Shown here one piece after another: positions 1-64,000 of a stretch of 64,000 bases of DNA. The position numbers were made by a program, and so were the translations under genes. The notes beneath the pieces are model-generated. The model made no database searches and was not told the DNA's origin. It was given only the letters and a program-made list of their open reading frames with translations. Each line of letters starts with the position of its first letter. The stretch's first letter is position 1. This DNA comes from an uncultured Spirochaetota bacterium (GTDB taxonomy: Bacteria; Spirochaetota; Brevinematia; Brevinematales; JAOACQ01). The stretch covers positions 384,001 to 448,000 of the forward strand of contig CAVYGN010000002.1 of assembly GCA_963768055.1 (NCBI GenBank). The letters run 5' to 3'.

Positions 1-1
1 T

Positions 2-595
2 TACCCGGTCGATACGGTGATAAGCCAGGATATTTCATCCAACCAGGAAGTGGACAGGAATGTGAAGATGAAACTGCTTGTAAATTCCGATATTGCGGAA
101 GGCCAATTCAGGATCGGCGATTACTCGAGGCAATCGCTTGAACTGGTGGCTAAAACCCTTATAGCGAACTCGATACAGCCTGTTATTCAGGAAGAACCGG
201 TCCAGAATCCTGATGAAGACGGATTGATAATTAATCAAAATATAATATCAAATACGATCGTACCAAAAAATTCAGAGGTCCGCCTTCAGGTCGGGATTTA
301 TGAGGAAGACCCTGTAAAAAGGGAAAAAACCAGGTACAGGATATTCAGTTTCAAGCTGGAAAATATGTCAACCATTTCATCCAATGAAACCGGGGGTTCT
401 CAGGACGAATCTTTAAACAAAAGCCAGGCAAGCATTAAAATCATGCTTACCGATGAAGCGAACGACCAAAAAGAAATATACAATCAGACCCAGAATTATG
501 GAAATTATATCATACTCTGCTTCAAAACGGTGGGCAAGGCCAAGCTCGGCCTGTTCGTAGACAATAATTTTATTAAGGAAATACCATATGAATAA
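2..595 (+). CDS. PASTA-domain-like protein, C-terminal part (5' end outside window)
   Basis: Frame is open from position 2 (YPVDTVISQDISSNQEV..MKLLVN, then GLIINQNI..VRLQV), resembling PASTA repeat ends; overlaps the rpe start. Confidence 0.6.
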   Translation, partial: YPVDTVISQDISSNQEVDRNVKMKLLVNSDIAEGQFRIGDYSRQSLELVAKTLIANSIQPVIQEEPVQNPDEDGLIINQNIISNTIVPKNSEVRLQVGIYEEDPVKREKTRYRIFSFKLENMSTISSNETGGSQDESLNKSQASIKIMLTDEANDQKEIYNQTQNYGNYIILCFKTVGKAKLGLFVDNNFIKEIPYE

Positions 596-1259
596 AAACG
601 AACCTATGGTAGCTCCCTCGTTATTCGCGGCTGATTTCTTCGACCTGTCAAGGGCGATAACCATCTGCGAATTATCGCGGGTAGATATGATACATTACGA
701 TGTAATGGACAACCATTTTACTTCGAATATATCTTTCGGGCCTAAAGTGATAGAAGACATAGTTTCAAGAACCTGCCTTCCCGCCGATATTCACCTTATG
801 ATCACTCTCGAAAACATTGAAAGATTATCCCCGTTTACAAGCCTTCCGGTTCAGCATATAACTCTGCACCTTGAATCCATGAACGATTCAATACCCGGAT
901 TCATAGAAGCTGTAAAAAAAAGCGGCAAAACTGTAGGCTTATCGATCCGCCCGAAAACAGACACGAAAGAAATATCGCCTTATCTCGATATGATAGACCT
1001 GGTCCTCCTTATGAGCGTCGAACCGGGTTATTCCGGCCAGGCCTTCCTGCCCGAATCTCTCGAAAGGCTTCAAAGCCTTAAGGATATGATCGGGAAAAGG
1101 GAAATTTTAATCCAGGTCGACGGCGGCGTTACACGTGAAAATTATGAAAATGTCCTCGAATGCGGGGCGGATTTCCTGGTTATCGGCCGCCATTTTTTTG
1201 AAGATGGAAATACGCTTGAATGGGTCAATAAAATCAAGAAATTTTTATTCCTTGAGTAA
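588..1259 (+). CDS. rpe: ribulose-phosphate 3-epimerase
   Basis: Motifs APSLFAADF, HYDVMDNHF, DIHLM, MSVEPGYSGQ, VDGGV. Confidence 0.95.
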   Translation: MNKNEPMVAPSLFAADFFDLSRAITICELSRVDMIHYDVMDNHFTSNISFGPKVIEDIVSRTCLPADIHLMITLENIERLSPFTSLPVQHITLHLESMNDSIPGFIEAVKKSGKTVGLSIRPKTDTKEISPYLDMIDLVLLMSVEPGYSGQAFLPESLERLQSLKDMIGKREILIQVDGGVTRENYENVLECGADFLVIGRHFFEDGNTLEWVNKIKKFLFLE

Positions 1260-3041
1260 AATAAATTCGACCCTCCTGTTCTTTCTCCTCCCTTCATCAG
1301 TAGAGTTTTCGGCAATTGGAAAACTGTAAGCAAAGCCCTTATAGGAAAGTCTCTTTTTTGAAATCCCTTTCATTACAAGATAATTATAAACATTCTTCGC
1401 CCTTTCACCGGACAGAGCGATATTTTTCTTTATCGATCCGATATTGTCTGTATGTCCCTGGATTTCAACCTTGTAATTCGAATATTTTTTAAGTATCTCT
1501 GCTACTCTGTCAAGGATAAAAGTCTTCTTTTGCTTCAATCCAGCCTTTGCGAAATCGAATTCGATATTATTGATCCGTATCCTGTATCCCCTCTCTGTTT
1601 TTTCAGCAAGCACATCTATATTTATACCCCCGTCTATTTCTTTTTCAGCCCCGTTACCCAGAGAATCAACAGCGGTGGCAATTATCCTGTAATTCTCGGC
1701 GCTTTCAACAAGTTCCCCATTGTCAGAGCGGCCGTCCCACGTTAATACCTGCGCCGGCTCAGCACCACCATAACCCTCAAAAGTTTTAAACGGTTTGTTG
1801 TCCGGGTCATAGATCAGTATTCTCCATTTTTTTATCCCGACAGGGCTCTTCGCATTGAAATGAATTTTTAACGGATCATTTATGCCATCTATATCGGGTG
1901 AAAAGGGAAGGGGTTCTGCCGAAATAGACAATTCAGGACTGGAAGAACCTATCAATATGGTGTTCACTGCTGAAAATACCGTGTCCCCGGAAGTATAAAC
2001 ACAGGAGAGGGAACAATTGTATAATCCGTCCGGTGCGATTTTAAGGCCGTCATCCCTGCCGTCCCAGATTATAAAGGCGGGAAGTACTTCTCCTTTTAAT
2101 TCTTTATATAATTTAAAATTTTTGTCCCTGATTTTCAAATTCCAGGAAAGCAGGTCATTCGTCATCGATACTGAAGGTATAAACCTGATCTCGTTCAGGG
2201 GGTTTGGAGCTGTTGGTGAAAATCCCGGCCTTTCTGAAGACAGGAAAACCGAACACACTTTTTGGGACAGGTTGATACCCGGTAAGGGCATAACGGTCCT
2301 ATTACCGGCTTGGTCCCATCCATAAACTATGTAATCATAAGTGCCTTCCGGCTGGATTGTCCCGTCATTTCCTCCGCCGTCCCACTCGAGAGTTGCCGGA
2401 GGGTTGCGGCCCCAATCCCAGTTTTTAATAATTCGGCCCTCCCTGTTCCTCATTTCAGATCTCCAGAAACCATTTGTGGAAAGGTTCTGACGGATAAAAA
2501 AAAGCCCCCTTTTCCCTCCGGTGTTCGGATAAAAAATCGTGTCATAAATCGATAGGGAACCCTGGGGAGGGGTTATATCCAGGATTATTTTGTCAGTTTC
2601 AGAAACCGCGATGTTTTTCATTTCATCCCATGCTGAAGCGACAAGGAAATAACTTCCCTCGGGGAGTATTACGCCGTTATCGGCCCTGCCGTCCCATACA
2701 ATGGCATCCGGAATTGAAACATTTTCTTTTTTTGCCCACAATTTTTTCCAGAATACGCCCGGATCAAGCGGGACATCCCTATTCCTCTCTCCAATACGTA
2801 CCCATACCGCCTGATGAAGAGAGTTATATATCGATACAGACCAGCCCTGGAGTAGGTTACCTCCCTTTATATCAAAGCCGATAGAAACAGTGTCCTGCGA
2901 ACCGTCGTAGTTCGGAGAGAACCAGGCTTCGTTAGTTTTTATTCCGTTCAGGATGATGCCGACGGAAAGGGGAGAATAGTCTGAAAAAGAGGGGCTCACC
3001 TCAATTAAGGAGATAAATAAAATCAACAATATTTTTTTCAT
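1245..3041 (-). CDS. exported OmpA-family peptidoglycan-binding protein with four FlgD-Ig/CHU-C-like repeats
   Basis: Signal peptide; four F(S/Y)P..WDG..DxG repeats; C-terminal OmpA domain (IEFDF, GHTDNIG, LSGERA, NRRVEF). Confidence 0.85.
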   Translation of the reverse strand: MKKILLILFISLIEVSPSFSDYSPLSVGIILNGIKTNEAWFSPNYDGSQDTVSIGFDIKGGNLLQGWSVSIYNSLHQAVWVRIGERNRDVPLDPGVFWKKLWAKKENVSIPDAIVWDGRADNGVILPEGSYFLVASAWDEMKNIAVSETDKIILDITPPQGSLSIYDTIFYPNTGGKRGLFFIRQNLSTNGFWRSEMRNREGRIIKNWDWGRNPPATLEWDGGGNDGTIQPEGTYDYIVYGWDQAGNRTVMPLPGINLSQKVCSVFLSSERPGFSPTAPNPLNEIRFIPSVSMTNDLLSWNLKIRDKNFKLYKELKGEVLPAFIIWDGRDDGLKIAPDGLYNCSLSCVYTSGDTVFSAVNTILIGSSSPELSISAEPLPFSPDIDGINDPLKIHFNAKSPVGIKKWRILIYDPDNKPFKTFEGYGGAEPAQVLTWDGRSDNGELVESAENYRIIATAVDSLGNGAEKEIDGGINIDVLAEKTERGYRIRINNIEFDFAKAGLKQKKTFILDRVAEILKKYSNYKVEIQGHTDNIGSIKKNIALSGERAKNVYNYLVMKGISKKRLSYKGFAYSFPIAENSTDEGRRKNRRVEFILLKE

Positions 3042-3085
3042 TGCCGCCCTGCCTTACGATTAAGCGTATTCTGACTTTTGTATTA

Positions 3086-3111
3086 ATATCGGTAGGATAA
3101 TGGAATTTTCA
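3086..3111 (-). promoter_or_regulatory. possible sigma-28 (FliA) promoter
   Basis: Minus strand TGAA-N14-ACCGATAT about 45 nt upstream of the OmpA-family gene; resembles the motif upstream of fliL and fliY. Confidence 0.4.
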
Positions 3112-3134
3112 AATTAAAATGGCGCACGGGAATT

Positions 3135-4973
3135 TCAGGGCTGGGGGTCATAAAGAAATTTAGGGTGGTAAAACCTGTAATAAACGCCTTTTTTCCTTAG
3201 AAGGCTCTTGTGATTGCCCGCTTCCGCGATCGATCCGTTTTCTATTACAAGGATCAAATCGGCGTTGCGTATGGTCTGGAGGCGGTGTGCAATAATGAAA
3301 CTCGTCCGCCCTTTCATCAGTGTCTGCATAGCCTGCTGGATATGCTGTTCGGTAAGAGTATCTACGCTGCTTGTGGCTTCATCAAGAATCAGTATGGAGG
3401 CGTCTGCAAGAACTGCGCGCGCAATGGCGATAAGCTGGCGCTGCCCCTGGCTCAGGTTGGAACCGCTTTCGGTAAGGACGGTTTCGTAACTCTCCGGCAG
3501 GCGCCGTATAAAACCGTCAGCATAAGCCAGTTTTGCCGCTTCTTCTATTTCCGCTTCAGAGGCGTCAAGTTTTCCATAGCGGATATTTTCGAGAATAGTT
3601 CCTGTAAAAAGATAGGTATCCTGAAGTACTGTTCCGAAACAGTCCCTCAGGCTTTCCCGGCTGTATTTCCGGATATCGATCCCGTCGATAATAATGCTTC
3701 CCGAGGAAACATCGTAAAACCGGGACAACAGGTTGACAATGGTTGTTTTACCGGCGCCGGTCGGTCCGACTAATGCGACACGGCTTCCAGGCACGGCCTC
3801 AAAACTTATGTTTTTAAGGACCCGTACATCACTTCGGTAGCCGAAAGACACATCATTGAATTCGATATGCCCCAAAGGTTTGGCCAGGTCGATATTTTCA
3901 GCCGGATCCCCTTCCTCTTCAGGTTCGTCAAGTATTTCGAAAACCCTTTCCGCGCCGGCTATTGCGGTCTGCAGCATGTTGAAAATTCCGGCGATTTCAT
4001 TTAAAGGCCTGCCGAATTGCCTGGAATAGCCGATAAAGCTTGCTATAGTCCCGATGGTAACCAGGTTCCTCAGTACAAGAATGCTTCCTGCGCCGACAAC
4101 CGCAGTAAAACCTATGTTGCCGATGACGTTCATAAGGGGCATAATATAACCTGACCAGATCTGCGCCTGTATACCTATATTGCATAATTTTCGATTTAAG
4201 AGTTCGAATTCATTAATTGTATTTTCCTCACGTCCGAAGGCTTTTACTATGCCGATCCCGGAAATCGATTCTTCTATATGTCCGTTCAATTTTCCCAATA
4301 AAGCCTGCTGCTCCTTGAAGAGCAAACCTGTTTTCGAGGCGATGACATTTGAAAGGGTAAGGACCATCGGGGCCGTGATCAGAGCGGCCAGAGTCAGCAG
4401 GGGATTCATTATAAGCATCATTATAAGGGATCCTGAAATAACCGCAATGCTTGAGAAAAGCTGGGCCGTAGATTGGGAAACAGCGGTACTTATATTGTCT
4501 ATGTCGTTTGTCAGTCGGCTTAAGAGATCGCCATGGGAGTGCATGTCAAAAAATGAAATCGGCAGTTTCTGCATTTTACCGAATAAAGAGGCCCGCATTC
4601 CCCTGACAATCCTCTGGGAAATACCGGACATTAAAAGACCCTGGATAATATTGAAACAGGCGTCGGCAAGGTAAAAGGTTCCCAGAAGTACGGCTATCAG
4701 AACCAGGATATTCAATCTGACATTCCCAATACCCGGTGAAATAGCGTCTATTGCCCTGCCGATCAGGAAGGGAACCAGAAGCCCTATCAGGGCGCTTGAG
4801 ATAACAAGTAAAAAAACCAAAAAAAGAAGGCGGTATTCGGCTGAAAAAAATTCCCATAGCCTCCCCAGCGAAAGCCAGAAGCTTTTAGGCTTTTCAGGAA
4901 GCGTCCCCATCGGTCCACCCGGCCTGCCGGGATGCCTTGAGAAAAACCGGTCTTCATGTTTACGCTCAGGCAT
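3135..4973 (-). CDS. heterodimeric ABC exporter, TMD+NBD subunit (TM288-like)
   Basis: TM domain, Walker A GPTGAGKT, signature LSQGQRQ, Walker B ILILDEAT. Confidence 0.93.
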   Translation of the reverse strand: MPERKHEDRFFSRHPGRPGGPMGTLPEKPKSFWLSLGRLWEFFSAEYRLLFLVFLLVISSALIGLLVPFLIGRAIDAISPGIGNVRLNILVLIAVLLGTFYLADACFNIIQGLLMSGISQRIVRGMRASLFGKMQKLPISFFDMHSHGDLLSRLTNDIDNISTAVSQSTAQLFSSIAVISGSLIMMLIMNPLLTLAALITAPMVLTLSNVIASKTGLLFKEQQALLGKLNGHIEESISGIGIVKAFGREENTINEFELLNRKLCNIGIQAQIWSGYIMPLMNVIGNIGFTAVVGAGSILVLRNLVTIGTIASFIGYSRQFGRPLNEIAGIFNMLQTAIAGAERVFEILDEPEEEGDPAENIDLAKPLGHIEFNDVSFGYRSDVRVLKNISFEAVPGSRVALVGPTGAGKTTIVNLLSRFYDVSSGSIIIDGIDIRKYSRESLRDCFGTVLQDTYLFTGTILENIRYGKLDASEAEIEEAAKLAYADGFIRRLPESYETVLTESGSNLSQGQRQLIAIARAVLADASILILDEATSSVDTLTEQHIQQAMQTLMKGRTSFIIAHRLQTIRNADLILVIENGSIAEAGNHKSLLRKKGVYYRFYHPKFLYDPQP

Positions 4974-6714
4974 CTTCTATCACCTCATGTCCGATCTGGG
5001 AATGATAAAGTTCGGCATACAGCAGGGACGATTTCAGCAAATTATGATGGGGCCCAAAGCCTGCAACCTGACCGCCGTCCAGGAGGAGGATTGCATCGGC
5101 TTCCAGGACGGATGTCAAACGCTGGCTGATGATAAAGCGGGTCATTTCATGGATAGATCCGCTAAGCGCTTCTAAGAGGCGTGTTTCAGTTCCGGCGTCA
5201 AGGGCGCTTGTGCTGTCGTCCATGATCAGGATTTGAGGTTTCCTGACCAGCGCCCTGGCTATTGCAAGGCGCTGTTTCTGCCCGCCGGAAAGGTTGACTC
5301 CGCCGCGTCCGAGGAGCGAATCGTAACCCTCCGGAAATTCCGAGATGAAAGTGTGCGCCTGAGCTGTCTTCGAAGCCTCCAGAACTTCATCGGGCGACGC
5401 TCCGGGATTTCCCAAGCGGATATTTTCCAGGATTGTACCTGTGAAAAGGATGGTTTTCTGGGGAACGAACGCGATCATATCACGCAGGGACCGGATATCT
5501 GCATCACGGATATCGATACCGTTAGCCAGCACCCGGCCCGAGGAAGGGTCGTAAAACCGGGGTATAAGGCTGACAAGAGTGCTTTTGCCCGATCCTGTAG
5601 CACCTATTACACCTACAGTCATACCGGGCCTGCAGGAAAAAGAAATATCCTTAAGTACAGGTTCCCGCCTGGATTTCCCATCCTTTGAAAAAGATGAAAA
5701 AGTTACATTATCGAATTCAATCATGACGCTCTCTTTCCTGAAAATTACCGGCTGCATGCTGTAAACCATCCGGTCGGTGGAATTAAATACTTTGCCGATC
5801 CTTTCTGCGGACGCTCTTGCCCGGACCAGCATATTGAAAATAAAGGACAGCATTATTAAAGCAAAAAGGATCTGAGTCATATAATTCACAAATGCGAGGA
5901 TTTGCCCCGTACTCATGGAACCTGTGTTAACCCTGATACCTCCATACCATAAAACGGCAAGTATGCCCAAATTTACAGCAAGAAGGATCGAAGGTGTAAA
6001 ACCTGCCATTACGCGCATCACGCTTGCCGAGGCATCGGCAAGCTCCCTGTTAAAACCGGAAAAACGGGCTTCCTCATATTCGGAACGGTTGAAAGCCTTA
6101 ACTACCCGTATACCGGAAAGAAATTCCCTCATTGCTGCGTTCACCCGGTCTATCGCAGTCTGAACCTTTCCAAAGCGGGGATATGCAGCACGCAGATTGA
6201 AGATGATAATAATTATTACAACGGGTATTATGACAGCAGGGACAGCGGCCATGCCCGGATTAACCGATAAGGCCATGATAAGGCTCCCTATTATAAGCAG
6301 GGGGGCCTTAACGAATACCCTCATAATACCGTTGAAAAAATTTTGAAGCTGGGTTACGTCATTGGTTGTACGCGTTATGAGAGAACCGGTTTCGAAACGG
6401 TCGGCATTTTCAAAGGAAAAATTCATGATTTTCCTGAAGAGGTCGGACCTTATATCCCTTCCGAACCTTTGGGATATGTTGTTTGAAAAAATATTTCTTA
6501 AAGAAGCGGCTCCGGCTCCAAGAGCTGTCAGTAGCAGCATTAATCCGCAGAATGTCAGGACAACGGATAAATCGCGCCCGGCGATGCCTGTATCTATAAT
6601 ATGGGCCATTAAAGTCGGCAGGGAGAGGTCGCAGGCCGCTTCGCTTGCTAAAATTATAAGCGTGATGAAAAAAGCAAAGCCCTATTTTTGAAAATATTTT
6701 CCGAGATAACCCAT
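4966..6714 (-). CDS. heterodimeric ABC exporter, TMD+NBD subunit (TM287-like); in-frame TAG at codon 11 (possible pseudogene or downstream restart at 6609)
   Basis: GATGSGKS, LSGGQKQR, degenerate Walker B IMDDSTS. ATG at 6714 with AAGGA RBS gives MGYLGKYFQK*GFAFFITLIILASEAACDLSLPTL, in frame with the ORF starting at 6609. Confidence 0.85.
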
Positions 6715-6745
6715 GCCGATTTAGTCCTTATCCGAAGAATCTTTG

Positions 6746-7606
6746 TCAATCTGTTTTGACGTTTGATATTTCCTCAAGTATAATCTCTGTTTTTAATTCC
6801 CGTGATTTTATCATTAGCCTTCTATCCGAATCCTCGATAAAGATGCTTAAAGATTTCATCATTTCTCCCGTCAGTCCTGCGATGAATGGATCCGCCATGA
6901 CCGCGTTTAATTTATGAACCCGGAATGTCCCGGCCTTTGTCGTCATTGATTCTTTATCATTTTCATAACTGCTCGTTACAGGTAAAGGTTCCTTAAGGAA
7001 ATTCGGGAGAGCCAGGTAGTATACTCCGGGAGTTCCCGGGTCGATAAACCGGCCGGCAATAATACCCGATGACAATAAATCTATAATTGGAAAATCGGTT
7101 TTAACCTTTATGGTGAAAGTCTTTGTAAAAGTTTGATCACCCTTTACAGATTTTGAAACATATTTGATATAACCTTTATCCCTGAATAATTGATAATGCC
7201 AGTATGTCAAGCCTCCGTAACCCATATTTTCCATTTCTTTCAGATCGTTGGTTTTTATATGACCTTCCGATTCGATAGTCTGGCCTGTAACCGGATTAAA
7301 AAGTATAGATATGGGCCATTCGGTATAATTTCCGGGCCCTCTATTGCCGTTAGAAACGGCTTTTAAATTTATATAGAAACGGTATGACAAACCGCCTTTT
7401 TCTTTAGTTACCTTTTTTACTACATAATAATAATCCGAAACCTTTTCTCCGCTTGTATAAACCCCGTAGCGTAGAAACTCCCCGTCAGGTATTATAACAC
7501 CGGGGAAAGATTTTTTTGGGACATTGTGTTTTCCGATTATCGCGCAGGATATGATAAAAAATACCGTTATTATAAGAAAGAATAATTTAATAAAACGAAA
7601 CGCCAT
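6746..7606 (-). CDS. lipoprotein of unknown function (DUF3108-like)
   Basis: Signal peptide with lipobox IISC; TTKAGTF motif; start moved to ATG at 7606 after a GGTGAGG RBS. Confidence 0.65.
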   Translation of the reverse strand: MAFRFIKLFFLIITVFFIISCAIIGKHNVPKKSFPGVIIPDGEFLRYGVYTSGEKVSDYYYVVKKVTKEKGGLSYRFYINLKAVSNGNRGPGNYTEWPISILFNPVTGQTIESEGHIKTNDLKEMENMGYGGLTYWHYQLFRDKGYIKYVSKSVKGDQTFTKTFTIKVKTDFPIIDLLSSGIIAGRFIDPGTPGVYYLALPNFLKEPLPVTSSYENDKESMTTKAGTFRVHKLNAVMADPFIAGLTGEMMKSLSIFIEDSDRRLMIKSRELKTEIILEEISNVKTD

Positions 7607-7622
7607 GGCAAGCCTCACCGGA

Positions 7623-8222
7623 TTATTTTTTTATGATTCCGTCTAAAATGAGCGAAACGGCGTACAGGATATCTTTCACCATCCCGTCAAAATCCAGGGA
7701 AGAGTTCATGCCGGCTTTCGACTTCATGTAGGCCGAGTTTTTCATCGAATATATCACATTCTGAATTGTCGAAGCGACTTTATTTACATCGCAGCCAACG
7801 ATCTCATGCCGTTCAAGGCATCCGGCCAGAATTGACGCGAAGTAATCGGCGCTTTTTTTTTGAGAGCTTTCCATCATATCTTCCAGATACGGGGTAAATT
7901 TATTTAATGTCTCCATTGAAACCTGGTTTAAGATGCTGTTGCGCCGGTTGTATGTAAAACCTTCCCTGACCCACGTCAAGAGCTTTTCCCTGCAGCCGCT
8001 TACAGCCTCCACCTTCTTTTTTATCGATTCGCCGAATTCTTCAGCTTCCCTGTTTATCACCTCGGTAAATATCGCTTCTTTATTCTTGAAATAATAATAC
8101 AGGGAAACCTTGTTCATCCCAACCATTTCGCCAATATCGTCAAGGGTTGTCTTATCGTAGCCGAACCTGGCAAAACATTTTCCCGCCGCTGTCAAAATTT
8201 CATTCTTCCTGTCCGGAGCCAT
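7623..8222 (-). CDS. TetR/AcrR family transcriptional regulator
   Basis: N-terminal HTH: ILTAAGKCFARFGYDKTTLDDIGEMVGMNKVSLYYYFKNKEAIF. Confidence 0.95.
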   Translation of the reverse strand: MAPDRKNEILTAAGKCFARFGYDKTTLDDIGEMVGMNKVSLYYYFKNKEAIFTEVINREAEEFGESIKKKVEAVSGCREKLLTWVREGFTYNRRNSILNQVSMETLNKFTPYLEDMMESSQKKSADYFASILAGCLERHEIVGCDVNKVASTIQNVIYSMKNSAYMKSKAGMNSSLDFDGMVKDILYAVSLILDGIIKK

Positions 8223-8249
8223 GAAAAATCCCCTAAAACATTCTTACTT

Positions 8250-8285
8250 TCTAACATTATATCATAATATTAGATTATTAGTCAA
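8250..8285 (-). promoter_or_regulatory. sigma-70 promoter of the TetR operon with overlapping palindromic operator
   Basis: Minus strand TTGACT-N18-TATAAT with extended -10 TGnTATAAT; inverted repeat TCTAACATTAT-atc-ATAATATTAGA (10/11) at 8250-8274 covers the -10. Confidence 0.7.
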
Positions 8286-8374
8286 CGAGCAGGAGAATAA
8301 TTTTTCTTGATTTTTAAATAATTATTTCCTATTTTAGGTATATAGAACATTATTTTTGATATAAGGGGGATTTT

Positions 8375-9424
8375 ATGACAAAGATCGGCATTAACGGTTT
8401 CGGGCGTATAGGCAGGCAGGTCTTTAAAGCGATCAATGAACGCTATGAAAACAAGCTTGAAGTAGTCGCAATCAATGATCTTTTCGATTCAAAAACCAAC
8501 GCTTCATTATTAAAATACGATTCAAATTATGGAGCTTATAATGCAAAAATTGGGGTTTCCGGCAATGATCTTGTCGTTAACGGTAAAACGATCAAGGTAT
8601 TTGCCGAAAAAGATCCCGGAAATATCCAATGGAAAAATTTTGGAGCGGATATTGTAATTGAATCAACTGGTATATTCACCGATGCCGTCGGCGACAAGGA
8701 TAAAGGCAAACCCGGAGCAAATATTCATATTCTGAAAGGCGGGGCTAAAAAAGTAATTATATCGGCTCCGGCAAAAAATGAAGATATAACTATTGTCCTC
8801 GGCGTCAATGATAATAAATATGATCCGGCAGTTCATAATGTCATTTCAAACGCTTCGTGTACAACAAATTGCCTTGCACCGGTAGCAAAAATCGTACAAG
8901 ATAATTTCGGTATCATATACGGAGTCATGACAACAATTCATTCTTATACAAACGACCAGGTCATACTGGATCAGGGTCATAAAAGAGAATTGAGAAGGTC
9001 CCGGGCCGCCGGTTTAAATTTGATCCCGACTACGACAGGCGCAGCCAAGGCCCTGGCGCTTGTAATTCCCGAACTAAAAGGAAAATTTGACGGTTTCTCC
9101 ATGCGTGTGCCGACGCCGACAGTGTCAGTAATTGATTTTGTAGCATCCATTGAAAAGCCGACCACAAAAGACGAACTCAATAAGATCTTTATCGATGCCG
9201 CCAACGGAACATTAAAGGGAATTTTAGGCTTTACAAACGGAGAATACGGCGATCCCCTGGTTTCGATGGATTTTAAAGGCGATGACCGTTCGGCAATTAT
9301 CGATCTGCCGACGAACATGGTCATGGGCGGAAAACTCGTAAAAGTAATCGCCTGGTACGACAATGAATGGGGATATTCATGCCGGGTAGCCGATCTTGCA
9401 AATAAAATCTCTCAGTTTTTCTGA
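8375..9424 (+). CDS. gap: glyceraldehyde-3-phosphate dehydrogenase, type I
   Basis: [39 protein letters not shown]. Confidence 0.98.
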
Positions 9425-9486
9425 AGCCCAAGTATTCCATGAAAAAGGAGATTTGCTGTCATCTACCCGAAAAATCGCCTCGCGGA

Positions 9487-10191
9487 TTATTCCCAGCGGA
9501 AGGTGAACATGCTAATTGTTCCCGCAACAATAGTAACCGAACAAAGTACAATGATGTCCTTGATGAAATTTATGTAAACTCCGCCCATCCAGGCGCCCCT
9601 GATCAGGTCGATCCCATAGGATAAGGGCAGGACATTCGCGATGACTTTTACAATTCCGGGCATGATATCAAGGGGCATGGTGGCAAGCAGCATCATCGGA
9701 AAATAGAGTATGAACGATACGTCCCTGGCGATATTAAAATCCTTGAAAATAGAGGCTATGACGAACCCCATGGAGAAAATGCAGACGGCGGTTAGTGTAA
9801 AAGCCCCTATAACGGAAGGGAGATTCGGGCTTATTTTCAAATTGTAGGCAAGGACCCCGGCAAATATCAATATAACCATCGCCAGGATCGTGACGAGATA
9901 ATTTACAATGACCTGCGAGACCAGGAAATCCCCGGGATGGACAGGCGTCGCCATCATACGTTTAAGCACCTTGCTTTCCCGGTAATGGCAAATAACCAGC
10001 GGAAGATTCATGAGGCCCGTATAGGCGACGGCTATCCCTATATATCTGGCGATATTCATATCGATCATACCCGTGATGCCTCCAAGCAGGAGCAGGAGCA
10101 TAACAGGAAGGGCTATTGCTAAAATGACCTTGAAAATCGTCCTGAAAAATAGCTTTATTTCTATCCACGTGATGAAAGCGGTTTTAATCAT
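9487..10191 (-). CDS. ABC-2 type transporter permease
   Basis: About six hydrophobic segments; YRESKVLKRMMATP; LPLSY motif; follows an ABC ATPase. Confidence 0.88.
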   Translation of the reverse strand: MIKTAFITWIEIKLFFRTIFKVILAIALPVMLLLLLGGITGMIDMNIARYIGIAVAYTGLMNLPLVICHYRESKVLKRMMATPVHPGDFLVSQVIVNYLVTILAMVILIFAGVLAYNLKISPNLPSVIGAFTLTAVCIFSMGFVIASIFKDFNIARDVSFILYFPMMLLATMPLDIMPGIVKVIANVLPLSYGIDLIRGAWMGGVYINFIKDIIVLCSVTIVAGTISMFTFRWE

Positions 10192-10216
10192 AAAATTCTC
10201 TCCAATTCCTCATTCG

Positions 10217-11122
10217 CTAAAGTCGTGAACCGGTCAGCTTCAAAAACACATCTTCCAGGTTAGGACGTTTAAAATTAAGTTCAACATAGTCAATCGAATC
10301 ATTTTCCAGGAAGTTTACAACATTTGCAAGCAGTCTTCTCCCTTTTCCCTGGAGTATAAAGCGTCCGTTTTCATGATCGACCCGGTTGACGCCCTCAATA
10401 TTGTTTAACCGGGCAATATCGGCCCAGGGGGCTTCGAACATAATGACATGATCGATCCCGCTTTTGTTTAAAATATTCGGTACGGTATCCATTTCCACGA
10501 TCCTGCCGTTCTGGACAAAGCACAGCCTGTCGCAAAGGAATTCAGCCTCTTCCATGTAATGTGTGGTCATAAAGATCGTGCGCCCTTCTTTCCTGAGCTC
10601 TTTAATAAGATCCCACATGGACCGGCGTGCGTGCGGGTCCAGACCGGTCGTAAGCTCGTCAAGGAACAAAACACGCGGGTTCGGGATCATGGCGAGGGCG
10701 ATGGAGAGCTTTTGGCGCAGGCCCCCTGAAAGCTTTGAAACTTCGGTATGAATTTTTTCCGACAGGCCGAACCTCTCTAAAAGCCCCCTGTATGGCAGGG
10801 GATTTTTGTAAAAACATCCGAACATACCGCATATTTCATCGACACGAATGCGCTCAGGATAAGAGGTTTCCTGAAGCTGGACGCCGATCGATGAGAAAAG
10901 CCTTCTCCTTTCAGCCCGGGGCTCCATATCGAGCACCCTTACCCTGCCTGCAGCAGGCTTTTTCAGCCCGATGGTGCATTCGATCGTGGTAGTCTTTCCG
11001 GCTCCGTTAGGGCCAAGCATTCCGAAGATTTCACCCTCCCTGACTGTGAAACCGATCCCGTCGACTGCTTTTACTTTACCGAAATTCTTATATAAACCTG
11101 ATACTTCGATAGGATCATTCAT
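10217..11122 (-). CDS. ABC transporter ATP-binding protein (DrrA-like)
   Basis: GPNGAGKT, LSGGLRQ, LFLDELT; start set at ATG 11122, which overlaps the upstream stop (ATGA). Confidence 0.92.
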   Translation of the reverse strand: MNDPIEVSGLYKNFGKVKAVDGIGFTVREGEIFGMLGPNGAGKTTTIECTIGLKKPAAGRVRVLDMEPRAERRRLFSSIGVQLQETSYPERIRVDEICGMFGCFYKNPLPYRGLLERFGLSEKIHTEVSKLSGGLRQKLSIALAMIPNPRVLFLDELTTGLDPHARRSMWDLIKELRKEGRTIFMTTHYMEEAEFLCDRLCFVQNGRIVEMDTVPNILNKSGIDHVIMFEAPWADIARLNNIEGVNRVDHENGRFILQGKGRRLLANVVNFLENDSIDYVELNFKRPNLEDVFLKLTGSRL

Positions 11123-12255
11123 AAAAATAGCTCCGAAAGGGTCGAATGAATCCGGGGCATAAGTTCGCTTATCATTATTTTCTGAGGACATTTATCTTCA
11201 CATTCCCTGCATTGGGCGCATTGTGAGGCCTTTTCACTTTCCCCTATGAAATTCTTATATGCGAACCGCGCGCCTTCCATCGCATCATAAACGACTCCGT
11301 CATTGTAAATTTCAAAATTACGGGGTATATTCACGCCGGAGGGGCATGGCATACAGTAAGCGCATTTCGTGCATGGGATCGGCGTTCTCCCCATGAATTT
11401 ATTCCTTACATGATCTATAAGTTCGAGGTCTTCCGCAGTCATTGTATTCACACCGGAATTGTCTGCAGAATCTACATTCTGCTCCGTTTGTTTCATTGTA
11501 CTCATGCCGCTTAGCACCAGAGAAACTTCAGGCTGGTTCCATACCCATTGCAGGGCCCAGTCGGCGGGAGAACGGCGTTTTCTATATCCTTCATAGAGCC
11601 CTTTAACGGCTTCCGGAGGATTGGCCAGCCGCCCCCCCAGGATCGGTTCCATTACTATGACCGCCAATCCCTTTGAAGCCGCTAATTTCAGGCCCTTGAT
11701 CCCGGCCTGGTTTTCCGTGTCCATGTAATTATACTGGATCTGGCAGAATTCCCAGCCGTCGTAGCCTTCTATTATCTCTTTAAAGGAATCGAAATTGTCA
11801 TGAAAAGAAAAGCCGATATGCCCTATCCGGCCGTCTTTCAGGGCCGATTCCGCATTTTTAAGTATGCCGAGGCGGAGGACCTTTTCCCAGCTTGATTTGC
11901 CAAGGGCATGGAAAAGGTAGAAATCTATATATCCGGACCGGAGCTTTTTCATCTGTTCTTCGAGAAGCCTGTCAAAATCCCCGGGTTTATTTATCTCCCA
12001 TACCGGGGATTTAGTAGCCAGCTTTACCTTATTCCTGTATCCCTCATTCAAGGCCTTGCCCACAAGAATTTCGCTTTCTCCATTATGGTAGCCGTATGCA
12101 GTATCGATATAATTTACCCCTTTTTCGACGGCATAACGGATCATGCCGATGGCTTCTTTTTCATCGATTTTTCCATTATTCATAGGAAGGCGCATGCAGC
12201 CGAAACCAAGCGCCGAGGGTTTAAAATCTATTTTTCCAAAATTTCGGTATTTCAT
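11119..12255 (-). CDS. aldo/keto reductase with C-terminal 4Fe-4S domain
   Basis: LGFGCMRLP, YIDTAYGYH, IQYNY, CTKCAYCMPCP, CAQCRECEDKCPQ. Confidence 0.92.
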   Translation of the reverse strand: MKYRNFGKIDFKPSALGFGCMRLPMNNGKIDEKEAIGMIRYAVEKGVNYIDTAYGYHNGESEILVGKALNEGYRNKVKLATKSPVWEINKPGDFDRLLEEQMKKLRSGYIDFYLFHALGKSSWEKVLRLGILKNAESALKDGRIGHIGFSFHDNFDSFKEIIEGYDGWEFCQIQYNYMDTENQAGIKGLKLAASKGLAVIVMEPILGGRLANPPEAVKGLYEGYRKRRSPADWALQWVWNQPEVSLVLSGMSTMKQTEQNVDSADNSGVNTMTAEDLELIDHVRNKFMGRTPIPCTKCAYCMPCPSGVNIPRNFEIYNDGVVYDAMEGARFAYKNFIGESEKASQCAQCRECEDKCPQKIMISELMPRIHSTLSELFL

Positions 12256-12314
12256 ATGTCGCTCCTTTAAGCAGTCTCTATTTTAGCAGTAAAATAAAGT
12301 ATTTTCCAAATATA

Positions 12315-13859
12315 TCAAAAGGGAAAATCCTGGGGACCGGTTTTTTTTATTTCAGCAGGCTTGTTCTCGTTCTTTTTCGCCCTTTTATGTACGGGATTTC
12401 CCTCTACAAAAATGGCCTTGTAAGGCCTGGCCGGACATGCAAACTCGCATGCCCCGCAGCCGATGCAGATTTCCCTGTCGGTTTCAGGACCGGGAAGGTC
12501 TTTTTTATAAGGCACTAAAAATACTGCCTTTGTCGGGCAATATTCGGCGCAAATTCCGCATTTTTTATCCTGCGTATAAACAATGCAGTTTTCTTTTATT
12601 AAATTCGCAAAACCTATCTGTATAAGTTTCTTCTCATCAAGTGAGCGTTCTTTGAGCGCCCCTGTGGGGCACACATAAAGACATGCATTGCATTCGTAAT
12701 TACAGAAGCTTGTATCATAATCCATCACAGGCTGAAAAATTCCTGAAATTCCAAACTGAGCCAGCGCCGGTTTGATTACTTTGGCTGGGCAGGCCGAGAC
12801 GCATAGATGGCAGGCCGTACAGTTTCCGGCAAAATGTTCTATACTTAGTCCGCCGGGAGGAATAACAGGATATTTTCTTTTTAACGGGACAATAGAATTG
12901 AAAACTGCCGCCAGGGATCTATTGCCTAATAAAGATAAAAAAATTGCGGCAGTAAAACCTTTCATCAGCAGTGTTAAGAATTCCCTCTTCGTCCCATCCA
13001 TTTTCTTTTCTTTTTTCCAGGGGGTATATCTATACTGAAATTCGATCGCATGCTGCGGACATGCTTCCAGGCAGTCGTAACAGTTGATGCATCGGCTGTA
13101 ATCAAGGGCCATATTCCTGCTGTCTATACACTCGGCCTTGCATGACCTTTCACAGAGAGCGCATCCGCTGCAATCCTCTTTCTTAATACTCAGACGCAAA
13201 ATTGAAAATCGGGAGAATAAAGACAGCAAGGAGCCGGTCGGGCAGAATGTATTGCAATAAAACCTTCCCCTGAAAATTGACAGCAAGAGTAAGATAAGAA
13301 AAAAAGAGGCTGAAAGAATCACGATACTTCCTTCAATCCTGTTAAGGGTTATATTTGGAATTATATAAATATGATGACTGCTCAAAATAACAGACAGATT
13401 ATTAAAAAAATACGATGCTAACGGCCTGGCAAGGTTTGCCGCCGCCCGGCCGAAATTGCTGAAAGGTTCCAGCATATTAATTAAAACAAGATTCCCTGCA
13501 AAAAAAAGGATCGCTGAAGAGCCCAGAAGTCCGTATCTCAATAAATTTTGCGTCTTATGGAAACGGAAAACCCCTTTTTTAAAAATCTTCCTTCCTGTAA
13601 AAAGGAATAAATCCTGAACAGCGCCTAATGGGCAGAGCGTCGAGCAGTAGAACCTTCCGCAGACAAAAGTGAAGATTAAAATAAATCCGAAGCCCGCGGC
13701 TGCCGCCGTGCTGCCCCCGATCATTTTCAGAATGGCAGGGAAGAATTGCATTTCCGTCAGGAAATCGATTAACCAGACAATGCCGTTGAGAATACCTGAA
13801 AAAACGAGGAGGTATGCAGTGAAAAAGAAAAGAGATAATGCAAGCCTGGCTGTTTTCAA
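12315..13859 (-). CDS. membrane polyferredoxin (NapH/MauN-like fused to NapG/MauM-like 4Fe-4S domains)
   Basis: GRFYCSTLCPLG and GRFYCNTFCPTG motifs, TM helices, several CxxCxxCxxxCP clusters. Confidence 0.9.
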   Translation of the reverse strand: MKTARLALSLFFFTAYLLVFSGILNGIVWLIDFLTEMQFFPAILKMIGGSTAAAAGFGFILIFTFVCGRFYCSTLCPLGAVQDLFLFTGRKIFKKGVFRFHKTQNLLRYGLLGSSAILFFAGNLVLINMLEPFSNFGRAAANLARPLASYFFNNLSVILSSHHIYIIPNITLNRIEGSIVILSASFFLILLLLSIFRGRFYCNTFCPTGSLLSLFSRFSILRLSIKKEDCSGCALCERSCKAECIDSRNMALDYSRCINCYDCLEACPQHAIEFQYRYTPWKKEKKMDGTKREFLTLLMKGFTAAIFLSLLGNRSLAAVFNSIVPLKRKYPVIPPGGLSIEHFAGNCTACHLCVSACPAKVIKPALAQFGISGIFQPVMDYDTSFCNYECNACLYVCPTGALKERSLDEKKLIQIGFANLIKENCIVYTQDKKCGICAEYCPTKAVFLVPYKKDLPGPETDREICIGCGACEFACPARPYKAIFVEGNPVHKRAKKNENKPAEIKKTGPQDFPF

Positions 13860-13869
13860 TCGTTTGCCT

Positions 13870-14796
13870 TTAAAGAGAAATTTTCTTTATTTTGATTTGG
13901 CCGAGGTCGCTGTTCCCGAGAAGCTTTCTTTCTGACGCCCGGTTTAAATAACCTATATTTATGGGGTCCATCCCGAAAATTTTTGCTGCCGCAAAATCCG
14001 CCGCCAGCATATCTGTTGAAACAAGAAGGTTTTTTAAAACCTTGACATCCCCTCTTGACAGGCCGCGCGGTCCGTTCGAAGCAAGAACTGCATATGCATC
14101 GACTACGGTCAGATCCGGCTTTCGGACCAAAGGGCAATCCGCTATACAGGCATCAAGATCGGTCCTGTGCCAGAAACCCCTGTCCCAAACGACACCCATA
14201 TAATTTTTAAGGCCTATTGTAAGTCCAGCCATGCTATGGCTTTTTAATATGGGGACATTGATAAAGACGTTGGCATCCAGAAACGTTTCATGAAAATCGC
14301 CGCTTTTTAAAAATGACGCCCCAGGGATCCTTGTATTATGATAATAACCGGGATTGTCAGCCGGCACCATCTCGCCCCCGGCATTTTTAACAGCTTCCTC
14401 TATGCCGCTTAGTTTATAGCTGGCCGATACGGAATCGCAGGAGTGGTCAAAAACATAGACCTTTTTTGCCCCTGCATCGAGGCAGTGTTTAATGATTTGA
14501 GTCACCAGCCCGGGATTGGTCGTTGCGGCTCGATCCGGAGAAACCGCCCAGCCTATATTCGGCTTGACCAGGACAGTCTGCCCTGATTTTACAAAATTCT
14601 TCATCGAGCCCATTTCTTTCATCGCCGCATCGAACATGACCTCAGGTTCGCCGCCTTTGACGGCTACCATATCATAAACACCATTACCAGCATCGGTATC
14701 GATGCCGAAGACCGGATTGAAATCTTTTAATAGAAAAACAGCTCCGGCTGCCAGTCCGAACTTTGCGCTATTTTTAAGAAATTCCCTCCTATCCAT
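13870..14796 (-). CDS. DUF362 domain protein with Tat-like signal
   Basis: MDRREFLK twin-arginine leader; VLVKPNIGW, TTNP, INVPILKSH, LKNYMG; start at ATG 14796 after GAGGAG. Confidence 0.88.
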   Translation of the reverse strand: MDRREFLKNSAKFGLAAGAVFLLKDFNPVFGIDTDAGNGVYDMVAVKGGEPEVMFDAAMKEMGSMKNFVKSGQTVLVKPNIGWAVSPDRAATTNPGLVTQIIKHCLDAGAKKVYVFDHSCDSVSASYKLSGIEEAVKNAGGEMVPADNPGYYHNTRIPGASFLKSGDFHETFLDANVFINVPILKSHSMAGLTIGLKNYMGVVWDRGFWHRTDLDACIADCPLVRKPDLTVVDAYAVLASNGPRGLSRGDVKVLKNLLVSTDMLAADFAAAKIFGMDPINIGYLNRASERKLLGNSDLGQIKIKKISL

Positions 14797-14813
14797 TCCC
14801 TTGCTCCTCAATT

Positions 14814-16172
14814 TTACTTCCCGATGATATTTGTCAATTCATGGTAAAATTGTTCCCGGATTTTTTTCTGATCCGTAAAATTTTTATTAAAAAGGTCTTC
14901 ATACTTTTTCCCGTTGATTTTGTCGTTCAAGCGATAATAAGACCATGACAGTATTACCGTTGCGAAAGGAAAAGCCGAAAGATCGACATTCTTTTCCAGC
15001 AGCGACGCCGCTTCCCCATACCTGGCGGTGTAATAAAGGGCGCGGGACCATTCGAAAGCAATGTAATTTCTGGAAAAGGACGCCCAATCCGGTATGTTTT
15101 CGAATGCCTTCCGGTATAATAAAACGGAAGCTTCCATTAATTTATTTATTTTAAATTTCATCGCCTGCATCTCCAGCTGGTAAGCCATGTTGTAATAATC
15201 ATTATAAATCATTCTCGATGAAAGCATTTTATTGCTTACCGCCTCAGAAGCGATATTTAATATATTATCATAATTATAGCTGTTAAAATTCTCAAAAATC
15301 CTTAAAATATAAATTTCGTCATGATACATATCCTGCAAATCTCCGGGTATATCTTTCAGGATTCTTTCGGCATCCGCGCTGTTTTGAAACCCTCCGTAAC
15401 CGACGGTACAGGCAAAAAACAATCTATGCACCGGATCCATCATGTTTACAAGCGGCCAGTTGGTTACTTGATAAAGTTCGCCGTAATACGGCTCGCCGTT
15501 AGGGCCGCCCGGGCCTTTAACCGGGGGTAAATTAGCGCCGAGGAACACTTGTCCCAGGTACCTGTAATCATTTATAAGAAGAGGTGTTTTGTTTGAAATT
15601 ACCAGCAAATAATAATAATTTAATGAATTCGAGGTATTCTTGTCCTGGATTAAATTAGCCCTGAGATTATAAAATAGGACTGAAGGATTGCCCGGAAGAA
15701 TATTTTTTGCCTCCAGCAGATCTTTAACAGAATGTTCTTTACTGTTAAAAAAACGGAACAGCAAGGCGTCGGCGCTTTCTTTTTTATTCAGGGATTTATC
15801 AAGAGATTCATTAAAGGGGCTTTTTTTAAGATTTTGAATCACCGCCTGGATGTAATAATACAAAAAGCTGTCGTCGCCGATCGATAATTTACAATCGGCC
15901 GGTAAATTATCCGCATGTCCGATAGAACCCTTCCTCTGGGCCAATAATTGTTCGATAACTTCCTGATACCCGTTTTCAGGGTCAATTTGATCGATATAAT
16001 AAAGAGGGATCAGGTATTCAGGCTTTTCTGAACAAACAGCTTCACCGTACTTTTTTGCGCCTTCATAGTCCGACTTTTCCCAGTTTTTCCAGAATTGTTC
16101 GACATTGGAGTCCAATGTAAAAGCGGTTGCTTTAATCAGGCAGAGAATAATAATAAATCCAAAAATTTTCAT
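14814..16172 (-). CDS. exported helical-repeat (TPR-like) protein
   Basis: Signal peptide; Tyr/Ala-rich helical pattern (ALYYTARYGEAASLLEK). Confidence 0.6.
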   Translation of the reverse strand: MKIFGFIIILCLIKATAFTLDSNVEQFWKNWEKSDYEGAKKYGEAVCSEKPEYLIPLYYIDQIDPENGYQEVIEQLLAQRKGSIGHADNLPADCKLSIGDDSFLYYYIQAVIQNLKKSPFNESLDKSLNKKESADALLFRFFNSKEHSVKDLLEAKNILPGNPSVLFYNLRANLIQDKNTSNSLNYYYLLVISNKTPLLINDYRYLGQVFLGANLPPVKGPGGPNGEPYYGELYQVTNWPLVNMMDPVHRLFFACTVGYGGFQNSADAERILKDIPGDLQDMYHDEIYILRIFENFNSYNYDNILNIASEAVSNKMLSSRMIYNDYYNMAYQLEMQAMKFKINKLMEASVLLYRKAFENIPDWASFSRNYIAFEWSRALYYTARYGEAASLLEKNVDLSAFPFATVILSWSYYRLNDKINGKKYEDLFNKNFTDQKKIREQFYHELTNIIGK

Positions 16173-16186
16173 TATTAAACCCCTTT

Positions 16187-17977
16187 TTATTTCAGGTTCT
16201 CTTCCGCATACAACTGGAGTTCGATCAGCCTCTCGATAAGCTGCTCCCTGCCTGCTTCGGGAAAATTGGCTATTACCAATTCTTTAAAGAACAGCCTTGT
16301 GATATAACGAAGCTTGCGTATTTGATTCCTTGAAGCATAGATGAAATCGGCATGCCCGTTGTTTATAATTACGATATAATGATCAGCGTCGTACCGGCTC
16401 CGCCAGAGTTCCCCCGCAGCCCTTTGAAAGGTGTATCCGGGAAGCCCTTTCCGGTCCCCGGACTCGATCTTGCCCGTATCCTGGCGAAATAATTCTTTCG
16501 TGACGGTAATATAACATTCGGCTTTCATACTGATTTCCCCGGTGTTTATTAAAGCCTCTATCATTGCGATACCCGGTTCCATAGAGCTTTTGTATTCGGC
16601 ATAAAGGCCGGTACTTTCGCTTAAACTGCCGCCCCCATCGGCTATCCTCCAGGAAATATCGAATCCGGAGTCGAGGACTTTGCCGTTTTTATCACTCGGG
16701 ACCGCTTTTAAACGCTTCTTTTCCCCGGCATTAATTACAGCGGAACCCGGGGATATAATGAATAAATAAAGCGGACCCGGAATGTCGAAAATCTTTCCCT
16801 GAAAATTTTCTTGAGAATTATCAAGTTCGGCATAATACCCTTCCATGAATGAAGACTCGGACGGAATTTCTGTTTCATATACTTCTACTTCTTTTTTAAC
16901 GACTTCGGATTTTTTATAACTTTTTACGTTGAGCCATTCGTATTCATTTTCAGGAAGTAAGAAAAGAGCTTCCCTAATGGCTTTCGTGATCTTTTGAAGG
17001 ATCGTCCTTGACGCTTTATCTTCCTCCGCGTTTTTCTGTGCTTCGATCCTTTCATTGAGCGCCCGGGTTAAAGGTTCCATCGAGCAGAAAAAGCTTTCGT
17101 AAGCTTCGTCGTAAATGATGCCGTCCCTGGTACCGGGAGTCAATTGGAGAAATGACGCATCGACTATTCCTTCAAGGTATCCGGAAGTCCAGGGAAAAAC
17201 CGAGAACTCTTCGATCTGTGTTATCGAAGGCAATACCCTAGTTCCTGTTTTATATAATCCTACTTTATTATCCGGGGAAGGGTCAGTAAGATAAATTTCG
17301 TAATATACTTCACCAAGGGGGTTTTTAACCTCAGGCAGATTGTGAAGAAGAATGCCCTTGAATTTTCTAGGTTCGACCAGGTATTCCCTGCGTGATGTAT
17401 GATCGGTTATTTTTATTTCTGCGCCGCTTCTTGTTATGCGGTCCCTTAGTTCGGAAGCCAGGTAATTTTGTATCTTCTCGCAGGAAAGCTGCTTGATACC
17501 CGGCAAAATAGGCTTAATAAGAAGTTCCGTGCCTGTTCTTTCGAAAAGCATCCCTATTTCGTTTATCGAATAAGCCGGATTGTTTTTTACAAGTTTCATC
17601 TGGCGGCAGACGCCCTCCCCGCCGGTGGAATTAATTGTCAGTGCGCTTCCTACTGTCCAAAAACTCAATAGACCTATGCCGAACTCGCCCTGGATCCCTT
17701 TAATCCCGTCTTTTTTCAGCTTTCGCTTTATGGAGTCTCCGATATGCGTAGCTACGTATTTAAAATCGTCGATGCCATGGCCGTTGTCGATCACCTTTAA
17801 AAAAGGTTCCCCGTGAAGGCGTCCTTTGATAATATTTACATTTTTAGCACCCGCGTCGATGCTGTTCTCTACGAATTCGGCTATCGCTTTTAACGGGTTT
17901 GTCTGGGACAGAGCTATTATCGTGATCGCGTTCCAATCGTCCCCTATCCTAAGCTTCCCGGCGTTAATCTGTCCCAT
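16187..17977 (-). CDS. GHKL (HATPase_c, MORC/Hsp90-like) ATPase with Ig-like segment
   Basis: N box AIAEFVENSIDAGA, G1 IDNGHG, G2 GEFGIGLLS, GT motif. Confidence 0.85.
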   Translation of the reverse strand: MGQINAGKLRIGDDWNAITIIALSQTNPLKAIAEFVENSIDAGAKNVNIIKGRLHGEPFLKVIDNGHGIDDFKYVATHIGDSIKRKLKKDGIKGIQGEFGIGLLSFWTVGSALTINSTGGEGVCRQMKLVKNNPAYSINEIGMLFERTGTELLIKPILPGIKQLSCEKIQNYLASELRDRITRSGAEIKITDHTSRREYLVEPRKFKGILLHNLPEVKNPLGEVYYEIYLTDPSPDNKVGLYKTGTRVLPSITQIEEFSVFPWTSGYLEGIVDASFLQLTPGTRDGIIYDEAYESFFCSMEPLTRALNERIEAQKNAEEDKASRTILQKITKAIREALFLLPENEYEWLNVKSYKKSEVVKKEVEVYETEIPSESSFMEGYYAELDNSQENFQGKIFDIPGPLYLFIISPGSAVINAGEKKRLKAVPSDKNGKVLDSGFDISWRIADGGGSLSESTGLYAEYKSSMEPGIAMIEALINTGEISMKAECYITVTKELFRQDTGKIESGDRKGLPGYTFQRAAGELWRSRYDADHYIVIINNGHADFIYASRNQIRKLRYITRLFFKELVIANFPEAGREQLIERLIELQLYAEENLK

Positions 17978-18151
17978 TCAACCTCTTGAATATCAATTGT
18001 TTGATAAATATGTTAGCTTTAAACAGTTAAATAATCAAGCTTAAAATCACCTTATGCGCTTTTCAATTTTCAATCTGCCCGAAGCACTTCTGAATAATTA
18101 TTTGAATTCCCTTTGATCATTGGTTATATTATATAAAAAAAGGAGGCGTTT

Positions 18152-18367
18152 ATGGCCGATGAAATTGAAAAGAAAGATGAATGTCACCATCATCATGGCG
18201 GCGACAAGGGATTCTGGGGCGGGGCTTATTTTTTGACCATTATCGGCGCGGCAGTTTATTTTATAGAACATGCAGCCGGGTTCTGGTCAGGCGTGTTCGG
18301 TGTGCTGAAAGCACTAATATGGCCTGCGCTGGTTATCTATAAGGTCCTCGAATCGCTGAAAATGTAA
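18152..18367 (+). CDS. small membrane protein
   Basis: Strong AGGAGG RBS; two hydrophobic helices; N-terminal CHHHH. Confidence 0.75.
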   Translation: MADEIEKKDECHHHHGGDKGFWGGAYFLTIIGAAVYFIEHAAGFWSGVFGVLKALIWPALVIYKVLESLKM

Positions 18368-18377
18368 CCGCAGGCCC

Positions 18378-19124
18378 TTGTTGAATTCATGTCGCATCCG
18401 TTATTACGGCGACCTTAAAGAATTGCTGTCCAGGGAAAAAAGAGAGAGGGGAGAGGTATTGTTCACCGGCTCACCCGGGATAAAGGATATTGTCGAAGCG
18501 GATGGAATTCCTCATACCGAAGTGGGCCTTATCATAGCAAACGGCGAGTCTGCCGGCTGGGCATACAGATTGAAGGATCGCGATTACTGTTCAGTTTACC
18601 CTTACTTTAGCAATATAGAGGTAGAGGGCGTGAGCCGGGTGCTCGAACCTGAATATCCAAGGGGAAGATTCGTAATTGACGTACACCTCGGAAAGCTCTG
18701 CAAATATTTAAGAATGCTGGGCTTAGATGCAGCCTTCAACCCCGAATGGAGCGATTCGGAACTGATTGACATATCGAATGACGAATTCAGGTTTATTCTC
18801 ACCCGGGATAGGGGAATTTTAAAAAACGGAGCTACCCGCTACGGCTGCCTTATCAGATCGATCTATCCCCATAATCAGATCCGCCAGGTGCTTGACCGTT
18901 TCGATCTTTATAACAGGCTTTATCCGCTGGTCAGGTGTCTTAAGTGCAACGGAGATATAATTAGCGTCCCGACCCTTTCAGTGATTGACGGCATCCCTGA
19001 GAATACAAAAAAATATTATCAGGATTTCTACAGGTGTTCTTCATGCGGCACCGTATACTGGCGCGGCTCCCACTATGAAAACATGAAAAAAATGATCGAA
19101 CACTTTTTTGCCCTGAATTTATAA
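18378..19124 (+). CDS. Mut7-C ubiquitin-like + PIN RNase + Zn-ribbon protein
   Basis: GIPHTEVG, FVIDVHLGKLCKYLRMLG, ILTRDRG, RCLKCNG, CSSCGTVYWRGSH. Confidence 0.92.
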   Translation: MLNSCRIRYYGDLKELLSREKRERGEVLFTGSPGIKDIVEADGIPHTEVGLIIANGESAGWAYRLKDRDYCSVYPYFSNIEVEGVSRVLEPEYPRGRFVIDVHLGKLCKYLRMLGLDAAFNPEWSDSELIDISNDEFRFILTRDRGILKNGATRYGCLIRSIYPHNQIRQVLDRFDLYNRLYPLVRCLKCNGDIISVPTLSVIDGIPENTKKYYQDFYRCSSCGTVYWRGSHYENMKKMIEHFFALNL

Positions 19125-19167
19125 CAATGCTATAATAATTGCTTAAAAATTCAGGAGGAAAACAGGA

Positions 19168-19779
19168 ATGCCGAAAGTGGTTCTTTTTGATCTCGGTAAT
19201 GTGGTTATAACTTATTCTCTTCAGAAGACACTGGAAAGATGGACAAAGGTGAGCGGTATACCCGCGAAGGTAATACTTTCAAGGTTCGACTTCAACGATG
19301 AGACTTTCCATAGGTTTGAAAGGGGAGAAATATCCCAGGAAAGATTTAAAAAGTATATCTCGGAAAAGGTCGGTTATAAATTTACAGATCTTGAATTCGA
19401 ACAGTGTTTTAACGCCATGTTCATCGAAGTAATGCCGGGAATAGAGAAAGTGATGCACTCGCTTAAACCCTGTTATAGGATCGCCGTTCTTTCAAACACA
19501 AACGAGATCCATGAAAAATTCTTTATGGAAAAATATAACAAGGCCCTTTCCTGTTTCGACAAACTCTTCTTCTCGCATAAGATACGAACAAGAAAACCTG
19601 AAAGGGCTGCTTTCGATACCGTGATCGACTATTTCAAAGTAACCCCTTCCGAAATTCTTTTTTTTGACGATAACCCGGAAAATGTTAGAAAGGCTTCCAG
19701 CTTCGGTATAAAAAGCACACTGGTAAATTCAATCGAAGATATAAAAAACGGACTTGAGAACGCCGGCATATCGGTATGA
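19168..19779 (+). CDS. HAD-family phosphatase
   Basis: LFDLGNV, LSNT, RKPE, FFDDNPEN. Confidence 0.92.
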   Translation: MPKVVLFDLGNVVITYSLQKTLERWTKVSGIPAKVILSRFDFNDETFHRFERGEISQERFKKYISEKVGYKFTDLEFEQCFNAMFIEVMPGIEKVMHSLKPCYRIAVLSNTNEIHEKFFMEKYNKALSCFDKLFFSHKIRTRKPERAAFDTVIDYFKVTPSEILFFDDNPENVRKASSFGIKSTLVNSIEDIKNGLENAGISV

Positions 19780-20705
19780 GATTCCTTTACGCCGCGGCCG
19801 TAATTTTATTTTTTCATGAGCTTATATTTCCGGTCCGGCTTACCAATACAGTCATTCCACCCATGAAACCGGTCTTATCTTATAAGATCGTCAGTTTTTA
19901 TCTGAAAAACGATCCATCCATTATTATAACCAGGAAAATAAAGACCCACTCAGGAGTCTTCTATTACTATATAAACATGGACACCCTGCGTTTCGGACTT
20001 ACCGACGAATGGAAGATGGAAGATTTCACGAACATTGACGATGGGAAAGACCGTAAATTTACCGGTCTCAAAAAGTTGCAGGCGTCACTGAGACAACCCT
20101 TCGGCACCGACCTGGAAAGATTTCCACCGGATAATTTCACAAATATAGTGCTGACTTCCGACCTCTGCCCCACTTCAAAACAGTTTGCCAGGAAATTTTA
20201 TAAAAGTCTTATAAAATTCGGCAACCGTACGGGAAAGACTGTGCCTGTAGTGATCTTTTTTTCGGGCAGGTGGATAGAAAAGCACCCCCTCAATTTAGAG
20301 GAAATAAAAAAATACCCAATAGATTTTATCGCAGGGAACCATACTTATAGCCATCCTGTAATCAGCGGCGGTTTTCTTCAAGAAATTTTGACCTCCGAAG
20401 CGACAAACACCGAACGGATAATGCTGGAAAACGGGATATTGCCGTCCTATCTTTTCCGCTTCCCAGGGCTTCGGCATACTCCGTCGGATATCGCTTGCCT
20501 TAATTCAATAAACATCATCGCACTCGATGCAAATGTCTGGATGGGGGAACATGTCAGCAATTGGAACGTACTCCTTGTTCATTCGAATGGAAACGCCCTT
20601 ACAGAAGTGGATCTATTCACAAATTTCATTGAGCTCCCGGGAAACATTATTTTTTCTGACATTTTTAGCTACATGAATCGCCATTTAATTTCGAATAATA
20701 AATAA
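19776..20705 (+). CDS. exported polysaccharide deacetylase-like protein
   Basis: LTSDLCP, FFSGRWI, NHTYSHP, FRFPGL, LVHSNGN. Confidence 0.8.
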   Translation: MRFLYAAAVILFFHELIFPVRLTNTVIPPMKPVLSYKIVSFYLKNDPSIIITRKIKTHSGVFYYYINMDTLRFGLTDEWKMEDFTNIDDGKDRKFTGLKKLQASLRQPFGTDLERFPPDNFTNIVLTSDLCPTSKQFARKFYKSLIKFGNRTGKTVPVVIFFSGRWIEKHPLNLEEIKKYPIDFIAGNHTYSHPVISGGFLQEILTSEATNTERIMLENGILPSYLFRFPGLRHTPSDIACLNSINIIALDANVWMGEHVSNWNVLLVHSNGNALTEVDLFTNFIELPGNIIFSDIFSYMNRHLISNNK

Positions 20706-20710
20706 TATAA

Positions 20711-20823
20711 GGGCAGTTCTAATAACTAACATTGTTGATAACAATTAGCATTCTAATTGTTTATAATTTGCCCTATGGGCGCTTGTGCCCGAAGGGCTTG
20801 TCCGGGGGTTATTAGAAGCGACC
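20711..20823. mobile_element. MITE family A, copy 1 (113 bp)
   Basis: Ends GGGCAGTTCTAATAAC and GTTATTAGAAGCGACC; flanked on both sides by ATAA; core TGCCCTATGGGCGCTTGTGCCCGAAGGG matches the reverse complement of the 40085 copy. Confidence 0.85.
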
Positions 20824-20845
20824 ATAAATTAGTAACATAATTCTT

Positions 20846-20874
20846 ATGACATTTTTCTCTTCTCCATATATAAT
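20846..20874 (+). promoter_or_regulatory. sigma-70 promoter
   Basis: ATGACA-N17-TATAAT upstream of the GGAGG RBS of the response regulator. Confidence 0.6.
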
Positions 20875-20900
20875 ATAAAAACAAGCAAGGGAGGCTTTAC

Positions 20901-22262
20901 ATGGAAAAGCCCCTGGTCCTCGTAATCGACGATGAAAAAAATATAAGGGAAGCTCTGAAAAGCGGCTTGAAGATGGAAGGGTTTGAGGTTTACGCCTCTG
21001 AAGACGGAGCGGACGGGCTTGAAAAACTAAAAACAATAGGCGCCGACGCTGTTGTACTGGATTTAAAAATGCCAAGGCTCGGCGGCCTGGATTTCCTCAA
21101 ACAGGCCCACAACCTGGGCATAGAAGCCCCTATTCTTATATTGACAGGCCATGGAGGAGTTGACGAGGCTGTAGAAACGATGAAGAGAGGGGCTTACGAT
21201 TTTCTTACCAAGCCCGTCAATCTTGATAAATTATCCCTTCTCCTGAAGCGTTCCATTGAAGAAACCCGTTTGAAGAACAGGCGGGACCAGCTTGAGGAAA
21301 TGCTCGACGAAAGGTACAGCTTCCCTAATATTATAGGCACATCAAAGCCCTTTATGAAAGTCCTTCAGATCGTTAAACAGGTAGCTCCTACGGACGCTGC
21401 GGTACTTATTACAGGAGACAGCGGCACAGGAAAGGAAGTCATAGCTAACAGCATCCATTTGAACAGCAAACGCAGGGATGGCCCGTATATCAAGGTCCAC
21501 TGCGCGGCTCTCCCTGAGACTCTTCTTGAAAGCGAACTGTTCGGGCATGAAAAGGGAGCCTTTACCGGCGCAATCGCTAGGAAGAAGGGCAGATTCGAGC
21601 TTTCGGACGGCGGAACGATTTTTCTCGACGAGATAGGTGAAATTTCGCTTAATATGCAGGTCAAGCTCTTGAGGGTCCTCCAGGAACAGGAATTCGAAAG
21701 GGTCGGAGGCGAGGAAACTTTAAAGGTAAATATCAGGCTGATCACCGCAACGAATAAAAATTTAAAAAAATTGATGACGGAATCTAAATTCAGGGAAGAC
21801 CTTTATTACCGCCTAAACATAGTAAATATATACCTCCCTGCGCTTAAAGACAGGCATGGAGACGTGCCCCTTTTCTGCGATTATTTTGTCAAGTTTTATT
21901 CGCGCAAGCATAACAGGAATATACGCGGATTCAGTCCGAAAGCGCTCAGATACATGGAAAATTATACATGGCCGGGAAATGTCCGGGAACTCCAGAACCT
22001 GACAGAAAATCTTGTCGTACTATGCAATAACGATCTGATATCCGAGGAAATGCTTCCGGATTATATTACCGGCAGCGCAGCTCAGAAGAATCTGGTTATC
22101 GAGATAGGTTCCTCAATGGAGGAAATAGAGAAAAACGCCATAATGGCTACTCTTGACTTCACAGGCCGGAATAAATCCCGGGCGGCCAAGATCCTTAACA
22201 TAGGGAGGAAAACCCTTCTCCGCAAGCTTGAAGAATATGGGGAGGAAAAGACTACTGTTTGA
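20901..22262 (+). CDS. sigma-54-dependent response regulator (NtrC/Rrp2-like REC-AAA-HTH)
   Basis: REC (VIDDE, LDLKMP), GDSGTGKE, GAFTGA, FLDEIGE, WPGNVREL, Fis-type HTH. Confidence 0.95.
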   Translation: MEKPLVLVIDDEKNIREALKSGLKMEGFEVYASEDGADGLEKLKTIGADAVVLDLKMPRLGGLDFLKQAHNLGIEAPILILTGHGGVDEAVETMKRGAYDFLTKPVNLDKLSLLLKRSIEETRLKNRRDQLEEMLDERYSFPNIIGTSKPFMKVLQIVKQVAPTDAAVLITGDSGTGKEVIANSIHLNSKRRDGPYIKVHCAALPETLLESELFGHEKGAFTGAIARKKGRFELSDGGTIFLDEIGEISLNMQVKLLRVLQEQEFERVGGEETLKVNIRLITATNKNLKKLMTESKFREDLYYRLNIVNIYLPALKDRHGDVPLFCDYFVKFYSRKHNRNIRGFSPKALRYMENYTWPGNVRELQNLTENLVVLCNNDLISEEMLPDYITGSAAQKNLVIEIGSSMEEIEKNAIMATLDFTGRNKSRAAKILNIGRKTLLRKLEEYGEEKTTV

Positions 22263-22281
22263 TTTTTTTTAGGGGGAAAAT

Positions 22282-23469
22282 ATGGATCTCAGTAAAGATT
22301 TTATGACGGTAGAGATATACACTAATTTCCTGTATCCCGGGATGATCCTGAAAGGCGATGGTTTCGATGAAAATGAAAACAAGATCATCGAAAAGGAAGT
22401 GCCTATCCCGAGAAACCTCATAGTGGATTTAAAGAATAAAGGGGTGCTGAAAATACATTACACCAGGACAAAACTAAAGCTCAAAAAAAACCTGACGAAA
22501 TCGATGATTGCAGACCAGCATCTTGAAAAGGCGGTCTCCGTAATAGAAGATCTCCAGGGGCTCATAAAAAACGAGGGCACCAAAAGCCAGCTCCCTGCCC
22601 CGGAAATAGAGGAAGTTGTCGATAATTTTATCTCCGATATAAAGCAAAACAGCGACGCTTATCTTAACCTGCTTGACATTTACGATATGGACGATTATAC
22701 ATTCACGCATTCTGTAAACGTGTCCGCAATATCGATCCTCCTAGGCCTTTCACTTGGAATGGAGGGGGATAAGATCAAGATCCTGGGTATTTCAGGACTC
22801 CTGCATGATGTCGGCAAGACCCTGATATCGGAAAAGATAATCGAAAAAGCATCCTCGCTGACCGCAGACGAATGGAAGATCATGAAAAACCACCCCATTT
22901 TCGGTTACAATATCCTGCACGCTTCAAATTGCTTCGGGTCTCTTGTGGAAAATGCGGTCCTCTGCCACCACGAGAATTTCACCGGCGGCGGATACCCCCT
23001 TGGTATTACTAATGATAAGCAGAATCCCTATTGCCAGATAGTTTCGATCGCCGACGTGTTCGACGCGATGACAAGCAAGAGGCCATACAAAAAGCCAGTA
23101 CCGTTCCATGAGGCCTTTACTTATTTCATGGAGAATTCGGGCAAAAAGTTCAATCCGGCGTTCGCCCAGGTATTCATGAGGGATATGTCGAGGAAATTGA
23201 ATGAGGAACCGATTTATCCTGTAAATTCTTTTGTGCTTATCAATACAGGGGAAATCGCCTATGTCGTCGGCCACAGGGTAAGCCAGTATTCCCTGAGACC
23301 TATTGTCAACATTTTCCTGTCCCCCGGCATGAAAGAAAGGGGCATAGATAATCTGGCGAAACATCCCATACAGATCGATCTCGAGGGCGACTATACCCGC
23401 TTTATTGTAAAAAGGATTACGGATGAGGCTCAGATAGAAGCTTTCAACAGGATCATAAACAGCATTTAA
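22282..23469 (+). CDS. HD-GYP cyclic-di-GMP phosphodiesterase
   Basis: YTFTHSVNV, LLHDVGK, HHENFTGGGYP, IADVFDAMTSKRPYK. Confidence 0.92.
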   Translation: MDLSKDFMTVEIYTNFLYPGMILKGDGFDENENKIIEKEVPIPRNLIVDLKNKGVLKIHYTRTKLKLKKNLTKSMIADQHLEKAVSVIEDLQGLIKNEGTKSQLPAPEIEEVVDNFISDIKQNSDAYLNLLDIYDMDDYTFTHSVNVSAISILLGLSLGMEGDKIKILGISGLLHDVGKTLISEKIIEKASSLTADEWKIMKNHPIFGYNILHASNCFGSLVENAVLCHHENFTGGGYPLGITNDKQNPYCQIVSIADVFDAMTSKRPYKKPVPFHEAFTYFMENSGKKFNPAFAQVFMRDMSRKLNEEPIYPVNSFVLINTGEIAYVVGHRVSQYSLRPIVNIFLSPGMKERGIDNLAKHPIQIDLEGDYTRFIVKRITDEAQIEAFNRIINSI

Positions 23470-23479
23470 CGGATCGAAC

Positions 23480-24148
23480 ATGAAAACATTTATGCCGACA
23501 GAAAAACTTTTATTGATCCTCGATATCCTGAAAAGCGAATATCCCTCATGGCATGCTCCAATCGTTACATATATTAAAAATTCCCGCGGCACTGCATTTA
23601 AGATTCTCATATCGACCATCATCAGCCAGAGGACCAAGGATGAAACTACGGCGGGGGCGGTTTCGAGGCTTTTCTCCACCGCTAAAACACCAATCGAAAT
23701 GACCCGGCTTGATGAAGAAAAAATAAGAGGGCTCATCTACCCTGCAGGCTTTTACAAAGTAAAGGCCTCGAGGATCCTTGAAATTTCAAAAATACTTAAG
23801 GATCATTATAAATCAATTGTCCCGGACAGTATTGAAGAGCTGTTAAAGCTTCCGGGGGTGGGAAGAAAAACCGCAAATCTTGTCTTAACTCTCGGTTACG
23901 GCAAACCGGGTATATGTGTAGATACCCACGTTCACAGGATTTCTAACCGCTGGGGATATGTCAGGACAAAAAAACCGGATGAAACCGAGGCCGAATTGAG
24001 GAAAAAGCTTCCGGAGGAGTGGTGGATCCCCTATAACGATATACTTGTCGCATTCGGCCAGACATATTGCAGGCCTATCTCGCCATTATGCTCCAGGTGT
24101 CCGGTTGAAAAATACTGCCCCCGCATCGGAGTTGCAAAACACCGCTAA
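23480..24148 (+). CDS. nth: endonuclease III
   Basis: HhH LPGVGRKTANL, VDTHVHRISNR, C-terminal 4Fe-4S CRPISPLCSRCPVEKYC. Confidence 0.95.
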   Translation: MKTFMPTEKLLLILDILKSEYPSWHAPIVTYIKNSRGTAFKILISTIISQRTKDETTAGAVSRLFSTAKTPIEMTRLDEEKIRGLIYPAGFYKVKASRILEISKILKDHYKSIVPDSIEELLKLPGVGRKTANLVLTLGYGKPGICVDTHVHRISNRWGYVRTKKPDETEAELRKKLPEEWWIPYNDILVAFGQTYCRPISPLCSRCPVEKYCPRIGVAKHR

Positions 24149-24165
24149 ACACTTGTACCCTACAT

Positions 24166-26982
24166 TCATCCTAAGTCAAGTAAATCTCTCAAATTATCCC
24201 AGGTCATACGGGAAATATATGAATTGCTGGGAGTAACAATGCTGTCGAATATGTCCTTTTTGTGAAACTGCAGTTTCCTGATCTTTTCTTCTATGGTACC
24301 CATAGTCAGCAGGCGGTAAACATTTACTGTTTTTGTCTGTCCCATCCGGTGGACACGGTCAACTGCCTGGCTTTCCACCGCCGGGTTCCACCACGGATCG
24401 AAAATAATCACTGAATCGGCTCCGACAATATTGAGGCCCGTACCCCCGGCTTTAAGCGAGATCAAAAATACCGGTATATCCGAAGCGTTGAAATGTTCGA
24501 CAAGCGCGAACCTGTTCTTCGTCTGGCCGTCGAGGTAGGAGTATTCAACATCCTCATTCTTCAGTTCCAGCCTGATGATTTTAAGCATTTCCACGAACTG
24601 GCTGAAAACAACAACCCTGTGCCCGCTGTCGATCGATTCATAAACAAGTTCCATAAGCGCCTTCAGCTTGATTGAAATATCGCTGACATCGCTAAGATCG
24701 GGCAGGAGAAGGGCCGGATGAAGGCAGATCTGACGCAGTCTTGTTATTGCCGCCAGGATGTCAATCGTTTTCCTTTCCGGGTTGTCGAAGCCTTTAAGCG
24801 AAGCATAGTTTTTTTTAACATCGGACAGGGTTTCAATGTAAAGCGCCTTCTGTTTTTCAGTAAGTTCAAGGTAAAGTTCCTGTTCGATTTTTTCCGGAAG
24901 TTCCTTTTGAACGGCGCTTTTCGTCCGCCGGAGCATAAAGGGCCTGACAAGGGAATTAAGCTTTTTAAGGGCCGGCATACTTTCCGACTGGTTCGGGCTT
25001 GCTATCGGATCGAGGAACTTTTTCTTGAAATGCGAATGACTGCCGAGAAATCCCGGCATAAGAAAATCAAAAATTGACCAGAATTCAGATATTGAATTTT
25101 CAATCGGAGTTCCTGTCAGCGCGAGCCTGTACTTTGCCTTGATATTTTTTATGGAAAGCGTCCTCTTCGCCTTTTTATTCTTTATATGCTGGGCTTCGTC
25201 CAGAACACAGTAATAAAAAGACTTACCGCTGTATTCGACACTGTCGGCATGGAGAAGCGGGTAAGAAGTGATTATCACATCGTACTTATCCAGGGCATCT
25301 ATTTTTTCAATCCTTTCTTTTTTAGACCCGTCGACAACCATGTAAGAAAGCCCTTCGCCCATAAATTTTCTTATCTCGTTGACCCAATTATATAAAAGGG
25401 CAGTGGGGCAAATTATTATCGAAGTACCTCTTCCGGGAGAGTCCTTGACCGCAAGAAAAAAAGAAAGGACCTGAACGGTTTTACCGAGCCCCATTTCATC
25501 GGCAAGAATTCCGCTGAAACCCGTCCTGTTCAGAAAAGCTATCCAGTAGACGCCGGTTTTCTGGTACGATCTTAAAACTCCGCTAGGCGGGTCGGGAATG
25601 GGTATTTTTTTCAGGACTTTTTTTTCCTGACTGGAAAACTCTGAAAATTCCCGGATTCCCGGCAGTGCCGGGTCTATATTGAGGGCCAGGTCATCTTCAA
25701 ACAAATAAGCAATTTCATAGGGACTTGCAAAAAAGCCTTTATCCTTGTCCTCTTTAATGTCTTCAAGGAGCCTTCTGAGATTTTCGACCTCTTCAGCTTT
25801 GGGGACTATAATCGCGCCTTCTTTCTCAAGATAACCCTTCCCGGCGATTAGAGAAAGTTCCGAGAGGGTTAAGACAATATCCTCTATCCTGTAATGGAAA
25901 CTGACTTCGAGCCAGTCGGTCCTTTCATGGATATCGGCGCTTTTCGAGTCGAAACCGCCGGCTAAAAATTTCATCCGTCCCGAGGGTCCCCATAATTCGG
26001 CATCCGGTAAAACCGAAGGCAAAAATTTTCTGAAAAGCGTTTCGCTGTCATAGGTTGTGATTTCATTATTTTTGAATTCGTTTAAAAGCTCAAAAAAAGA
26101 GTTCCGGAGCGATTCATTGATTTTTTGTATTTTCTCATAAATTGAACTTCCGGCCCGCACAATGATCACCCTGTTTTTTCCGGCGGGAAAAAGTATATCC
26201 TCCTGCATAAGTGCGCTTTTCCTGAGTTCGTTGAAAGAAAGGGGAATTTCCCTCTCAGACCCTCCCTCCCCGAAAGACAGATAAGCGCCCAGTTTATATT
26301 CATCCTGAGGATTATGCGTGTACCGTAAAACGATTTTCTCATTTTTGGCCTCAATGACTTTGGGCAGTTTGAAATGCCCGTCAATAAAGGCGTTTTCGCC
26401 AGGGTTTAAAAGTCTTTTTTTAAGGTTGTATTCGGCGCGAACGCTTCCTGAAATGAAAAGCTCCCTTAATGTATCCCTGCTGAGCATGAAAAGCACCGGG
26501 TAGAGCCTTTTTTTGTCAATGATATAATTCTCAAAAGTGGTCTCGATGAGGAATTGGCCCCGCATGCCCTCAAGCTTTAAGTTCTCGAAAGATTCGTCGA
26601 AACCGAGTTCCAGGGGCCTGTACCCTGCTTCCATTTTAAGTGAAAATCTTTCTTTTTCAAGAGAAAAAACACACCCGGCAGCAAGAAGTTCCCTGAAAAA
26701 AAGAGTATCGACAGGCGTGTTGATCGTCAATTCCCTGCTCTGCCTGTCTGAAACATTGTATGAATACGTTTTGAAAAGGAGTATAAAATTCCTGGTCTCT
26801 ACGGGAAGGGACGCGAAATCCTCGATAATATCGAACCCGAAATATTCCCCCTCCAGGTTAATTAAAAGCAGCCTCTCTGACAATGCGTCCCGGGGGTCCA
26901 CCCTGACTGTCAACCGGGTAATAAGAGATCCTTCGCTGTATAGTTTCGCCGTTATGTCCAGCCCGGTCAATCGAGACTTCAT
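24166..26982 (-). CDS. SNF2/SWI2-family helicase
   Basis: LADEMGLGKT, LDEAQHIKN, TGTPIEN, VFSQF, SLKAGGTGLN, QAVDRVHRMGQ. Confidence 0.95.
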   Translation of the reverse strand: MKSRLTGLDITAKLYSEGSLITRLTVRVDPRDALSERLLLINLEGEYFGFDIIEDFASLPVETRNFILLFKTYSYNVSDRQSRELTINTPVDTLFFRELLAAGCVFSLEKERFSLKMEAGYRPLELGFDESFENLKLEGMRGQFLIETTFENYIIDKKRLYPVLFMLSRDTLRELFISGSVRAEYNLKKRLLNPGENAFIDGHFKLPKVIEAKNEKIVLRYTHNPQDEYKLGAYLSFGEGGSEREIPLSFNELRKSALMQEDILFPAGKNRVIIVRAGSSIYEKIQKINESLRNSFFELLNEFKNNEITTYDSETLFRKFLPSVLPDAELWGPSGRMKFLAGGFDSKSADIHERTDWLEVSFHYRIEDIVLTLSELSLIAGKGYLEKEGAIIVPKAEEVENLRRLLEDIKEDKDKGFFASPYEIAYLFEDDLALNIDPALPGIREFSEFSSQEKKVLKKIPIPDPPSGVLRSYQKTGVYWIAFLNRTGFSGILADEMGLGKTVQVLSFFLAVKDSPGRGTSIIICPTALLYNWVNEIRKFMGEGLSYMVVDGSKKERIEKIDALDKYDVIITSYPLLHADSVEYSGKSFYYCVLDEAQHIKNKKAKRTLSIKNIKAKYRLALTGTPIENSISEFWSIFDFLMPGFLGSHSHFKKKFLDPIASPNQSESMPALKKLNSLVRPFMLRRTKSAVQKELPEKIEQELYLELTEKQKALYIETLSDVKKNYASLKGFDNPERKTIDILAAITRLRQICLHPALLLPDLSDVSDISIKLKALMELVYESIDSGHRVVVFSQFVEMLKIIRLELKNEDVEYSYLDGQTKNRFALVEHFNASDIPVFLISLKAGGTGLNIVGADSVIIFDPWWNPAVESQAVDRVHRMGQTKTVNVYRLLTMGTIEEKIRKLQFHKKDIFDSIVTPSNSYISRMTWDNLRDLLDLG

Positions 26983-27046
26983 TAACTGTCCTCCTTAACT
27001 TTATTATAATGGAAAAAGGGGAAAACGAAAAGAATCGAGATGGGAA

Positions 27047-27097
27047 TTCACAGGGAGGCACAGCGGAGAGCGGGCAGTCCTTCGTGTGCCTTAGCGG
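27047..27097. repeat. degenerate palindromic repeat (family C-like)
   Basis: TTCACAGGGAGGCACAG..TGTGCCTTAGCGG with an AGGCACA/TGTGCCT inverted repeat; loosely resembles the ACCGCAGAG/CACAGAG repeats at 52.5-55.0 kb. Confidence 0.35.
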
Positions 27098-27102
27098 CCC
27101 CC

Positions 27103-27993
27103 CTACGCATGGGGATGGAATTCATCGTAATCCTTTTTTAGTTTATCGATAGTCAGGTGGGTGTAAACCTGGGTTGTGGAAAGGCTTTCATGGCCGAGCA
27201 TTTCCTGGATGACGCGGATCCCGGCCCCGTTCTGAAGGAGGTGGGTGGCGAAGGTATGCCGCAGCGTATGGGGCGAGACATGCTTCTGGATCGAGAGTTC
27301 GCCGATATAGCGGTTTATGATATAGCGCACCATCCTGTCCTGCAGCCTTTTCCCGCTCTTGGTCAGGAAAAGCGCGCCGGTATCCCCCGTAGCGGGGGCA
27401 AGTTCCCTCCTGCAGGCGAGGTATTTTTTCATCATCAGCAGGGCCTGTTGTCCCGTCGGGACTACCCGCTGCTTATTGCCCTTCCCGGTGACCAGGAGTA
27501 CGCCCTCCCCGAAATCGATTTCCCCCAGGTTCAGGCCCGTGAGTTCGGAAACGCGCAGGCCGCTGGCGTATAAAAGCATTACTACGGTCTTATTCCTTAT
27601 CGAGAGGGCGCCGGATTCCGGGATGCTGGCTATGAGGTCCGACATTTCGGATTTCTCGAGAACCGCCGGAAGCCTCTTGTCTTTTTTCGGGGAGGAAATA
27701 AGGGCCGCGGGGTTCGTTATGACCGCGTCCGTCCTGACAAGATATTTAAAGAGAGACTTAAGCGACGCGATCTTCCGCTCAATCGAAGCCGGTTTGAGGC
27801 CGCTTTTCCCCAGGCCCGATATATAGATATGAAGAAGCTTATAGGTTATCTTGCCGGCTTCTGAAATCGATTGCCCGGCCAGGAACGAAAGGAATTCCTC
27901 GAGGTCTTTTTTGTACGATATTATAGTATTCCCGGAACAGCCCTTTTCATAGCGCAGGTAAGTCAGGAAACTATCGATATTCTTATCTATCAT
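27103..27993 (-). CDS. xerC: tyrosine recombinase XerC
   Basis: LYASGLRVSEL, GKGNKQR, HTLRHTFATHLL, LGHESLSTTQVYTH, C-terminal HPHA. Confidence 0.88.
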   Translation of the reverse strand: MIDKNIDSFLTYLRYEKGCSGNTIISYKKDLEEFLSFLAGQSISEAGKITYKLLHIYISGLGKSGLKPASIERKIASLKSLFKYLVRTDAVITNPAALISSPKKDKRLPAVLEKSEMSDLIASIPESGALSIRNKTVVMLLYASGLRVSELTGLNLGEIDFGEGVLLVTGKGNKQRVVPTGQQALLMMKKYLACRRELAPATGDTGALFLTKSGKRLQDRMVRYIINRYIGELSIQKHVSPHTLRHTFATHLLQNGAGIRVIQEMLGHESLSTTQVYTHLTIDKLKKDYDEFHPHA

Positions 27994-27995
27994 TG

Positions 27996-29219
27996 TTAAA
28001 GGAAATCAACCCTGTAAATAATGCCGATGCTGAAAAACAGGTCCTCGAAAGAGGAGGTCTGACCGCCGCCGGAGTAATATATTTCATAATAGTGCCCTAT
28101 ATCGTAGGTAAATCTTGCCGACAATCCGATATCCCCGAAGAAATAAGTCGCCCCGATTATCAGGGGGGGAAAATCATAAGTTATGTACCGGCTGTTATTG
28201 GTAGTGTAGAGCTGGTTGGTCTTTTCAAACCAGGGGCAAAACTGCAAAGATAATTCGAGGTTATGGTTCGGATTCCAGATAACTACGAACGACATTGGAA
28301 AAGCCGTATAACCGGTCGAAGAGTACATCGAACTATTCCCGTTATTTCCGTAGTCGCCATTTGTCCCGACGTACTCGCTCTGTACATAAATCCCGAAACC
28401 AATAGCGAAGGCCCCTTCCCACCATGGGAGATAATAGGAACCGGTCAAAGAAACATAGCCGGGTATATCCACAGAACCGAAGTTTCTCATGTACCAGTCG
28501 TAATACGGCAGGCCGGGCAGCCCGTTCATGTTGAAATCGAGCCGTATGTCCCAGTAGCGCAGGACGACCCCGATTTCCATTGAAGTTATGGGCCATTGAC
28601 CGTTATAACTGTTTGTATTATTTTGATCCTCACTTAAAATAAAGTTTTTGCTGCCTAAATCGGTGACAAAGCCGAACCGCGTATACATTTGCCTTTTAAT
28701 ATTTACCTTCTCGGTTTCATAAAGGGTTTCGCGGATCTTTTTGACCCTCGCCTCGCTTTCCGCGGTCATCTCCGGCAGGACCTCTTTAATCTTTCTTACT
28801 ATATCGGAGGCCATTGCGTCTATAGTGTCGAATATATCCGCGGTGACCGTACCGGTGTAAACCCGGCGCATTTTAAGCCTGTTCTCAAGGACGTCGAAAA
28901 CAACGGCGGTGACGAAAAGCCTGTCGTTTTCAACATAATAACTGCCGTAAACTATCACATCTGCTTTTGCATCATGGCCGATCGATACAGCATTGCTGTA
29001 TTCGGCTACGGTGTTGGTCGACAGACCTGGCGACACCCTGAAATTATCCTGCTTGCCAAGCTCCGAAGAAATCGTTTTCTGCAGAATGAGCTCTATATTC
29101 CTGTTGGGGTTCTTGGACTCGTTTTCCCATGCAGCGACGAAAATGTTCCACTTTTCTGCGGGAAAAGCCTTTGCGGTGCATAGCATCAATAAAACTATTA
29201 TAAAACATCTAAAATTCAT
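27996..29219 (-). CDS. exported protein: TolB-N/CsgG-like domain plus probable beta-barrel
   Basis: Signal peptide (start 29219); ADVIVYGSY motif; aromatic-rich C-terminal half ending IIYRVDFL. Confidence 0.6.
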   Translation of the reverse strand: MNFRCFIIVLLMLCTAKAFPAEKWNIFVAAWENESKNPNRNIELILQKTISSELGKQDNFRVSPGLSTNTVAEYSNAVSIGHDAKADVIVYGSYYVENDRLFVTAVVFDVLENRLKMRRVYTGTVTADIFDTIDAMASDIVRKIKEVLPEMTAESEARVKKIRETLYETEKVNIKRQMYTRFGFVTDLGSKNFILSEDQNNTNSYNGQWPITSMEIGVVLRYWDIRLDFNMNGLPGLPYYDWYMRNFGSVDIPGYVSLTGSYYLPWWEGAFAIGFGIYVQSEYVGTNGDYGNNGNSSMYSSTGYTAFPMSFVVIWNPNHNLELSLQFCPWFEKTNQLYTTNNSRYITYDFPPLIIGATYFFGDIGLSARFTYDIGHYYEIYYSGGGQTSSFEDLFFSIGIIYRVDFL

Positions 29220-30411
29220 ATTCGAACCCCAGGCCCAGCTGGACAATAGTATATCTAAAAGAGCTGAAATTCATCCCGTTTGTCAACTGATAATTATCTG
29301 AAGTCCCCACTGCATACCTCATATAGTCAAGGCTTATCCTGAATCTCGGCACGACCTCGAAATTAAATAGAATATCAATGTAAGGCGGACCGGCCGAATC
29401 GCTGAAATTACTGTTATAATTCGAAATGCCCTGCTGATTGAAATTCAAGGTCCCGTTTCCCGGGGTTGGCAGCCCCGAGGCAAACCGTATATAATAAGAC
29501 TTGGTAATATTGAATTGTAAAACCGGGCATAATGTAAAATTCTGGATATCGCCCGAAGGAAAATTTAAATCCGTACCGGCCATTAATCCGCCGGAAGTGA
29601 AATGGGTATTGAAATAATCAAATTCCAGTCCCAGGATGATGAGGCTGCCGAATATTCCGTAACCCGCCCCGGCATTAAGGCATGACGTATAGCCGAAACC
29701 CCCTGTGGTCAAGATGCCGCCCCCAAGCCAGGCGTTCCAGGCGTACCAGCTCAAAATCCCCTCGGCCCGGACCGACGGCCCTCCGCCGGCCAGGTTGGTG
29801 CCGACGTTGAGCCCTCCGCCTCCGCCGTTAGAGGAGTTACCCTGCTGCTGGTAAGATAATTGCGAGTTTAACTCTGTGAAACCGGGGGTCAGGCGGACGC
29901 TTATCGACGGGTTGGTGGATTCAAATTCGCTCACCCTTACCTTGACTAATTCGACGGTTTTGAGCTCCTCTTTTTTCATCATCGGGTAATCCGCTTTCAG
30001 TATATCGAGCATTTTCCGGGCTGCAGGCTGGATCGATGCAATTACGTCCCTTCTTCCGAACTCTATGCTGTTATCGAGTAGTTCCAATTTTTCGCCGGTT
30101 TTTTCGCCTGTTTTGTAAAGCCCCACCCTGTAATTCAATCCGTTCGTATCGATTATTATAATCACACTTGCGTTGATCGAATTTACCGAAAGGGTTTCAA
30201 GGTCGGATTTGTCTCCGGAAAACAGCTGTATATTGGAATCGCTGTCGGCCAGTGAGAGCAATGTCTCCCGAAGAATTTTGCATATGCCCGCGTATTCCCC
30301 CTTTTTATCGAAAGAAACACCTATCTTCTGGGCGTAATAATCATTGTCGGCAAAGGCAGGGACAATTACGGCAACCAAAAATACGGCTGCTGAAATAAAT
30401 TTTAAAATCAC
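29209..30411 (-). CDS. probable outer-membrane beta-barrel protein
   Basis: Signal peptide AFA-D; alternating aromatic/Gly strands; C-terminal LGLGFEYEF. Confidence 0.6.
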   Translation of the reverse strand: MILKFISAAVFLVAVIVPAFADNDYYAQKIGVSFDKKGEYAGICKILRETLLSLADSDSNIQLFSGDKSDLETLSVNSINASVIIIIDTNGLNYRVGLYKTGEKTGEKLELLDNSIEFGRRDVIASIQPAARKMLDILKADYPMMKKEELKTVELVKVRVSEFESTNPSISVRLTPGFTELNSQLSYQQQGNSSNGGGGGLNVGTNLAGGGPSVRAEGILSWYAWNAWLGGGILTTGGFGYTSCLNAGAGYGIFGSLIILGLEFDYFNTHFTSGGLMAGTDLNFPSGDIQNFTLCPVLQFNITKSYYIRFASGLPTPGNGTLNFNQQGISNYNSNFSDSAGPPYIDILFNFEVVPRFRISLDYMRYAVGTSDNYQLTNGMNFSSFRYTIVQLGLGFEYEF

Positions 30412-30505
30412 AGGACCCCCTCCCGGATTTTTATAACATGTTAATTAATGGTAATATTATTGCAAGTATTTTTTCATATTTATTTGTATATAAAAATCAC
30501 ATCAT

Positions 30506-30542
30506 ACAGCCCCTTTTAGGGGCTGTTATCCTCGAAATGACA
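30506..30542. repeat. palindromic repeat family B, partial copy (right half)
   Basis: Hairpin ACAGCCCCT-ttt-AGGGGCTGT followed by TCCTCGAAATGACA, matching the right end of the 38038 copy. Confidence 0.7.
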
Positions 30543-30605
30543 CTTCCAGCTAACCATTCCAGAAAATATTCCGAAAATTAAAAAGAATAAAAACGGAGGG
30601 AATCA

Positions 30606-32357
30606 ATGGGAAAAATCATCGGGATAGACCTTGGCACAACTTATTCGGCGGTGGCCTGCCTTAATAATGAGGGTAAACCGGTAATCATCCCGGACAGGAA
30701 CGGCAATAAAACAGTCCCTTCAGTAGTGGCATTCACGCCTGAAGCGGTTCTTGTGGGATTCGCGGCTATAGGGAGGGAATTGTCATCCCCCGATTCCGTT
30801 GTGAAAAAGATCAAAAGAAAAATGGGCACTGATTATAAGTTCAATTACGGCGGACGGGATTATTCGCCTGAGGAAATCTCATCGTTTATCCTGAAACACC
30901 TTAAATCGATGGCTGAGGAATATCTGGGCTGCCAGGTCAGGGAGGCGATAATAACGGTGCCGGCATACTTTAACGATAATCAAAGACAGGCGACGAAGAC
31001 GGCGGGAAAGCTTGCGGGTCTTTCCGTTAAAAGGATCATAAACGAGCCGACAGCCGCCTCTCTCTCCTACGGCATTAATCCGGGCGAGGATCTGAACATC
31101 ATGGTTTACGACCTTGGAGGAGGGACTTTCGATGTATCGATTCTCAGCGTGGCCGACGGCGTATATGAAGTGATCGCAACCGCAGGCGACAATAACCTCG
31201 GTGGAGAAGACTTCAATTCAAGGATCATCGATATCATTTGCGCCAATTTTCAAAAAGAGAACGGCATCGATCTCAGGGACGACCCTCTGGCAATGGTCAA
31301 AATAAGCAGCGCTGTTGAGAAATCTAAAATCGAGCTTTCCTCAAAAAAGAAATCCGTCATATCGGTCCCTTTCATAACCGCTGACGAAAACGGGCCTAAA
31401 AATATCGATTTTGAACTGACAAGGAACAATTTCGAAGAACTGATCAAGGATTATATAGACAGGACCATCGAACTATGCCGGCTGGCGGCGAGCGACTCCG
31501 AAATTAATATAAGTATGATTGACAGGATAATTCCCGTCGGGGGTTCATCCAGGATACCGTCGGTCAGAAAACACCTTGCCGAGCTTTATGGCAGGGAATT
31601 AAGCGATTCTCTTGACCCTGAACAGGTCGTTGCCTGCGGCGCAGCGATACAGGGCGGCATTATAGAAGGAGATGTCGGCGGTATCGTGCTTGTGGACGTT
31701 ACGCCCTTATCGATGGGAATCGAGGTGGAAGACGGGTTTTTCGTTCCGATAATTGAAAGAAACAGCCCCATTCCAACCGCAGCAAAGCGGACTTTCACTA
31801 CCGTTACCGACAGCCAGAAGAGTGTGGATATTCATATAATGCAGGGCGAAAGTATGTACAGTAAAAACAACATATCCCTCGGAAAATTCAAACTCGAGGG
31901 GATAAGGTCCGCTATAAGAGGAGAACCCAGGATAGAGGTCAATTTTGAACTCGATGTCAACGGCATTCTCCAGGTAAGCGCTCTCGACATCGATACGAAA
32001 AACATTCAGCAGGTTACAATAGTTAATGAAAACAGGATGTCAGAGCAGGAATATGCAAAACTGCAGGAGGAATACTCAAGTAAATTCGATCATGAAATTA
32101 AGAAAAGGGACATCTTAAACAGTGTCCTGATCATGCAGACGAAAGCCGAAACAATGATAGCCAAACTATTTCACGCCCTGCCCCCTGTATATGAAAAGTC
32201 TCTTTTAAAGGATGAAATTGAGGAAATTAGCAAAAACCTTGAAGAATCGGTTAGGGAACTCGACCGCGGAAAAATCGAAAGATTGATCCAGAGGCTGGAA
32301 TTCCTGCAGGAAGAAACACTTTCCGGTGTCTTCCGCTACGGAGAAAGCCGGGCATGA
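30606..32357 (+). CDS. Hsp70/DnaK-family chaperone (likely a secondary paralog)
   Basis: IGIDLGTT, TVPAYFND, EPTAA, DLGGGTFD, GGSSRIP, linker VLVDVTPLS; no grpE/hrcA nearby. Confidence 0.92.
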   Translation: MGKIIGIDLGTTYSAVACLNNEGKPVIIPDRNGNKTVPSVVAFTPEAVLVGFAAIGRELSSPDSVVKKIKRKMGTDYKFNYGGRDYSPEEISSFILKHLKSMAEEYLGCQVREAIITVPAYFNDNQRQATKTAGKLAGLSVKRIINEPTAASLSYGINPGEDLNIMVYDLGGGTFDVSILSVADGVYEVIATAGDNNLGGEDFNSRIIDIICANFQKENGIDLRDDPLAMVKISSAVEKSKIELSSKKKSVISVPFITADENGPKNIDFELTRNNFEELIKDYIDRTIELCRLAASDSEINISMIDRIIPVGGSSRIPSVRKHLAELYGRELSDSLDPEQVVACGAAIQGGIIEGDVGGIVLVDVTPLSMGIEVEDGFFVPIIERNSPIPTAAKRTFTTVTDSQKSVDIHIMQGESMYSKNNISLGKFKLEGIRSAIRGEPRIEVNFELDVNGILQVSALDIDTKNIQQVTIVNENRMSEQEYAKLQEEYSSKFDHEIKKRDILNSVLIMQTKAETMIAKLFHALPPVYEKSLLKDEIEEISKNLEESVRELDRGKIERLIQRLEFLQEETLSGVFRYGESRA

Positions 32358-32986
32358 AGACCTTTTACGATATACTTGAAATTTCAAGGGGGGCGAATAT
32401 CAAAGCAATAAAATCTTCATACAGGAGCCTTGTAAAGAAATACCATCCTGATGTCGTAAAGGGAAATAAGTTAAAAGGTGCGAAGTATTTTGAAGAAATA
32501 ACTGCGGCTTATAATACCCTGATCCATCAGGATAAAAGAAAAGCCTACGACGCTAAACTGGATGGAATGACGGGGGCTTTAGCTGCAATCAGTTTCCCTT
32601 TCCGTGAAATCAGGAACTGGATTTCATCTTTTCCTTTATATAAAATGATCTTTTCCGGAAAACAGGTTTCAAAGGCATCCCTTGCAGCCGATCCCGTTGT
32701 CCAGTGCCTGTCTGTAGATGAACTCCTGCAGAGAATTATATATTCCAGGAACAGGCTCCTCCAGATCCATTCTGTAAGGGCCCTTCTGGCAAAAGAATCC
32801 CATTACGCCGTACATGATCTTTTAAGGCTACTGTATACGGGAATTCAGGACGAAGTCAAGGTTGAGATCATAAACGGGCTTGCAAATCCACGCAAATCAG
32901 TTGCTGAAAACATCCTGCGCGAAGTTTACGGTCTTGAAAAAAGCGTTGTAGTAAGAAACGCCATCAGGGGCCGTATTAAAATCTGA
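32354..32986 (+). CDS. J-domain protein with helical (HEAT-like) C-terminus
   Basis: FYDILEI..KYHPD..AYNTL..RKAYD; ATGA-coupled to the Hsp70 gene. Confidence 0.88.
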   Translation: MKTFYDILEISRGANIKAIKSSYRSLVKKYHPDVVKGNKLKGAKYFEEITAAYNTLIHQDKRKAYDAKLDGMTGALAAISFPFREIRNWISSFPLYKMIFSGKQVSKASLAADPVVQCLSVDELLQRIIYSRNRLLQIHSVRALLAKESHYAVHDLLRLLYTGIQDEVKVEIINGLANPRKSVAENILREVYGLEKSVVVRNAIRGRIKI

Positions 32987-33057
32987 CTTAATCTTTGTTA
33001 TTTCCGGTAAAATGATCTAAAATATTCGTCGAATCTTTACAGGACCGGTCATCATAA

Positions 33058-33705
33058 ATGTCTAATATCATAAAATCGCTTTTAACCTGGTATATGGGCA
33101 GCATCAATTATCTTTCAATAACATGCCTGATGGCAATTGAAAGTTCTTTTTTACCCCTCCCGTCAGAGGTTGTAATCCCTCCCGCAGCTTATAAAGCGGC
33201 AAACGGAGAACTTAATATAATTTTTATTGTTTTATTCGCCTGTCTCGGGTCGGTAATCGGAGCTCTTTTTAATTATACAATATCAAGAACGCTCGGCAGG
33301 GCTGTCATCAATAAAATCGCCGATACTAAACTCGCACATTTATTTATGGTCGATAGGGCTGCCCTTGACAGGGCTGAGAAATATTTCCTCAAATTCGGAA
33401 AAAGCTCGACTTTTATAGGCCGTCTCATCCCTGTCGTCCGGCATTTGATTTCAATTCCCGCCGGTATATCAAAAATGAGGCTGCCGGATTTTATCCTTTT
33501 CACAGCCATGGGTTCTTTCATCTGGAGCATTGCCCTATCTGCGCTGGGTTATTTTGTTTACTCCAGAAAAGACATACTCGAAAAATACTTTACCCTGATA
33601 ACATATGCCTTTCTTGCAATCGCCCTTCTATTCATAGTTTATATTTTGATAAAACCGGTTTTATTTCCTAAAGAGGTAAAAGATGGACGCCAAGATAATC
33701 CATGA
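33058..33705 (+). CDS. DedA family membrane protein
   Basis: IESSFLPLPSE, FIGRLIPVVRHLISIPAG. Confidence 0.93.
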   Translation: MSNIIKSLLTWYMGSINYLSITCLMAIESSFLPLPSEVVIPPAAYKAANGELNIIFIVLFACLGSVIGALFNYTISRTLGRAVINKIADTKLAHLFMVDRAALDRAEKYFLKFGKSSTFIGRLIPVVRHLISIPAGISKMRLPDFILFTAMGSFIWSIALSALGYFVYSRKDILEKYFTLITYAFLAIALLFIVYILIKPVLFPKEVKDGRQDNP

Positions 33706-33973
33706 TCCTGAAGGCGGGGAATTTTACTGCCTTATTGAAGGATCAAAAAGCTTTCTAAGCTACTATGATGATAATCCCGACTATATAGATATTTACCATA
33801 CGTATGTTCCGCCCGAATTGAGGAACAGGGGAATTGCGCAACAGCTTATAGCGGAAGCGATTAAATATACGGAAAAATCAGGCAAAAAAATAATCTCAAC
33901 CTGTTCTTTCGCGGATATGTATTTCGAAAAACACCCCGAATTGAAGGGACTGCTATACAATAATAAAAAATAA
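33683..33973 (+). CDS. small GNAT acetyltransferase (YjdJ-like)
   Basis: HTYVPPELRNRGIA, CSFA, KHPE. Confidence 0.9.
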   Translation: MDAKIIHDPEGGEFYCLIEGSKSFLSYYDDNPDYIDIYHTYVPPELRNRGIAQQLIAEAIKYTEKSGKKIISTCSFADMYFEKHPELKGLLYNNKK

Positions 33974-33986
33974 AGAGAGGTGAACT

Positions 33987-34943
33987 GTGTTAAAAATCGG
34001 CGTTGCCGGTGCAGGACATATGGGCAGGTTTCATATAAATATTCTATCAACGATTCCCGGCATCGAATTTTCCTCCATTTGCGACATCGACGAGGAGCTT
34101 GTTAAAAAACTTTCAAAAGACTACGATGTAAAGGGATATACCGACTATAAAAAGTTTTTAACCTCGATAGACGCAGTGGTTATTGCGGTCCCTACTTTCC
34201 TTCATTACAGGTTCGCCAGCGCGGCCCTGGAAGCGGGAAAGCATGTCTTACTGGAAAAGCCTATGACTAAAACCGTTTATTTTGCCGAAAAGCTGATAGC
34301 TCTTGCTGAAAATAAAAATCTTGTCCTGCAGGTAGGACATGTCGAACGTTTCAACGCCGCTGTCCAGGAATTGAATAACATCGTTAATAAACCGTATCTG
34401 ATTCAGGCCCAGAGGCTGGGCCCCAAGAGCAGGATAAAGGATGTCGGGGTTGTTCTCGACCTGATGATCCATGACATAGATATAGTTATGTCCATAGCCC
34501 GGTCAAAGCCGTTAAGCATATCGGCCTACGGCCAGAAAATCTATACCGGTTTCGAGGATGTAGCCAGCGCTACCATATATTTTGAGAACGGCGTTATAGC
34601 CAATATCACCGCGAGCCGCGTGTCGGCTAATAAATCCCGGACCCTCGCCATTTCACAGGAGGGTTCGTATATTTTTCTGGATTATGCAACCCAGGATATA
34701 ACTGTGATCCGCCAGCCCCTGACCGATTATGTCGTTTTAAAGGAAGAGCTTAAGTACACCCAGGAAAGCATTGTCGAGCATGTTGCTGTTTACAAGGACA
34801 ACGCCCTCAAGCTTGAACAAATCCATTTTATCGAATGTATCAAAGACGGGAGGGAACCCATCCGCGATTCCGAGGCCGACATCAGCGCGCTGAAGATCGC
34901 CAAGGAGATAATCGGGAAAATACATTCGGGCTGGAAGCGCTAG
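33987..34943 (+). CDS. Gfo/Idh/MocA oxidoreductase (GnnA-like)
   Basis: GAGHMG, LEKP, VGHVERFN, DLMIHDID. Confidence 0.9.
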   Translation: MLKIGVAGAGHMGRFHINILSTIPGIEFSSICDIDEELVKKLSKDYDVKGYTDYKKFLTSIDAVVIAVPTFLHYRFASAALEAGKHVLLEKPMTKTVYFAEKLIALAENKNLVLQVGHVERFNAAVQELNNIVNKPYLIQAQRLGPKSRIKDVGVVLDLMIHDIDIVMSIARSKPLSISAYGQKIYTGFEDVASATIYFENGVIANITASRVSANKSRTLAISQEGSYIFLDYATQDITVIRQPLTDYVVLKEELKYTQESIVEHVAVYKDNALKLEQIHFIECIKDGREPIRDSEADISALKIAKEIIGKIHSGWKR

Positions 34944-35056
34944 AACTGCCCCTCTGGGGCAGCAAAGTGGTGCATCTATCCTGGTGACTGGCTCCGGGAC
35001 AGGCACCAGGGCCCATAGGGTTTTATTATGCAATGGACCGGTTTTTGGAACCGCCC
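34944..35056. mobile_element. MITE family A, copy 2 (left TIR missing)
   Basis: AACTGCCCC..CAGGCACCAGGGCCCATAGGG..GTTTTTGGAACCGCCC matches the 46728 copy; the right flank TTTA contains the fliY stop codon. Confidence 0.75.
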
Positions 35057-35057
35057 T

Positions 35058-36134
35058 TTAAAATTTCGATTCGCCCGAGTTTTCGAAGATCCTTTCCATC
35101 GGGGTGACGATCTTAGTCACACGAACTGCGAAGTTCTCATCGATGACAACTACTTCGCCCTGGGCTATGAGCTTATCGTTTACAAGAATGTCGACCGGTT
35201 CTCCGGCCAGTTTGTCAAGTTCTATTATCGAACCTTCGCCAAGTCCCAGGATCTCTTTAATGGTCATTTTAGTTCGTCCAAGTTCGACAGTCACGCGCAT
35301 AGGAACATCAAGGAGCAGGGCAATATTACCCATGGCCTCGCTTGCCATTCCTACCTGCAGCGGTTCAAATCCAACCGGTCTGATCGGGATTCCTGCCTGG
35401 ACCTGTCCCGCACCGCCCCCGAATTGAGTTGCCATACTCGCTTTGGTCATTGAGTAAGCGCCGGAAATACTTCTTGCCAGCGAAAGCGAAAGAAAAGCAT
35501 AAAACTTGGCAGCGCCTTTATCCTGGAGGTTGAATACATAATTCAATCTGGCGAAATATTGACCGCCCGAAGGGCTGATCGCCGAAGCGTCCTGTAAAAG
35601 ATCTATACCCGGAAGCCCGGGCGTAACCGATTTTGATAATTTATCTGAAAGGATATTGACAAGCGCTCCTGTTGTCTGGGAAATAACTTCCCCAAAAGTG
35701 TTTTTTACCAGGTCGGTTATCTCGGTATTGTCTTCCTGGCCGATCAGTATATTTGTTATTAAAAGCACGCCTTTTTCAGGTATTACATATACCAGTTCCC
35801 CGGTTACCCCCCCGCTTAAGCCGACCTTTGCCTGGATCACTCTGCCCTTAATGTCCTTCTTCAGGTTTTCAAGAGGGCCTGAGTCAATGAAGGGCGAAGA
35901 AAAAGTAGTTGTAATCCCGGTTAATGTCGAAAGTGCGGTAGCCTGAGCGATGCCGATCTCTCTGAGTAATTCGCCCAGGTTTGATTTATCGCTTTCAGAA
36001 AGGGCTTCAACCTGGGGCGCCTTACCGCCGGTAAATCCGGATACCGGGGCCGTGCCCAGGTTTTCCGTCATCATTTCATCGGTACCCTGTAATAATGCAT
36101 CTATTTCATCTTGAGAAAGAGTTCCATCGCTCAT
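35058..36134 (-). CDS. fliY: flagellar switch protein FliY/FliN
   Basis: LSQDEIDALL, CheC-like middle region, SpoA domain LLDVPMRVTVELGRT..GEVVVIDENF. Confidence 0.9.
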   Translation of the reverse strand: MSDGTLSQDEIDALLQGTDEMMTENLGTAPVSGFTGGKAPQVEALSESDKSNLGELLREIGIAQATALSTLTGITTTFSSPFIDSGPLENLKKDIKGRVIQAKVGLSGGVTGELVYVIPEKGVLLITNILIGQEDNTEITDLVKNTFGEVISQTTGALVNILSDKLSKSVTPGLPGIDLLQDASAISPSGGQYFARLNYVFNLQDKGAAKFYAFLSLSLARSISGAYSMTKASMATQFGGGAGQVQAGIPIRPVGFEPLQVGMASEAMGNIALLLDVPMRVTVELGRTKMTIKEILGLGEGSIIELDKLAGEPVDILVNDKLIAQGEVVVIDENFAVRVTKIVTPMERIFENSGESKF

Positions 36135-36168
36135 CGTGACGCCTCCTTTATAGGATTGACCTTTCTTT

Positions 36169-36195
36169 TTATCGGAATAAATAAAACATTTTTAA
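36169..36195 (-). promoter_or_regulatory. possible sigma-28 promoter of fliY
   Basis: Minus strand TTAA-N15-TCCGATAA (or TAAA-N14) upstream of the AAGGAGG RBS. Confidence 0.55.
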
Positions 36196-36224
36196 CCGGT
36201 GGAGAGGAAATTTCCAAAAAAAAA

Positions 36225-37286
36225 TTATTCTTCCTCTTTCATGAGGATATCCTGCAACATATCCTCTGTAATTGTTGAAAGGACTTCACTTATCTGTATA
36301 GCCCTCTTTTTACTCACTACTCCCGGTTTACCCCTGAATTTGACTCCATCTCCTATAAGCACTTCGACTTTGGATTTTGTAGAATCCTTCAGGCGGATCA
36401 CATCGCCGAGCTGTATAGCCGCGATTTCATTAAAATTTAAAAATGTTTCGCTAAGTTTAACTACTACCTCTATGGGAATATCGGCTATCTGGTCTTTGAT
36501 CAGCGATAAGTTCTCGGTCGTTATACCGCGCTTGATGCTGGAATACCAGTATTGCGCCGATAATTTCGATATAATAGGCTCTATAGTCATATATGGTATG
36601 CAGAAGTTCATCATACCCTCGACGTCTCCGATTTTTGTATCGAAAGTCGTAAGAACGACCATGTTGCTGGGTGGGACGATCCCTGCGAACTGGGGATTTG
36701 TTTCGATATTTCCCAGCCTTGGGCGAAGATCGATTACATTTGACCATGATTCGCGGAGGTTGCCGAGAAGCCTGACAATTATGCCCTCGATTACCGATAA
36801 TTCTATATCAGTCAACTCCCTGTTGGTCTTGAGGGATTCCCCCTTCCCACCGAAAAGCCGGTCTATGATCGCGAAGGTAATGCTAGGGTCAAGCTCGACA
36901 ACCGAACTTCCCTTTAAAGGGTCCATATTGATAAGGCCCAGCGTAGTAGGAGAAGGAATCGACCTTGTGAATTCTTCATAGGTAAGCTGGTCGACGGAAA
37001 CTACATGCACATGAACCAGGGTCCTGAGCTGCGCTGAAAGGGAGGTAGTGGTCAATCTGGCGAAAGTTTCATGCATCATCTGAAGCGTACGGATCTGGTC
37101 CTTGGAAAACTTGTCGGGCCTTCGGAAATCATAAACTTTAAGCCTTTTCTTTTCACGCTTCGGTCCTGTTACAGCGGTTCTTCCCCCTCCTCCCCCTGTA
37201 TGCGAGGGTTCAGTGGGAACACTCTCTCCGCTCGATACTGCCGTTAAAAGCGCATCTATTTCATCCTGAGACAGGATTTCCGTCAT
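36225..37286 (-). CDS. fliM: flagellar motor switch protein FliM
   Basis: MTEILSQDEIDALL, YDFRRPDKFSKDQIRTL, ETNPQF. Confidence 0.97.
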   Translation of the reverse strand: MTEILSQDEIDALLTAVSSGESVPTEPSHTGGGGGRTAVTGPKREKKRLKVYDFRRPDKFSKDQIRTLQMMHETFARLTTTSLSAQLRTLVHVHVVSVDQLTYEEFTRSIPSPTTLGLINMDPLKGSSVVELDPSITFAIIDRLFGGKGESLKTNRELTDIELSVIEGIIVRLLGNLRESWSNVIDLRPRLGNIETNPQFAGIVPPSNMVVLTTFDTKIGDVEGMMNFCIPYMTIEPIISKLSAQYWYSSIKRGITTENLSLIKDQIADIPIEVVVKLSETFLNFNEIAAIQLGDVIRLKDSTKSKVEVLIGDGVKFRGKPGVVSKKRAIQISEVLSTITEDMLQDILMKEEE

Positions 37287-37299
37287 AAATATAAACTCC

Positions 37300-37842
37300 C
37301 TATGAAACTATAAACTGATCGTAATAAATATCGTTAATGACACCTGTGGTAAGGACATTATTTATCTGTTTCTTTATCTCTTCCTTGAGGCCTAATTTTT
37401 CAGATTCGGTATCTATATCCTGTTTCTCTTTTGAGTTTAAAATGGTGAGAATAATATCCCTTATCTGCTGGGTCCTTTCTGTCAGTTCAAGCGCCAGCTT
37501 TTTATTCTGGCCATCGTACGCCAGGCTTAGTTTGACCCTCATGAAATGCGGCTCATCGGCATCGGCTGTATTGACACGGAAGTCGTCAAGCGAAAATATC
37601 TGGAGAGGCGCGGGTTTCGGCGCTAGCGTGACGGTCTGGTAGATTTCTTCCTGGCTCTTCGATTTTGTGGACAGGATCAGGATATAAGCAAGTATTGTCG
37701 ATATTACCACAGCTATTATAACCGGTATTAGATTGGATAATAGCCATTCTATCAATTTTCCAATTGAAAAACCCGCTTTGGGCTGTTGCCCTTCCTGCGG
37801 TTGTTCCTCTGTTTCAACCTGGATTTCTTCCGGTTCTCCCAT
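37300..37842 (-). CDS. fliL: flagellar basal body protein FliL
   Basis: Single TM; FRVNTAD..IRDIIL..IKKQINNVL..IYYDQFI; upstream of fliM. Confidence 0.9.
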   Translation of the reverse strand: MGEPEEIQVETEEQPQEGQQPKAGFSIGKLIEWLLSNLIPVIIAVVISTILAYILILSTKSKSQEEIYQTVTLAPKPAPLQIFSLDDFRVNTADADEPHFMRVKLSLAYDGQNKKLALELTERTQQIRDIILTILNSKEKQDIDTESEKLGLKEEIKKQINNVLTTGVINDIYYDQFIVS

Positions 37843-37919
37843 TGTCGACTCCTCAATTTTTATAAAAACTACATGTTTTTTACCCGGGGGCTCTCTTCAT
37901 TTTTTGTAGTTTATTATAA

Positions 37920-37946
37920 ATATCGGAATTGCAGAAACGAGCTTGA
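37920..37946 (-). promoter_or_regulatory. sigma-28 (FliA) promoter of fliL-fliM
   Basis: Minus strand TCAA-N15-TCCGATAT. Confidence 0.7.
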
Positions 37947-38037
37947 TTGATTATGACCCCTTTTTATAATTTTAATCAAAAATAAATAAAATAGCAATAA
38001 TATAAACCTTAAAAAAAGAGTATTTTATATTAAAGAT

Positions 38038-38128
38038 TGTCATTTCGAGCATAGCGTTTATCATAAACTCCCTTTTGGAAGATTTCTCGTCTCCCGCCCT
38101 GAAAAGGGGCGGGTTCCTCGAAATGACA
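38038..38128. repeat. palindromic repeat family B, full copy
   Basis: Perfect 12-bp terminal IR TGTCATTTCGAG/CTCGAAATGACA; internal AGCGTTTATC, GATTTCTCG and GC-rich hairpin shared with the 57809 copy. Confidence 0.85.
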
Positions 38129-38149
38129 TTGCCGGGTAAAAAACGGCCT

Positions 38150-38821
38150 TCAGTCAACTATCCGCCCGTCATGGAGATTGATCACTCTTTCGGCATATTT
38201 CATTATGTTCAGGTCATGCGTTGAAAATATAAATGTAGTGCCGTAGTCCCTGTTGATCTTTCTCATCAGTTCTATTATCATCCTGCCTGTTTCGGAGTCA
38301 AGGTTTGCCGTTGGTTCGTCGGCAAGGACTATTTCAGGATTCGTGACCAGGGCCCTGGCGATAGCCACCCGCTGCCTCTGGCCCCCGGAGAGTTCTTCAG
38401 GCCTGTGTTTTAAATACCGGCCAAGCTCGACATGCTCGATAAGTTCTATGATCCTGTCCCTTTTTTCCTTTTTTGAACCGTATTTGCTTATATTATTCAA
38501 AGGGAGTTCGATATTTTCATAAACATTCAGGACAGGTATAAGGTTAAAGGACTGAAATATAAAGCCTATCTTTTCGGCCCTGATATCGGCAAGCCTGTTG
38601 CTTTTTAAAGAGGTAATATTTTCACCGCTTATTACTACTTCTCCCCGATCAGGCTTGTCAAGGCAGCCTATAATGTTAAGCAGCGTGGATTTTCCGCTTC
38701 CCGACGGCCCGACCACGGATGTAAATTCGCCCTTAGTAAAGGTTGCGTTTATTCCCTTCAATGCCTCTATCGTAGATTTTCCAAGATAATAGGTCTTCTC
38801 TACACCGCTGATATTAATCAT
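38150..38821 (-). CDS. ABC ATP-binding protein (LolD/MacB-like)
   Basis: [26 protein letters not shown]. Confidence 0.93.
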
Positions 38822-38837
38822 GTGATGCTCCTTTGTT

Positions 38838-40226
38838 TCAAAATGAAACCGTTAAATTGGCGTTTATGGAAAAAAGCTGCGACATACTGCCGAATTCGCT
38901 GTCCCGGTCTCCGCAAAAAAACTGGGCTCCTATCGATATTCTGGTATCCAGGTTGATCTGATATGACATCGAGGGATAAACTACAAAACTCAGATCGTCA
39001 ATGTTAAGGACCGCAGAACCGGTCAGACTGAAATCTTTATCAAACAGCCCCTGGAAAGTAAGCGCTGAAAAAAAATAGCTCTTCGAATTCCTGAGGTATT
39101 GCTCCTGCAGCATAGCGTTCATATATGCGGGAATATTATTATTGTTTGTCTGCGCATCTATATACGACAGGAAATTCTGATAAGCGTTTTTGCTCCAGTT
39201 CTCGTCATCGTAATAATATTCGGCGGAAATTATTATACCGTCGATCAACGGCGTCTCTGTAAAAGAAAAGGTAAGATTACCGCCTACAGCCCAGGCAGCG
39301 TAGTAATTGTTGGTCATATTTTCAAGGTACGGCACCCCGTTTGTTTCGGCGGCGAACTCACGGTAGCTGTCCTCTCTGTAGGTTAATTGGGAATATAGTT
39401 TTAAATTTATATTATTTTTTACAGACATGACATAATCGATGTTGCCGCCATATTCGGGCTTGTAATTCTTCTGAAAATCGGCGAATATAAACCCGTCGAA
39501 CATATCTATCGATAAGAAATATTGCAATATGGCAGGCAGATTGTCAATGTTCGTAGTTAATGTGCTGTCGACAACGCTTAAAGCTGAAAAAGAACTGAAA
39601 TCACCTATGGGAACCGTTATATCAGCCCCCGGCTTCCCCTGGTCATATCCGGTATATGACAGGGGATCTTTTCTCAAATCCACTATATCGACGGGATTAA
39701 AAGCGACCCCATCGCCCCAGTGCATGAAATGCTTCCCTATGCGCAGCAAAAAGTCCTCGGTCGCCAGGTCAGCATAACCCTCAACAATATTAAAATACTG
39801 CCAGGGGGTATTTGTAAGAAATGTTTTCGGATAATAACTGAATCTGACATCCAGATAACCCTTCCCGATCTCGCCCATCGCGCTTTTCATTATTACATCG
39901 GCATTGACATAGTAATCGAAGCCCTCGTTCGTGTAACCCCCGCTCTGAAGCAAATTCAGCGGGTAAAGCAGCGAATTGCTGTTAACCGATTGAACGTCGA
40001 AACCGGTGTTTATGACTGAGCTTATATCCAATGAAAATAGCTCCATGGGAAGAAAAAGCAGAAGGATAAAGATTGAAATTTTAAGGGCGCTTCTAATAAC
40101 CTTCGGATAGGAAGCACCCTTCGGGCACAAGCGCACCATAGGGCATACATATAGAGTTAAATAGTAAGTTGTTAGTAAAAATGGTAATATTCTTGAGTTA
40201 TTAGAACTGCCCTTTATCAAATTCAT
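38838..40226 (-). CDS. probable outer-membrane beta-barrel protein carrying an in-frame MITE in its signal peptide
   Basis: ATGA-coupled start; LRIGKHFMHWGDG..FNPVD motif; ends LTVSF; codons 6-49 derive from the MITE. Confidence 0.75.
   Translation of the reverse strand: MNLIKGSSNNSRILPFLLTTYYLTLYVCPMVRLCPKGASYPKVIRSALKISIFILLLFLPMELFSLDISSVINTGFDVQSVNSNSLLYPLNLLQSGGYTNEGFDYYVNADVIMKSAMGEIGKGYLDVRFSYYPKTFLTNTPWQYFNIVEGYADLATEDFLLRIGKHFMHWGDGVAFNPVDIVDLRKDPLSYTGYDQGKPGADITVPIGDFSSFSALSVVDSTLTTNIDNLPAILQYFLSIDMFDGFIFADFQKNYKPEYGGNIDYVMSVKNNINLKLYSQLTYREDSYREFAAETNGVPYLENMTNNYYAAWAVGGNLTFSFTETPLIDGIIISAEYYYDDENWSKNAYQNFLSYIDAQTNNNNIPAYMNAMLQEQYLRNSKSYFFSALTFQGLFDKDFSLTGSAVLNIDDLSFVVYPSMSYQINLDTRISIGAQFFCGDRDSEFGSMSQLFSINANLTVSF
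40085..40212. mobile_element. MITE family A, copy 3 (128 bp, intragenic, in frame)
   Basis: TIRs GGGCGCTTCTAATAAC / GTTATTAGAACTGCCC; flanks TTAA and TTTA. Confidence 0.88.
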
Positions 40227-40996
40227 TCTCCGCTGAAAAATTTCATAGCTTTCGGATTGAATGTCTTATCGCGAATATCACTCATAATAATAACATTGGA
40301 AAAGGTTACCAGGGTTTGTTTTTGTTTCAGGGGTTCATAAAACAGCTCTTTACATTCGCTTACAACGCCTTTATCATCGAAGGAAATACCCTGTATCTCG
40401 CAGGATTTCACCAGGAGCCCGGATAAAGCGTAGTACTGCCTCTTAACAGGCAGAAAGTTCGCCGTATTTATCCACAAAAATATTTTCGCATATCCGTCGA
40501 CATCTTTTTTAGGCCCAAGCGTCAGCAGATAAAATTTATTCGTCGAGGCCGGATCCTCGAGGCCATTGGTTTCGAGGCTCGAGGTTTCGATCATCGCCCG
40601 GACGTCATAATCGCGGGAAAGCTCAAGCGCCAGGATGTCGCCGTAACTTACCGACGTCCCCAGGATTATTGCCTGGTAGCTATACTTTATACTTGTATCC
40701 GAGGTAGGAAAGTAACTCCATATCACGTTCCTGTTTTTCAGGTTGACCTGCCCCCTTGCGCTGACCGGATTTATTGTGATCATTATATTATTTTCGTGTT
40801 TCTTTTTCCCCTTATAATCCACTACATCTATCTTGCCGTTCGCCGAAGTAGTCCGGAGGGTCATGTTATAAGTGAATATATCCGGTATGAATCGCTTATC
40901 GGATTTAGAAATAACATCGCCCGGATCGATACAATAAGATAATGAACAGACAGCTGTTAATACTGCCGCTGTAATAAGTAAAATCCAATTCTTCAT
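40223..40996 (-). CDS. LolA-like outer-membrane lipoprotein-sorting protein
   Basis: Signal peptide; IWSYFP, GTSVSYGDI, YAKIFLWI, YYALSG; ABC/FtsX operon context. Confidence 0.8.
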   Translation of the reverse strand: MKNWILLITAAVLTAVCSLSYCIDPGDVISKSDKRFIPDIFTYNMTLRTTSANGKIDVVDYKGKKKHENNIMITINPVSARGQVNLKNRNVIWSYFPTSDTSIKYSYQAIILGTSVSYGDILALELSRDYDVRAMIETSSLETNGLEDPASTNKFYLLTLGPKKDVDGYAKIFLWINTANFLPVKRQYYALSGLLVKSCEIQGISFDDKGVVSECKELFYEPLKQKQTLVTFSNVIIMSDIRDKTFNPKAMKFFSGE

Positions 40997-41007
40997 AAAT
41001 ACTCCAA

Positions 41008-42225
41008 TTAATACGATTGTTCCCTGAATACCCTCGCCGGGGCTTTCGAGACGATCCGGTTAATTACCGGAATGCTCCATACCGCTGTCAGTAATAATAT
41101 GAACAGCAGTATATAGAGAAAATCCCAAAAGGAATGAATAAACATTACAGGTCCGTTCATATAATCCTGGAACACCAGGTATATCCGCATATTTTCAATT
41201 ATACTGCCTGACAAAGCGCCGATGAATACACCGATCAGATAACCGGCAAGTGCAAGAATTAATACCTCCAGTATGAAATTCCTGACGATTTTAAAATTTC
41301 TGAAACCCAGGGCCATATATGTGGCTAATTCCGCCGTCCTTTTGATTGCGAGCATTCTTATCGTTATTGCGATCACAGCCCCGGCGATCGGGAAAATGAG
41401 AATGACAGCCAGTATATTGATCCCCTGGAAGATGGCGACAAAAGATTTATTTTTATTAATAAAATCGACAAGGTCGAAAACCCACGGATTGTTGTCGGTC
41501 ATGATATCGTTGATATGCAGGTTTATATATATATTCGATACAAGCAGATTGAGGTTTTTTTCAATGCCGGGCTTGCCGAATCCGTCCTCCGGAAAATTAT
41601 TATAGATCGTTACAGTATTGTAAATGTTTGTAGAGTCAAGCAAAGTGTCCATATCCCCCTTTGTTACAAGAATGGAATCAAAACCCTTTAAAGGCTCCAT
41701 TTTTAAAATCCCGACTACCTTGAACGGCAGTGTATTTAAAACGCGGTCTTTAGGAGTATAGACCGATAGATAGATCTCGTCGCCGGTTTTTATAATTCCC
41801 CTGTACCGCGCTTCCGGCACCGCGGCCTCACCGGAGGTTTCCGGGAGCCTTCCGCTAATGAGGTAATACCAGGCCTTCGACCTTATCCTGTTTTCAGGGG
41901 TCAGTTCGAATACATTCGCCTGGGCGCTGATCTTATCGTTATCGATGTAACTCCCCCAGGCGCATCTTTCCAGCACGGTTTTTTCAAGTTTATACGGCTC
42001 CAGGGCTTTTTTTATCCTGTCGCCGGGATAAAATCCCCAAAAACCTCCCCATAAATAAATGGTCGCGTCGCCGTCGCTGTCCCTGTACATATGATATTCT
42101 ATCCGCTTTACGGAATTCGAGATCCCGGTAGTCCAAAAAAGGGCGCCGCTTATAAGGACAAAGATCACGAGCATTAAAGCCGAAGTCCATTTATGTTTTA
42201 TTATATTCCTTATCGCGATTTTCAT
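41008..42225 (-). CDS. FtsX/LolE-like ABC permease
   Basis: AIRNIIKHK + TM1, periplasmic domain, KRTAELATYMALG, three C-terminal TMs. Confidence 0.85.
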   Translation of the reverse strand: MKIAIRNIIKHKWTSALMLVIFVLISGALFWTTGISNSVKRIEYHMYRDSDGDATIYLWGGFWGFYPGDRIKKALEPYKLEKTVLERCAWGSYIDNDKISAQANVFELTPENRIRSKAWYYLISGRLPETSGEAAVPEARYRGIIKTGDEIYLSVYTPKDRVLNTLPFKVVGILKMEPLKGFDSILVTKGDMDTLLDSTNIYNTVTIYNNFPEDGFGKPGIEKNLNLLVSNIYINLHINDIMTDNNPWVFDLVDFINKNKSFVAIFQGINILAVILIFPIAGAVIAITIRMLAIKRTAELATYMALGFRNFKIVRNFILEVLILALAGYLIGVFIGALSGSIIENMRIYLVFQDYMNGPVMFIHSFWDFLYILLFILLLTAVWSIPVINRIVSKAPARVFREQSY

Positions 42226-42237
42226 TATTTCTCCTTT

Positions 42238-43473
42238 TTAATTCTCATTTCTAAAAACCTCTACCGGCACAATTTTCCCTATAAGCACGACAGGGTATGC
42301 CATCGAGGCAAGCACCGCAGAAAGAACAAAAGTAAACGCGGTCCCAAGGGTTTCCGGGGTAACGTTTAAATAGAAGTTCCGGCCGGCGAGGGCGGATTTG
42401 ATAAAATTCAATTCGATCCCCCTGTACAACACCGCCTGAAGCGCGGCGAAAAAGCAGCAGGATATGACGAACGCCGCGGCCGAAAATATGACCATTTCGC
42501 TGACAAGCAGTATCTGGAGTTTAAAAGGCCTGAAACCCATCGCGAGCATCGCCGCAAATTCCTTTTTCCTTTCAAGGAACGACATGAGGTTGAGGTTGGT
42601 AACGGTTATAAGGAAAATTATTACAATGAAAACAACGATGGCGGATTCTATAAACCTGACAAAACTTATCACGCCCCCGACCCCTCCCCCTATAGACTCC
42701 TCCGAATTCATGAATTTGAGGCCGTATTTCACGGCCAGCTCTTTCAAACTTTCCCTGTACTTTCCATTGCCGTCCCAGATCACTACATCCGTATAATCAC
42801 CGTCACCCAGCCCTAGAATTTTTGCAAGAAAAGACATTTTTACAAGGGTCCAGTTATAATGGAAATAAGCATTGTCAAGGCTTCTATATAAATCAAATTT
42901 CCCGTTAATACTGAACTTATAGGAGACATTGCCCCCGTCGGCGGCCCTGAAAAAATAAACAAGGTTTGTCCCGACCGGCGGCTGATAATTCCAGGAGGGA
43001 TTCCAGAAAAAATCCATGCCGTTATCTGAGGCAGGTTCGAATGCGCCGTCATAAATCAATATATTGGAGAGGATCTTTTCCTCTTTTAAAAAATCTATCC
43101 CGAGGAATTTGTTGAAATCCCGAAACCCGAGCTTCTCATCATAATACTTTGCCCCGGTCCTTATCCTGCATGAATATTGAATTTTATTCCTGTCGAGAAA
43201 ATCAATAATTTCCTTATTGATAAATTTCAGGGGCGGGACAGGGTTAAAAAAACGGTAATCGTCGCCGATCCCCGTTATCGAAGTTATATAGTAATCTCCC
43301 AGGACCGTATCTGAGAGGTAATGCCTCCAGTTATCCCTGATATTCCATTCAAGCGAGGAAGCTATAAAAAACAGGGAACAGCCCGTCATGATCATAAGAA
43401 CAACGAGCAGATTCTTTGTCTTGTGGCGGAACAGGTTTCTTAACGATAGCCTGAACAGGGTCTTAATATCCAT
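42238..43473 (-). CDS. FtsX/LolE-like ABC permease
   Basis: Start set at MDIKTLFRLSLRNLFRHK (43473); ERKKEFAAMLAMG. Confidence 0.85.
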   Translation of the reverse strand: MDIKTLFRLSLRNLFRHKTKNLLVVLMIMTGCSLFFIASSLEWNIRDNWRHYLSDTVLGDYYITSITGIGDDYRFFNPVPPLKFINKEIIDFLDRNKIQYSCRIRTGAKYYDEKLGFRDFNKFLGIDFLKEEKILSNILIYDGAFEPASDNGMDFFWNPSWNYQPPVGTNLVYFFRAADGGNVSYKFSINGKFDLYRSLDNAYFHYNWTLVKMSFLAKILGLGDGDYTDVVIWDGNGKYRESLKELAVKYGLKFMNSEESIGGGVGGVISFVRFIESAIVVFIVIIFLITVTNLNLMSFLERKKEFAAMLAMGFRPFKLQILLVSEMVIFSAAAFVISCCFFAALQAVLYRGIELNFIKSALAGRNFYLNVTPETLGTAFTFVLSAVLASMAYPVVLIGKIVPVEVFRNEN

Positions 43474-43632
43474 CCGGCTTGCCCCTTTTAAAAAATTATG
43501 GCATGAGTTTAACTCGAAATTATCATAAAAACAATACCGATTTCTAGGTATTTTATCCCGTCCGGGAATTACAATACCATGATTATACCATGCTCCGGCC
43601 TGAAAACCATACCCCATTTGTATGAATTCACA

Positions 43633-44643
43633 CTACGGCAAAATAATCACTTCTTTTTCGGGCATTATGCCCTGGCTCTCGTATATCTTCTCGGTCAGGA
43701 AATTGATAAGATAGATGACATCCCCGGCTGTAGCCTTTTTTTTGTTGATGATCATATTGCCATGGTAAGGGGAGACCATGGCGCCGCCCTTTGACATCCC
43801 CTTTAAACCCAGCCTGTCGACAATAGTTCCGGTTGGGACCTCGAATGCCCGGTTATTCTTGAAAACAGAACCGCAGGAAGGGTAATCGAAATGCTTTTTG
43901 CTGTTCCTGTCCTTTTCGATCCTGTTAAAATAAGGAAAACAGCCTTTATCAGGGATATATTTTACTGCACTATGGAAAAACGACCGGAATTTTTTCAGGG
44001 ATGAGAATCCGCCTGAGCAGCTTTTTATCTTTTCGAATACCTTCCTGACGGGAACCATATTCTTCCACCTGGTTTCGGGGATCTCAATTTCCACACCCAA
44101 AATTATCCAATTTTTCGACTGAAAAATAGACCCCTTGTATTCGAAACAGCAGTCTCCGGGCGGCAGCTTCCCGATCCCGAAAGATTTTCCGGAGGCGTCA
44201 ATGTACGACACGGACGATAAAATCCGGGCCATTTCACTGTCGTAGCATCTGGCGTTCATATAAACTCCCGCGCCTATCGTACCGGGCAAAAGGTATGTAA
44301 ATGAAAGTCCGTCTCTTTCAACAGCGGCCCCGCAGATCGCCAGAAAAGACATGGGCACTCCCGCCGAAAGATAGAGCCTGTATCTTTCAGCCCTCATTTC
44401 AAGAAGGTTTTTCATAGTTATGTATAAGCGCCCCTTCTCCGGCCTGTCGGGGAAAATGATGTTCGCGCCAAGCCCGAATAAGCTGTAAGGCATGGAATAT
44501 TTTCCCGCATGATCAAGTAAAAAAAAGAGTTCATCCGTCGACGAGGGCGAGGCGAAATAATCGGCCGATCCCCCGATCCTGTATGAGGAATGTTCGGAAA
44601 GACTTACATCCCGCCTGGTCAGGCCTTCGAAAGACAATGACAT
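43633..44643 (-). CDS. murB: UDP-N-acetylmuramate dehydrogenase
   Basis: HSSYRIGGSA, LPGTIGAGVYMNA, YPSCGSVFKN, HGNMIIN. Confidence 0.9.
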   Translation of the reverse strand: MSLSFEGLTRRDVSLSEHSSYRIGGSADYFASPSSTDELFFLLDHAGKYSMPYSLFGLGANIIFPDRPEKGRLYITMKNLLEMRAERYRLYLSAGVPMSFLAICGAAVERDGLSFTYLLPGTIGAGVYMNARCYDSEMARILSSVSYIDASGKSFGIGKLPPGDCCFEYKGSIFQSKNWIILGVEIEIPETRWKNMVPVRKVFEKIKSCSGGFSSLKKFRSFFHSAVKYIPDKGCFPYFNRIEKDRNSKKHFDYPSCGSVFKNNRAFEVPTGTIVDRLGLKGMSKGGAMVSPYHGNMIINKKKATAGDVIYLINFLTEKIYESQGIMPEKEVIILP

Positions 44644-44800
44644 TTAAATTTCTCCCTTCTCTATATCATAGCATAATTTCGATCGCAAGTCTATGAGTTT
44701 TGTCTGGATCCGATACATCCCGGTTCGGGCATTTTGAATAATTTGTGTTTTAAGTCCGCCCCATATATAATTATGATCCGTTTTATTGGGAATAATATAT

Positions 44801-45733
44801 ATGAATGATAAAACCGGCCTCGCTCCGATCGCGCTCTTCGCTTATAACAGAAAGGAACACCTGGAAAAGACTGTCGATTCGCTTAAAAAGAACAAGAAGG
44901 CGACGGATTCTCAGCTTTTTATATTTTCCGACGGGCCTAAAAGCGGCGGGCCGGCCGAAGGCGTCGATGCAGTCAGAAAATACATAAGGGGCATAACAGG
45001 ATTTAAAACAATTACAGTTGTAAACAGGGATAAAAATATCGGGCTGGCCCGGTCGATCATTTCCGGGGTAACCGAGACCCTGTCGCATTACGGCAGGGTC
45101 ATCGTCCTGGAGGACGATCTCATAGTTTCGCCGTTTTTCCTCGATTATATGAACGAGGCTCTTGAAATCTACGAAACCGACCCTGAAGTAATATGCATAC
45201 ATGCTTATTCCTATCCTCTAAAGGGCCATGTGCCTGAAACTTACTTCATCCGGGGAGCCGATTGCTGGGGATGGGGGACATGGAAAAGGGGATGGGAGCT
45301 TTTTGAACCAGATGGAAAAAAGCTTCTCGGGGAATTATTATCCCGCAGGCTGGGCAGGGAATTCGATTTCAACGGCAGCTATCCCTATACCAGGATGCTC
45401 GAAGACCAGATCGGGGGAAGGAACGATTCCTGGGCGATAAGGTGGTACGCCTCGGCTTTCCTCGGCAATAAGCTGACCCTTTACCCCGGCAGGTCGCTTG
45501 TGGAGAACGCGGGCTTCGATAATACAGGAACGCATGGAGGCAAGACCTCCTCTTACGAAACTGAGCTTACTAATACACCGATCATACTTGAAAAGTTAAT
45601 ACCGGAAGAAAACAAGCAGGCTCGCAGGGCTATAACCTCTTATTTCCGTGAGACTAATCCCGGGCTCTTCGGTAAAATAAGGAGAAAAATGATTAGAATG
45701 ATCATTAAACCCGGGAAGGCCGACAATGTATAA
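44801..45733 (+). CDS. glycosyltransferase (GT-A fold)
   Basis: APIALFAYNR, IFSDGPK, VIVLEDD, WGWGTW, DSWAIRW. Confidence 0.85.
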   Translation: MNDKTGLAPIALFAYNRKEHLEKTVDSLKKNKKATDSQLFIFSDGPKSGGPAEGVDAVRKYIRGITGFKTITVVNRDKNIGLARSIISGVTETLSHYGRVIVLEDDLIVSPFFLDYMNEALEIYETDPEVICIHAYSYPLKGHVPETYFIRGADCWGWGTWKRGWELFEPDGKKLLGELLSRRLGREFDFNGSYPYTRMLEDQIGGRNDSWAIRWYASAFLGNKLTLYPGRSLVENAGFDNTGTHGGKTSSYETELTNTPIILEKLIPEENKQARRAITSYFRETNPGLFGKIRRKMIRMIIKPGKADNV

Positions 45734-46718
45734 TTTCTGCACCCTCTTCGACAGCCGTTACCTTGCGAAAGGTATAGCTATGATAGATTCTCTGGCGGAA
45801 TCAGGGATCGATTTCCGGCTTTATTTTTTCCCTTTCGACGATAAGGCGGAAAAAGTCATAAAAGAGCTTGATTACGATAGGGTCATCATAATACCTCTGC
45901 GTCTTTTTGAAGATAAAGACCTGTTAAAAATAAAGCAATCGAGGAGCGCCGCCGAATATTGCTGGACCTGCACCCCCTCGACAATACTTTACGTTTTAAA
46001 CAATTTTCAGGCCGGCGAGTGCACTTATATTGACGCGGATCTGTATTTTTACAGTTCTCCGGAGCGTATATTCGCTGAGATGAAAGATTCTTCGATACTC
46101 CTGACGGAGCACAGATATACAAGAGAATACGACCAGACAGAAATATCAGGAAGATTCTGCGTGCAGTTCACAACCTTTAAAAAAGATCCGTCCGGACTGA
46201 ACGCACTTATCTGGTGGAGAAACGCCTGCATCGATTGGTGCTACTCCAGGTTCGAGGACGGAAAATTCGGCGATCAGAAATACCTTGACGACTGGCCCGG
46301 CCGCTTTCCCGGGGTTCATGTCCTCGAGGAACCCGGCGGAGACTTGGCGCCATGGAATATTCAGCAATACATACTATTGCCTGATGGAAAGAGGATTACC
46401 GGCCGTGAAAGAACAAGCGGGAAAGAGTTCGCAGTTATTTTTTATCATTTTCATGATCTGAAATTTTTCCCGGGGAACCTGGCGGACCTTGGTTTTTACA
46501 GGTTTCCGCCGGGGGTTATCGATATTCTTTATAAACCGTATATCAGGAAGCTTTTTGAAGCCTGCAGGCTGGTAAAATCGATAGACAGTTCCATCGATCC
46601 GCTTGGGACCATTATAAAAAAACCGGGATGGAAAACCCCGTTCAGGCTTATCAGAAAACTAAAGAGATTATTAAAAGGGAATTATAATATTTTCAATGTA
46701 AATAAATTTGTTGAATAA
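45726..46718 (+). CDS. glycosyltransferase-like protein
   Basis: FCTLFDSRYL, EYCWTCTP, YIDADLYF, FGDQKYLD, APWN, FYHFH. Confidence 0.8.
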   Translation: MYNFCTLFDSRYLAKGIAMIDSLAESGIDFRLYFFPFDDKAEKVIKELDYDRVIIIPLRLFEDKDLLKIKQSRSAAEYCWTCTPSTILYVLNNFQAGECTYIDADLYFYSSPERIFAEMKDSSILLTEHRYTREYDQTEISGRFCVQFTTFKKDPSGLNALIWWRNACIDWCYSRFEDGKFGDQKYLDDWPGRFPGVHVLEEPGGDLAPWNIQQYILLPDGKRITGRERTSGKEFAVIFYHFHDLKFFPGNLADLGFYRFPPGVIDILYKPYIRKLFEACRLVKSIDSSIDPLGTIIKKPGWKTPFRLIRKLKRLLKGNYNIFNVNKFVE

Positions 46719-46727
46719 TTTATTTAA

Positions 46728-46862
46728 GGGCACTTCCAATAACTGCCCCCCTTACGGGGACAAGTGGCCTGTCCTGGGGCCAGGCACCAGGGCACCATTA
46801 GGCGGAATTATTAGATTCATTATTACGATTGTTTTTCAAAAATCTAGTTTTTGGAACCGCCC
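46728..46862. mobile_element. MITE family A, copy 4 (135 bp)
   Basis: TIRs GGGCACTTCCAATAAC / GTTTTTGGAACCGCCC; TTAA on both flanks (46724-27, 46863-66). Confidence 0.85.
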
Positions 46863-46935
46863 TTAACAAACCGGATCAACTTTTATATAAAATATAGGAA
46901 GAGCCGGATTGAAACCAGGATCATAGGAGTTCTTG

Positions 46936-47162
46936 ATGCTTAAAAAAATAAAATCTATTTTAAAGTTATTCATTCCTCCAATTTTATTTCAAATTTATAA
47001 TTTGTTTTAAGGGTAAAATTCAGTTTTATCCCGCTAATGACCGGTTAAATTCAATCAGCATTTTTAAAAAATTATGATTTGCTTACCGATTTTGATAATA
47101 ATGATGATATCGGCGAGGGCATCTATTTTAAAGGTTTCATCTTTAAAAGGAAAAGCAAATGA
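46936..47162 (+). pseudogene. internally deleted remnant of a probable sugar methyltransferase (TIGR04325-like)
   Basis: AGGAG RBS + MLKKIKSILKLFIPPILFQIYNLF* (46936-47010), then in another frame FLKNYDLLTDFDNNDDIGEGIYFKGFIFKRKSK* (47061-47162). Family assignment is from recalled terminal motifs. Confidence 0.55.
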
Positions 47163-47221
47163 GATCCAAAATCAAGGGGTAAAAAAAGCCCTGCCGCTCT
47201 AGTTCCGGCTCAGGCCCGGGA

Positions 47222-47250
47222 TTGATTTATGTTTATTTTAAATATATAAT
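47222..47250 (+). promoter_or_regulatory. sigma-70 promoter
   Basis: TTGATT-N17-TATAAT upstream of the CsgG/LamG gene. Confidence 0.6.
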
Positions 47251-47279
47251 AGGTATTGTTAATTATTTCGGGGTGTCCA

Positions 47280-48557
47280 ATGACAAATAAAATTATCCGC
47301 TTGGCGGGTAATGATGGCCGGGACCTGCGGATGGCGCTAAAATTCTGCCTGGCGCTGGCGATAGCGATAATGACAGGACCTCTTTACGCAAAATGGGATA
47401 ATCTGGATAAAATACATGTCGCGGTTTTAAATTTAAATTCCCGGCTGACTAATGAGGGCATCGATCCCGAAACTATAATGGAAACATTGGAATCAAGGCT
47501 GGTTGAAATAGGCGAGTTTAAGCTTGTCGAAAGATCGGTATTAAAAAAAATACTCGAAGAGCAAAAACTTGAGCTTTCCGGGTTAACAGAGAACGAAGCG
47601 ACAAAAATAGGAAAATTATCGCAGGCCGATAAAGTTATTACCGGTTCTCTCTCGAAGTCCGGAGGCCGGTACGTCCTTTTAATCAAAAGCGTCGATGTCG
47701 CTTCGGGAGAAATCGATATATCCGATCAGATATCGTCTTTTACGTCAAAAGGACTGATCTCGGCCATTCCGGAAGCGGCGGAAAGGCTCCTGGCCAGGGC
47801 TAAAGGGGAGAAAGTCGGCCCTTATGAACCTAAAGACCTGCCGGAGTCCTCCTCTTCGTCAATACCGGCGAAAGTTCTTCCCGACATTAAAACAACCTCC
47901 GATCCTTCAATATTAGGTTATTATGCATTCAATGGAACGGCAAAAGATTATGGCCCTCTGAAGAACGACGGTATAGTTATAGGTCCCCGATTGGGCGTTA
48001 ACCGTTTTAATCAATCAAATTCCTCGTATTATTTCGGTACAAATATTAATTATATTACTTCGCCGTTTTGCTTCAGCAACCTGAGCTCCCTGACTCTGAG
48101 TCTCTGGTTTAAGACAGACACTTTTACCGGCGGAAGAATAGCCGGCTTCGGGGATGAAAAGAAAGGAATGTCCTATCTGAGGGATAAGATGATCTATATG
48201 AACGACGACGGGCAGATATTTGCCGGAATGAGAAACTTCGAGACAGATCAATTGATCATATATACCGAACAGACTTATAACGATAATAACTGGCATCTTG
48301 CAACCGCCATTTTTACTGAAAAGTCTATTAAGCTTTATCTGGATGATAAGTTGGCGGCCCGGAAGGGAGGCTCATACAAGTCATCCTTAGAAAGCGGGTA
48401 TTTTCGCTGCGGATATGATCATTTGGGCGGCTGGCCGTACCAATCTACAACATATAGTTTTAACGGTTATATCGATGAAGTCCGCATTTATAACCGGGAA
48501 TTGACGGAAGAGGAAATACTATCGATTTACCGGGAGAACGGCTGGGCAAAAGAATGA
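47280..48557 (+). CDS. exported CsgG/TolB-N-like + LamG (concanavalin-like) domain protein
   Basis: Signal peptide; LVERS..ILEEQ..IGKL..ADKVITGS; LamG TLSLWFK, WHL, FNGYIDEVRIYNRELTEEEI. Start uncertain (47280 or 47331). Confidence 0.8.
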   Translation: MTNKIIRLAGNDGRDLRMALKFCLALAIAIMTGPLYAKWDNLDKIHVAVLNLNSRLTNEGIDPETIMETLESRLVEIGEFKLVERSVLKKILEEQKLELSGLTENEATKIGKLSQADKVITGSLSKSGGRYVLLIKSVDVASGEIDISDQISSFTSKGLISAIPEAAERLLARAKGEKVGPYEPKDLPESSSSSIPAKVLPDIKTTSDPSILGYYAFNGTAKDYGPLKNDGIVIGPRLGVNRFNQSNSSYYFGTNINYITSPFCFSNLSSLTLSLWFKTDTFTGGRIAGFGDEKKGMSYLRDKMIYMNDDGQIFAGMRNFETDQLIIYTEQTYNDNNWHLATAIFTEKSIKLYLDDKLAARKGGSYKSSLESGYFRCGYDHLGGWPYQSTTYSFNGYIDEVRIYNRELTEEEILSIYRENGWAKE

Positions 48558-48654
48558 TGATCCAACGTGTCGATGGCCCCGGCTGTCCGTGTATATTACC
48601 CGGGATTGCAATTTGTCAAGCAGACATTTCCTTAACTTTATAAAGGATATTTAA

Positions 48655-49026
48655 ATGCCTGAAATTATCCTGCTTCCGACTTTCTCCGATTACAGGGGCA
48701 AACTGACCGTCCTTGAAAAGGTCCTTCCATTCGAAATAAAAAGAATATATTATATTTACGATGTGCCCAGTCCCTCGATAGACAGGGGAGGTCATTATCA
48801 CCGTAAAACACGCCAGGCCCTTATTTGCGTAAGCGGAAGCTGTATTATATCGACTAACGACGGGGGCAAAAAAACCGAATTTAAACTTGACAGCGCCGAT
48901 AAATGCCTTATTCTCGAGCCAAGCGACTGGCATACTATGCATCATTTCACCGAAGGCGCGGTTCTGCTTGTTCTCGCTTCGGAATATTTTGAAGCAGACG
49001 ATTACATCGACGAGGAGCATTCATGA
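48655..49026 (+). CDS. fdtA: dTDP-sugar 3,4-ketoisomerase (FdtA/QdtA/WxcM-like cupin)
   Basis: [30 protein letters not shown]. Confidence 0.85.
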
Positions 49027-50108
49027 TCGAATATGAAAATCTGGGAAGGGTCAATTCCCCGTTTTTTGATGAATATAGAAAGAGTTTTTCGGATACGCTT
49101 GAAGGCGGATGGTATATACTGGGCAAAAACGTTGACAAATTTGAGCATGAATTCGCGGAGTACTGCGGGGCAAAGCACTGCGTCGGCGTCGCTTCGGGGC
49201 TTGACGCACTTTCCCTGTCCCTTAAAGCCCTGGGCCTCGCCCCGGGCGACGAAGTTATTGTGGCTTCGAACGCTTACATTGCCGCAATTCTTTCCATTCT
49301 TCATAACGGTCTTGTCCCGGTCCTTGTCGAACCTGATATCCGGACATATAATATCGATCCGGTTAAAATTGAAGAGAAAATTTCTCCTAAAACCAGGGTA
49401 ATAATGCCCGTCCATCTGTACGGAAAGATCTGCCCGATGATCCCGATCATGAAAATCGCGGAGAAGCACGACCTTAAAGTGATCGAAGACTGCGCCCAGG
49501 CACATGGCGCAGCTCTTGAAGGCCGCAAGGCGGGTTCTTTCGGTCACATCAACGCATTCAGCTTTTATCCCACGAAAAATTTAGGGGCCCTGGGCGACGC
49601 CGGCGCTGTCACTACCGACGATGAAAACCTTGCTTCCACAGTCCGGAAACTCCGTAATTACGGTTCGAGTGTAAGGTATTGCAACGAACTTGCAGGTTAT
49701 AATTCAAGGCTGGATGAAATTCAGGCCGGTTTTTTGAGTATTAAGCTGAAAAGCCTCGATGCGATCAATTCCCATAAAAGAAAACTGGCAGGGTTATATC
49801 TTGAGGGCTTGAAGAAAGATTTTATAATGCCCGCAGTATCCGAAGGATTTTACGACGTCTATCATATATTCAATATCCGGCATGAAGCCAGGGACAGTTT
49901 AAGGGAATATCTTAAAAAAAACGGGGTTTTGACCGACATACATTACCCCGTTTCACCCAACAGACAGCCTGCCATGAAGGGAATAATAGACCATGAGCCT
50001 TATCCGTTATCCGAAGAAATTCATGCCACGACCCTGAGCCTCCCGGTATCCTATTATCATGACGAAAGAGATATATCCAGGGTGATAGAAATCCTCAATA
50101 AATTTTAA
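49023..50108 (+). CDS. fdtB: DegT/DnrJ/EryC1/StrS aminotransferase (FdtB-like)
   Basis: [40 protein letters not shown]. Confidence 0.88.
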
Positions 50109-50121
50109 CCGGCTGGAAAAA

Positions 50122-50955
50122 ATGAAGCCGATACGTTTTTCCATCGTTACAGTGGTTTTTAACGCCGCGAAAACCCTCGAACAAACCATAAAAAGCGTAA
50201 TTTCACAGGAATTTGAAAACTACGAGTATATAATAATCGACGGCGGATCGACTGATGGGACTCTCGATATTATAAAAAAATATGAAAATAATATCGCCTT
50301 CTGGTCAAGTGAAAGCGACAAAGGCATTTATGACGCCATGAATAAAGGCGCCTCGGCGGCAACGGGCGAGTTTTTAAACATGCTTAACTCGGGCGATTCA
50401 TACGCCCACCCCGGGGTTCTTAAAACTTACGACAGGGTTTTAAGCGAACATCCTGATGCGGTCTGGGCTTACGGACTGGCCGCCGTACACAGGGAGGACG
50501 GCACTCCTTATGAAAGGGAGGGCCGTCAGGCGATATTCGGCGACGGCAGGAACGACCGGTTTTATATGAGCCACATCTGCCACCAGGCTGTCTTTTATAA
50601 AAAGTCCCTCCACGATGAATTCGGTCCCTACGATCTTTCTTTCCCGATATCTGCGGACCATCACTTCATGCTGAAAATCTACCATAACGGGCATTTTAAG
50701 CCGGCAGAGATCGGCGAGATAACAATACGCTTCAGGAAAGGCGGCGCAAGCGAAACCCCGGGCGTCATAGAGGACGAAAAAAGGGCCGAGGACGCTGTAA
50801 TTGGAAAATCCTTAAGGAACGAATTCTCGGCTGTAAAAAAAAGGCTTAAGCTTGCGTTAAAGAATTTTAAAGACAGGCATGGATGGGCGGCTTCACTTCT
50901 TAAATTTTTCCGGAGGCTAAAAATAGCCGTCAGGCCTCATAATAAAGGGTTCTGA
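50122..50955 (+). CDS. GT2 glycosyltransferase (WfgS-like)
   Basis: SIVTVVFN, IDGGSTDGT, DKGIYDAMNKG, LNSGD, HQA. Confidence 0.92.
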   Translation: MKPIRFSIVTVVFNAAKTLEQTIKSVISQEFENYEYIIIDGGSTDGTLDIIKKYENNIAFWSSESDKGIYDAMNKGASAATGEFLNMLNSGDSYAHPGVLKTYDRVLSEHPDAVWAYGLAAVHREDGTPYEREGRQAIFGDGRNDRFYMSHICHQAVFYKKSLHDEFGPYDLSFPISADHHFMLKIYHNGHFKPAEIGEITIRFRKGGASETPGVIEDEKRAEDAVIGKSLRNEFSAVKKRLKLALKNFKDRHGWAASLLKFFRRLKIAVRPHNKGF

Positions 50956-52431
50956 TTTATCTCTATAACAGCTGAAATCCGAGGGATCGAGCTTATCGAA
51001 AAATGGCTGATAAATATTGCCCCTGTAAATAAATTCAAAGGGTTTCATCCTCATAATTTCACTGGGCAAAAGGACAGGCTTCTTCTGTTTATACCTCGTC
51101 CTCGACATAGCTCCTCCCGGCCCTGAAGTCCGGCTCTCTTCAATTGCTTCCTCTTCTCCGATAAGCCTGGATATGGTTTCGGCGGTCGTATTGTCGGCTA
51201 CCGAAAAATAGACATGGGTCGTGCAGGCGTTGATAATAGATTTTCTCCTGTGTTCCCCGTATAAATAATCGAGCTGAGAAAAATCCTGGACCGCTAGCCA
51301 GGCTGACGCCCCTTTTGAACGGCCGAAGGACAAAAGATTGACAAGGGTCGGAAGCTCGTGAAGAGTCCCCATCTCGTCTATAAGGAGGAAAATCCTCCTG
51401 TCAGGGTCTTCGGGAAACGCGAGTATTCCCCCGCTGATAATGTCGATAAAAAGAGTGAGCATAGGTCTTAGAATGTCCTGCAGGTCGGATTTATTTACAA
51501 CAAAAATAGTATTGTCCTTCCCGTCAGATAGCCAATCCGTTATTGAAAACCCTGCCTCTCCAGTATAAGCCATGTACTTGAAGAATTTTGTGAATTGGGT
51601 CAATGTGGCCATAATCCCGCCTGCCTGTGGGCTGTCCGGGGGAGATAAAAAATTTGCAGCGTTCGAGGAGATTTTATGGATATTTATTCTCGAACCGATT
51701 TCCGCCGGGCCAAGGGAGAGCATCTCGTTAAGCGCCCCGATCGACCCCTTGTTTTCAAGGCGCAGGCAATTAAGCATCGCGGCGAACACTTCGCGGGCGC
51801 CGTCCCTCCAGAATTTTTCATTGTTGCCCGTTTTTCCATGATTGTCCGGTATTACGGAAGCCGCTATGCGTTCCGCCATTACCACCCGGGCCGTCTCATT
51901 TCCCCTGAATTCGCTGTATATATCCCATTTTACGCTTCTTACGTCCAGGGGATTGAAGATGAGATCGTCCTTTTCATTGTAAAACTTTGAGACATAATCC
52001 CCCTTGAAATCATAAACGATCTTTTTGCAAGGCTTACCCCTGCAGGCCATGCTCTCCTTTTTAAGGCCACTCAGGATTTTATAAAAAGAAAGGGTCTTTC
52101 CTACCCCGGGCTTGCCTGTAAAGAAGAACCCCTTGGTCTCCTCTGAAACCGGTATAGGAATACCGCTTAATTCAAGAATTACGCCGCTTTTAAAATTTTT
52201 ATCTATGAATTTGATATATGAATTTTTGTCTCCAATCGCGGCCCCTTTCAGATGCCTGCTTTTCAAACGTCTTCCTGCACGGACTGCCGGAATAATACTT
52301 ATTAAGAGTATGGTCAGGAAAATGCCGGCGAAAACCAGCGCCATGACAAATAAATCACGCTGCACCGGGTTATAGCCCTGGAAGGGGCCGGAAATATTGC
52401 CCATGAAAATCGATGATAATCCCATATGCAA
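50917..52431 (-). CDS. type IV coupling protein, TrwB/TraD-like ATPase
   Basis: N-terminal TM; Walker A FTGKPGVGKT; VYDFKG, FNPLDVRS, FWRDGAR, Walker B LLIDEMG, GRSKG, VQDFSQL..YG, VLLPSEI. Confidence 0.92.
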   Translation of the reverse strand: MHMGLSSIFMGNISGPFQGYNPVQRDLFVMALVFAGIFLTILLISIIPAVRAGRRLKSRHLKGAAIGDKNSYIKFIDKNFKSGVILELSGIPIPVSEETKGFFFTGKPGVGKTLSFYKILSGLKKESMACRGKPCKKIVYDFKGDYVSKFYNEKDDLIFNPLDVRSVKWDIYSEFRGNETARVVMAERIAASVIPDNHGKTGNNEKFWRDGAREVFAAMLNCLRLENKGSIGALNEMLSLGPAEIGSRINIHKISSNAANFLSPPDSPQAGGIMATLTQFTKFFKYMAYTGEAGFSITDWLSDGKDNTIFVVNKSDLQDILRPMLTLFIDIISGGILAFPEDPDRRIFLLIDEMGTLHELPTLVNLLSFGRSKGASAWLAVQDFSQLDYLYGEHRRKSIINACTTHVYFSVADNTTAETISRLIGEEEAIEESRTSGPGGAMSRTRYKQKKPVLLPSEIMRMKPFEFIYRGNIYQPFFDKLDPSDFSCYRDKSEPFIMRPDGYF

Positions 52432-52498
52432 ATCCTTAAAAAAACTGACAATATTTTAATAATTCAAAACTATAATATCAAGAAACAAACGTCGAGCA

Positions 52499-52550
52499 TT
52501 ACCGCAGAGAAACAAAGGGCTTATCCCTGAGCCTGCGAATGGACACAGAG
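52499..52550. repeat. repeat family C copy
   Basis: TTACCGCAGAGAAACAAAGGGC..TCCCTGAGCC..CACAGAG; similar to the copies at 54241 and 54935. Confidence 0.55.
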
Positions 52551-52611
52551 GAAGAGTCCGCAAAGAAAGCAAAGGCCACTGAGATTCAAATTTCTTTATA
52601 TCAATTCAATT

Positions 52612-52640
52612 TTGACAATTATCACATCGTCCAATAGAAT
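52612..52640 (+). promoter_or_regulatory. sigma-70 promoter
   Basis: TTGACA-N17-TAGAAT upstream of the serine hydrolase gene. Confidence 0.7.
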
Positions 52641-52695
52641 ATTTTTTATTATTGTTTGTTATTTCAAATTCTTTAATAAAATATTGGACGGTGTT

Positions 52696-54234
52696 ATGAA
52701 AAAAATCTTTTATTTCCCCGCTATTTCGATTATTTTATTTTATTTTATTGCTTCTTGTTCCTCGGTAAAACCGGGGCAGAAAAGTTATGACTACTATCCC
52801 GGCAACATATGGCGCACATCCACCCCGGAAGCGCAGGGGATGGATTCGGGCCGCCTGGTAAAGATGCTCAATTACATACAATCGACTAACCTGGACATAC
52901 ACAGTATTATTATCATCCGGCATGGATATGTCGTCCTGGAGGCTTACGCGGCGCCTTTCGGAAGGGACGTTCCCCATGTTATTTATTCGTGCACTAAAAG
53001 CATTACATCGGCCCTGATAGGTATCGCCATCAAGGAGGGTTATATAAAAAATACGGATCAAAAGGTGCTGGACTTATTACCTGAAATTAAAGCAAAAAAC
53101 AAGGATAAGTCAAAAGAGGAAATATCTATCGATAACCTGCTGACTATGACATCCGGGCTGGATTGGACTGAATATTATGTATCATATTTCGGCACCAATA
53201 ATTTGAATCAAATGGAAAATTCAAAGAACTGGGTGGAATATGTCATAGACAGGCCTTTAAAAGAAAAGCCCGGCAAAGTTATTAATTATAATTCCGGAGA
53301 TTCTCATCTTTTATCGGCGATATTGTGTAAAACCACTGGCATGAAAACCTCCGAATTCGCGGAAAAGCATTTATTTAAACCGATCGGCATCAATAATTAT
53401 ATATGGCAAACCGATCCGCAGGGCATTAACAACGGAGGAACTGGAATGGCTTTGACCTCTATGGAAATGGCGAAATTCGGCTACCTTTTCTTAAAAAAAG
53501 GCATTTGGAATGGAAACCGGTTAATACCCGCCGGTTGGGTTGAAGCTTCCATGTCCAACCGTATCGATACAAGAAGAAGCCGTTACCCGTCTTTAGGGTA
53601 TAGTTACAAAGGATATGGATACGGATACCAGTGGTGGGAGCTGCCGTTCGGAGGATTTTCAGCGAAAGGGGCATTCGGTCAATATATCATGGTCATGCCT
53701 GAAAGAGACATGGTAGTAGTGTTTACTTCAGAAGATGGGGATTCGCCAGAAGTTTTAACTGAAGCGTTTATAAACAGTTCTATTATTTCAAACGGTAGTG
53801 TCCCTGAAAACCCGGATAAACAGGTTGAATTGTCGGCGGCGATCGGTAATTTCAATAATCCTGTAAACGGTAAGGAGTTTTTTTTCCCGGAAAACGCCTG
53901 GGAAATATCAGGTAAAAGATTTATAGGTACGAACGCCTCAGGGAATTTAACTGCCGTTATTCTTAGTTTCAGCGGGACAAACGAATGTATTTTAGAAACT
54001 GATTCACAGGGTAAAAATTCTAAAATATCAGTCGGATTAGACGGGAAATACAGGGATTTTTCACGCGGCAAATGGACAAGTATAAATACTTTCACCATAG
54101 AATTTTACTGGCCATGGATTTCCAGCAGTAAAGGCATATTTACATTACAATTTGATAAAAAAATTCTTAAAATGCAATTAGAATGGGCTACCCCCGGATT
54201 GAAGCAGGAGTTTACAGGGAAAATGGAAGAATAA
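52696..54234 (+). CDS. serine hydrolase lipoprotein (class C beta-lactamase/NylB-like superfamily)
   Basis: Start MKKIFY (52696), lipobox IASC; SxxK (SCTK), LLTMTSG, YNS, YGYQWW, AKGAFGQYI. Confidence 0.88.
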   Translation: MKKIFYFPAISIILFYFIASCSSVKPGQKSYDYYPGNIWRTSTPEAQGMDSGRLVKMLNYIQSTNLDIHSIIIIRHGYVVLEAYAAPFGRDVPHVIYSCTKSITSALIGIAIKEGYIKNTDQKVLDLLPEIKAKNKDKSKEEISIDNLLTMTSGLDWTEYYVSYFGTNNLNQMENSKNWVEYVIDRPLKEKPGKVINYNSGDSHLLSAILCKTTGMKTSEFAEKHLFKPIGINNYIWQTDPQGINNGGTGMALTSMEMAKFGYLFLKKGIWNGNRLIPAGWVEASMSNRIDTRRSRYPSLGYSYKGYGYGYQWWELPFGGFSAKGAFGQYIMVMPERDMVVVFTSEDGDSPEVLTEAFINSSIISNGSVPENPDKQVELSAAIGNFNNPVNGKEFFFPENAWEISGKRFIGTNASGNLTAVILSFSGTNECILETDSQGKNSKISVGLDGKYRDFSRGKWTSINTFTIEFYWPWISSSKGIFTLQFDKKILKMQLEWATPGLKQEFTGKMEE

Positions 54235-54240
54235 CCCCGA

Positions 54241-54276
54241 TCACCGCAAAAACGAAGGACACGGAGTCCCTGAACC
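54241..54276. repeat. repeat family C copy
   Basis: TCACCGCAAAAACGAAGGACACGGAGTCCCTGAACC, an imperfect direct repeat of 52499-52533. Confidence 0.55.
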
Positions 54277-54341
54277 AATAAACTTTGATTATTTCTTTAT
54301 TAGAGTTTAACATGTAATAAGACGGTCTCAAAGAGGTTATT

Positions 54342-54926
54342 ATGGGATTGGCGGCGGAAAAACAGAAACAGAAGTATTCTTATGCGGATTATCTGGGCTG
54401 GCCGGATGAAGAACGCTGGGAATTGATAGACGGGGTTGCCTTCGATATGAGCCCGGCGCCGTTTATCGAGCATCAAAGAATTGTGGTACTATTAAGTAAA
54501 ATTATAGCGACATACCTTGAAGGTAAGAAGTGTGAAGTTTTTGTTTCCCCTGTTGATGTTTATATGCCTGATCGGAAAGGCGATTTGGATGATATGATTG
54601 AAAATGTGGTACAGCCTGATGTTATTGTCGTTTGCGATCCGGAAAAAATAGAAAGACGGGGCATTCGGGGCGCACCAGATCTGGTCATTGAGGTCCTCTC
54701 GCCGAATACATCTAAAAGGGACTGGAACGAAAAATTCAATCTTTATGAAAAAACCGGGGTCAAAGAATACTGGATTGTCGATCCCTTGGGAAGGGTTATC
54801 CATCAGTATGTCTCTAAAAGTAACCGCTTTGAACTGATTAAAATGCACGAGGATAAAAGCACTGTCGAATCGCCCTCGATCGAGGGCTTGAAAGTGGAAT
54901 TATCAAAAATATTCCCGGGGCAATGA
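54342..54926 (+). CDS. Uma2-family (PD-(D/E)XK) endonuclease
   Basis: WELIDG..MSPAP..HQ, VQPD, GAPDLVIEVLSP, GVKEYWIVDP; own TTGATT-N17-TAACAT promoter at 54285-54313. Confidence 0.93.
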   Translation: MGLAAEKQKQKYSYADYLGWPDEERWELIDGVAFDMSPAPFIEHQRIVVLLSKIIATYLEGKKCEVFVSPVDVYMPDRKGDLDDMIENVVQPDVIVVCDPEKIERRGIRGAPDLVIEVLSPNTSKRDWNEKFNLYEKTGVKEYWIVDPLGRVIHQYVSKSNRFELIKMHEDKSTVESPSIEGLKVELSKIFPGQ

Positions 54927-54934
54927 CGGGGATA

Positions 54935-54959
54935 ACCGCAGAGACGGCTCCGCGGTGAA
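54935..54959. repeat. repeat family C hairpin; possible bidirectional terminator
   Basis: ACCGCAGAG-acgg-CTCCGCGGT (8/9 stem) between the convergent Uma2 and relaxase genes. Confidence 0.55.
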
Positions 54960-54971
54960 GTCCCAGTCCCC

Positions 54972-57734
54972 TTACATGCCAATTCCCCACTGCATGGACC
55001 TGCTCCTTTCAAGCGATTTTTCGTATCTGATCGACCGGCATTCTCTTTCGACGGCTTTTATCTTTTCAACAGCCATGAATTTGTTATTTTCATAAGAGAG
55101 TTTAAAATCGTTAAAATTTATCTCTTCCATTTTAGTTTTCACATATTCTATATTGTCTGTATAGATCCTCATTCCAGGTTTCAGAGATCTCAGGCAATTC
55201 TCGATTTCAGGCCCCAAATAAGGCCGTCCGGCACCGGCCCTTAGATCCAGAAGGACGTTTTTTCCTCGTTCCGAGATCGAATCCAGGCTCATAGCGGCGT
55301 AGGCATGATCGAAAAAGTTATGCTTTTTATAGTCGAATTCAATCGATCGCTGATTATCCAGAACGGCCCTTATTTTATTTTCTCCGATTTCTTTGACTAT
55401 AGCGCATTCGCCCCTCTTTATTCCCGTTTCGGCGGCGCTTTTTAAAAAAACAATCCTGTCTCCTCTGCCGAAATATGTTTCACGAAGTTCTTCAACCCTG
55501 TATTTCTTATAATCCTTCGAAGGGTTAATGACCGCATGACGGCGTGAAGAATCTATCGCCACTTTGACCGAAGAGGTTCCGGGATCGACATCAATAACGG
55601 TGCCGGTCTCACCCTTTTTCATACCCCTGACATTGTTAAGTGCGCTTATCCGTTGGCCCTTTTCGTAATTTCCAGAATCCTTTTTTAGACCAGCCTGACC
55701 CCCAAAGACGTCTCCGCTTCTTACAGCGATCCTTGCCGAATTTTCGACAGTTCCCGCCTTTTCCAGGTTCTCCCTGATAAAAAGATTCAATTCATTCTTC
55801 TCCCTCCAGGACCTTGTAAGGACCACGCTGTTTTGCGGGTCTTTTAAATAATCCCTGCAAATCGAGTACTTCAATTCCCCAGTTTTATAACCGGTTTTCA
55901 GCGATGCATTTTTTTCAAGCTTATACAGCGCACTTTCAGTTATTAAAGAGCTGTGTTCCCTGAGTTTCAGCAATTCATGCTCTGGAATTTTATAATGCCT
56001 TTCATGGCCGGTCACGTCGCCTGCAATATCGAATTTATTCAAGGCAAGGCAAAAATTTCTGAAATCCCTTCCCGCTTCCCTTCCCGTCCGATAAAATTCA
56101 CCGGTAAACACGATCTTGCTGTTCGCAAAGTCGGCCCTATCCATGATCTTTCCGATTTTCACAGGTCCGATAAGGTCAAGCCTGTCGGCTATATAAAGAG
56201 TCTTTTCACCGTTTTCCCGCCGGTTTTGAGATAAAAAGCGGTCGGGAGACAATACTTCAATATTGACCGCCGCTTCAAGGCTCCTTGCGTTCCTGCCGTC
56301 AGGGGCGATCAGTACCGTGTCATACCCCTTTTCCCTGTAGGCTCTTATTAATGCCGGAAGCAGAAAATAACGGTTCCCTGCCCCTTCGCTTTTCAGCAAA
56401 TCCATCCTGTCGCCCGATATCAGAAGTTCCCGGAAGGTTTTATTTTGTTCAGGAGTGAAGAAATAATCCGCGGCAGCTTTGCAGGCCCCATCCTCTTTGT
56501 ATTCGGGTTTGAAATCCTGCCTCCATTTCAGGGCATGCAGCAGGTTGTTCTTTTCGGTTTCAATTATGCCGGGGGTTGTATAAGCCGTATGGTATCCGCA
56601 CCCGATCCTGGCCTGCTTTTCTAATATTATCAGGTTCCTGTTATTATAAAAAGCCTTTTCAAGTTCTTTAATATCGAATTCCGCTTTTGAAAGACTGAGG
56701 GAATGGCTTAAAATATCCTTTTTACTGAAGAAACCCCTGGCCTGAGTAACCTCGTCAAGCGCCATTTGTATATATTTTTCAGGAGAATTCTCATGAATAT
56801 TTTTAAAGAGTTCTATCCCCCTGGATTCAGGTATGTCCCTTTCAGATTTTCCCATACCGGCCAGTTCTTTTTTCCATTCTGAAATTATTTTATCAAGGTC
56901 GACAGCCTTTTTCGGTTTTCTGGTATAAAGCATAATCGCTTTTTCAAGCCCCTTTGTGTTCCCTTTATTGATCTCATCCGCCGGGTTTATGCCCTTTGCC
57001 TCGAAATACCTCTTCAGTTTTTCTTTCATGTTCACAGTCCGCTTGGAAAATAAATCCCTGATTTTATTGTCCACTCCTTCAATTTGAGCGTAACCCTCTT
57101 TCGAGATGCCGGCGTCAAAACCATGCGATCTCATGGAACGGCATAATTGATTTTCATAAATCCGGCAGAGAAGTTTTCTGCAATCATAAACGTTCCTGTT
57201 TTCCATGGCCTTGAAGGAGCCCCCGGGAAGGCCTGTAATATTGAAAATTATTAAATGCGTATGCAATTGAGGATCGAGTTCCCTGCTTGTATTGTGTTCG
57301 AACTCTGTGTAAAGCATGTTGCCGGTACAGATTCGTTCTATTCCGGCCCTGCCATGATCGATCCTCGCAAGTATCAAATCCTTTTCAATATAACCGGCGA
57401 CACATTTCACTGCTTCCCTATGGGCTTCTATAATTTTTCTCCTGTCATCGGGGTTTTGACTTAAATAACACGAAAGGGCCACGCTTTTATCGGGTGAAAG
57501 GACTACATCCCGTCCGGGGTTATGTTTACCCGATATTCCAGGACGCACTAACATTTCTCCGTTTATATTTTTCCCGGCAACAATATTTTCAAAGGCTCCC
57601 CCTGAGATAAATTTCAGGCCCAGTTTATTCGATATTTCACCGCTGAATTCAACTTTCGGGGCGTTTTCACCAAGGTAATAATTATCCATTTCATATTTCT
57701 TCAATGTATTGTACATTTTGGAGATAGTCAGCAT
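54972..57734 (-). CDS. MOBF (TrwC/TraI-like) relaxase with degenerate helicase domain, 920 aa
   Basis: Start MLTISK at 57734 after AGGAG; YEMDNYY, DVVLSPDKSV, HREAV, FEHNTSRELDPQLHTHLIIFN, FSKRT; helicase-like C-terminal region with eroded motifs. Confidence 0.92.
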   Translation of the reverse strand: MLTISKMYNTLKKYEMDNYYLGENAPKVEFSGEISNKLGLKFISGGAFENIVAGKNINGEMLVRPGISGKHNPGRDVVLSPDKSVALSCYLSQNPDDRRKIIEAHREAVKCVAGYIEKDLILARIDHGRAGIERICTGNMLYTEFEHNTSRELDPQLHTHLIIFNITGLPGGSFKAMENRNVYDCRKLLCRIYENQLCRSMRSHGFDAGISKEGYAQIEGVDNKIRDLFSKRTVNMKEKLKRYFEAKGINPADEINKGNTKGLEKAIMLYTRKPKKAVDLDKIISEWKKELAGMGKSERDIPESRGIELFKNIHENSPEKYIQMALDEVTQARGFFSKKDILSHSLSLSKAEFDIKELEKAFYNNRNLIILEKQARIGCGYHTAYTTPGIIETEKNNLLHALKWRQDFKPEYKEDGACKAAADYFFTPEQNKTFRELLISGDRMDLLKSEGAGNRYFLLPALIRAYREKGYDTVLIAPDGRNARSLEAAVNIEVLSPDRFLSQNRRENGEKTLYIADRLDLIGPVKIGKIMDRADFANSKIVFTGEFYRTGREAGRDFRNFCLALNKFDIAGDVTGHERHYKIPEHELLKLREHSSLITESALYKLEKNASLKTGYKTGELKYSICRDYLKDPQNSVVLTRSWREKNELNLFIRENLEKAGTVENSARIAVRSGDVFGGQAGLKKDSGNYEKGQRISALNNVRGMKKGETGTVIDVDPGTSSVKVAIDSSRRHAVINPSKDYKKYRVEELRETYFGRGDRIVFLKSAAETGIKRGECAIVKEIGENKIRAVLDNQRSIEFDYKKHNFFDHAYAAMSLDSISERGKNVLLDLRAGAGRPYLGPEIENCLRSLKPGMRIYTDNIEYVKTKMEEINFNDFKLSYENNKFMAVEKIKAVERECRSIRYEKSLERSRSMQWGIGM

Positions 57735-57753
57735 AGGAACTCCTGCAAAATAA

Positions 57754-57787
57754 ATTATATTATACCAATATATTGTTGTCAATATAT
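57754..57787 (-). promoter_or_regulatory. perfect-consensus sigma-70 promoter of the relaxase with overlapping inverted repeats
   Basis: Minus strand TTGACA (57782-77)-N17-TATAAT (57759-54); IR ATATATTG-ttgt-CAATATAT at 57768-57787. Confidence 0.8.
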
Positions 57788-57808
57788 ATCCGGTAATATT
57801 ATTCAAGA

Positions 57809-57928
57809 TGTCATTCCGTGCGGAGCGTTTATCCTGTAAGGGAGAAATCTTCTTTCGTATGATCAACCCAAATCAGGATTTCTCGCCGTCCAATCCCTAT
57901 TAAAGGGGCCGGACTTCACGAAATGACA
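57809..57928. repeat. palindromic repeat family B, full copy
   Basis: TGTCATTCCGTG / CACGAAATGACA (11/12); internal GAGAAATC/GATTTCTC stem; shares AGCGTTTATC with the 38038 copy. Confidence 0.85.
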
Positions 57929-57990
57929 ATTGAGAGAAATATTCCACAAACCGTCCCCTGCTGCCGATAATTATGCTTCAGGAAAATAAT

Positions 57991-58827
57991 ATGAAAATAA
58001 AATCATACGCCAAGATCAACCTTTTCCTCGATATTACCGGAATAGATGTAAAAGACGGTTATCACTACCTGGATAGTCTATTCCAGGAAGTTACCCTCCA
58101 TGACGATATCGAATTAAAAAAATCTCAAACAGACAAAGTGGTTTTCACCGGAGCCGATATACCCCCCGAGAACACTGTAAATAAGGCGTTAAAACTTTTT
58201 AAAGAGAAATTCGGCATTAAAGAATCCTTCATTATAACCATCAGAAAAAGTATTCCGGCCGGGGCAGGCCTGGGCGGTGGAAGTTCGAACGCAGCAGCCG
58301 TTTTAACGGCCCTTTCCGGATTATATAGAATAAAACCGGGGGATATAATCGGGATCGGCGAAAAAATCGGGAGCGATGTCCCGTTTTTTTTTAAAGGCGG
58401 ATTATGCCGGGTAAAGGGAAAGGGAGAAATTGTACAGAAAATGGATCTCAGACTCAAACAAATTTGTTTTATTATTATATATCCCGGTAAACCGGTTTCG
58501 ACAAAATGGGCTTATTCCCTCATTAATGAATATGGCCGAAGCAGAATAAGGGAAAATATTCTTCACCCCCCGGAAGCTGATATTGATTTTCTTAAAAAAA
58601 TAGTGTATAATAAATTCCAGCTTTTTGTTTTAAATAGGTGTCAGGAACTTGCTGACATAAAAACACAACTGGACGACTTTCTTGATTCGCGCCTCTCTTT
58701 TATGAGCGGCAGCGGGTCATCGCTGGTGTACGTTTATAGCGAGAAAGAAAAAGCACGGCGTTTGCTTACTGAAGAGGAAAAAAGATTCGGCTATAATGCT
58801 TTTTTTTGTGAACCTTATTACAGATAA
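57991..58827 (+). CDS. ispE: 4-diphosphocytidyl-2-C-methyl-D-erythritol kinase
   Basis: AKINLFLDI, GYHYLDSLF, IPAGAGLGGGSSNAA, IGSDVPFF, MSGSGS. Confidence 0.95.
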   Translation: MKIKSYAKINLFLDITGIDVKDGYHYLDSLFQEVTLHDDIELKKSQTDKVVFTGADIPPENTVNKALKLFKEKFGIKESFIITIRKSIPAGAGLGGGSSNAAAVLTALSGLYRIKPGDIIGIGEKIGSDVPFFFKGGLCRVKGKGEIVQKMDLRLKQICFIIIYPGKPVSTKWAYSLINEYGRSRIRENILHPPEADIDFLKKIVYNKFQLFVLNRCQELADIKTQLDDFLDSRLSFMSGSGSSLVYVYSEKEKARRLLTEEEKRFGYNAFFCEPYYR

Positions 58828-58891
58828 TTAAGGCGTTTAGGCGTACGCTTAGATGTACAGTTTTTAATTTTCATCAGGAGGATAAACTTTT

Positions 58892-59146
58892 ATGGAAATC
58901 ACAGACATCAGAATCAAGAAAGTAGAAGGGGAAAACAAATTAAAGGCGTACGCGTCGATCACTTTTGACGACAGTTTCGTTATTCACAACATCAAGGTTA
59001 TCCAGGGCAATAACGGTCTGTTTATCGCCATGCCTTCCAGAAGGACAAGAAGCGGTGAAATGAAGGATGTAGCCCACCCCATTAATTCCCAATTTAGAGA
59101 AAAAATACAAAATGCTATATTGGAAGCCTATCAGGCTGAACAATAA
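58892..59146 (+). CDS. spoVG: SpoVG nucleic-acid-binding protein
   Basis: [44 protein letters not shown]. Confidence 0.97.
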
Positions 59147-59171
59147 GGCAGTTATTTAAAATGATATAAAT

Positions 59172-59245
59172 TGGGGCGTAGCCAAGCTGGTAAGGCAGCG
59201 GGTTTTGGTCCCGCCATTTCGAGGGTTCGAATCCTTCCGCCCCAG
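59172..59245 (+). tRNA. tRNA-Gln (TTG), CCA not encoded
   Basis: Acceptor stem TGGGGCG/CGCCCCA, D arm GCCAAGCTGGTAAGGC, anticodon arm GCGGG-TTTTGGT-CCCGC, T loop GTTCGAATC. Confidence 0.96.
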
Positions 59246-59280
59246 CGTATTAAAGATATTATTTCCAGTTAATCATAATC

Positions 59281-59307
59281 AGGGTAAAGTACAATTTTCC
59301 CTTTTTT
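59281..59307 (+). terminator. possible weak intrinsic terminator after the tRNA
   Basis: AGGGTAAA..TTTTCCCT imperfect stem followed by a T run. Confidence 0.35.
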
Positions 59308-59339
59308 AGTTTTCTAAAAAAAGATATGGGAGCCTAGAG

Positions 59340-60308
59340 GTGCCGTTTTCCAATATACGCTTGATATCGGGCAGGGCCAATTGGGAATTGGCTAAAAAAA
59401 TATCCGGTTACATCGGTGTAGAGCTTGTAGATGTAATGATAACAGAGTTCGCAGACAGCGAGATATTCGTCCGGATACAGGAGAATGTCCGGGGTAAGGA
59501 CGTTTTTGTAATACAATCAATGTGTAACCCCGCTTACAAAAACATCATGGAACTTCTCATAATTATTGACGCTCTTAGAAGGTCGTCGGCTGAAAGGATC
59601 ACAACCGTTATTCCATATTTCGGATATGCCAGGCAGGACCGTAAAGCCGAACCGAGGGTTCCTATAACGGCAAAGCTGGTTGCCAATTTGCTGACCGTAG
59701 CGGGGACGGACAGGGTCCTGACTTTAGACCTGCATGCGGCTCAAATCCAGGGTTTTTTTGATATACCGGTTGATCATCTATATGCCACTCCGGTATTTCT
59801 TGATACATTAAAGGGTATAAAGAATTTTTCCGATTATGTCGTTGTTTCACCTGACGTCGGCGGGGTTGAAAGATCAAGATTTTTCGCCAGGCAGATAGGG
59901 GCATCCATAGCGATACTCGATAAACGGCGGGCAAGGAAAAATGAAGCCGATGTTCTTCATCTTATAGGCAGTGTCGATGGAATGAATGTATTTATGATAG
60001 ACGATATGATAGACACAGCAGGGACAATAGTAAAAGCCGCAGAATTGCTCAGGAAAAAAAAGGCCAAATCAATCAGCGTGTATTCGACTCATGCGGTTTT
60101 ATCCGGCCCTGCGGCTGAAAGGATAAGGGACTCTAAAATAGACAAGCTTTATCTGACGGATAGTATTCCTACTGATGAGAACAAGAAAAAGATTATGGGG
60201 GATAAACTGGAGGTTCTGTCTGTTTCCGAATTATTCGGACAGGCGATAGAAAGGATACACCTGAATCTGTCGGTCAGTTCCCTTTTTGTTACCGAAAAAA
60301 AAGTATAA
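59340..60308 (+). CDS. prs: ribose-phosphate pyrophosphokinase
   Basis: FADSEI, PYFGYARQDRK, DLHAAQIQGFF, SPDVGG, DDMIDTAGT. Confidence 0.97.
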   Translation: MPFSNIRLISGRANWELAKKISGYIGVELVDVMITEFADSEIFVRIQENVRGKDVFVIQSMCNPAYKNIMELLIIIDALRRSSAERITTVIPYFGYARQDRKAEPRVPITAKLVANLLTVAGTDRVLTLDLHAAQIQGFFDIPVDHLYATPVFLDTLKGIKNFSDYVVVSPDVGGVERSRFFARQIGASIAILDKRRARKNEADVLHLIGSVDGMNVFMIDDMIDTAGTIVKAAELLRKKKAKSISVYSTHAVLSGPAAERIRDSKIDKLYLTDSIPTDENKKKIMGDKLEVLSVSELFGQAIERIHLNLSVSSLFVTEKKV

Positions 60309-60350
60309 TATCCGGAGAAAATAATAAAAGTAAACATAGGAGTAATAAGT

Positions 60351-60899
60351 ATGACTCAGAGTAATTTTGTTTTAGAAGCCGAGGCAAGGCAGAAGGTCGG
60401 AAAATACGAATCCATGAAAATAAGGACTACACAAAGGCTTCCCGGTGTAATTTACGGACCTGATATAAAGGAAAATATTTATATCACTGTGGATTATAAA
60501 AATTTTGAAAAGACTTTTAAGAATTTTGGAAGGCATGCCGTTTTCAACATTTCTATAGGCGGGAAAAAAATCATGGTTATAGTTAAGGATTACAAGATAC
60601 ATCCTATCTCCAGAAATTTCCTGCATGCAGACTTTTATGCGGTTTCGCCCAAAAAATCTTTTACCACTGAAATACCGATGAAATATACCGGAACTCCTGT
60701 TGGCGTCAAGGAAGGCGGCGGGCTTTACATCTTTACCCGGCAGGTAAGGATAAATACCGATCTTGAAAATCTGCCTTCGGCTATCGAAGTTGATATTTCG
60801 GCTCTGAAGACGAACCAATATCTGATTGTAAGAGATATCCCGAAAGGCAAATATAAAATTCTGACTCATGAAGGAACAGCCTTAGTCGAAGTTAAATAA
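60351..60899 (+). CDS. rplY: 50S ribosomal protein L25/Ctc
   Basis: LPGVIYG, HADFY, GVKEGG, LPSAIEVDIS. Confidence 0.93.
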   Translation: MTQSNFVLEAEARQKVGKYESMKIRTTQRLPGVIYGPDIKENIYITVDYKNFEKTFKNFGRHAVFNISIGGKKIMVIVKDYKIHPISRNFLHADFYAVSPKKSFTTEIPMKYTGTPVGVKEGGGLYIFTRQVRINTDLENLPSAIEVDISALKTNQYLIVRDIPKGKYKILTHEGTALVEVK

Positions 60900-60914
60900 T
60901 TTCTCCGGCGGAGG

Positions 60915-61481
60915 TTGCTTTTGAAGCTGGTAGTAGGATTGGGAAATCCAGGCGATGCCTACGAAGGGACCAGGCATAATTTAGGGTTTATTGTACTTGA
61001 CAGGCTTGCCGTTCGTCATGGAACGGGCATTGACGTAAAGAAAAAGAAGTCGATGATCGGAAGGTTCAGACTCGGCAAGGAAAGGGTCATGCTACTTAAA
61101 CCCCAGACTTTTGTCAATCTGAGCGGTGAAGCTGTCTTGTATATGGCCAGTTTTTTAAGGATCATGCCGGAACATATTATAGTTGTCTGCGATGATGTAA
61201 ACCTTTCTCTCGGCAAGATAAGGATAAGAAAATACGGCTCGAGCGGGGGTCACAACGGCATTAAATCCCTGATCCAGTTCCTGAGATCGGATAATTTTCC
61301 GCGCGTCAGGATTGGTGTAGGTTCTCCTGCTGACGACCAGCGCCTTGAAAATTATGTGCTCGATAAATTCACTGCCGATGAATTGTCGCTGCTTAACCCT
61401 TCAATTGAAAAAGCCTGCAATGCCATAGAGATGATTATAGAGAATGATATCGAAAACGCCATGACTCTGTTTAACGAATAA
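60915..61481 (+). CDS. pth: peptidyl-tRNA hydrolase
   Basis: VGLGNPG..TRHNLGF, LKPQTFVNLSG, GGHNGIKS, RVRIGVG. Confidence 0.96.
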   Translation: MLLKLVVGLGNPGDAYEGTRHNLGFIVLDRLAVRHGTGIDVKKKKSMIGRFRLGKERVMLLKPQTFVNLSGEAVLYMASFLRIMPEHIIVVCDDVNLSLGKIRIRKYGSSGGHNGIKSLIQFLRSDNFPRVRIGVGSPADDQRLENYVLDKFTADELSLLNPSIEKACNAIEMIIENDIENAMTLFNE

Positions 61482-62918
61482 ATGAAAAAAGACGATTTGA
61501 CCGCAATACTGGAAAATCGTTTTCTTTCCTTTATCGCCGAATACAGCCTGATCAAACCCGGTGAAAGTGTGATCACCGCTATTTCCGGCGGCCCGGATTC
61601 GGTCTTTTTAACCCACCTTTTACATAAATACAGAGAAAAGCTTAAAATATGCTTAAAATTAGTTCATGTAAACCATAATCTCCGAGAAGATGAAAGCAAG
61701 AAGGATGAGTCTTTTACCAGAAATTACGCTTCTAAGCTTGGGCTTGATTTTATTTTGAAAAATATTTATCCGTTATCATATTCAAAAGAAAAAAAATTAT
61801 CGCTTGAAACGGCTTCAAGAATCATGCGGTATAAAGCGTTCGAAGAAGCGCTTCAGGAAACAGGCAGCTTAAAAATAGCAACGGCGCATCATCTCGACGA
61901 TCTTATCGAGACCATGCTGTTCAGGCTTTTCAAAGGCTGCGGCGTATCCTCTCTCGCGGCTATGAAGCCATTAAGAAGAAATATCATACGCCCCATCCTC
62001 TTTTTTGAGAAGAATGATATATTATCCTATCTGAAACAAAATAAACTGGAATTCCGTAGCGATGAGTCAAATCTGGATCTCAGGTTCGACAGGAACTTCA
62101 TCAGAAACATGATCATTCCGCTTATAGAAAAACGTTTCCCCTATTTCAGGTTGAAAATGTTAAACCTCTATAGGATCATTATCGATGAAGAAGTAATCTG
62201 GGACACCTTGATAAAAGGACTGGAATCTTCGAAAACATTGGAAAAGGGCAAAATAATATTAGATAAAAAATATTTTACCGTAAAATCCGGGGGCGAAAAA
62301 GCTGTTTTAAGGCGTTTTCTGCATAAAGAACTGAGATCTTTCTCGGATTACGGGTTTAATCCTGAATTTGAACTCCTTGAAAGGATAATTAAATTTTCAA
62401 TCCCCCTTCCTGGAAACAGGACAATTTTCAATAACGGGTCTATCAGGGTTGTTTCATCATATAACAATCTGATTATAGATAAAGCCTCAAAAAAATTCCC
62501 AAAAAAATCTAAATATGTTAAACTTAAAGGCTATTTGCACTTTCAGTACGGCAATTTCAACCTTACAATAGATAAAATATCAGAAGCTGTTACAAGCGCC
62601 GATCTGAAGATTCTATCTCCCGACTCTTGCATTTTCAACGCCGAAGGCCTTGAGGGTTTTTATATCAGGGGCAAACTTGACGGCGACAGGTTCCGGCTAC
62701 CCGGATCCGGGACAAAGAAAATCAAAGATTTTTATATAGATGAAAAAATCAGTCTTGAGCGGAGAGAAGAAACATTTATTCTTGAAGATAAAGAAGGGCA
62801 CATAATAGCGTTTTATGTACCGGGTTTCGGTTTCAGGGTTTCTGAGGATTTTTATGTTAAAACAGGCCGGAGCGAAGCCGTAAAAGTGAACGTTGAAAGA
62901 ACCGAGAGGGAATCGTGA
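61482..62918 (+). CDS. tilS: tRNA(Ile)-lysidine synthetase
   Basis: ISGGPDS, HVNHNLR, TAHHLDD..ET, IRP, DESN..RNFIR. Confidence 0.95.
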   Translation: MKKDDLTAILENRFLSFIAEYSLIKPGESVITAISGGPDSVFLTHLLHKYREKLKICLKLVHVNHNLREDESKKDESFTRNYASKLGLDFILKNIYPLSYSKEKKLSLETASRIMRYKAFEEALQETGSLKIATAHHLDDLIETMLFRLFKGCGVSSLAAMKPLRRNIIRPILFFEKNDILSYLKQNKLEFRSDESNLDLRFDRNFIRNMIIPLIEKRFPYFRLKMLNLYRIIIDEEVIWDTLIKGLESSKTLEKGKIILDKKYFTVKSGGEKAVLRRFLHKELRSFSDYGFNPEFELLERIIKFSIPLPGNRTIFNNGSIRVVSSYNNLIIDKASKKFPKKSKYVKLKGYLHFQYGNFNLTIDKISEAVTSADLKILSPDSCIFNAEGLEGFYIRGKLDGDRFRLPGSGTKKIKDFYIDEKISLERREETFILEDKEGHIIAFYVPGFGFRVSEDFYVKTGRSEAVKVNVERTERES

Positions 62919-62996
62919 ATCTTGACGAAAGCCCTTTTTATTGATATATTAATGAATTAAATCGCATTATTTTTTTTAGCATTTGAGGAGAATATA

Positions 62997-64000
62997 ATGG
63001 ATAAGAATAAACCCGGTAAAAATAAAAACCCTATGATGCCCTTTTCAGATGAAAAACAGGGCAGGTATTTCGGTGTCTTTCTACTGATCCTTCTTGCTCT
63101 TTTCGCTGTTCTTCTGTTAACCAACTCACCGAAAGAAAAACCTATTAAATATACCGAATTTTTAAACAGAATACAAAATGACAGTATTGCATCCATAAAA
63201 ATGGAAGGCCAGACTGTCTCAGGCCTCTATAAAGAAGCGATAGATGATTCCAAGAATTTTATAACTATCATTCCCCTCGACGACAGCGAGCTTCTTCCTC
63301 TTCTCAAGAAGCACAAGGTCGAGATCGAGGTTGAAAAATTAAAGGATCCTTACGGTTCAAGCTTCATCTGGTGGATCGTCATAATTTCCGTCGGATTCCT
63401 CGTATTCTGGATTTTCCTTATCCGCGGTATGCAGGGAGGCGATCCCGGCAAGGCGATGTCTTTCGGCAGAAGTAAAGCGCGTCTGCATAAGGAAATTAAT
63501 AATAAAGTAAAGTTCACGGATGTGGCGGGATGCGAAGAAGCAAAACAGGATCTGGAGGAAGTCGTCGAGTTTTTAAAAAATCCGAAAAAATTCTCTACGC
63601 TGGGGGCCAGGATACCTAAAGGCGTCCTTCTTGTCGGCGCACCCGGAACGGGCAAGACTCTTCTCGCTAAGGCAGTAGCCGGGGAAGCCGAGGTGCCGTT
63701 TTTCAGCGTCAGCGGTTCTGAGTTCGTTGAAATGTTTGTCGGTGTAGGCGCTGCGAGGGTCAGAGACCTTTTTACCCAGGGCAGGAAAAACGCCCCTTGC
63801 ATTATTTTCATCGATGAGCTCGATGCCGTCGGCCGGTCCAGAGGAACGGGCGTGGGAGGCTCGCATGACGAACGAGAACAGACTTTGAACCAGATCCTAG
63901 TGGAAATGGATGGTTTTGACTCGTCCGAAGGCCTTATCATTCTCGCGGCTACAAACAGGCCGGACATTCTGGACGTCGCTCTGATGAGACCCGGAAGGTT
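62997..64000 (+). CDS. ftsH: ATP-dependent zinc metalloprotease FtsH (3' end outside window)
   Basis: Not in the ORF track because it has no stop in the window. GAGGAG RBS + ATG 62997; two TMs; [48 protein letters not shown]. Confidence 0.97.

Follow-up and report, generated by a model that had tools for sequence, protein, structure and literature searches.

Conjugation by MOBF relaxases normally requires the relaxase's own helicase, as work on TrwC and TraI has established, and modules consisting of a relaxase and a coupling protein (T4CP) are known from mobilisable elements. The closest described counterparts of the gene pair reported here are TrwC and TrwB of plasmid R388, which are also its nearest solved structures. 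The MOBF11 relaxase TrwC shares with our relaxase an N-terminal HUH transesterase domain, with its tyrosines and three-histidine motif, and a C-terminal SF1B helicase fold, and TrwB shares with our T4CP the nucleotide-binding and all-alpha domains. In TraI of F/R1, a vestigial helicase domain that has neither Walker A nor Walker B binds single-stranded DNA (ssDNA) and carries translocation signal A (PMC5422253). Integrative mobilisable elements (IMEs), which carry a relaxase with or without a T4CP, can likewise combine the two without a mating-pair apparatus (PMC3158045). In archaea, the Ced and Ted systems consist of chromosomal conjugation-derived genes that serve the host in cellular DNA transfer; they lack a relaxase but retain channel, pilus and a VirB4-like ATPase (PMC9905601), whereas the locus described here keeps the other half, relaxase and T4CP. 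Literature searches pairing Brevinema with relaxase, or Brevinematales with type IV secretion, returned no work, and neither a domesticated relaxase nor a relaxase-T4CP pair devoid of a T4SS figured among the matches listed, judging by titles and the first lines of abstracts.

The 64-kb stretch of Brevinematales DNA analysed here (the window) contains an intact pair of ORFs, both on the minus strand, for a TrwB/TraD-type coupling protein and a MOBF/TrwC-type relaxase. The locus is laid out as follows.

50122 to 50955: GT2 gene, left flank (profile match).
50917 to 52425 (including the stop codon), minus strand: T4CP of the TrwB/TraD type, 502 aa from the ATG at 52425 (TrwB_AAD_bind, TraG-D_C).
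52291 to 52347, minus strand: the T4CP's only strong transmembrane helix, at residues 27 to 45 (hydropathy scan).
52453 to 52481, minus strand: candidate T4CP promoter, TTGATA-17-TAAAAT (10/12, consensus match only).
52612 to 54234, plus strand: beta-lactamase-fold serine hydrolase, inserted cargo (Pfam Beta-lactamase, 1.7e-32).
54342 to 54926, plus strand: Uma2 nuclease-fold protein, inserted cargo (Pfam Uma2, 3.3e-35).
54972 to 57734 (including the stop codon), minus strand: MOBF (TrwC-type) relaxase, 920 aa from the ATG at 57734 (Pfam TrwC, NCBIfam MobF).
54975 to 55154, minus strand: C-terminal helical tail of the relaxase, residues 861 to 920 (model helices at 862 to 915; ends in a clade-invariant I-G-M).
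55155 to 56459, minus strand: vestigial SF1B (RecD2-like) helicase domain of the relaxase, approximately residues 426 to 860 (motifs I to VI all degenerate).
56835 to 57734, minus strand: HUH transesterase domain of the relaxase, residues 1 to 300 (match to TrwC sequence and fold).
57754 to 57782, minus strand: predicted relaxase promoter, TTGACA-17-TATAAT, followed by AGGAG ahead of the ATG (sigma-70 consensus match).
57973 to 58827, plus strand: ispE, right flank, divergent from the relaxase gene (TIGR00154, 162 bits; cutoff 139).

This layout agrees only in part with the first-pass annotation of the same DNA, which had placed a contiguous module of intact relaxase and T4CP genes between a GT2 gene and ispE. 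Profile matches confirmed both flanking genes, the relaxase gene does lie upstream of the T4CP gene, and the T4CP ORF (50917-52431, minus strand) is intact, both Walker motifs being kept (A, GKPGVGKT; B, LLIDE). The relaxase had been called intact as well; its tyrosines and H..HTH metal site are kept, but all of its C-terminal SF1B helicase motifs are gone. Nor is the module contiguous, since two unrelated plus-strand genes separate the T4CP gene from the relaxase gene. The relaxase most likely starts at the ATG at 57734, at neither the TTG at 57866 nor the annotated right end of the module at 57928. Neither the dead helicase nor the inserted cargo had been noticed, and each bears on the mechanism. 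Both cargo genes are missing from the two related loci described below and lie outside the conserved pair; the hydrolase has no NCBIfam model at cutoff.

The remaining claims about the content of the locus held. Pfam scans of 55 ORFs of the window detected neither an integrase nor a transposase, and no rep or mating-pair genes; the sole recombinase in the window, a XerC/D-type tyrosine recombinase (27103-27993), lies 23 kb away, and none was found between the GT2 gene and ispE. The statement that no direct repeats flank the pair was also borne out, in that direct repeats in 49500-59500 are at chance level, short (26 nt at most) and imperfect, mostly with 73 to 91% identity, and no pair of them convincingly encloses the interval. 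Base composition, which had been judged host-like by eye, is indeed host-like, and so is codon use, the two genes ranking at percentiles 0 and 9 among 55 genes in distance from the window average (the closest end, which is partly an effect of length). When accessory genes were looked for, the spacer between the relaxase gene and ispE held only ORFs of 28 and 31 aa. Unlike R388, the locus has the relaxase gene ahead of the T4CP gene and no trwA-like accessory gene.

The relaxase ORF (54972-57866, minus strand) matched Pfam TrwC at 6.4e-53 and AAA_30 at 2.3e-08, and NCBIfam MobF (NF041492; 173 bits, cutoff 100). We placed its most likely start at the ATG at 57734, giving 920 aa, because homologues begin MLTISKMY and because the promoter sits inside the longer ORF. 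Matches to TrwC (1omh) had E values of 3.6e-26 (phmmer) and 2.2e-25. Residues Y14, Y19-Y20, H147, H158 and H160 are invariant throughout the clade; Y19/Y20 align with TrwC residues 26/27, and Y14 is the first tyrosine motif, its equivalence to TrwC Y18 or Y19 being ambiguous by one column. In the AlphaFold2 model (pLDDT 87.8, pTM 0.78), the HUH domain matched TrwC relaxase-domain structures with Foldseek target-normalised TM-scores (TMt) of 0.81 to 0.83.

The C-terminal half tells a different story from that of TrwC, in which the helicase ATPase motifs are present. Walker A and Walker B are lost in all five full-length relaxases of the clade, and motifs III to VI in all seven members (including two fragments), whereas DE, GDxxQ and RQ are kept in each of the 18 non-clade relatives examined. 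The fold of the helicase domain nevertheless persists in the predicted model, in which Foldseek matched it to RecD2 (3gpl, TMt 0.52) and to the TraI translocation-signal domain (4l0j, TMt 0.55), and the domain is still constrained (pN 0.22 to 0.36). The model as a whole also matches 5n8o, a TraI structure; TraI, however, has a second, active helicase domain, and the window relaxase has the vestigial one only. The fastest-evolving part of the protein is the C-terminal tail (pN 0.31 to 0.44). Going by its residues, the relaxase retains nicking and covalent-attachment chemistry, and it has no helicase motif left. Its clade is small, with about seven sequences in public protein sets; the next relatives beyond it are at most 29% identical, all with intact helicase motifs, and the best plasmid-borne relatives are 24.5% identical for the relaxase and 34% for the T4CP.

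The T4CP matched TrwB_AAD_bind at 2.2e-73 (model positions 3 to 369 of 387) and TraG-D_C at 4.4e-28, and phmmer aligned it to TrwB (1e9r, 2.1e-31) over the nucleotide-binding and all-alpha domains. Walker A (GxPGxGKT), Walker B (DE) and the RSK motif are invariant in 12 aligned T4CPs. The membrane domain is less conventional. A hydropathy scan found one strong helix in four of the six clade T4CPs, the window protein among them, and a weaker possible first helix in P0124, which agrees in length and contig with the T4CP of related locus L001, and in P0125; three of six outgroup T4CPs had two helices approximately 65 to 70 residues apart. By the hydropathy scan only, then, the window T4CP lacks a two-helix membrane domain with a periplasmic loop, where TrwB has two helices, and in an alignment with outgroups that have both helices and the loop, the loop is missing from it. 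A longer N-terminus is ruled out in the window because an in-frame stop lies two codons upstream of the TTG start. The T4CP periplasmic loop contacts VirB10 (PMC7434980). The membrane anchor thus appears to have been reduced to one helix in this genome, with the ATPase motifs kept. Complex prediction for T4CP residues 55-502 with relaxase residues 426-920 gave a score of 0.00 against a mark of 0.32, which speaks neither for nor against binding.

The predicted relaxase promoter is the sole 12/12 match among 36 promoter-like sites in 50000-59400. It is identical in L001 (TTGACA-17-TATAAT) and nearly so in the second related locus, L002 (TTGACA-17-TATACT), and it is the only conserved non-coding block upstream of the relaxase gene. 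An alignment of the upstream regions, short-word blastn of 15 intergenic pieces from the three loci and palindrome counts found no oriT or nic site. A palindrome in the promoter block, CAATATATTG, was considered as an oriT signal and rejected, as it is no commoner than chance predicts (4 matches, 3.4 expected).

Comparison of the window with L001 and L002, both metagenome-assembled Brevinematales loci, and with the approximately seven sequences of the clade shows how the pair is inherited. In the window and both related loci it lies between ispE and murB in identical order and orientation, the shared arrangement being ftsH-tilS-pth-L25-prs-spoVG-ispE, relaxase, variable cargo, T4CP, variable glycosyltransferases and murB. 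The gene ispE adjoins the relaxase gene in L001, and in L002 a single ORF lies between them. The relaxase and T4CP genes of L001 share a strand and are separated by 56 bp, and the pair is conserved despite 2.5 to 6 kb of unrelated genes between its members elsewhere. No T4SS genes were found in the 64-kb window or within 10 kb of L001 or L002 (22-kb loci), and the ORFs downstream of the T4CP gene in L001 are glycosyltransferase-like or have no known match, none being T4SS-like. Both genes very likely occur in a fourth genome as well, because the relaxase and T4CP entries there share a longest contig of 2,744,431 bp.

The pair has diverged at the pace of its neighbours. Protein identity is 59 to 64% for the relaxase and 65 to 69% for the T4CP, compared with 69 to 72% for ispE, 63 to 66% for tilS and 69% for murB. 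With pS saturated at 0.74 to 0.80, pN is 0.21 to 0.26 for the relaxase, 0.20 to 0.21 for the T4CP and 0.19 to 0.23 for tilS; it is well under pS in each sub-domain of the relaxase, including the dead helicase, and the one relaxase pair below saturation gave a dN/dS of 0.08. Reading frames are open in all full-length copies seen (5 relaxases and 6 T4CPs). Both proteins form small isolated clades on long stems, of 1.28 and 1.19 substitutions per site, and in both trees the member on the 2.74-Mb contig branches off before those of the window, L001 and L002. Within this trio the trees disagree on short branches, the relaxase tree joining the window with L001 (97/94) and the T4CP tree joining L001 with L002 (SH-aLRT 95, quick tree).

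The first-pass annotation had suggested a domesticated conjugation system and had left the matter to two checks: whether the pair is strain-specific with a dN/dS near 1, and whether a cognate T4SS or integrase makes it part of an ordinary ICE or IME. We found the pair at ispE-murB in both related loci (a small sample), purifying selection rather than a ratio near 1 (pN 0.20 to 0.26 against pS 0.74 to 0.80) and no cognate T4SS or integrase in the 64-kb window or in the 10 kb around either related locus. On both checks the suggestion of domestication stands. The two functions offered with it, Hfr-like mobilisation of the chromosome and a nuclease and translocase put to a new use, are candidate roles.

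Taken together, these results imply, with a probability of roughly 0.7, that the relaxase and the T4CP are a fixed, selected and functional pair. They are best read as an anciently acquired DNA-transfer module of the TrwC/TrwB type that is now vertically inherited and host maintained in Brevinematales, a module for processing and translocating ssDNA. Vertical inheritance beside housekeeping genes in related species suggests that the host, rather than a mobile element, keeps the pair, and on the best reading it is no ICE, IME or decaying remnant.

An ordinary element, whether an IME or just the Dtr half of an ICE, that is still mobile through a T4SS supplied in trans or encoded elsewhere would fit the variable cargo beside and between the two genes and the discordant trees of the trio, and a relaxase cluster without VirB4 is conventionally taken as mobilisable (PMC3158045). 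We regard it as improbable: the pair has no recombinase, integrase, transposase, att repeat or other flanking repeat; all three loci agree in its site, order and orientation, and it has diverged as far as the housekeeping genes that flank it; its codon use is entirely that of the host; and both genes are conserved even with 2.5 to 6 kb of unrelated genes between them. Variable presence among related genomes was not seen either, in a small sample of three loci. A second alternative is decay, the pair being what is left of an ICE or plasmid that integrated long ago and no longer has a function. It would fit the loss of every helicase motif and, in this genome, of the first T4CP transmembrane helix, the insertions that have split the pair and the lack of a T4SS nearby. 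That is highly improbable, given that frames of 920 and 502 aa remain open in 5 relaxases and 6 T4CPs, that pN is far under saturated pS in all domains, that the catalytic residues of both the transesterase and the ATPase show no variation, that a consensus promoter is kept in three species and that even the dead helicase domain still folds confidently in the predicted model.

A third alternative is that the pair has been repurposed for a task that needs no T4SS, such as interference with conjugation or phages, in which it might nick foreign oriT-like sites or titrate relaxosomes, or FtsK-like handling of the chromosome. We know of no precedent for a relaxase-T4CP pair repurposed for a function other than transfer, and we think this explanation unlikely. 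The Uma2 gene that sits between the pair in this genome matches a PADLOC defence candidate (PDC-S03, 1.2e-54), but it is missing from L001 and L002; PADLOC gave no match for the relaxase, and its hit for the T4CP, mad8 at 1.5e-13, is weak and at the level of the P-loop when set against 2.2e-73 to TrwB. Because PADLOC gave no support, the defence reading is kept as a minor rival only. A protein pair that has lost its helicase and the periplasmic region for contact with the T4SS (PMC7434980) would suit a cytoplasmic or inner-membrane job. TrwC is also reported to catalyse site-specific integration (PMC3264647), and it is 3' of the relaxase gene that the variable cargo is clustered.

For the host-maintained ssDNA module that we prefer, we tentatively propose a mechanism of export or mobilisation, which as a whole is rather less likely than not. 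The relaxase would nick a specific chromosomal site and remain on the 5' end; its dead helicase domain would act as an ssDNA clamp and docking surface, as its vestigial counterpart in F TraI does, while a host helicase would do the unwinding. A membrane-anchored T4CP hexamer would then pump the strand, such that chromosomal ssDNA would be exported or mobilised under host control through a channel encoded elsewhere or borrowed. As the relaxase has lost its helicase, long-tract transfer may have been given up. Against the preferred reading stand the failure to find oriT or nic in these searches, the lack of a T4SS in the 64-kb window and the two 22-kb loci, the lost helicase, the missing T4CP loop, the discordant trio trees and the small sample of three loci and about seven clade sequences. 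It is possible, though less likely than not, that in Brevinematales a host-encoded, helicase-dead relaxase and a trimmed T4CP process and move chromosomal ssDNA for the benefit of the host, in a manner like that of Ced but with the opposite half of the machinery. Such a pair might serve to release DNA, to exchange chromosomal DNA or to interfere with conjugative DNA that enters the cell, and it might do so with no canonical T4SS.

Relaxases and T4CPs are the usual markers of mobile elements, and genome scans label a relaxase without a T4SS as mobilisable. The pair described here, chromosomal, syntenic and vertically inherited where the R388 genes are not, behaves like core genes in its fixed position, host codon use, housekeeping rate and strong constraint, despite the loss of the helicase, and it counsels caution over mobility calls made automatically from marker genes alone. 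If functional, it would mean that the half of the conjugation machinery that processes DNA can be domesticated by bacteria, and it would serve as a natural experiment on how much a relaxase and a T4CP can do without a helicase of their own, perhaps without a T4SS.

The first-pass annotation had named only the relaxase and the coupling protein (T4CP) in its module, but the interval 50917-57928 carries four genes, with two plus-strand genes sitting between the pair. The genes named as its flanks, a GT2 glycosyltransferase gene and ispE, were both confirmed. The features are as follows.

50122-50955, GT2 glycosyltransferase, left flank; overlaps the stop end of the T4CP gene by 39 bp
50917-52431, minus strand, T4CP, 502-504 aa; Pfam TrwB_AAD_bind 2.2e-73, TraG-D_C 4.4e-28, T4SS-DNA_transf 1.2e-21
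52612-54234, plus strand, beta-lactamase-fold hydrolase (1.7e-32), between T4CP and relaxase
54342-54926, plus strand, Uma2 nuclease-fold protein (3.3e-35), between T4CP and relaxase
54972-57866, minus strand, relaxase ORF; Pfam TrwC 6.4e-53, AAA_30 2.3e-08; NCBIfam MobF (NF041492) 173 bits, cutoff 100
57973-58827, ispE, right flank
27103-27993, XerC/D-type recombinase, elsewhere in the window

Beyond ispE lie spoVG, tRNA-Gln, prs, L25, pth, tilS and ftsH, and the remaining window is ordinary chromosome (fliL/M/N, dnaK/dnaJ, murB, gapdh and ABC transporters). No T4SS, rep or transposase gene and no integrase of the element type turned up in Pfam scans of the 55 window ORFs, in agreement with the earlier claim that mating-pair, rep, integrase and transposase genes are absent within and beside the module. 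The reported lack of flanking direct repeats also held, those around the interval being ≤26 nt and mostly 73 to 91% identical.

The Uma2 gene matches the PADLOC defence candidate PDC-S03 (1.2e-54), has the most atypical codon use of the four interval genes (93rd percentile of 55), and is missing from two related loci, L001 and L002. The beta-lactamase-fold serine hydrolase has the lowest GC of the four (0.397), and its top NCBIfam match, 3-succinylated cholic acid synthase, scored 219 bits, far under the cutoff of 800. Because its listed TTG start falls on the −35 hexamer of an 11/12 promoter match (52612-52640), translation probably begins farther downstream, near ATGAAAAAAA at ~52696.

L001 and L002, both from uncultured Brevinematales (Spirochaetota) assemblies, were the two loci recovered by a scan of genome contigs. 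In all three genomes the order ftsH-tilS-pth-L25-prs-spoVG-ispE is followed by the relaxase, the T4CP, variable glycosyltransferase genes and murB, so that the conservation of the pair at the ispE locus, proposed earlier as a check, was found at the same site and in the same order. In L001 the two genes lie on one strand, 56 bp apart with nothing inserted, which is probably the ancestral operon. The gap is ~2.5 kb in the window (Uma2 and hydrolase genes, opposite strand) and ~6 kb in L002 (GGDEF, gapdh, two nitroreductases, GGDEF-CBS and PAP2). The relaxase-T4CP interval and the T4CP-murB stretch behave as an insertion/rearrangement hotspot. The gapdh gene (L002 13725-14777 versus window 8375-9424; 88% identical) lies between the pair in L002 and 42 kb away in the window. 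L002 alone has a 243 aa ORF between ispE and the relaxase (9095-9826, minus strand), with no match in Pfam or PADLOC.

Between pairs of the three genomes, protein identity was 59 to 64% for the relaxase and 65 to 69% for the T4CP, and 69 to 72% for IspE, 63 to 66% for TilS, 69% for MurB and 91 to 94% for Prs, Pth and FtsH. SpoVG (window 58892-59146; L001 8714-8968; L002 7837-8139) does not differ between the three genomes over 84 residues (100% identity), against 69 to 72% for the adjoining IspE. By the Nei-Gojobori method, pN was 0.21 to 0.26 for the relaxase and 0.20 to 0.21 for the T4CP, akin to tilS (0.19 to 0.23); dN/dS is only bounded, because synonymous sites are saturated (pS 0.74 to 0.80), and was 0.08 in the sole relaxase pair short of saturation. 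All relaxase subdomains are constrained (pN 0.16 to 0.18 in the transesterase, 0.22 to 0.36 in the dead helicase and 0.31 to 0.44 in the tail). Base composition is host-like, as had been judged by eye: where the window has a mean GC of 0.442 (sd 0.031), the relaxase gene has 0.434 and the T4CP gene 0.463, and the codon use of both is among the nearest to the window average, partly an effect of gene length.

For the relaxase, ATG 57734 is the most likely start codon and yields a protein of 920 aa. We prefer this start because the homologues all begin MLTISKMY and because a promoter (TTGACA-17-TATAAT, 57782 to 57754), the sole 12/12 sigma-70 match in 50000-59400, falls within the longer ORF, just upstream of AGGAG and this ATG. 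The promoter is kept in L001 (TTGACA-17-TATAAT) and L002 (TTGACA-17-TATACT). AT-rich CAATAT/ATATTG palindromes overlap its −35 hexamer or spacer in all three species (window 57766-57775; L001 ~9940-9965; L002 ~9945-9960) and could be an operator or relaxase-binding site; in the window the motif is not above chance frequency.

The first 300 residues of the relaxase match the relaxase domain of TrwC (1omh; 3.6e-26), Y19-Y20 aligning with TrwC residues 26-27, and Y14, H147, R151, D154, H158 and H160 are invariant in the clade formed with its close relatives. In a confident AlphaFold2 model built from 106 sequences (pLDDT 87.8, pTM 0.78), the N-terminal domain matched TrwC structures with target-normalised TM-scores of 0.81 to 0.83. 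Judged from sequence, a relaxase still able to cut DNA and attach to it fits best. The description of an intact MOBF relaxase stood for the TrwC match and the catalytic Tyr and His residues and failed for the helicase, every SF1B motif of which is absent. SEGAGNRY replaces GxAGxGKT at Walker A, ADRLD replaces VDExS at Walker B, and the GDxxQ, RQ, SQG and TR motifs are likewise lost. When motif columns were compared in 25 sequences, Walker A and B were lost in 5/5 full-length clade relaxases and motifs III-VI in 7/7, fragments counted; DE, GDxxQ and RQ were kept in all 18 nonclade relatives and the other motifs in 17 to 18, which makes helicase death a shared derived character of a small clade. 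The modelled C-terminal half matched RecD2 (3gpl; 0.52) and the TraI translocation-signal domain (4l0j; 0.55), with F TraI (5n8o) also among the matches, and survival of the helicase fold as a nonmotor module best fits these data.

All five full-length clade relaxases (window 54975-54990; relatives P0004-P0007) end in I-G-M (four GIGM, one EIGM), which may be a conserved C-terminal signal. Similar short tails (e.g., EIGM, GFGMGM, EMGL) occur in many distant relaxases, and G[ILVMF]G lies in the final 8 residues of 12/106 aligned sequences and 73/265 relaxases collected.

The coupling ATPase had been reported with Walker A and B intact, and the TrwB_AAD_bind match (2.2e-73) and invariant Walker A, Walker B and RSK motifs agree; on these motifs, the motor is intact. 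The protein matches TrwB (1e9r) at 2.1e-31, and its start is likely ATG 52425. A hydropathy scan from predicted start codons gave a single strong N-terminal hydrophobic helix (residues 27-45), a longer form being excluded by an in-frame stop two codons upstream; two helices ~65-70 residues apart were called in 3 of 6 outgroup T4CPs scanned. A review describes the membrane domain and its periplasmic loops as making the contact with VirB10, and as essential in TrwB (PMC7434980).

In a word-indexed search that scored 7999 candidates, 411 relatives of the relaxase reached E ≤ 0.001, of which only four are close (64, 57, 55 and 43% identity; next 27%). When 1.84 billion cluster representatives were searched exhaustively with a profile, there were 12,174 matches, with the score falling from 1570 to 445 bits (at P0229) after the clade, represented there by the window protein, P0007 and the C-terminal fragments P0228 and P0244. 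The T4CP has six relatives at 49 to 69% identity before a fall to 36%. The best plasmid-borne relatives were from Granulicella (relaxase, 24.5%) and Desulfosarcina (T4CP, 34%). The longest contig listed is 2,744,431 bp for both relaxase P0007 and T4CP P0127, which makes it very likely that a fourth genome holds both genes. In the trees, the relaxase clade and the T4CP clade each come out monophyletic, with long stems of 1.28 and 1.19 substitutions per site, and the window, L001 and L002 sequences group together above a basal member that belongs to the 2.74 Mb genome. The relaxase tree groups the window with L001 (97/94) and a quick T4CP tree groups L001 with L002 (SH-aLRT 95), a conflict that may be short-branch noise or a hint of interlineage recombination at the locus. 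The sample comprises three loci, the two related ones metagenome-assembled, and about seven clade sequences.

Elsewhere in the window, an HATPase_c_3 protein (16187-17977; weak MzaB match, 2.5e-4) adjoins a 452 aa protein without a known family (14814-16172) and a divergent Mut7-C RNase (18378-19124) that carries a ubiquitin-like domain; 14814-19124 could be a defence-like cluster. At 24166-30411, a 938 aa SNF2 helicase with strong PADLOC DpdE/ZorD-type matches (2.7e-145; NCBIfam "pilus expression-regulating Snf2" 437 bits, under the cutoff of 1100) adjoins the XerC/D-type recombinase and two family-less ORFs (416 and 400 aa).

By gene content, a relaxase with a T4CP would be classed as a mobilisable element (PMC3158045). 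It lacks the defining features of an ICE or IME, there being no recombinase or att repeats at the window interval and no variable presence among the three loci. The first-pass annotation had set two results that would refute domestication. The first, a strain-specific pair with dN/dS near 1, clearly does not hold, the pair being present in three genomes with pN far below pS; as to the second, no cognate integrase or T4SS was seen in the 64 kb or the two 22-kb loci.

The vestigial helicase domain of F TraI, which has no Walker motifs, binds ssDNA and bears translocation signal A, through which TraI is brought to the secretion system (PMC5422253). Since relaxase chemistry, a TraI-like nonmotor domain and the T4CP motor are retained, we propose that the pair would still form a relaxase-ssDNA complex and hand it to a T4CP hexamer anchored in the membrane, a host helicase taking over the unwinding. 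With the helicase, the first T4CP helix and the loop all lost, there is room for a T4SS-independent role, such as interfering with DNA that enters the cell or recombination mediated by the relaxase; integrase activity has been reported for TrwC (PMC3264647).

The window proteins also lack one defining feature of MOBF relaxases, the active helicase, and, by hydropathy, one of VirD4-type T4CPs, the two-helix membrane domain. Among the papers listed by literature searches, no title or abstract opening described a vertically inherited, helicase-dead relaxase-T4CP pair, and none came up on a Brevinema relaxase or Brevinematales type IV secretion. The nearest concept is archaeal Ced/Ted, a chromosomal, conjugation-derived DNA transfer apparatus; the paper describing it draws a contrast with bacteria, in which it assigns such systems to mobile elements (PMC9905601). 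Whereas Ced/Ted keep the channel without a relaxase, the Brevinematales pair keeps the reverse half. On the genomic evidence, the pair best fits an old acquisition that has turned into a fixed, selected and expressed host gene pair.
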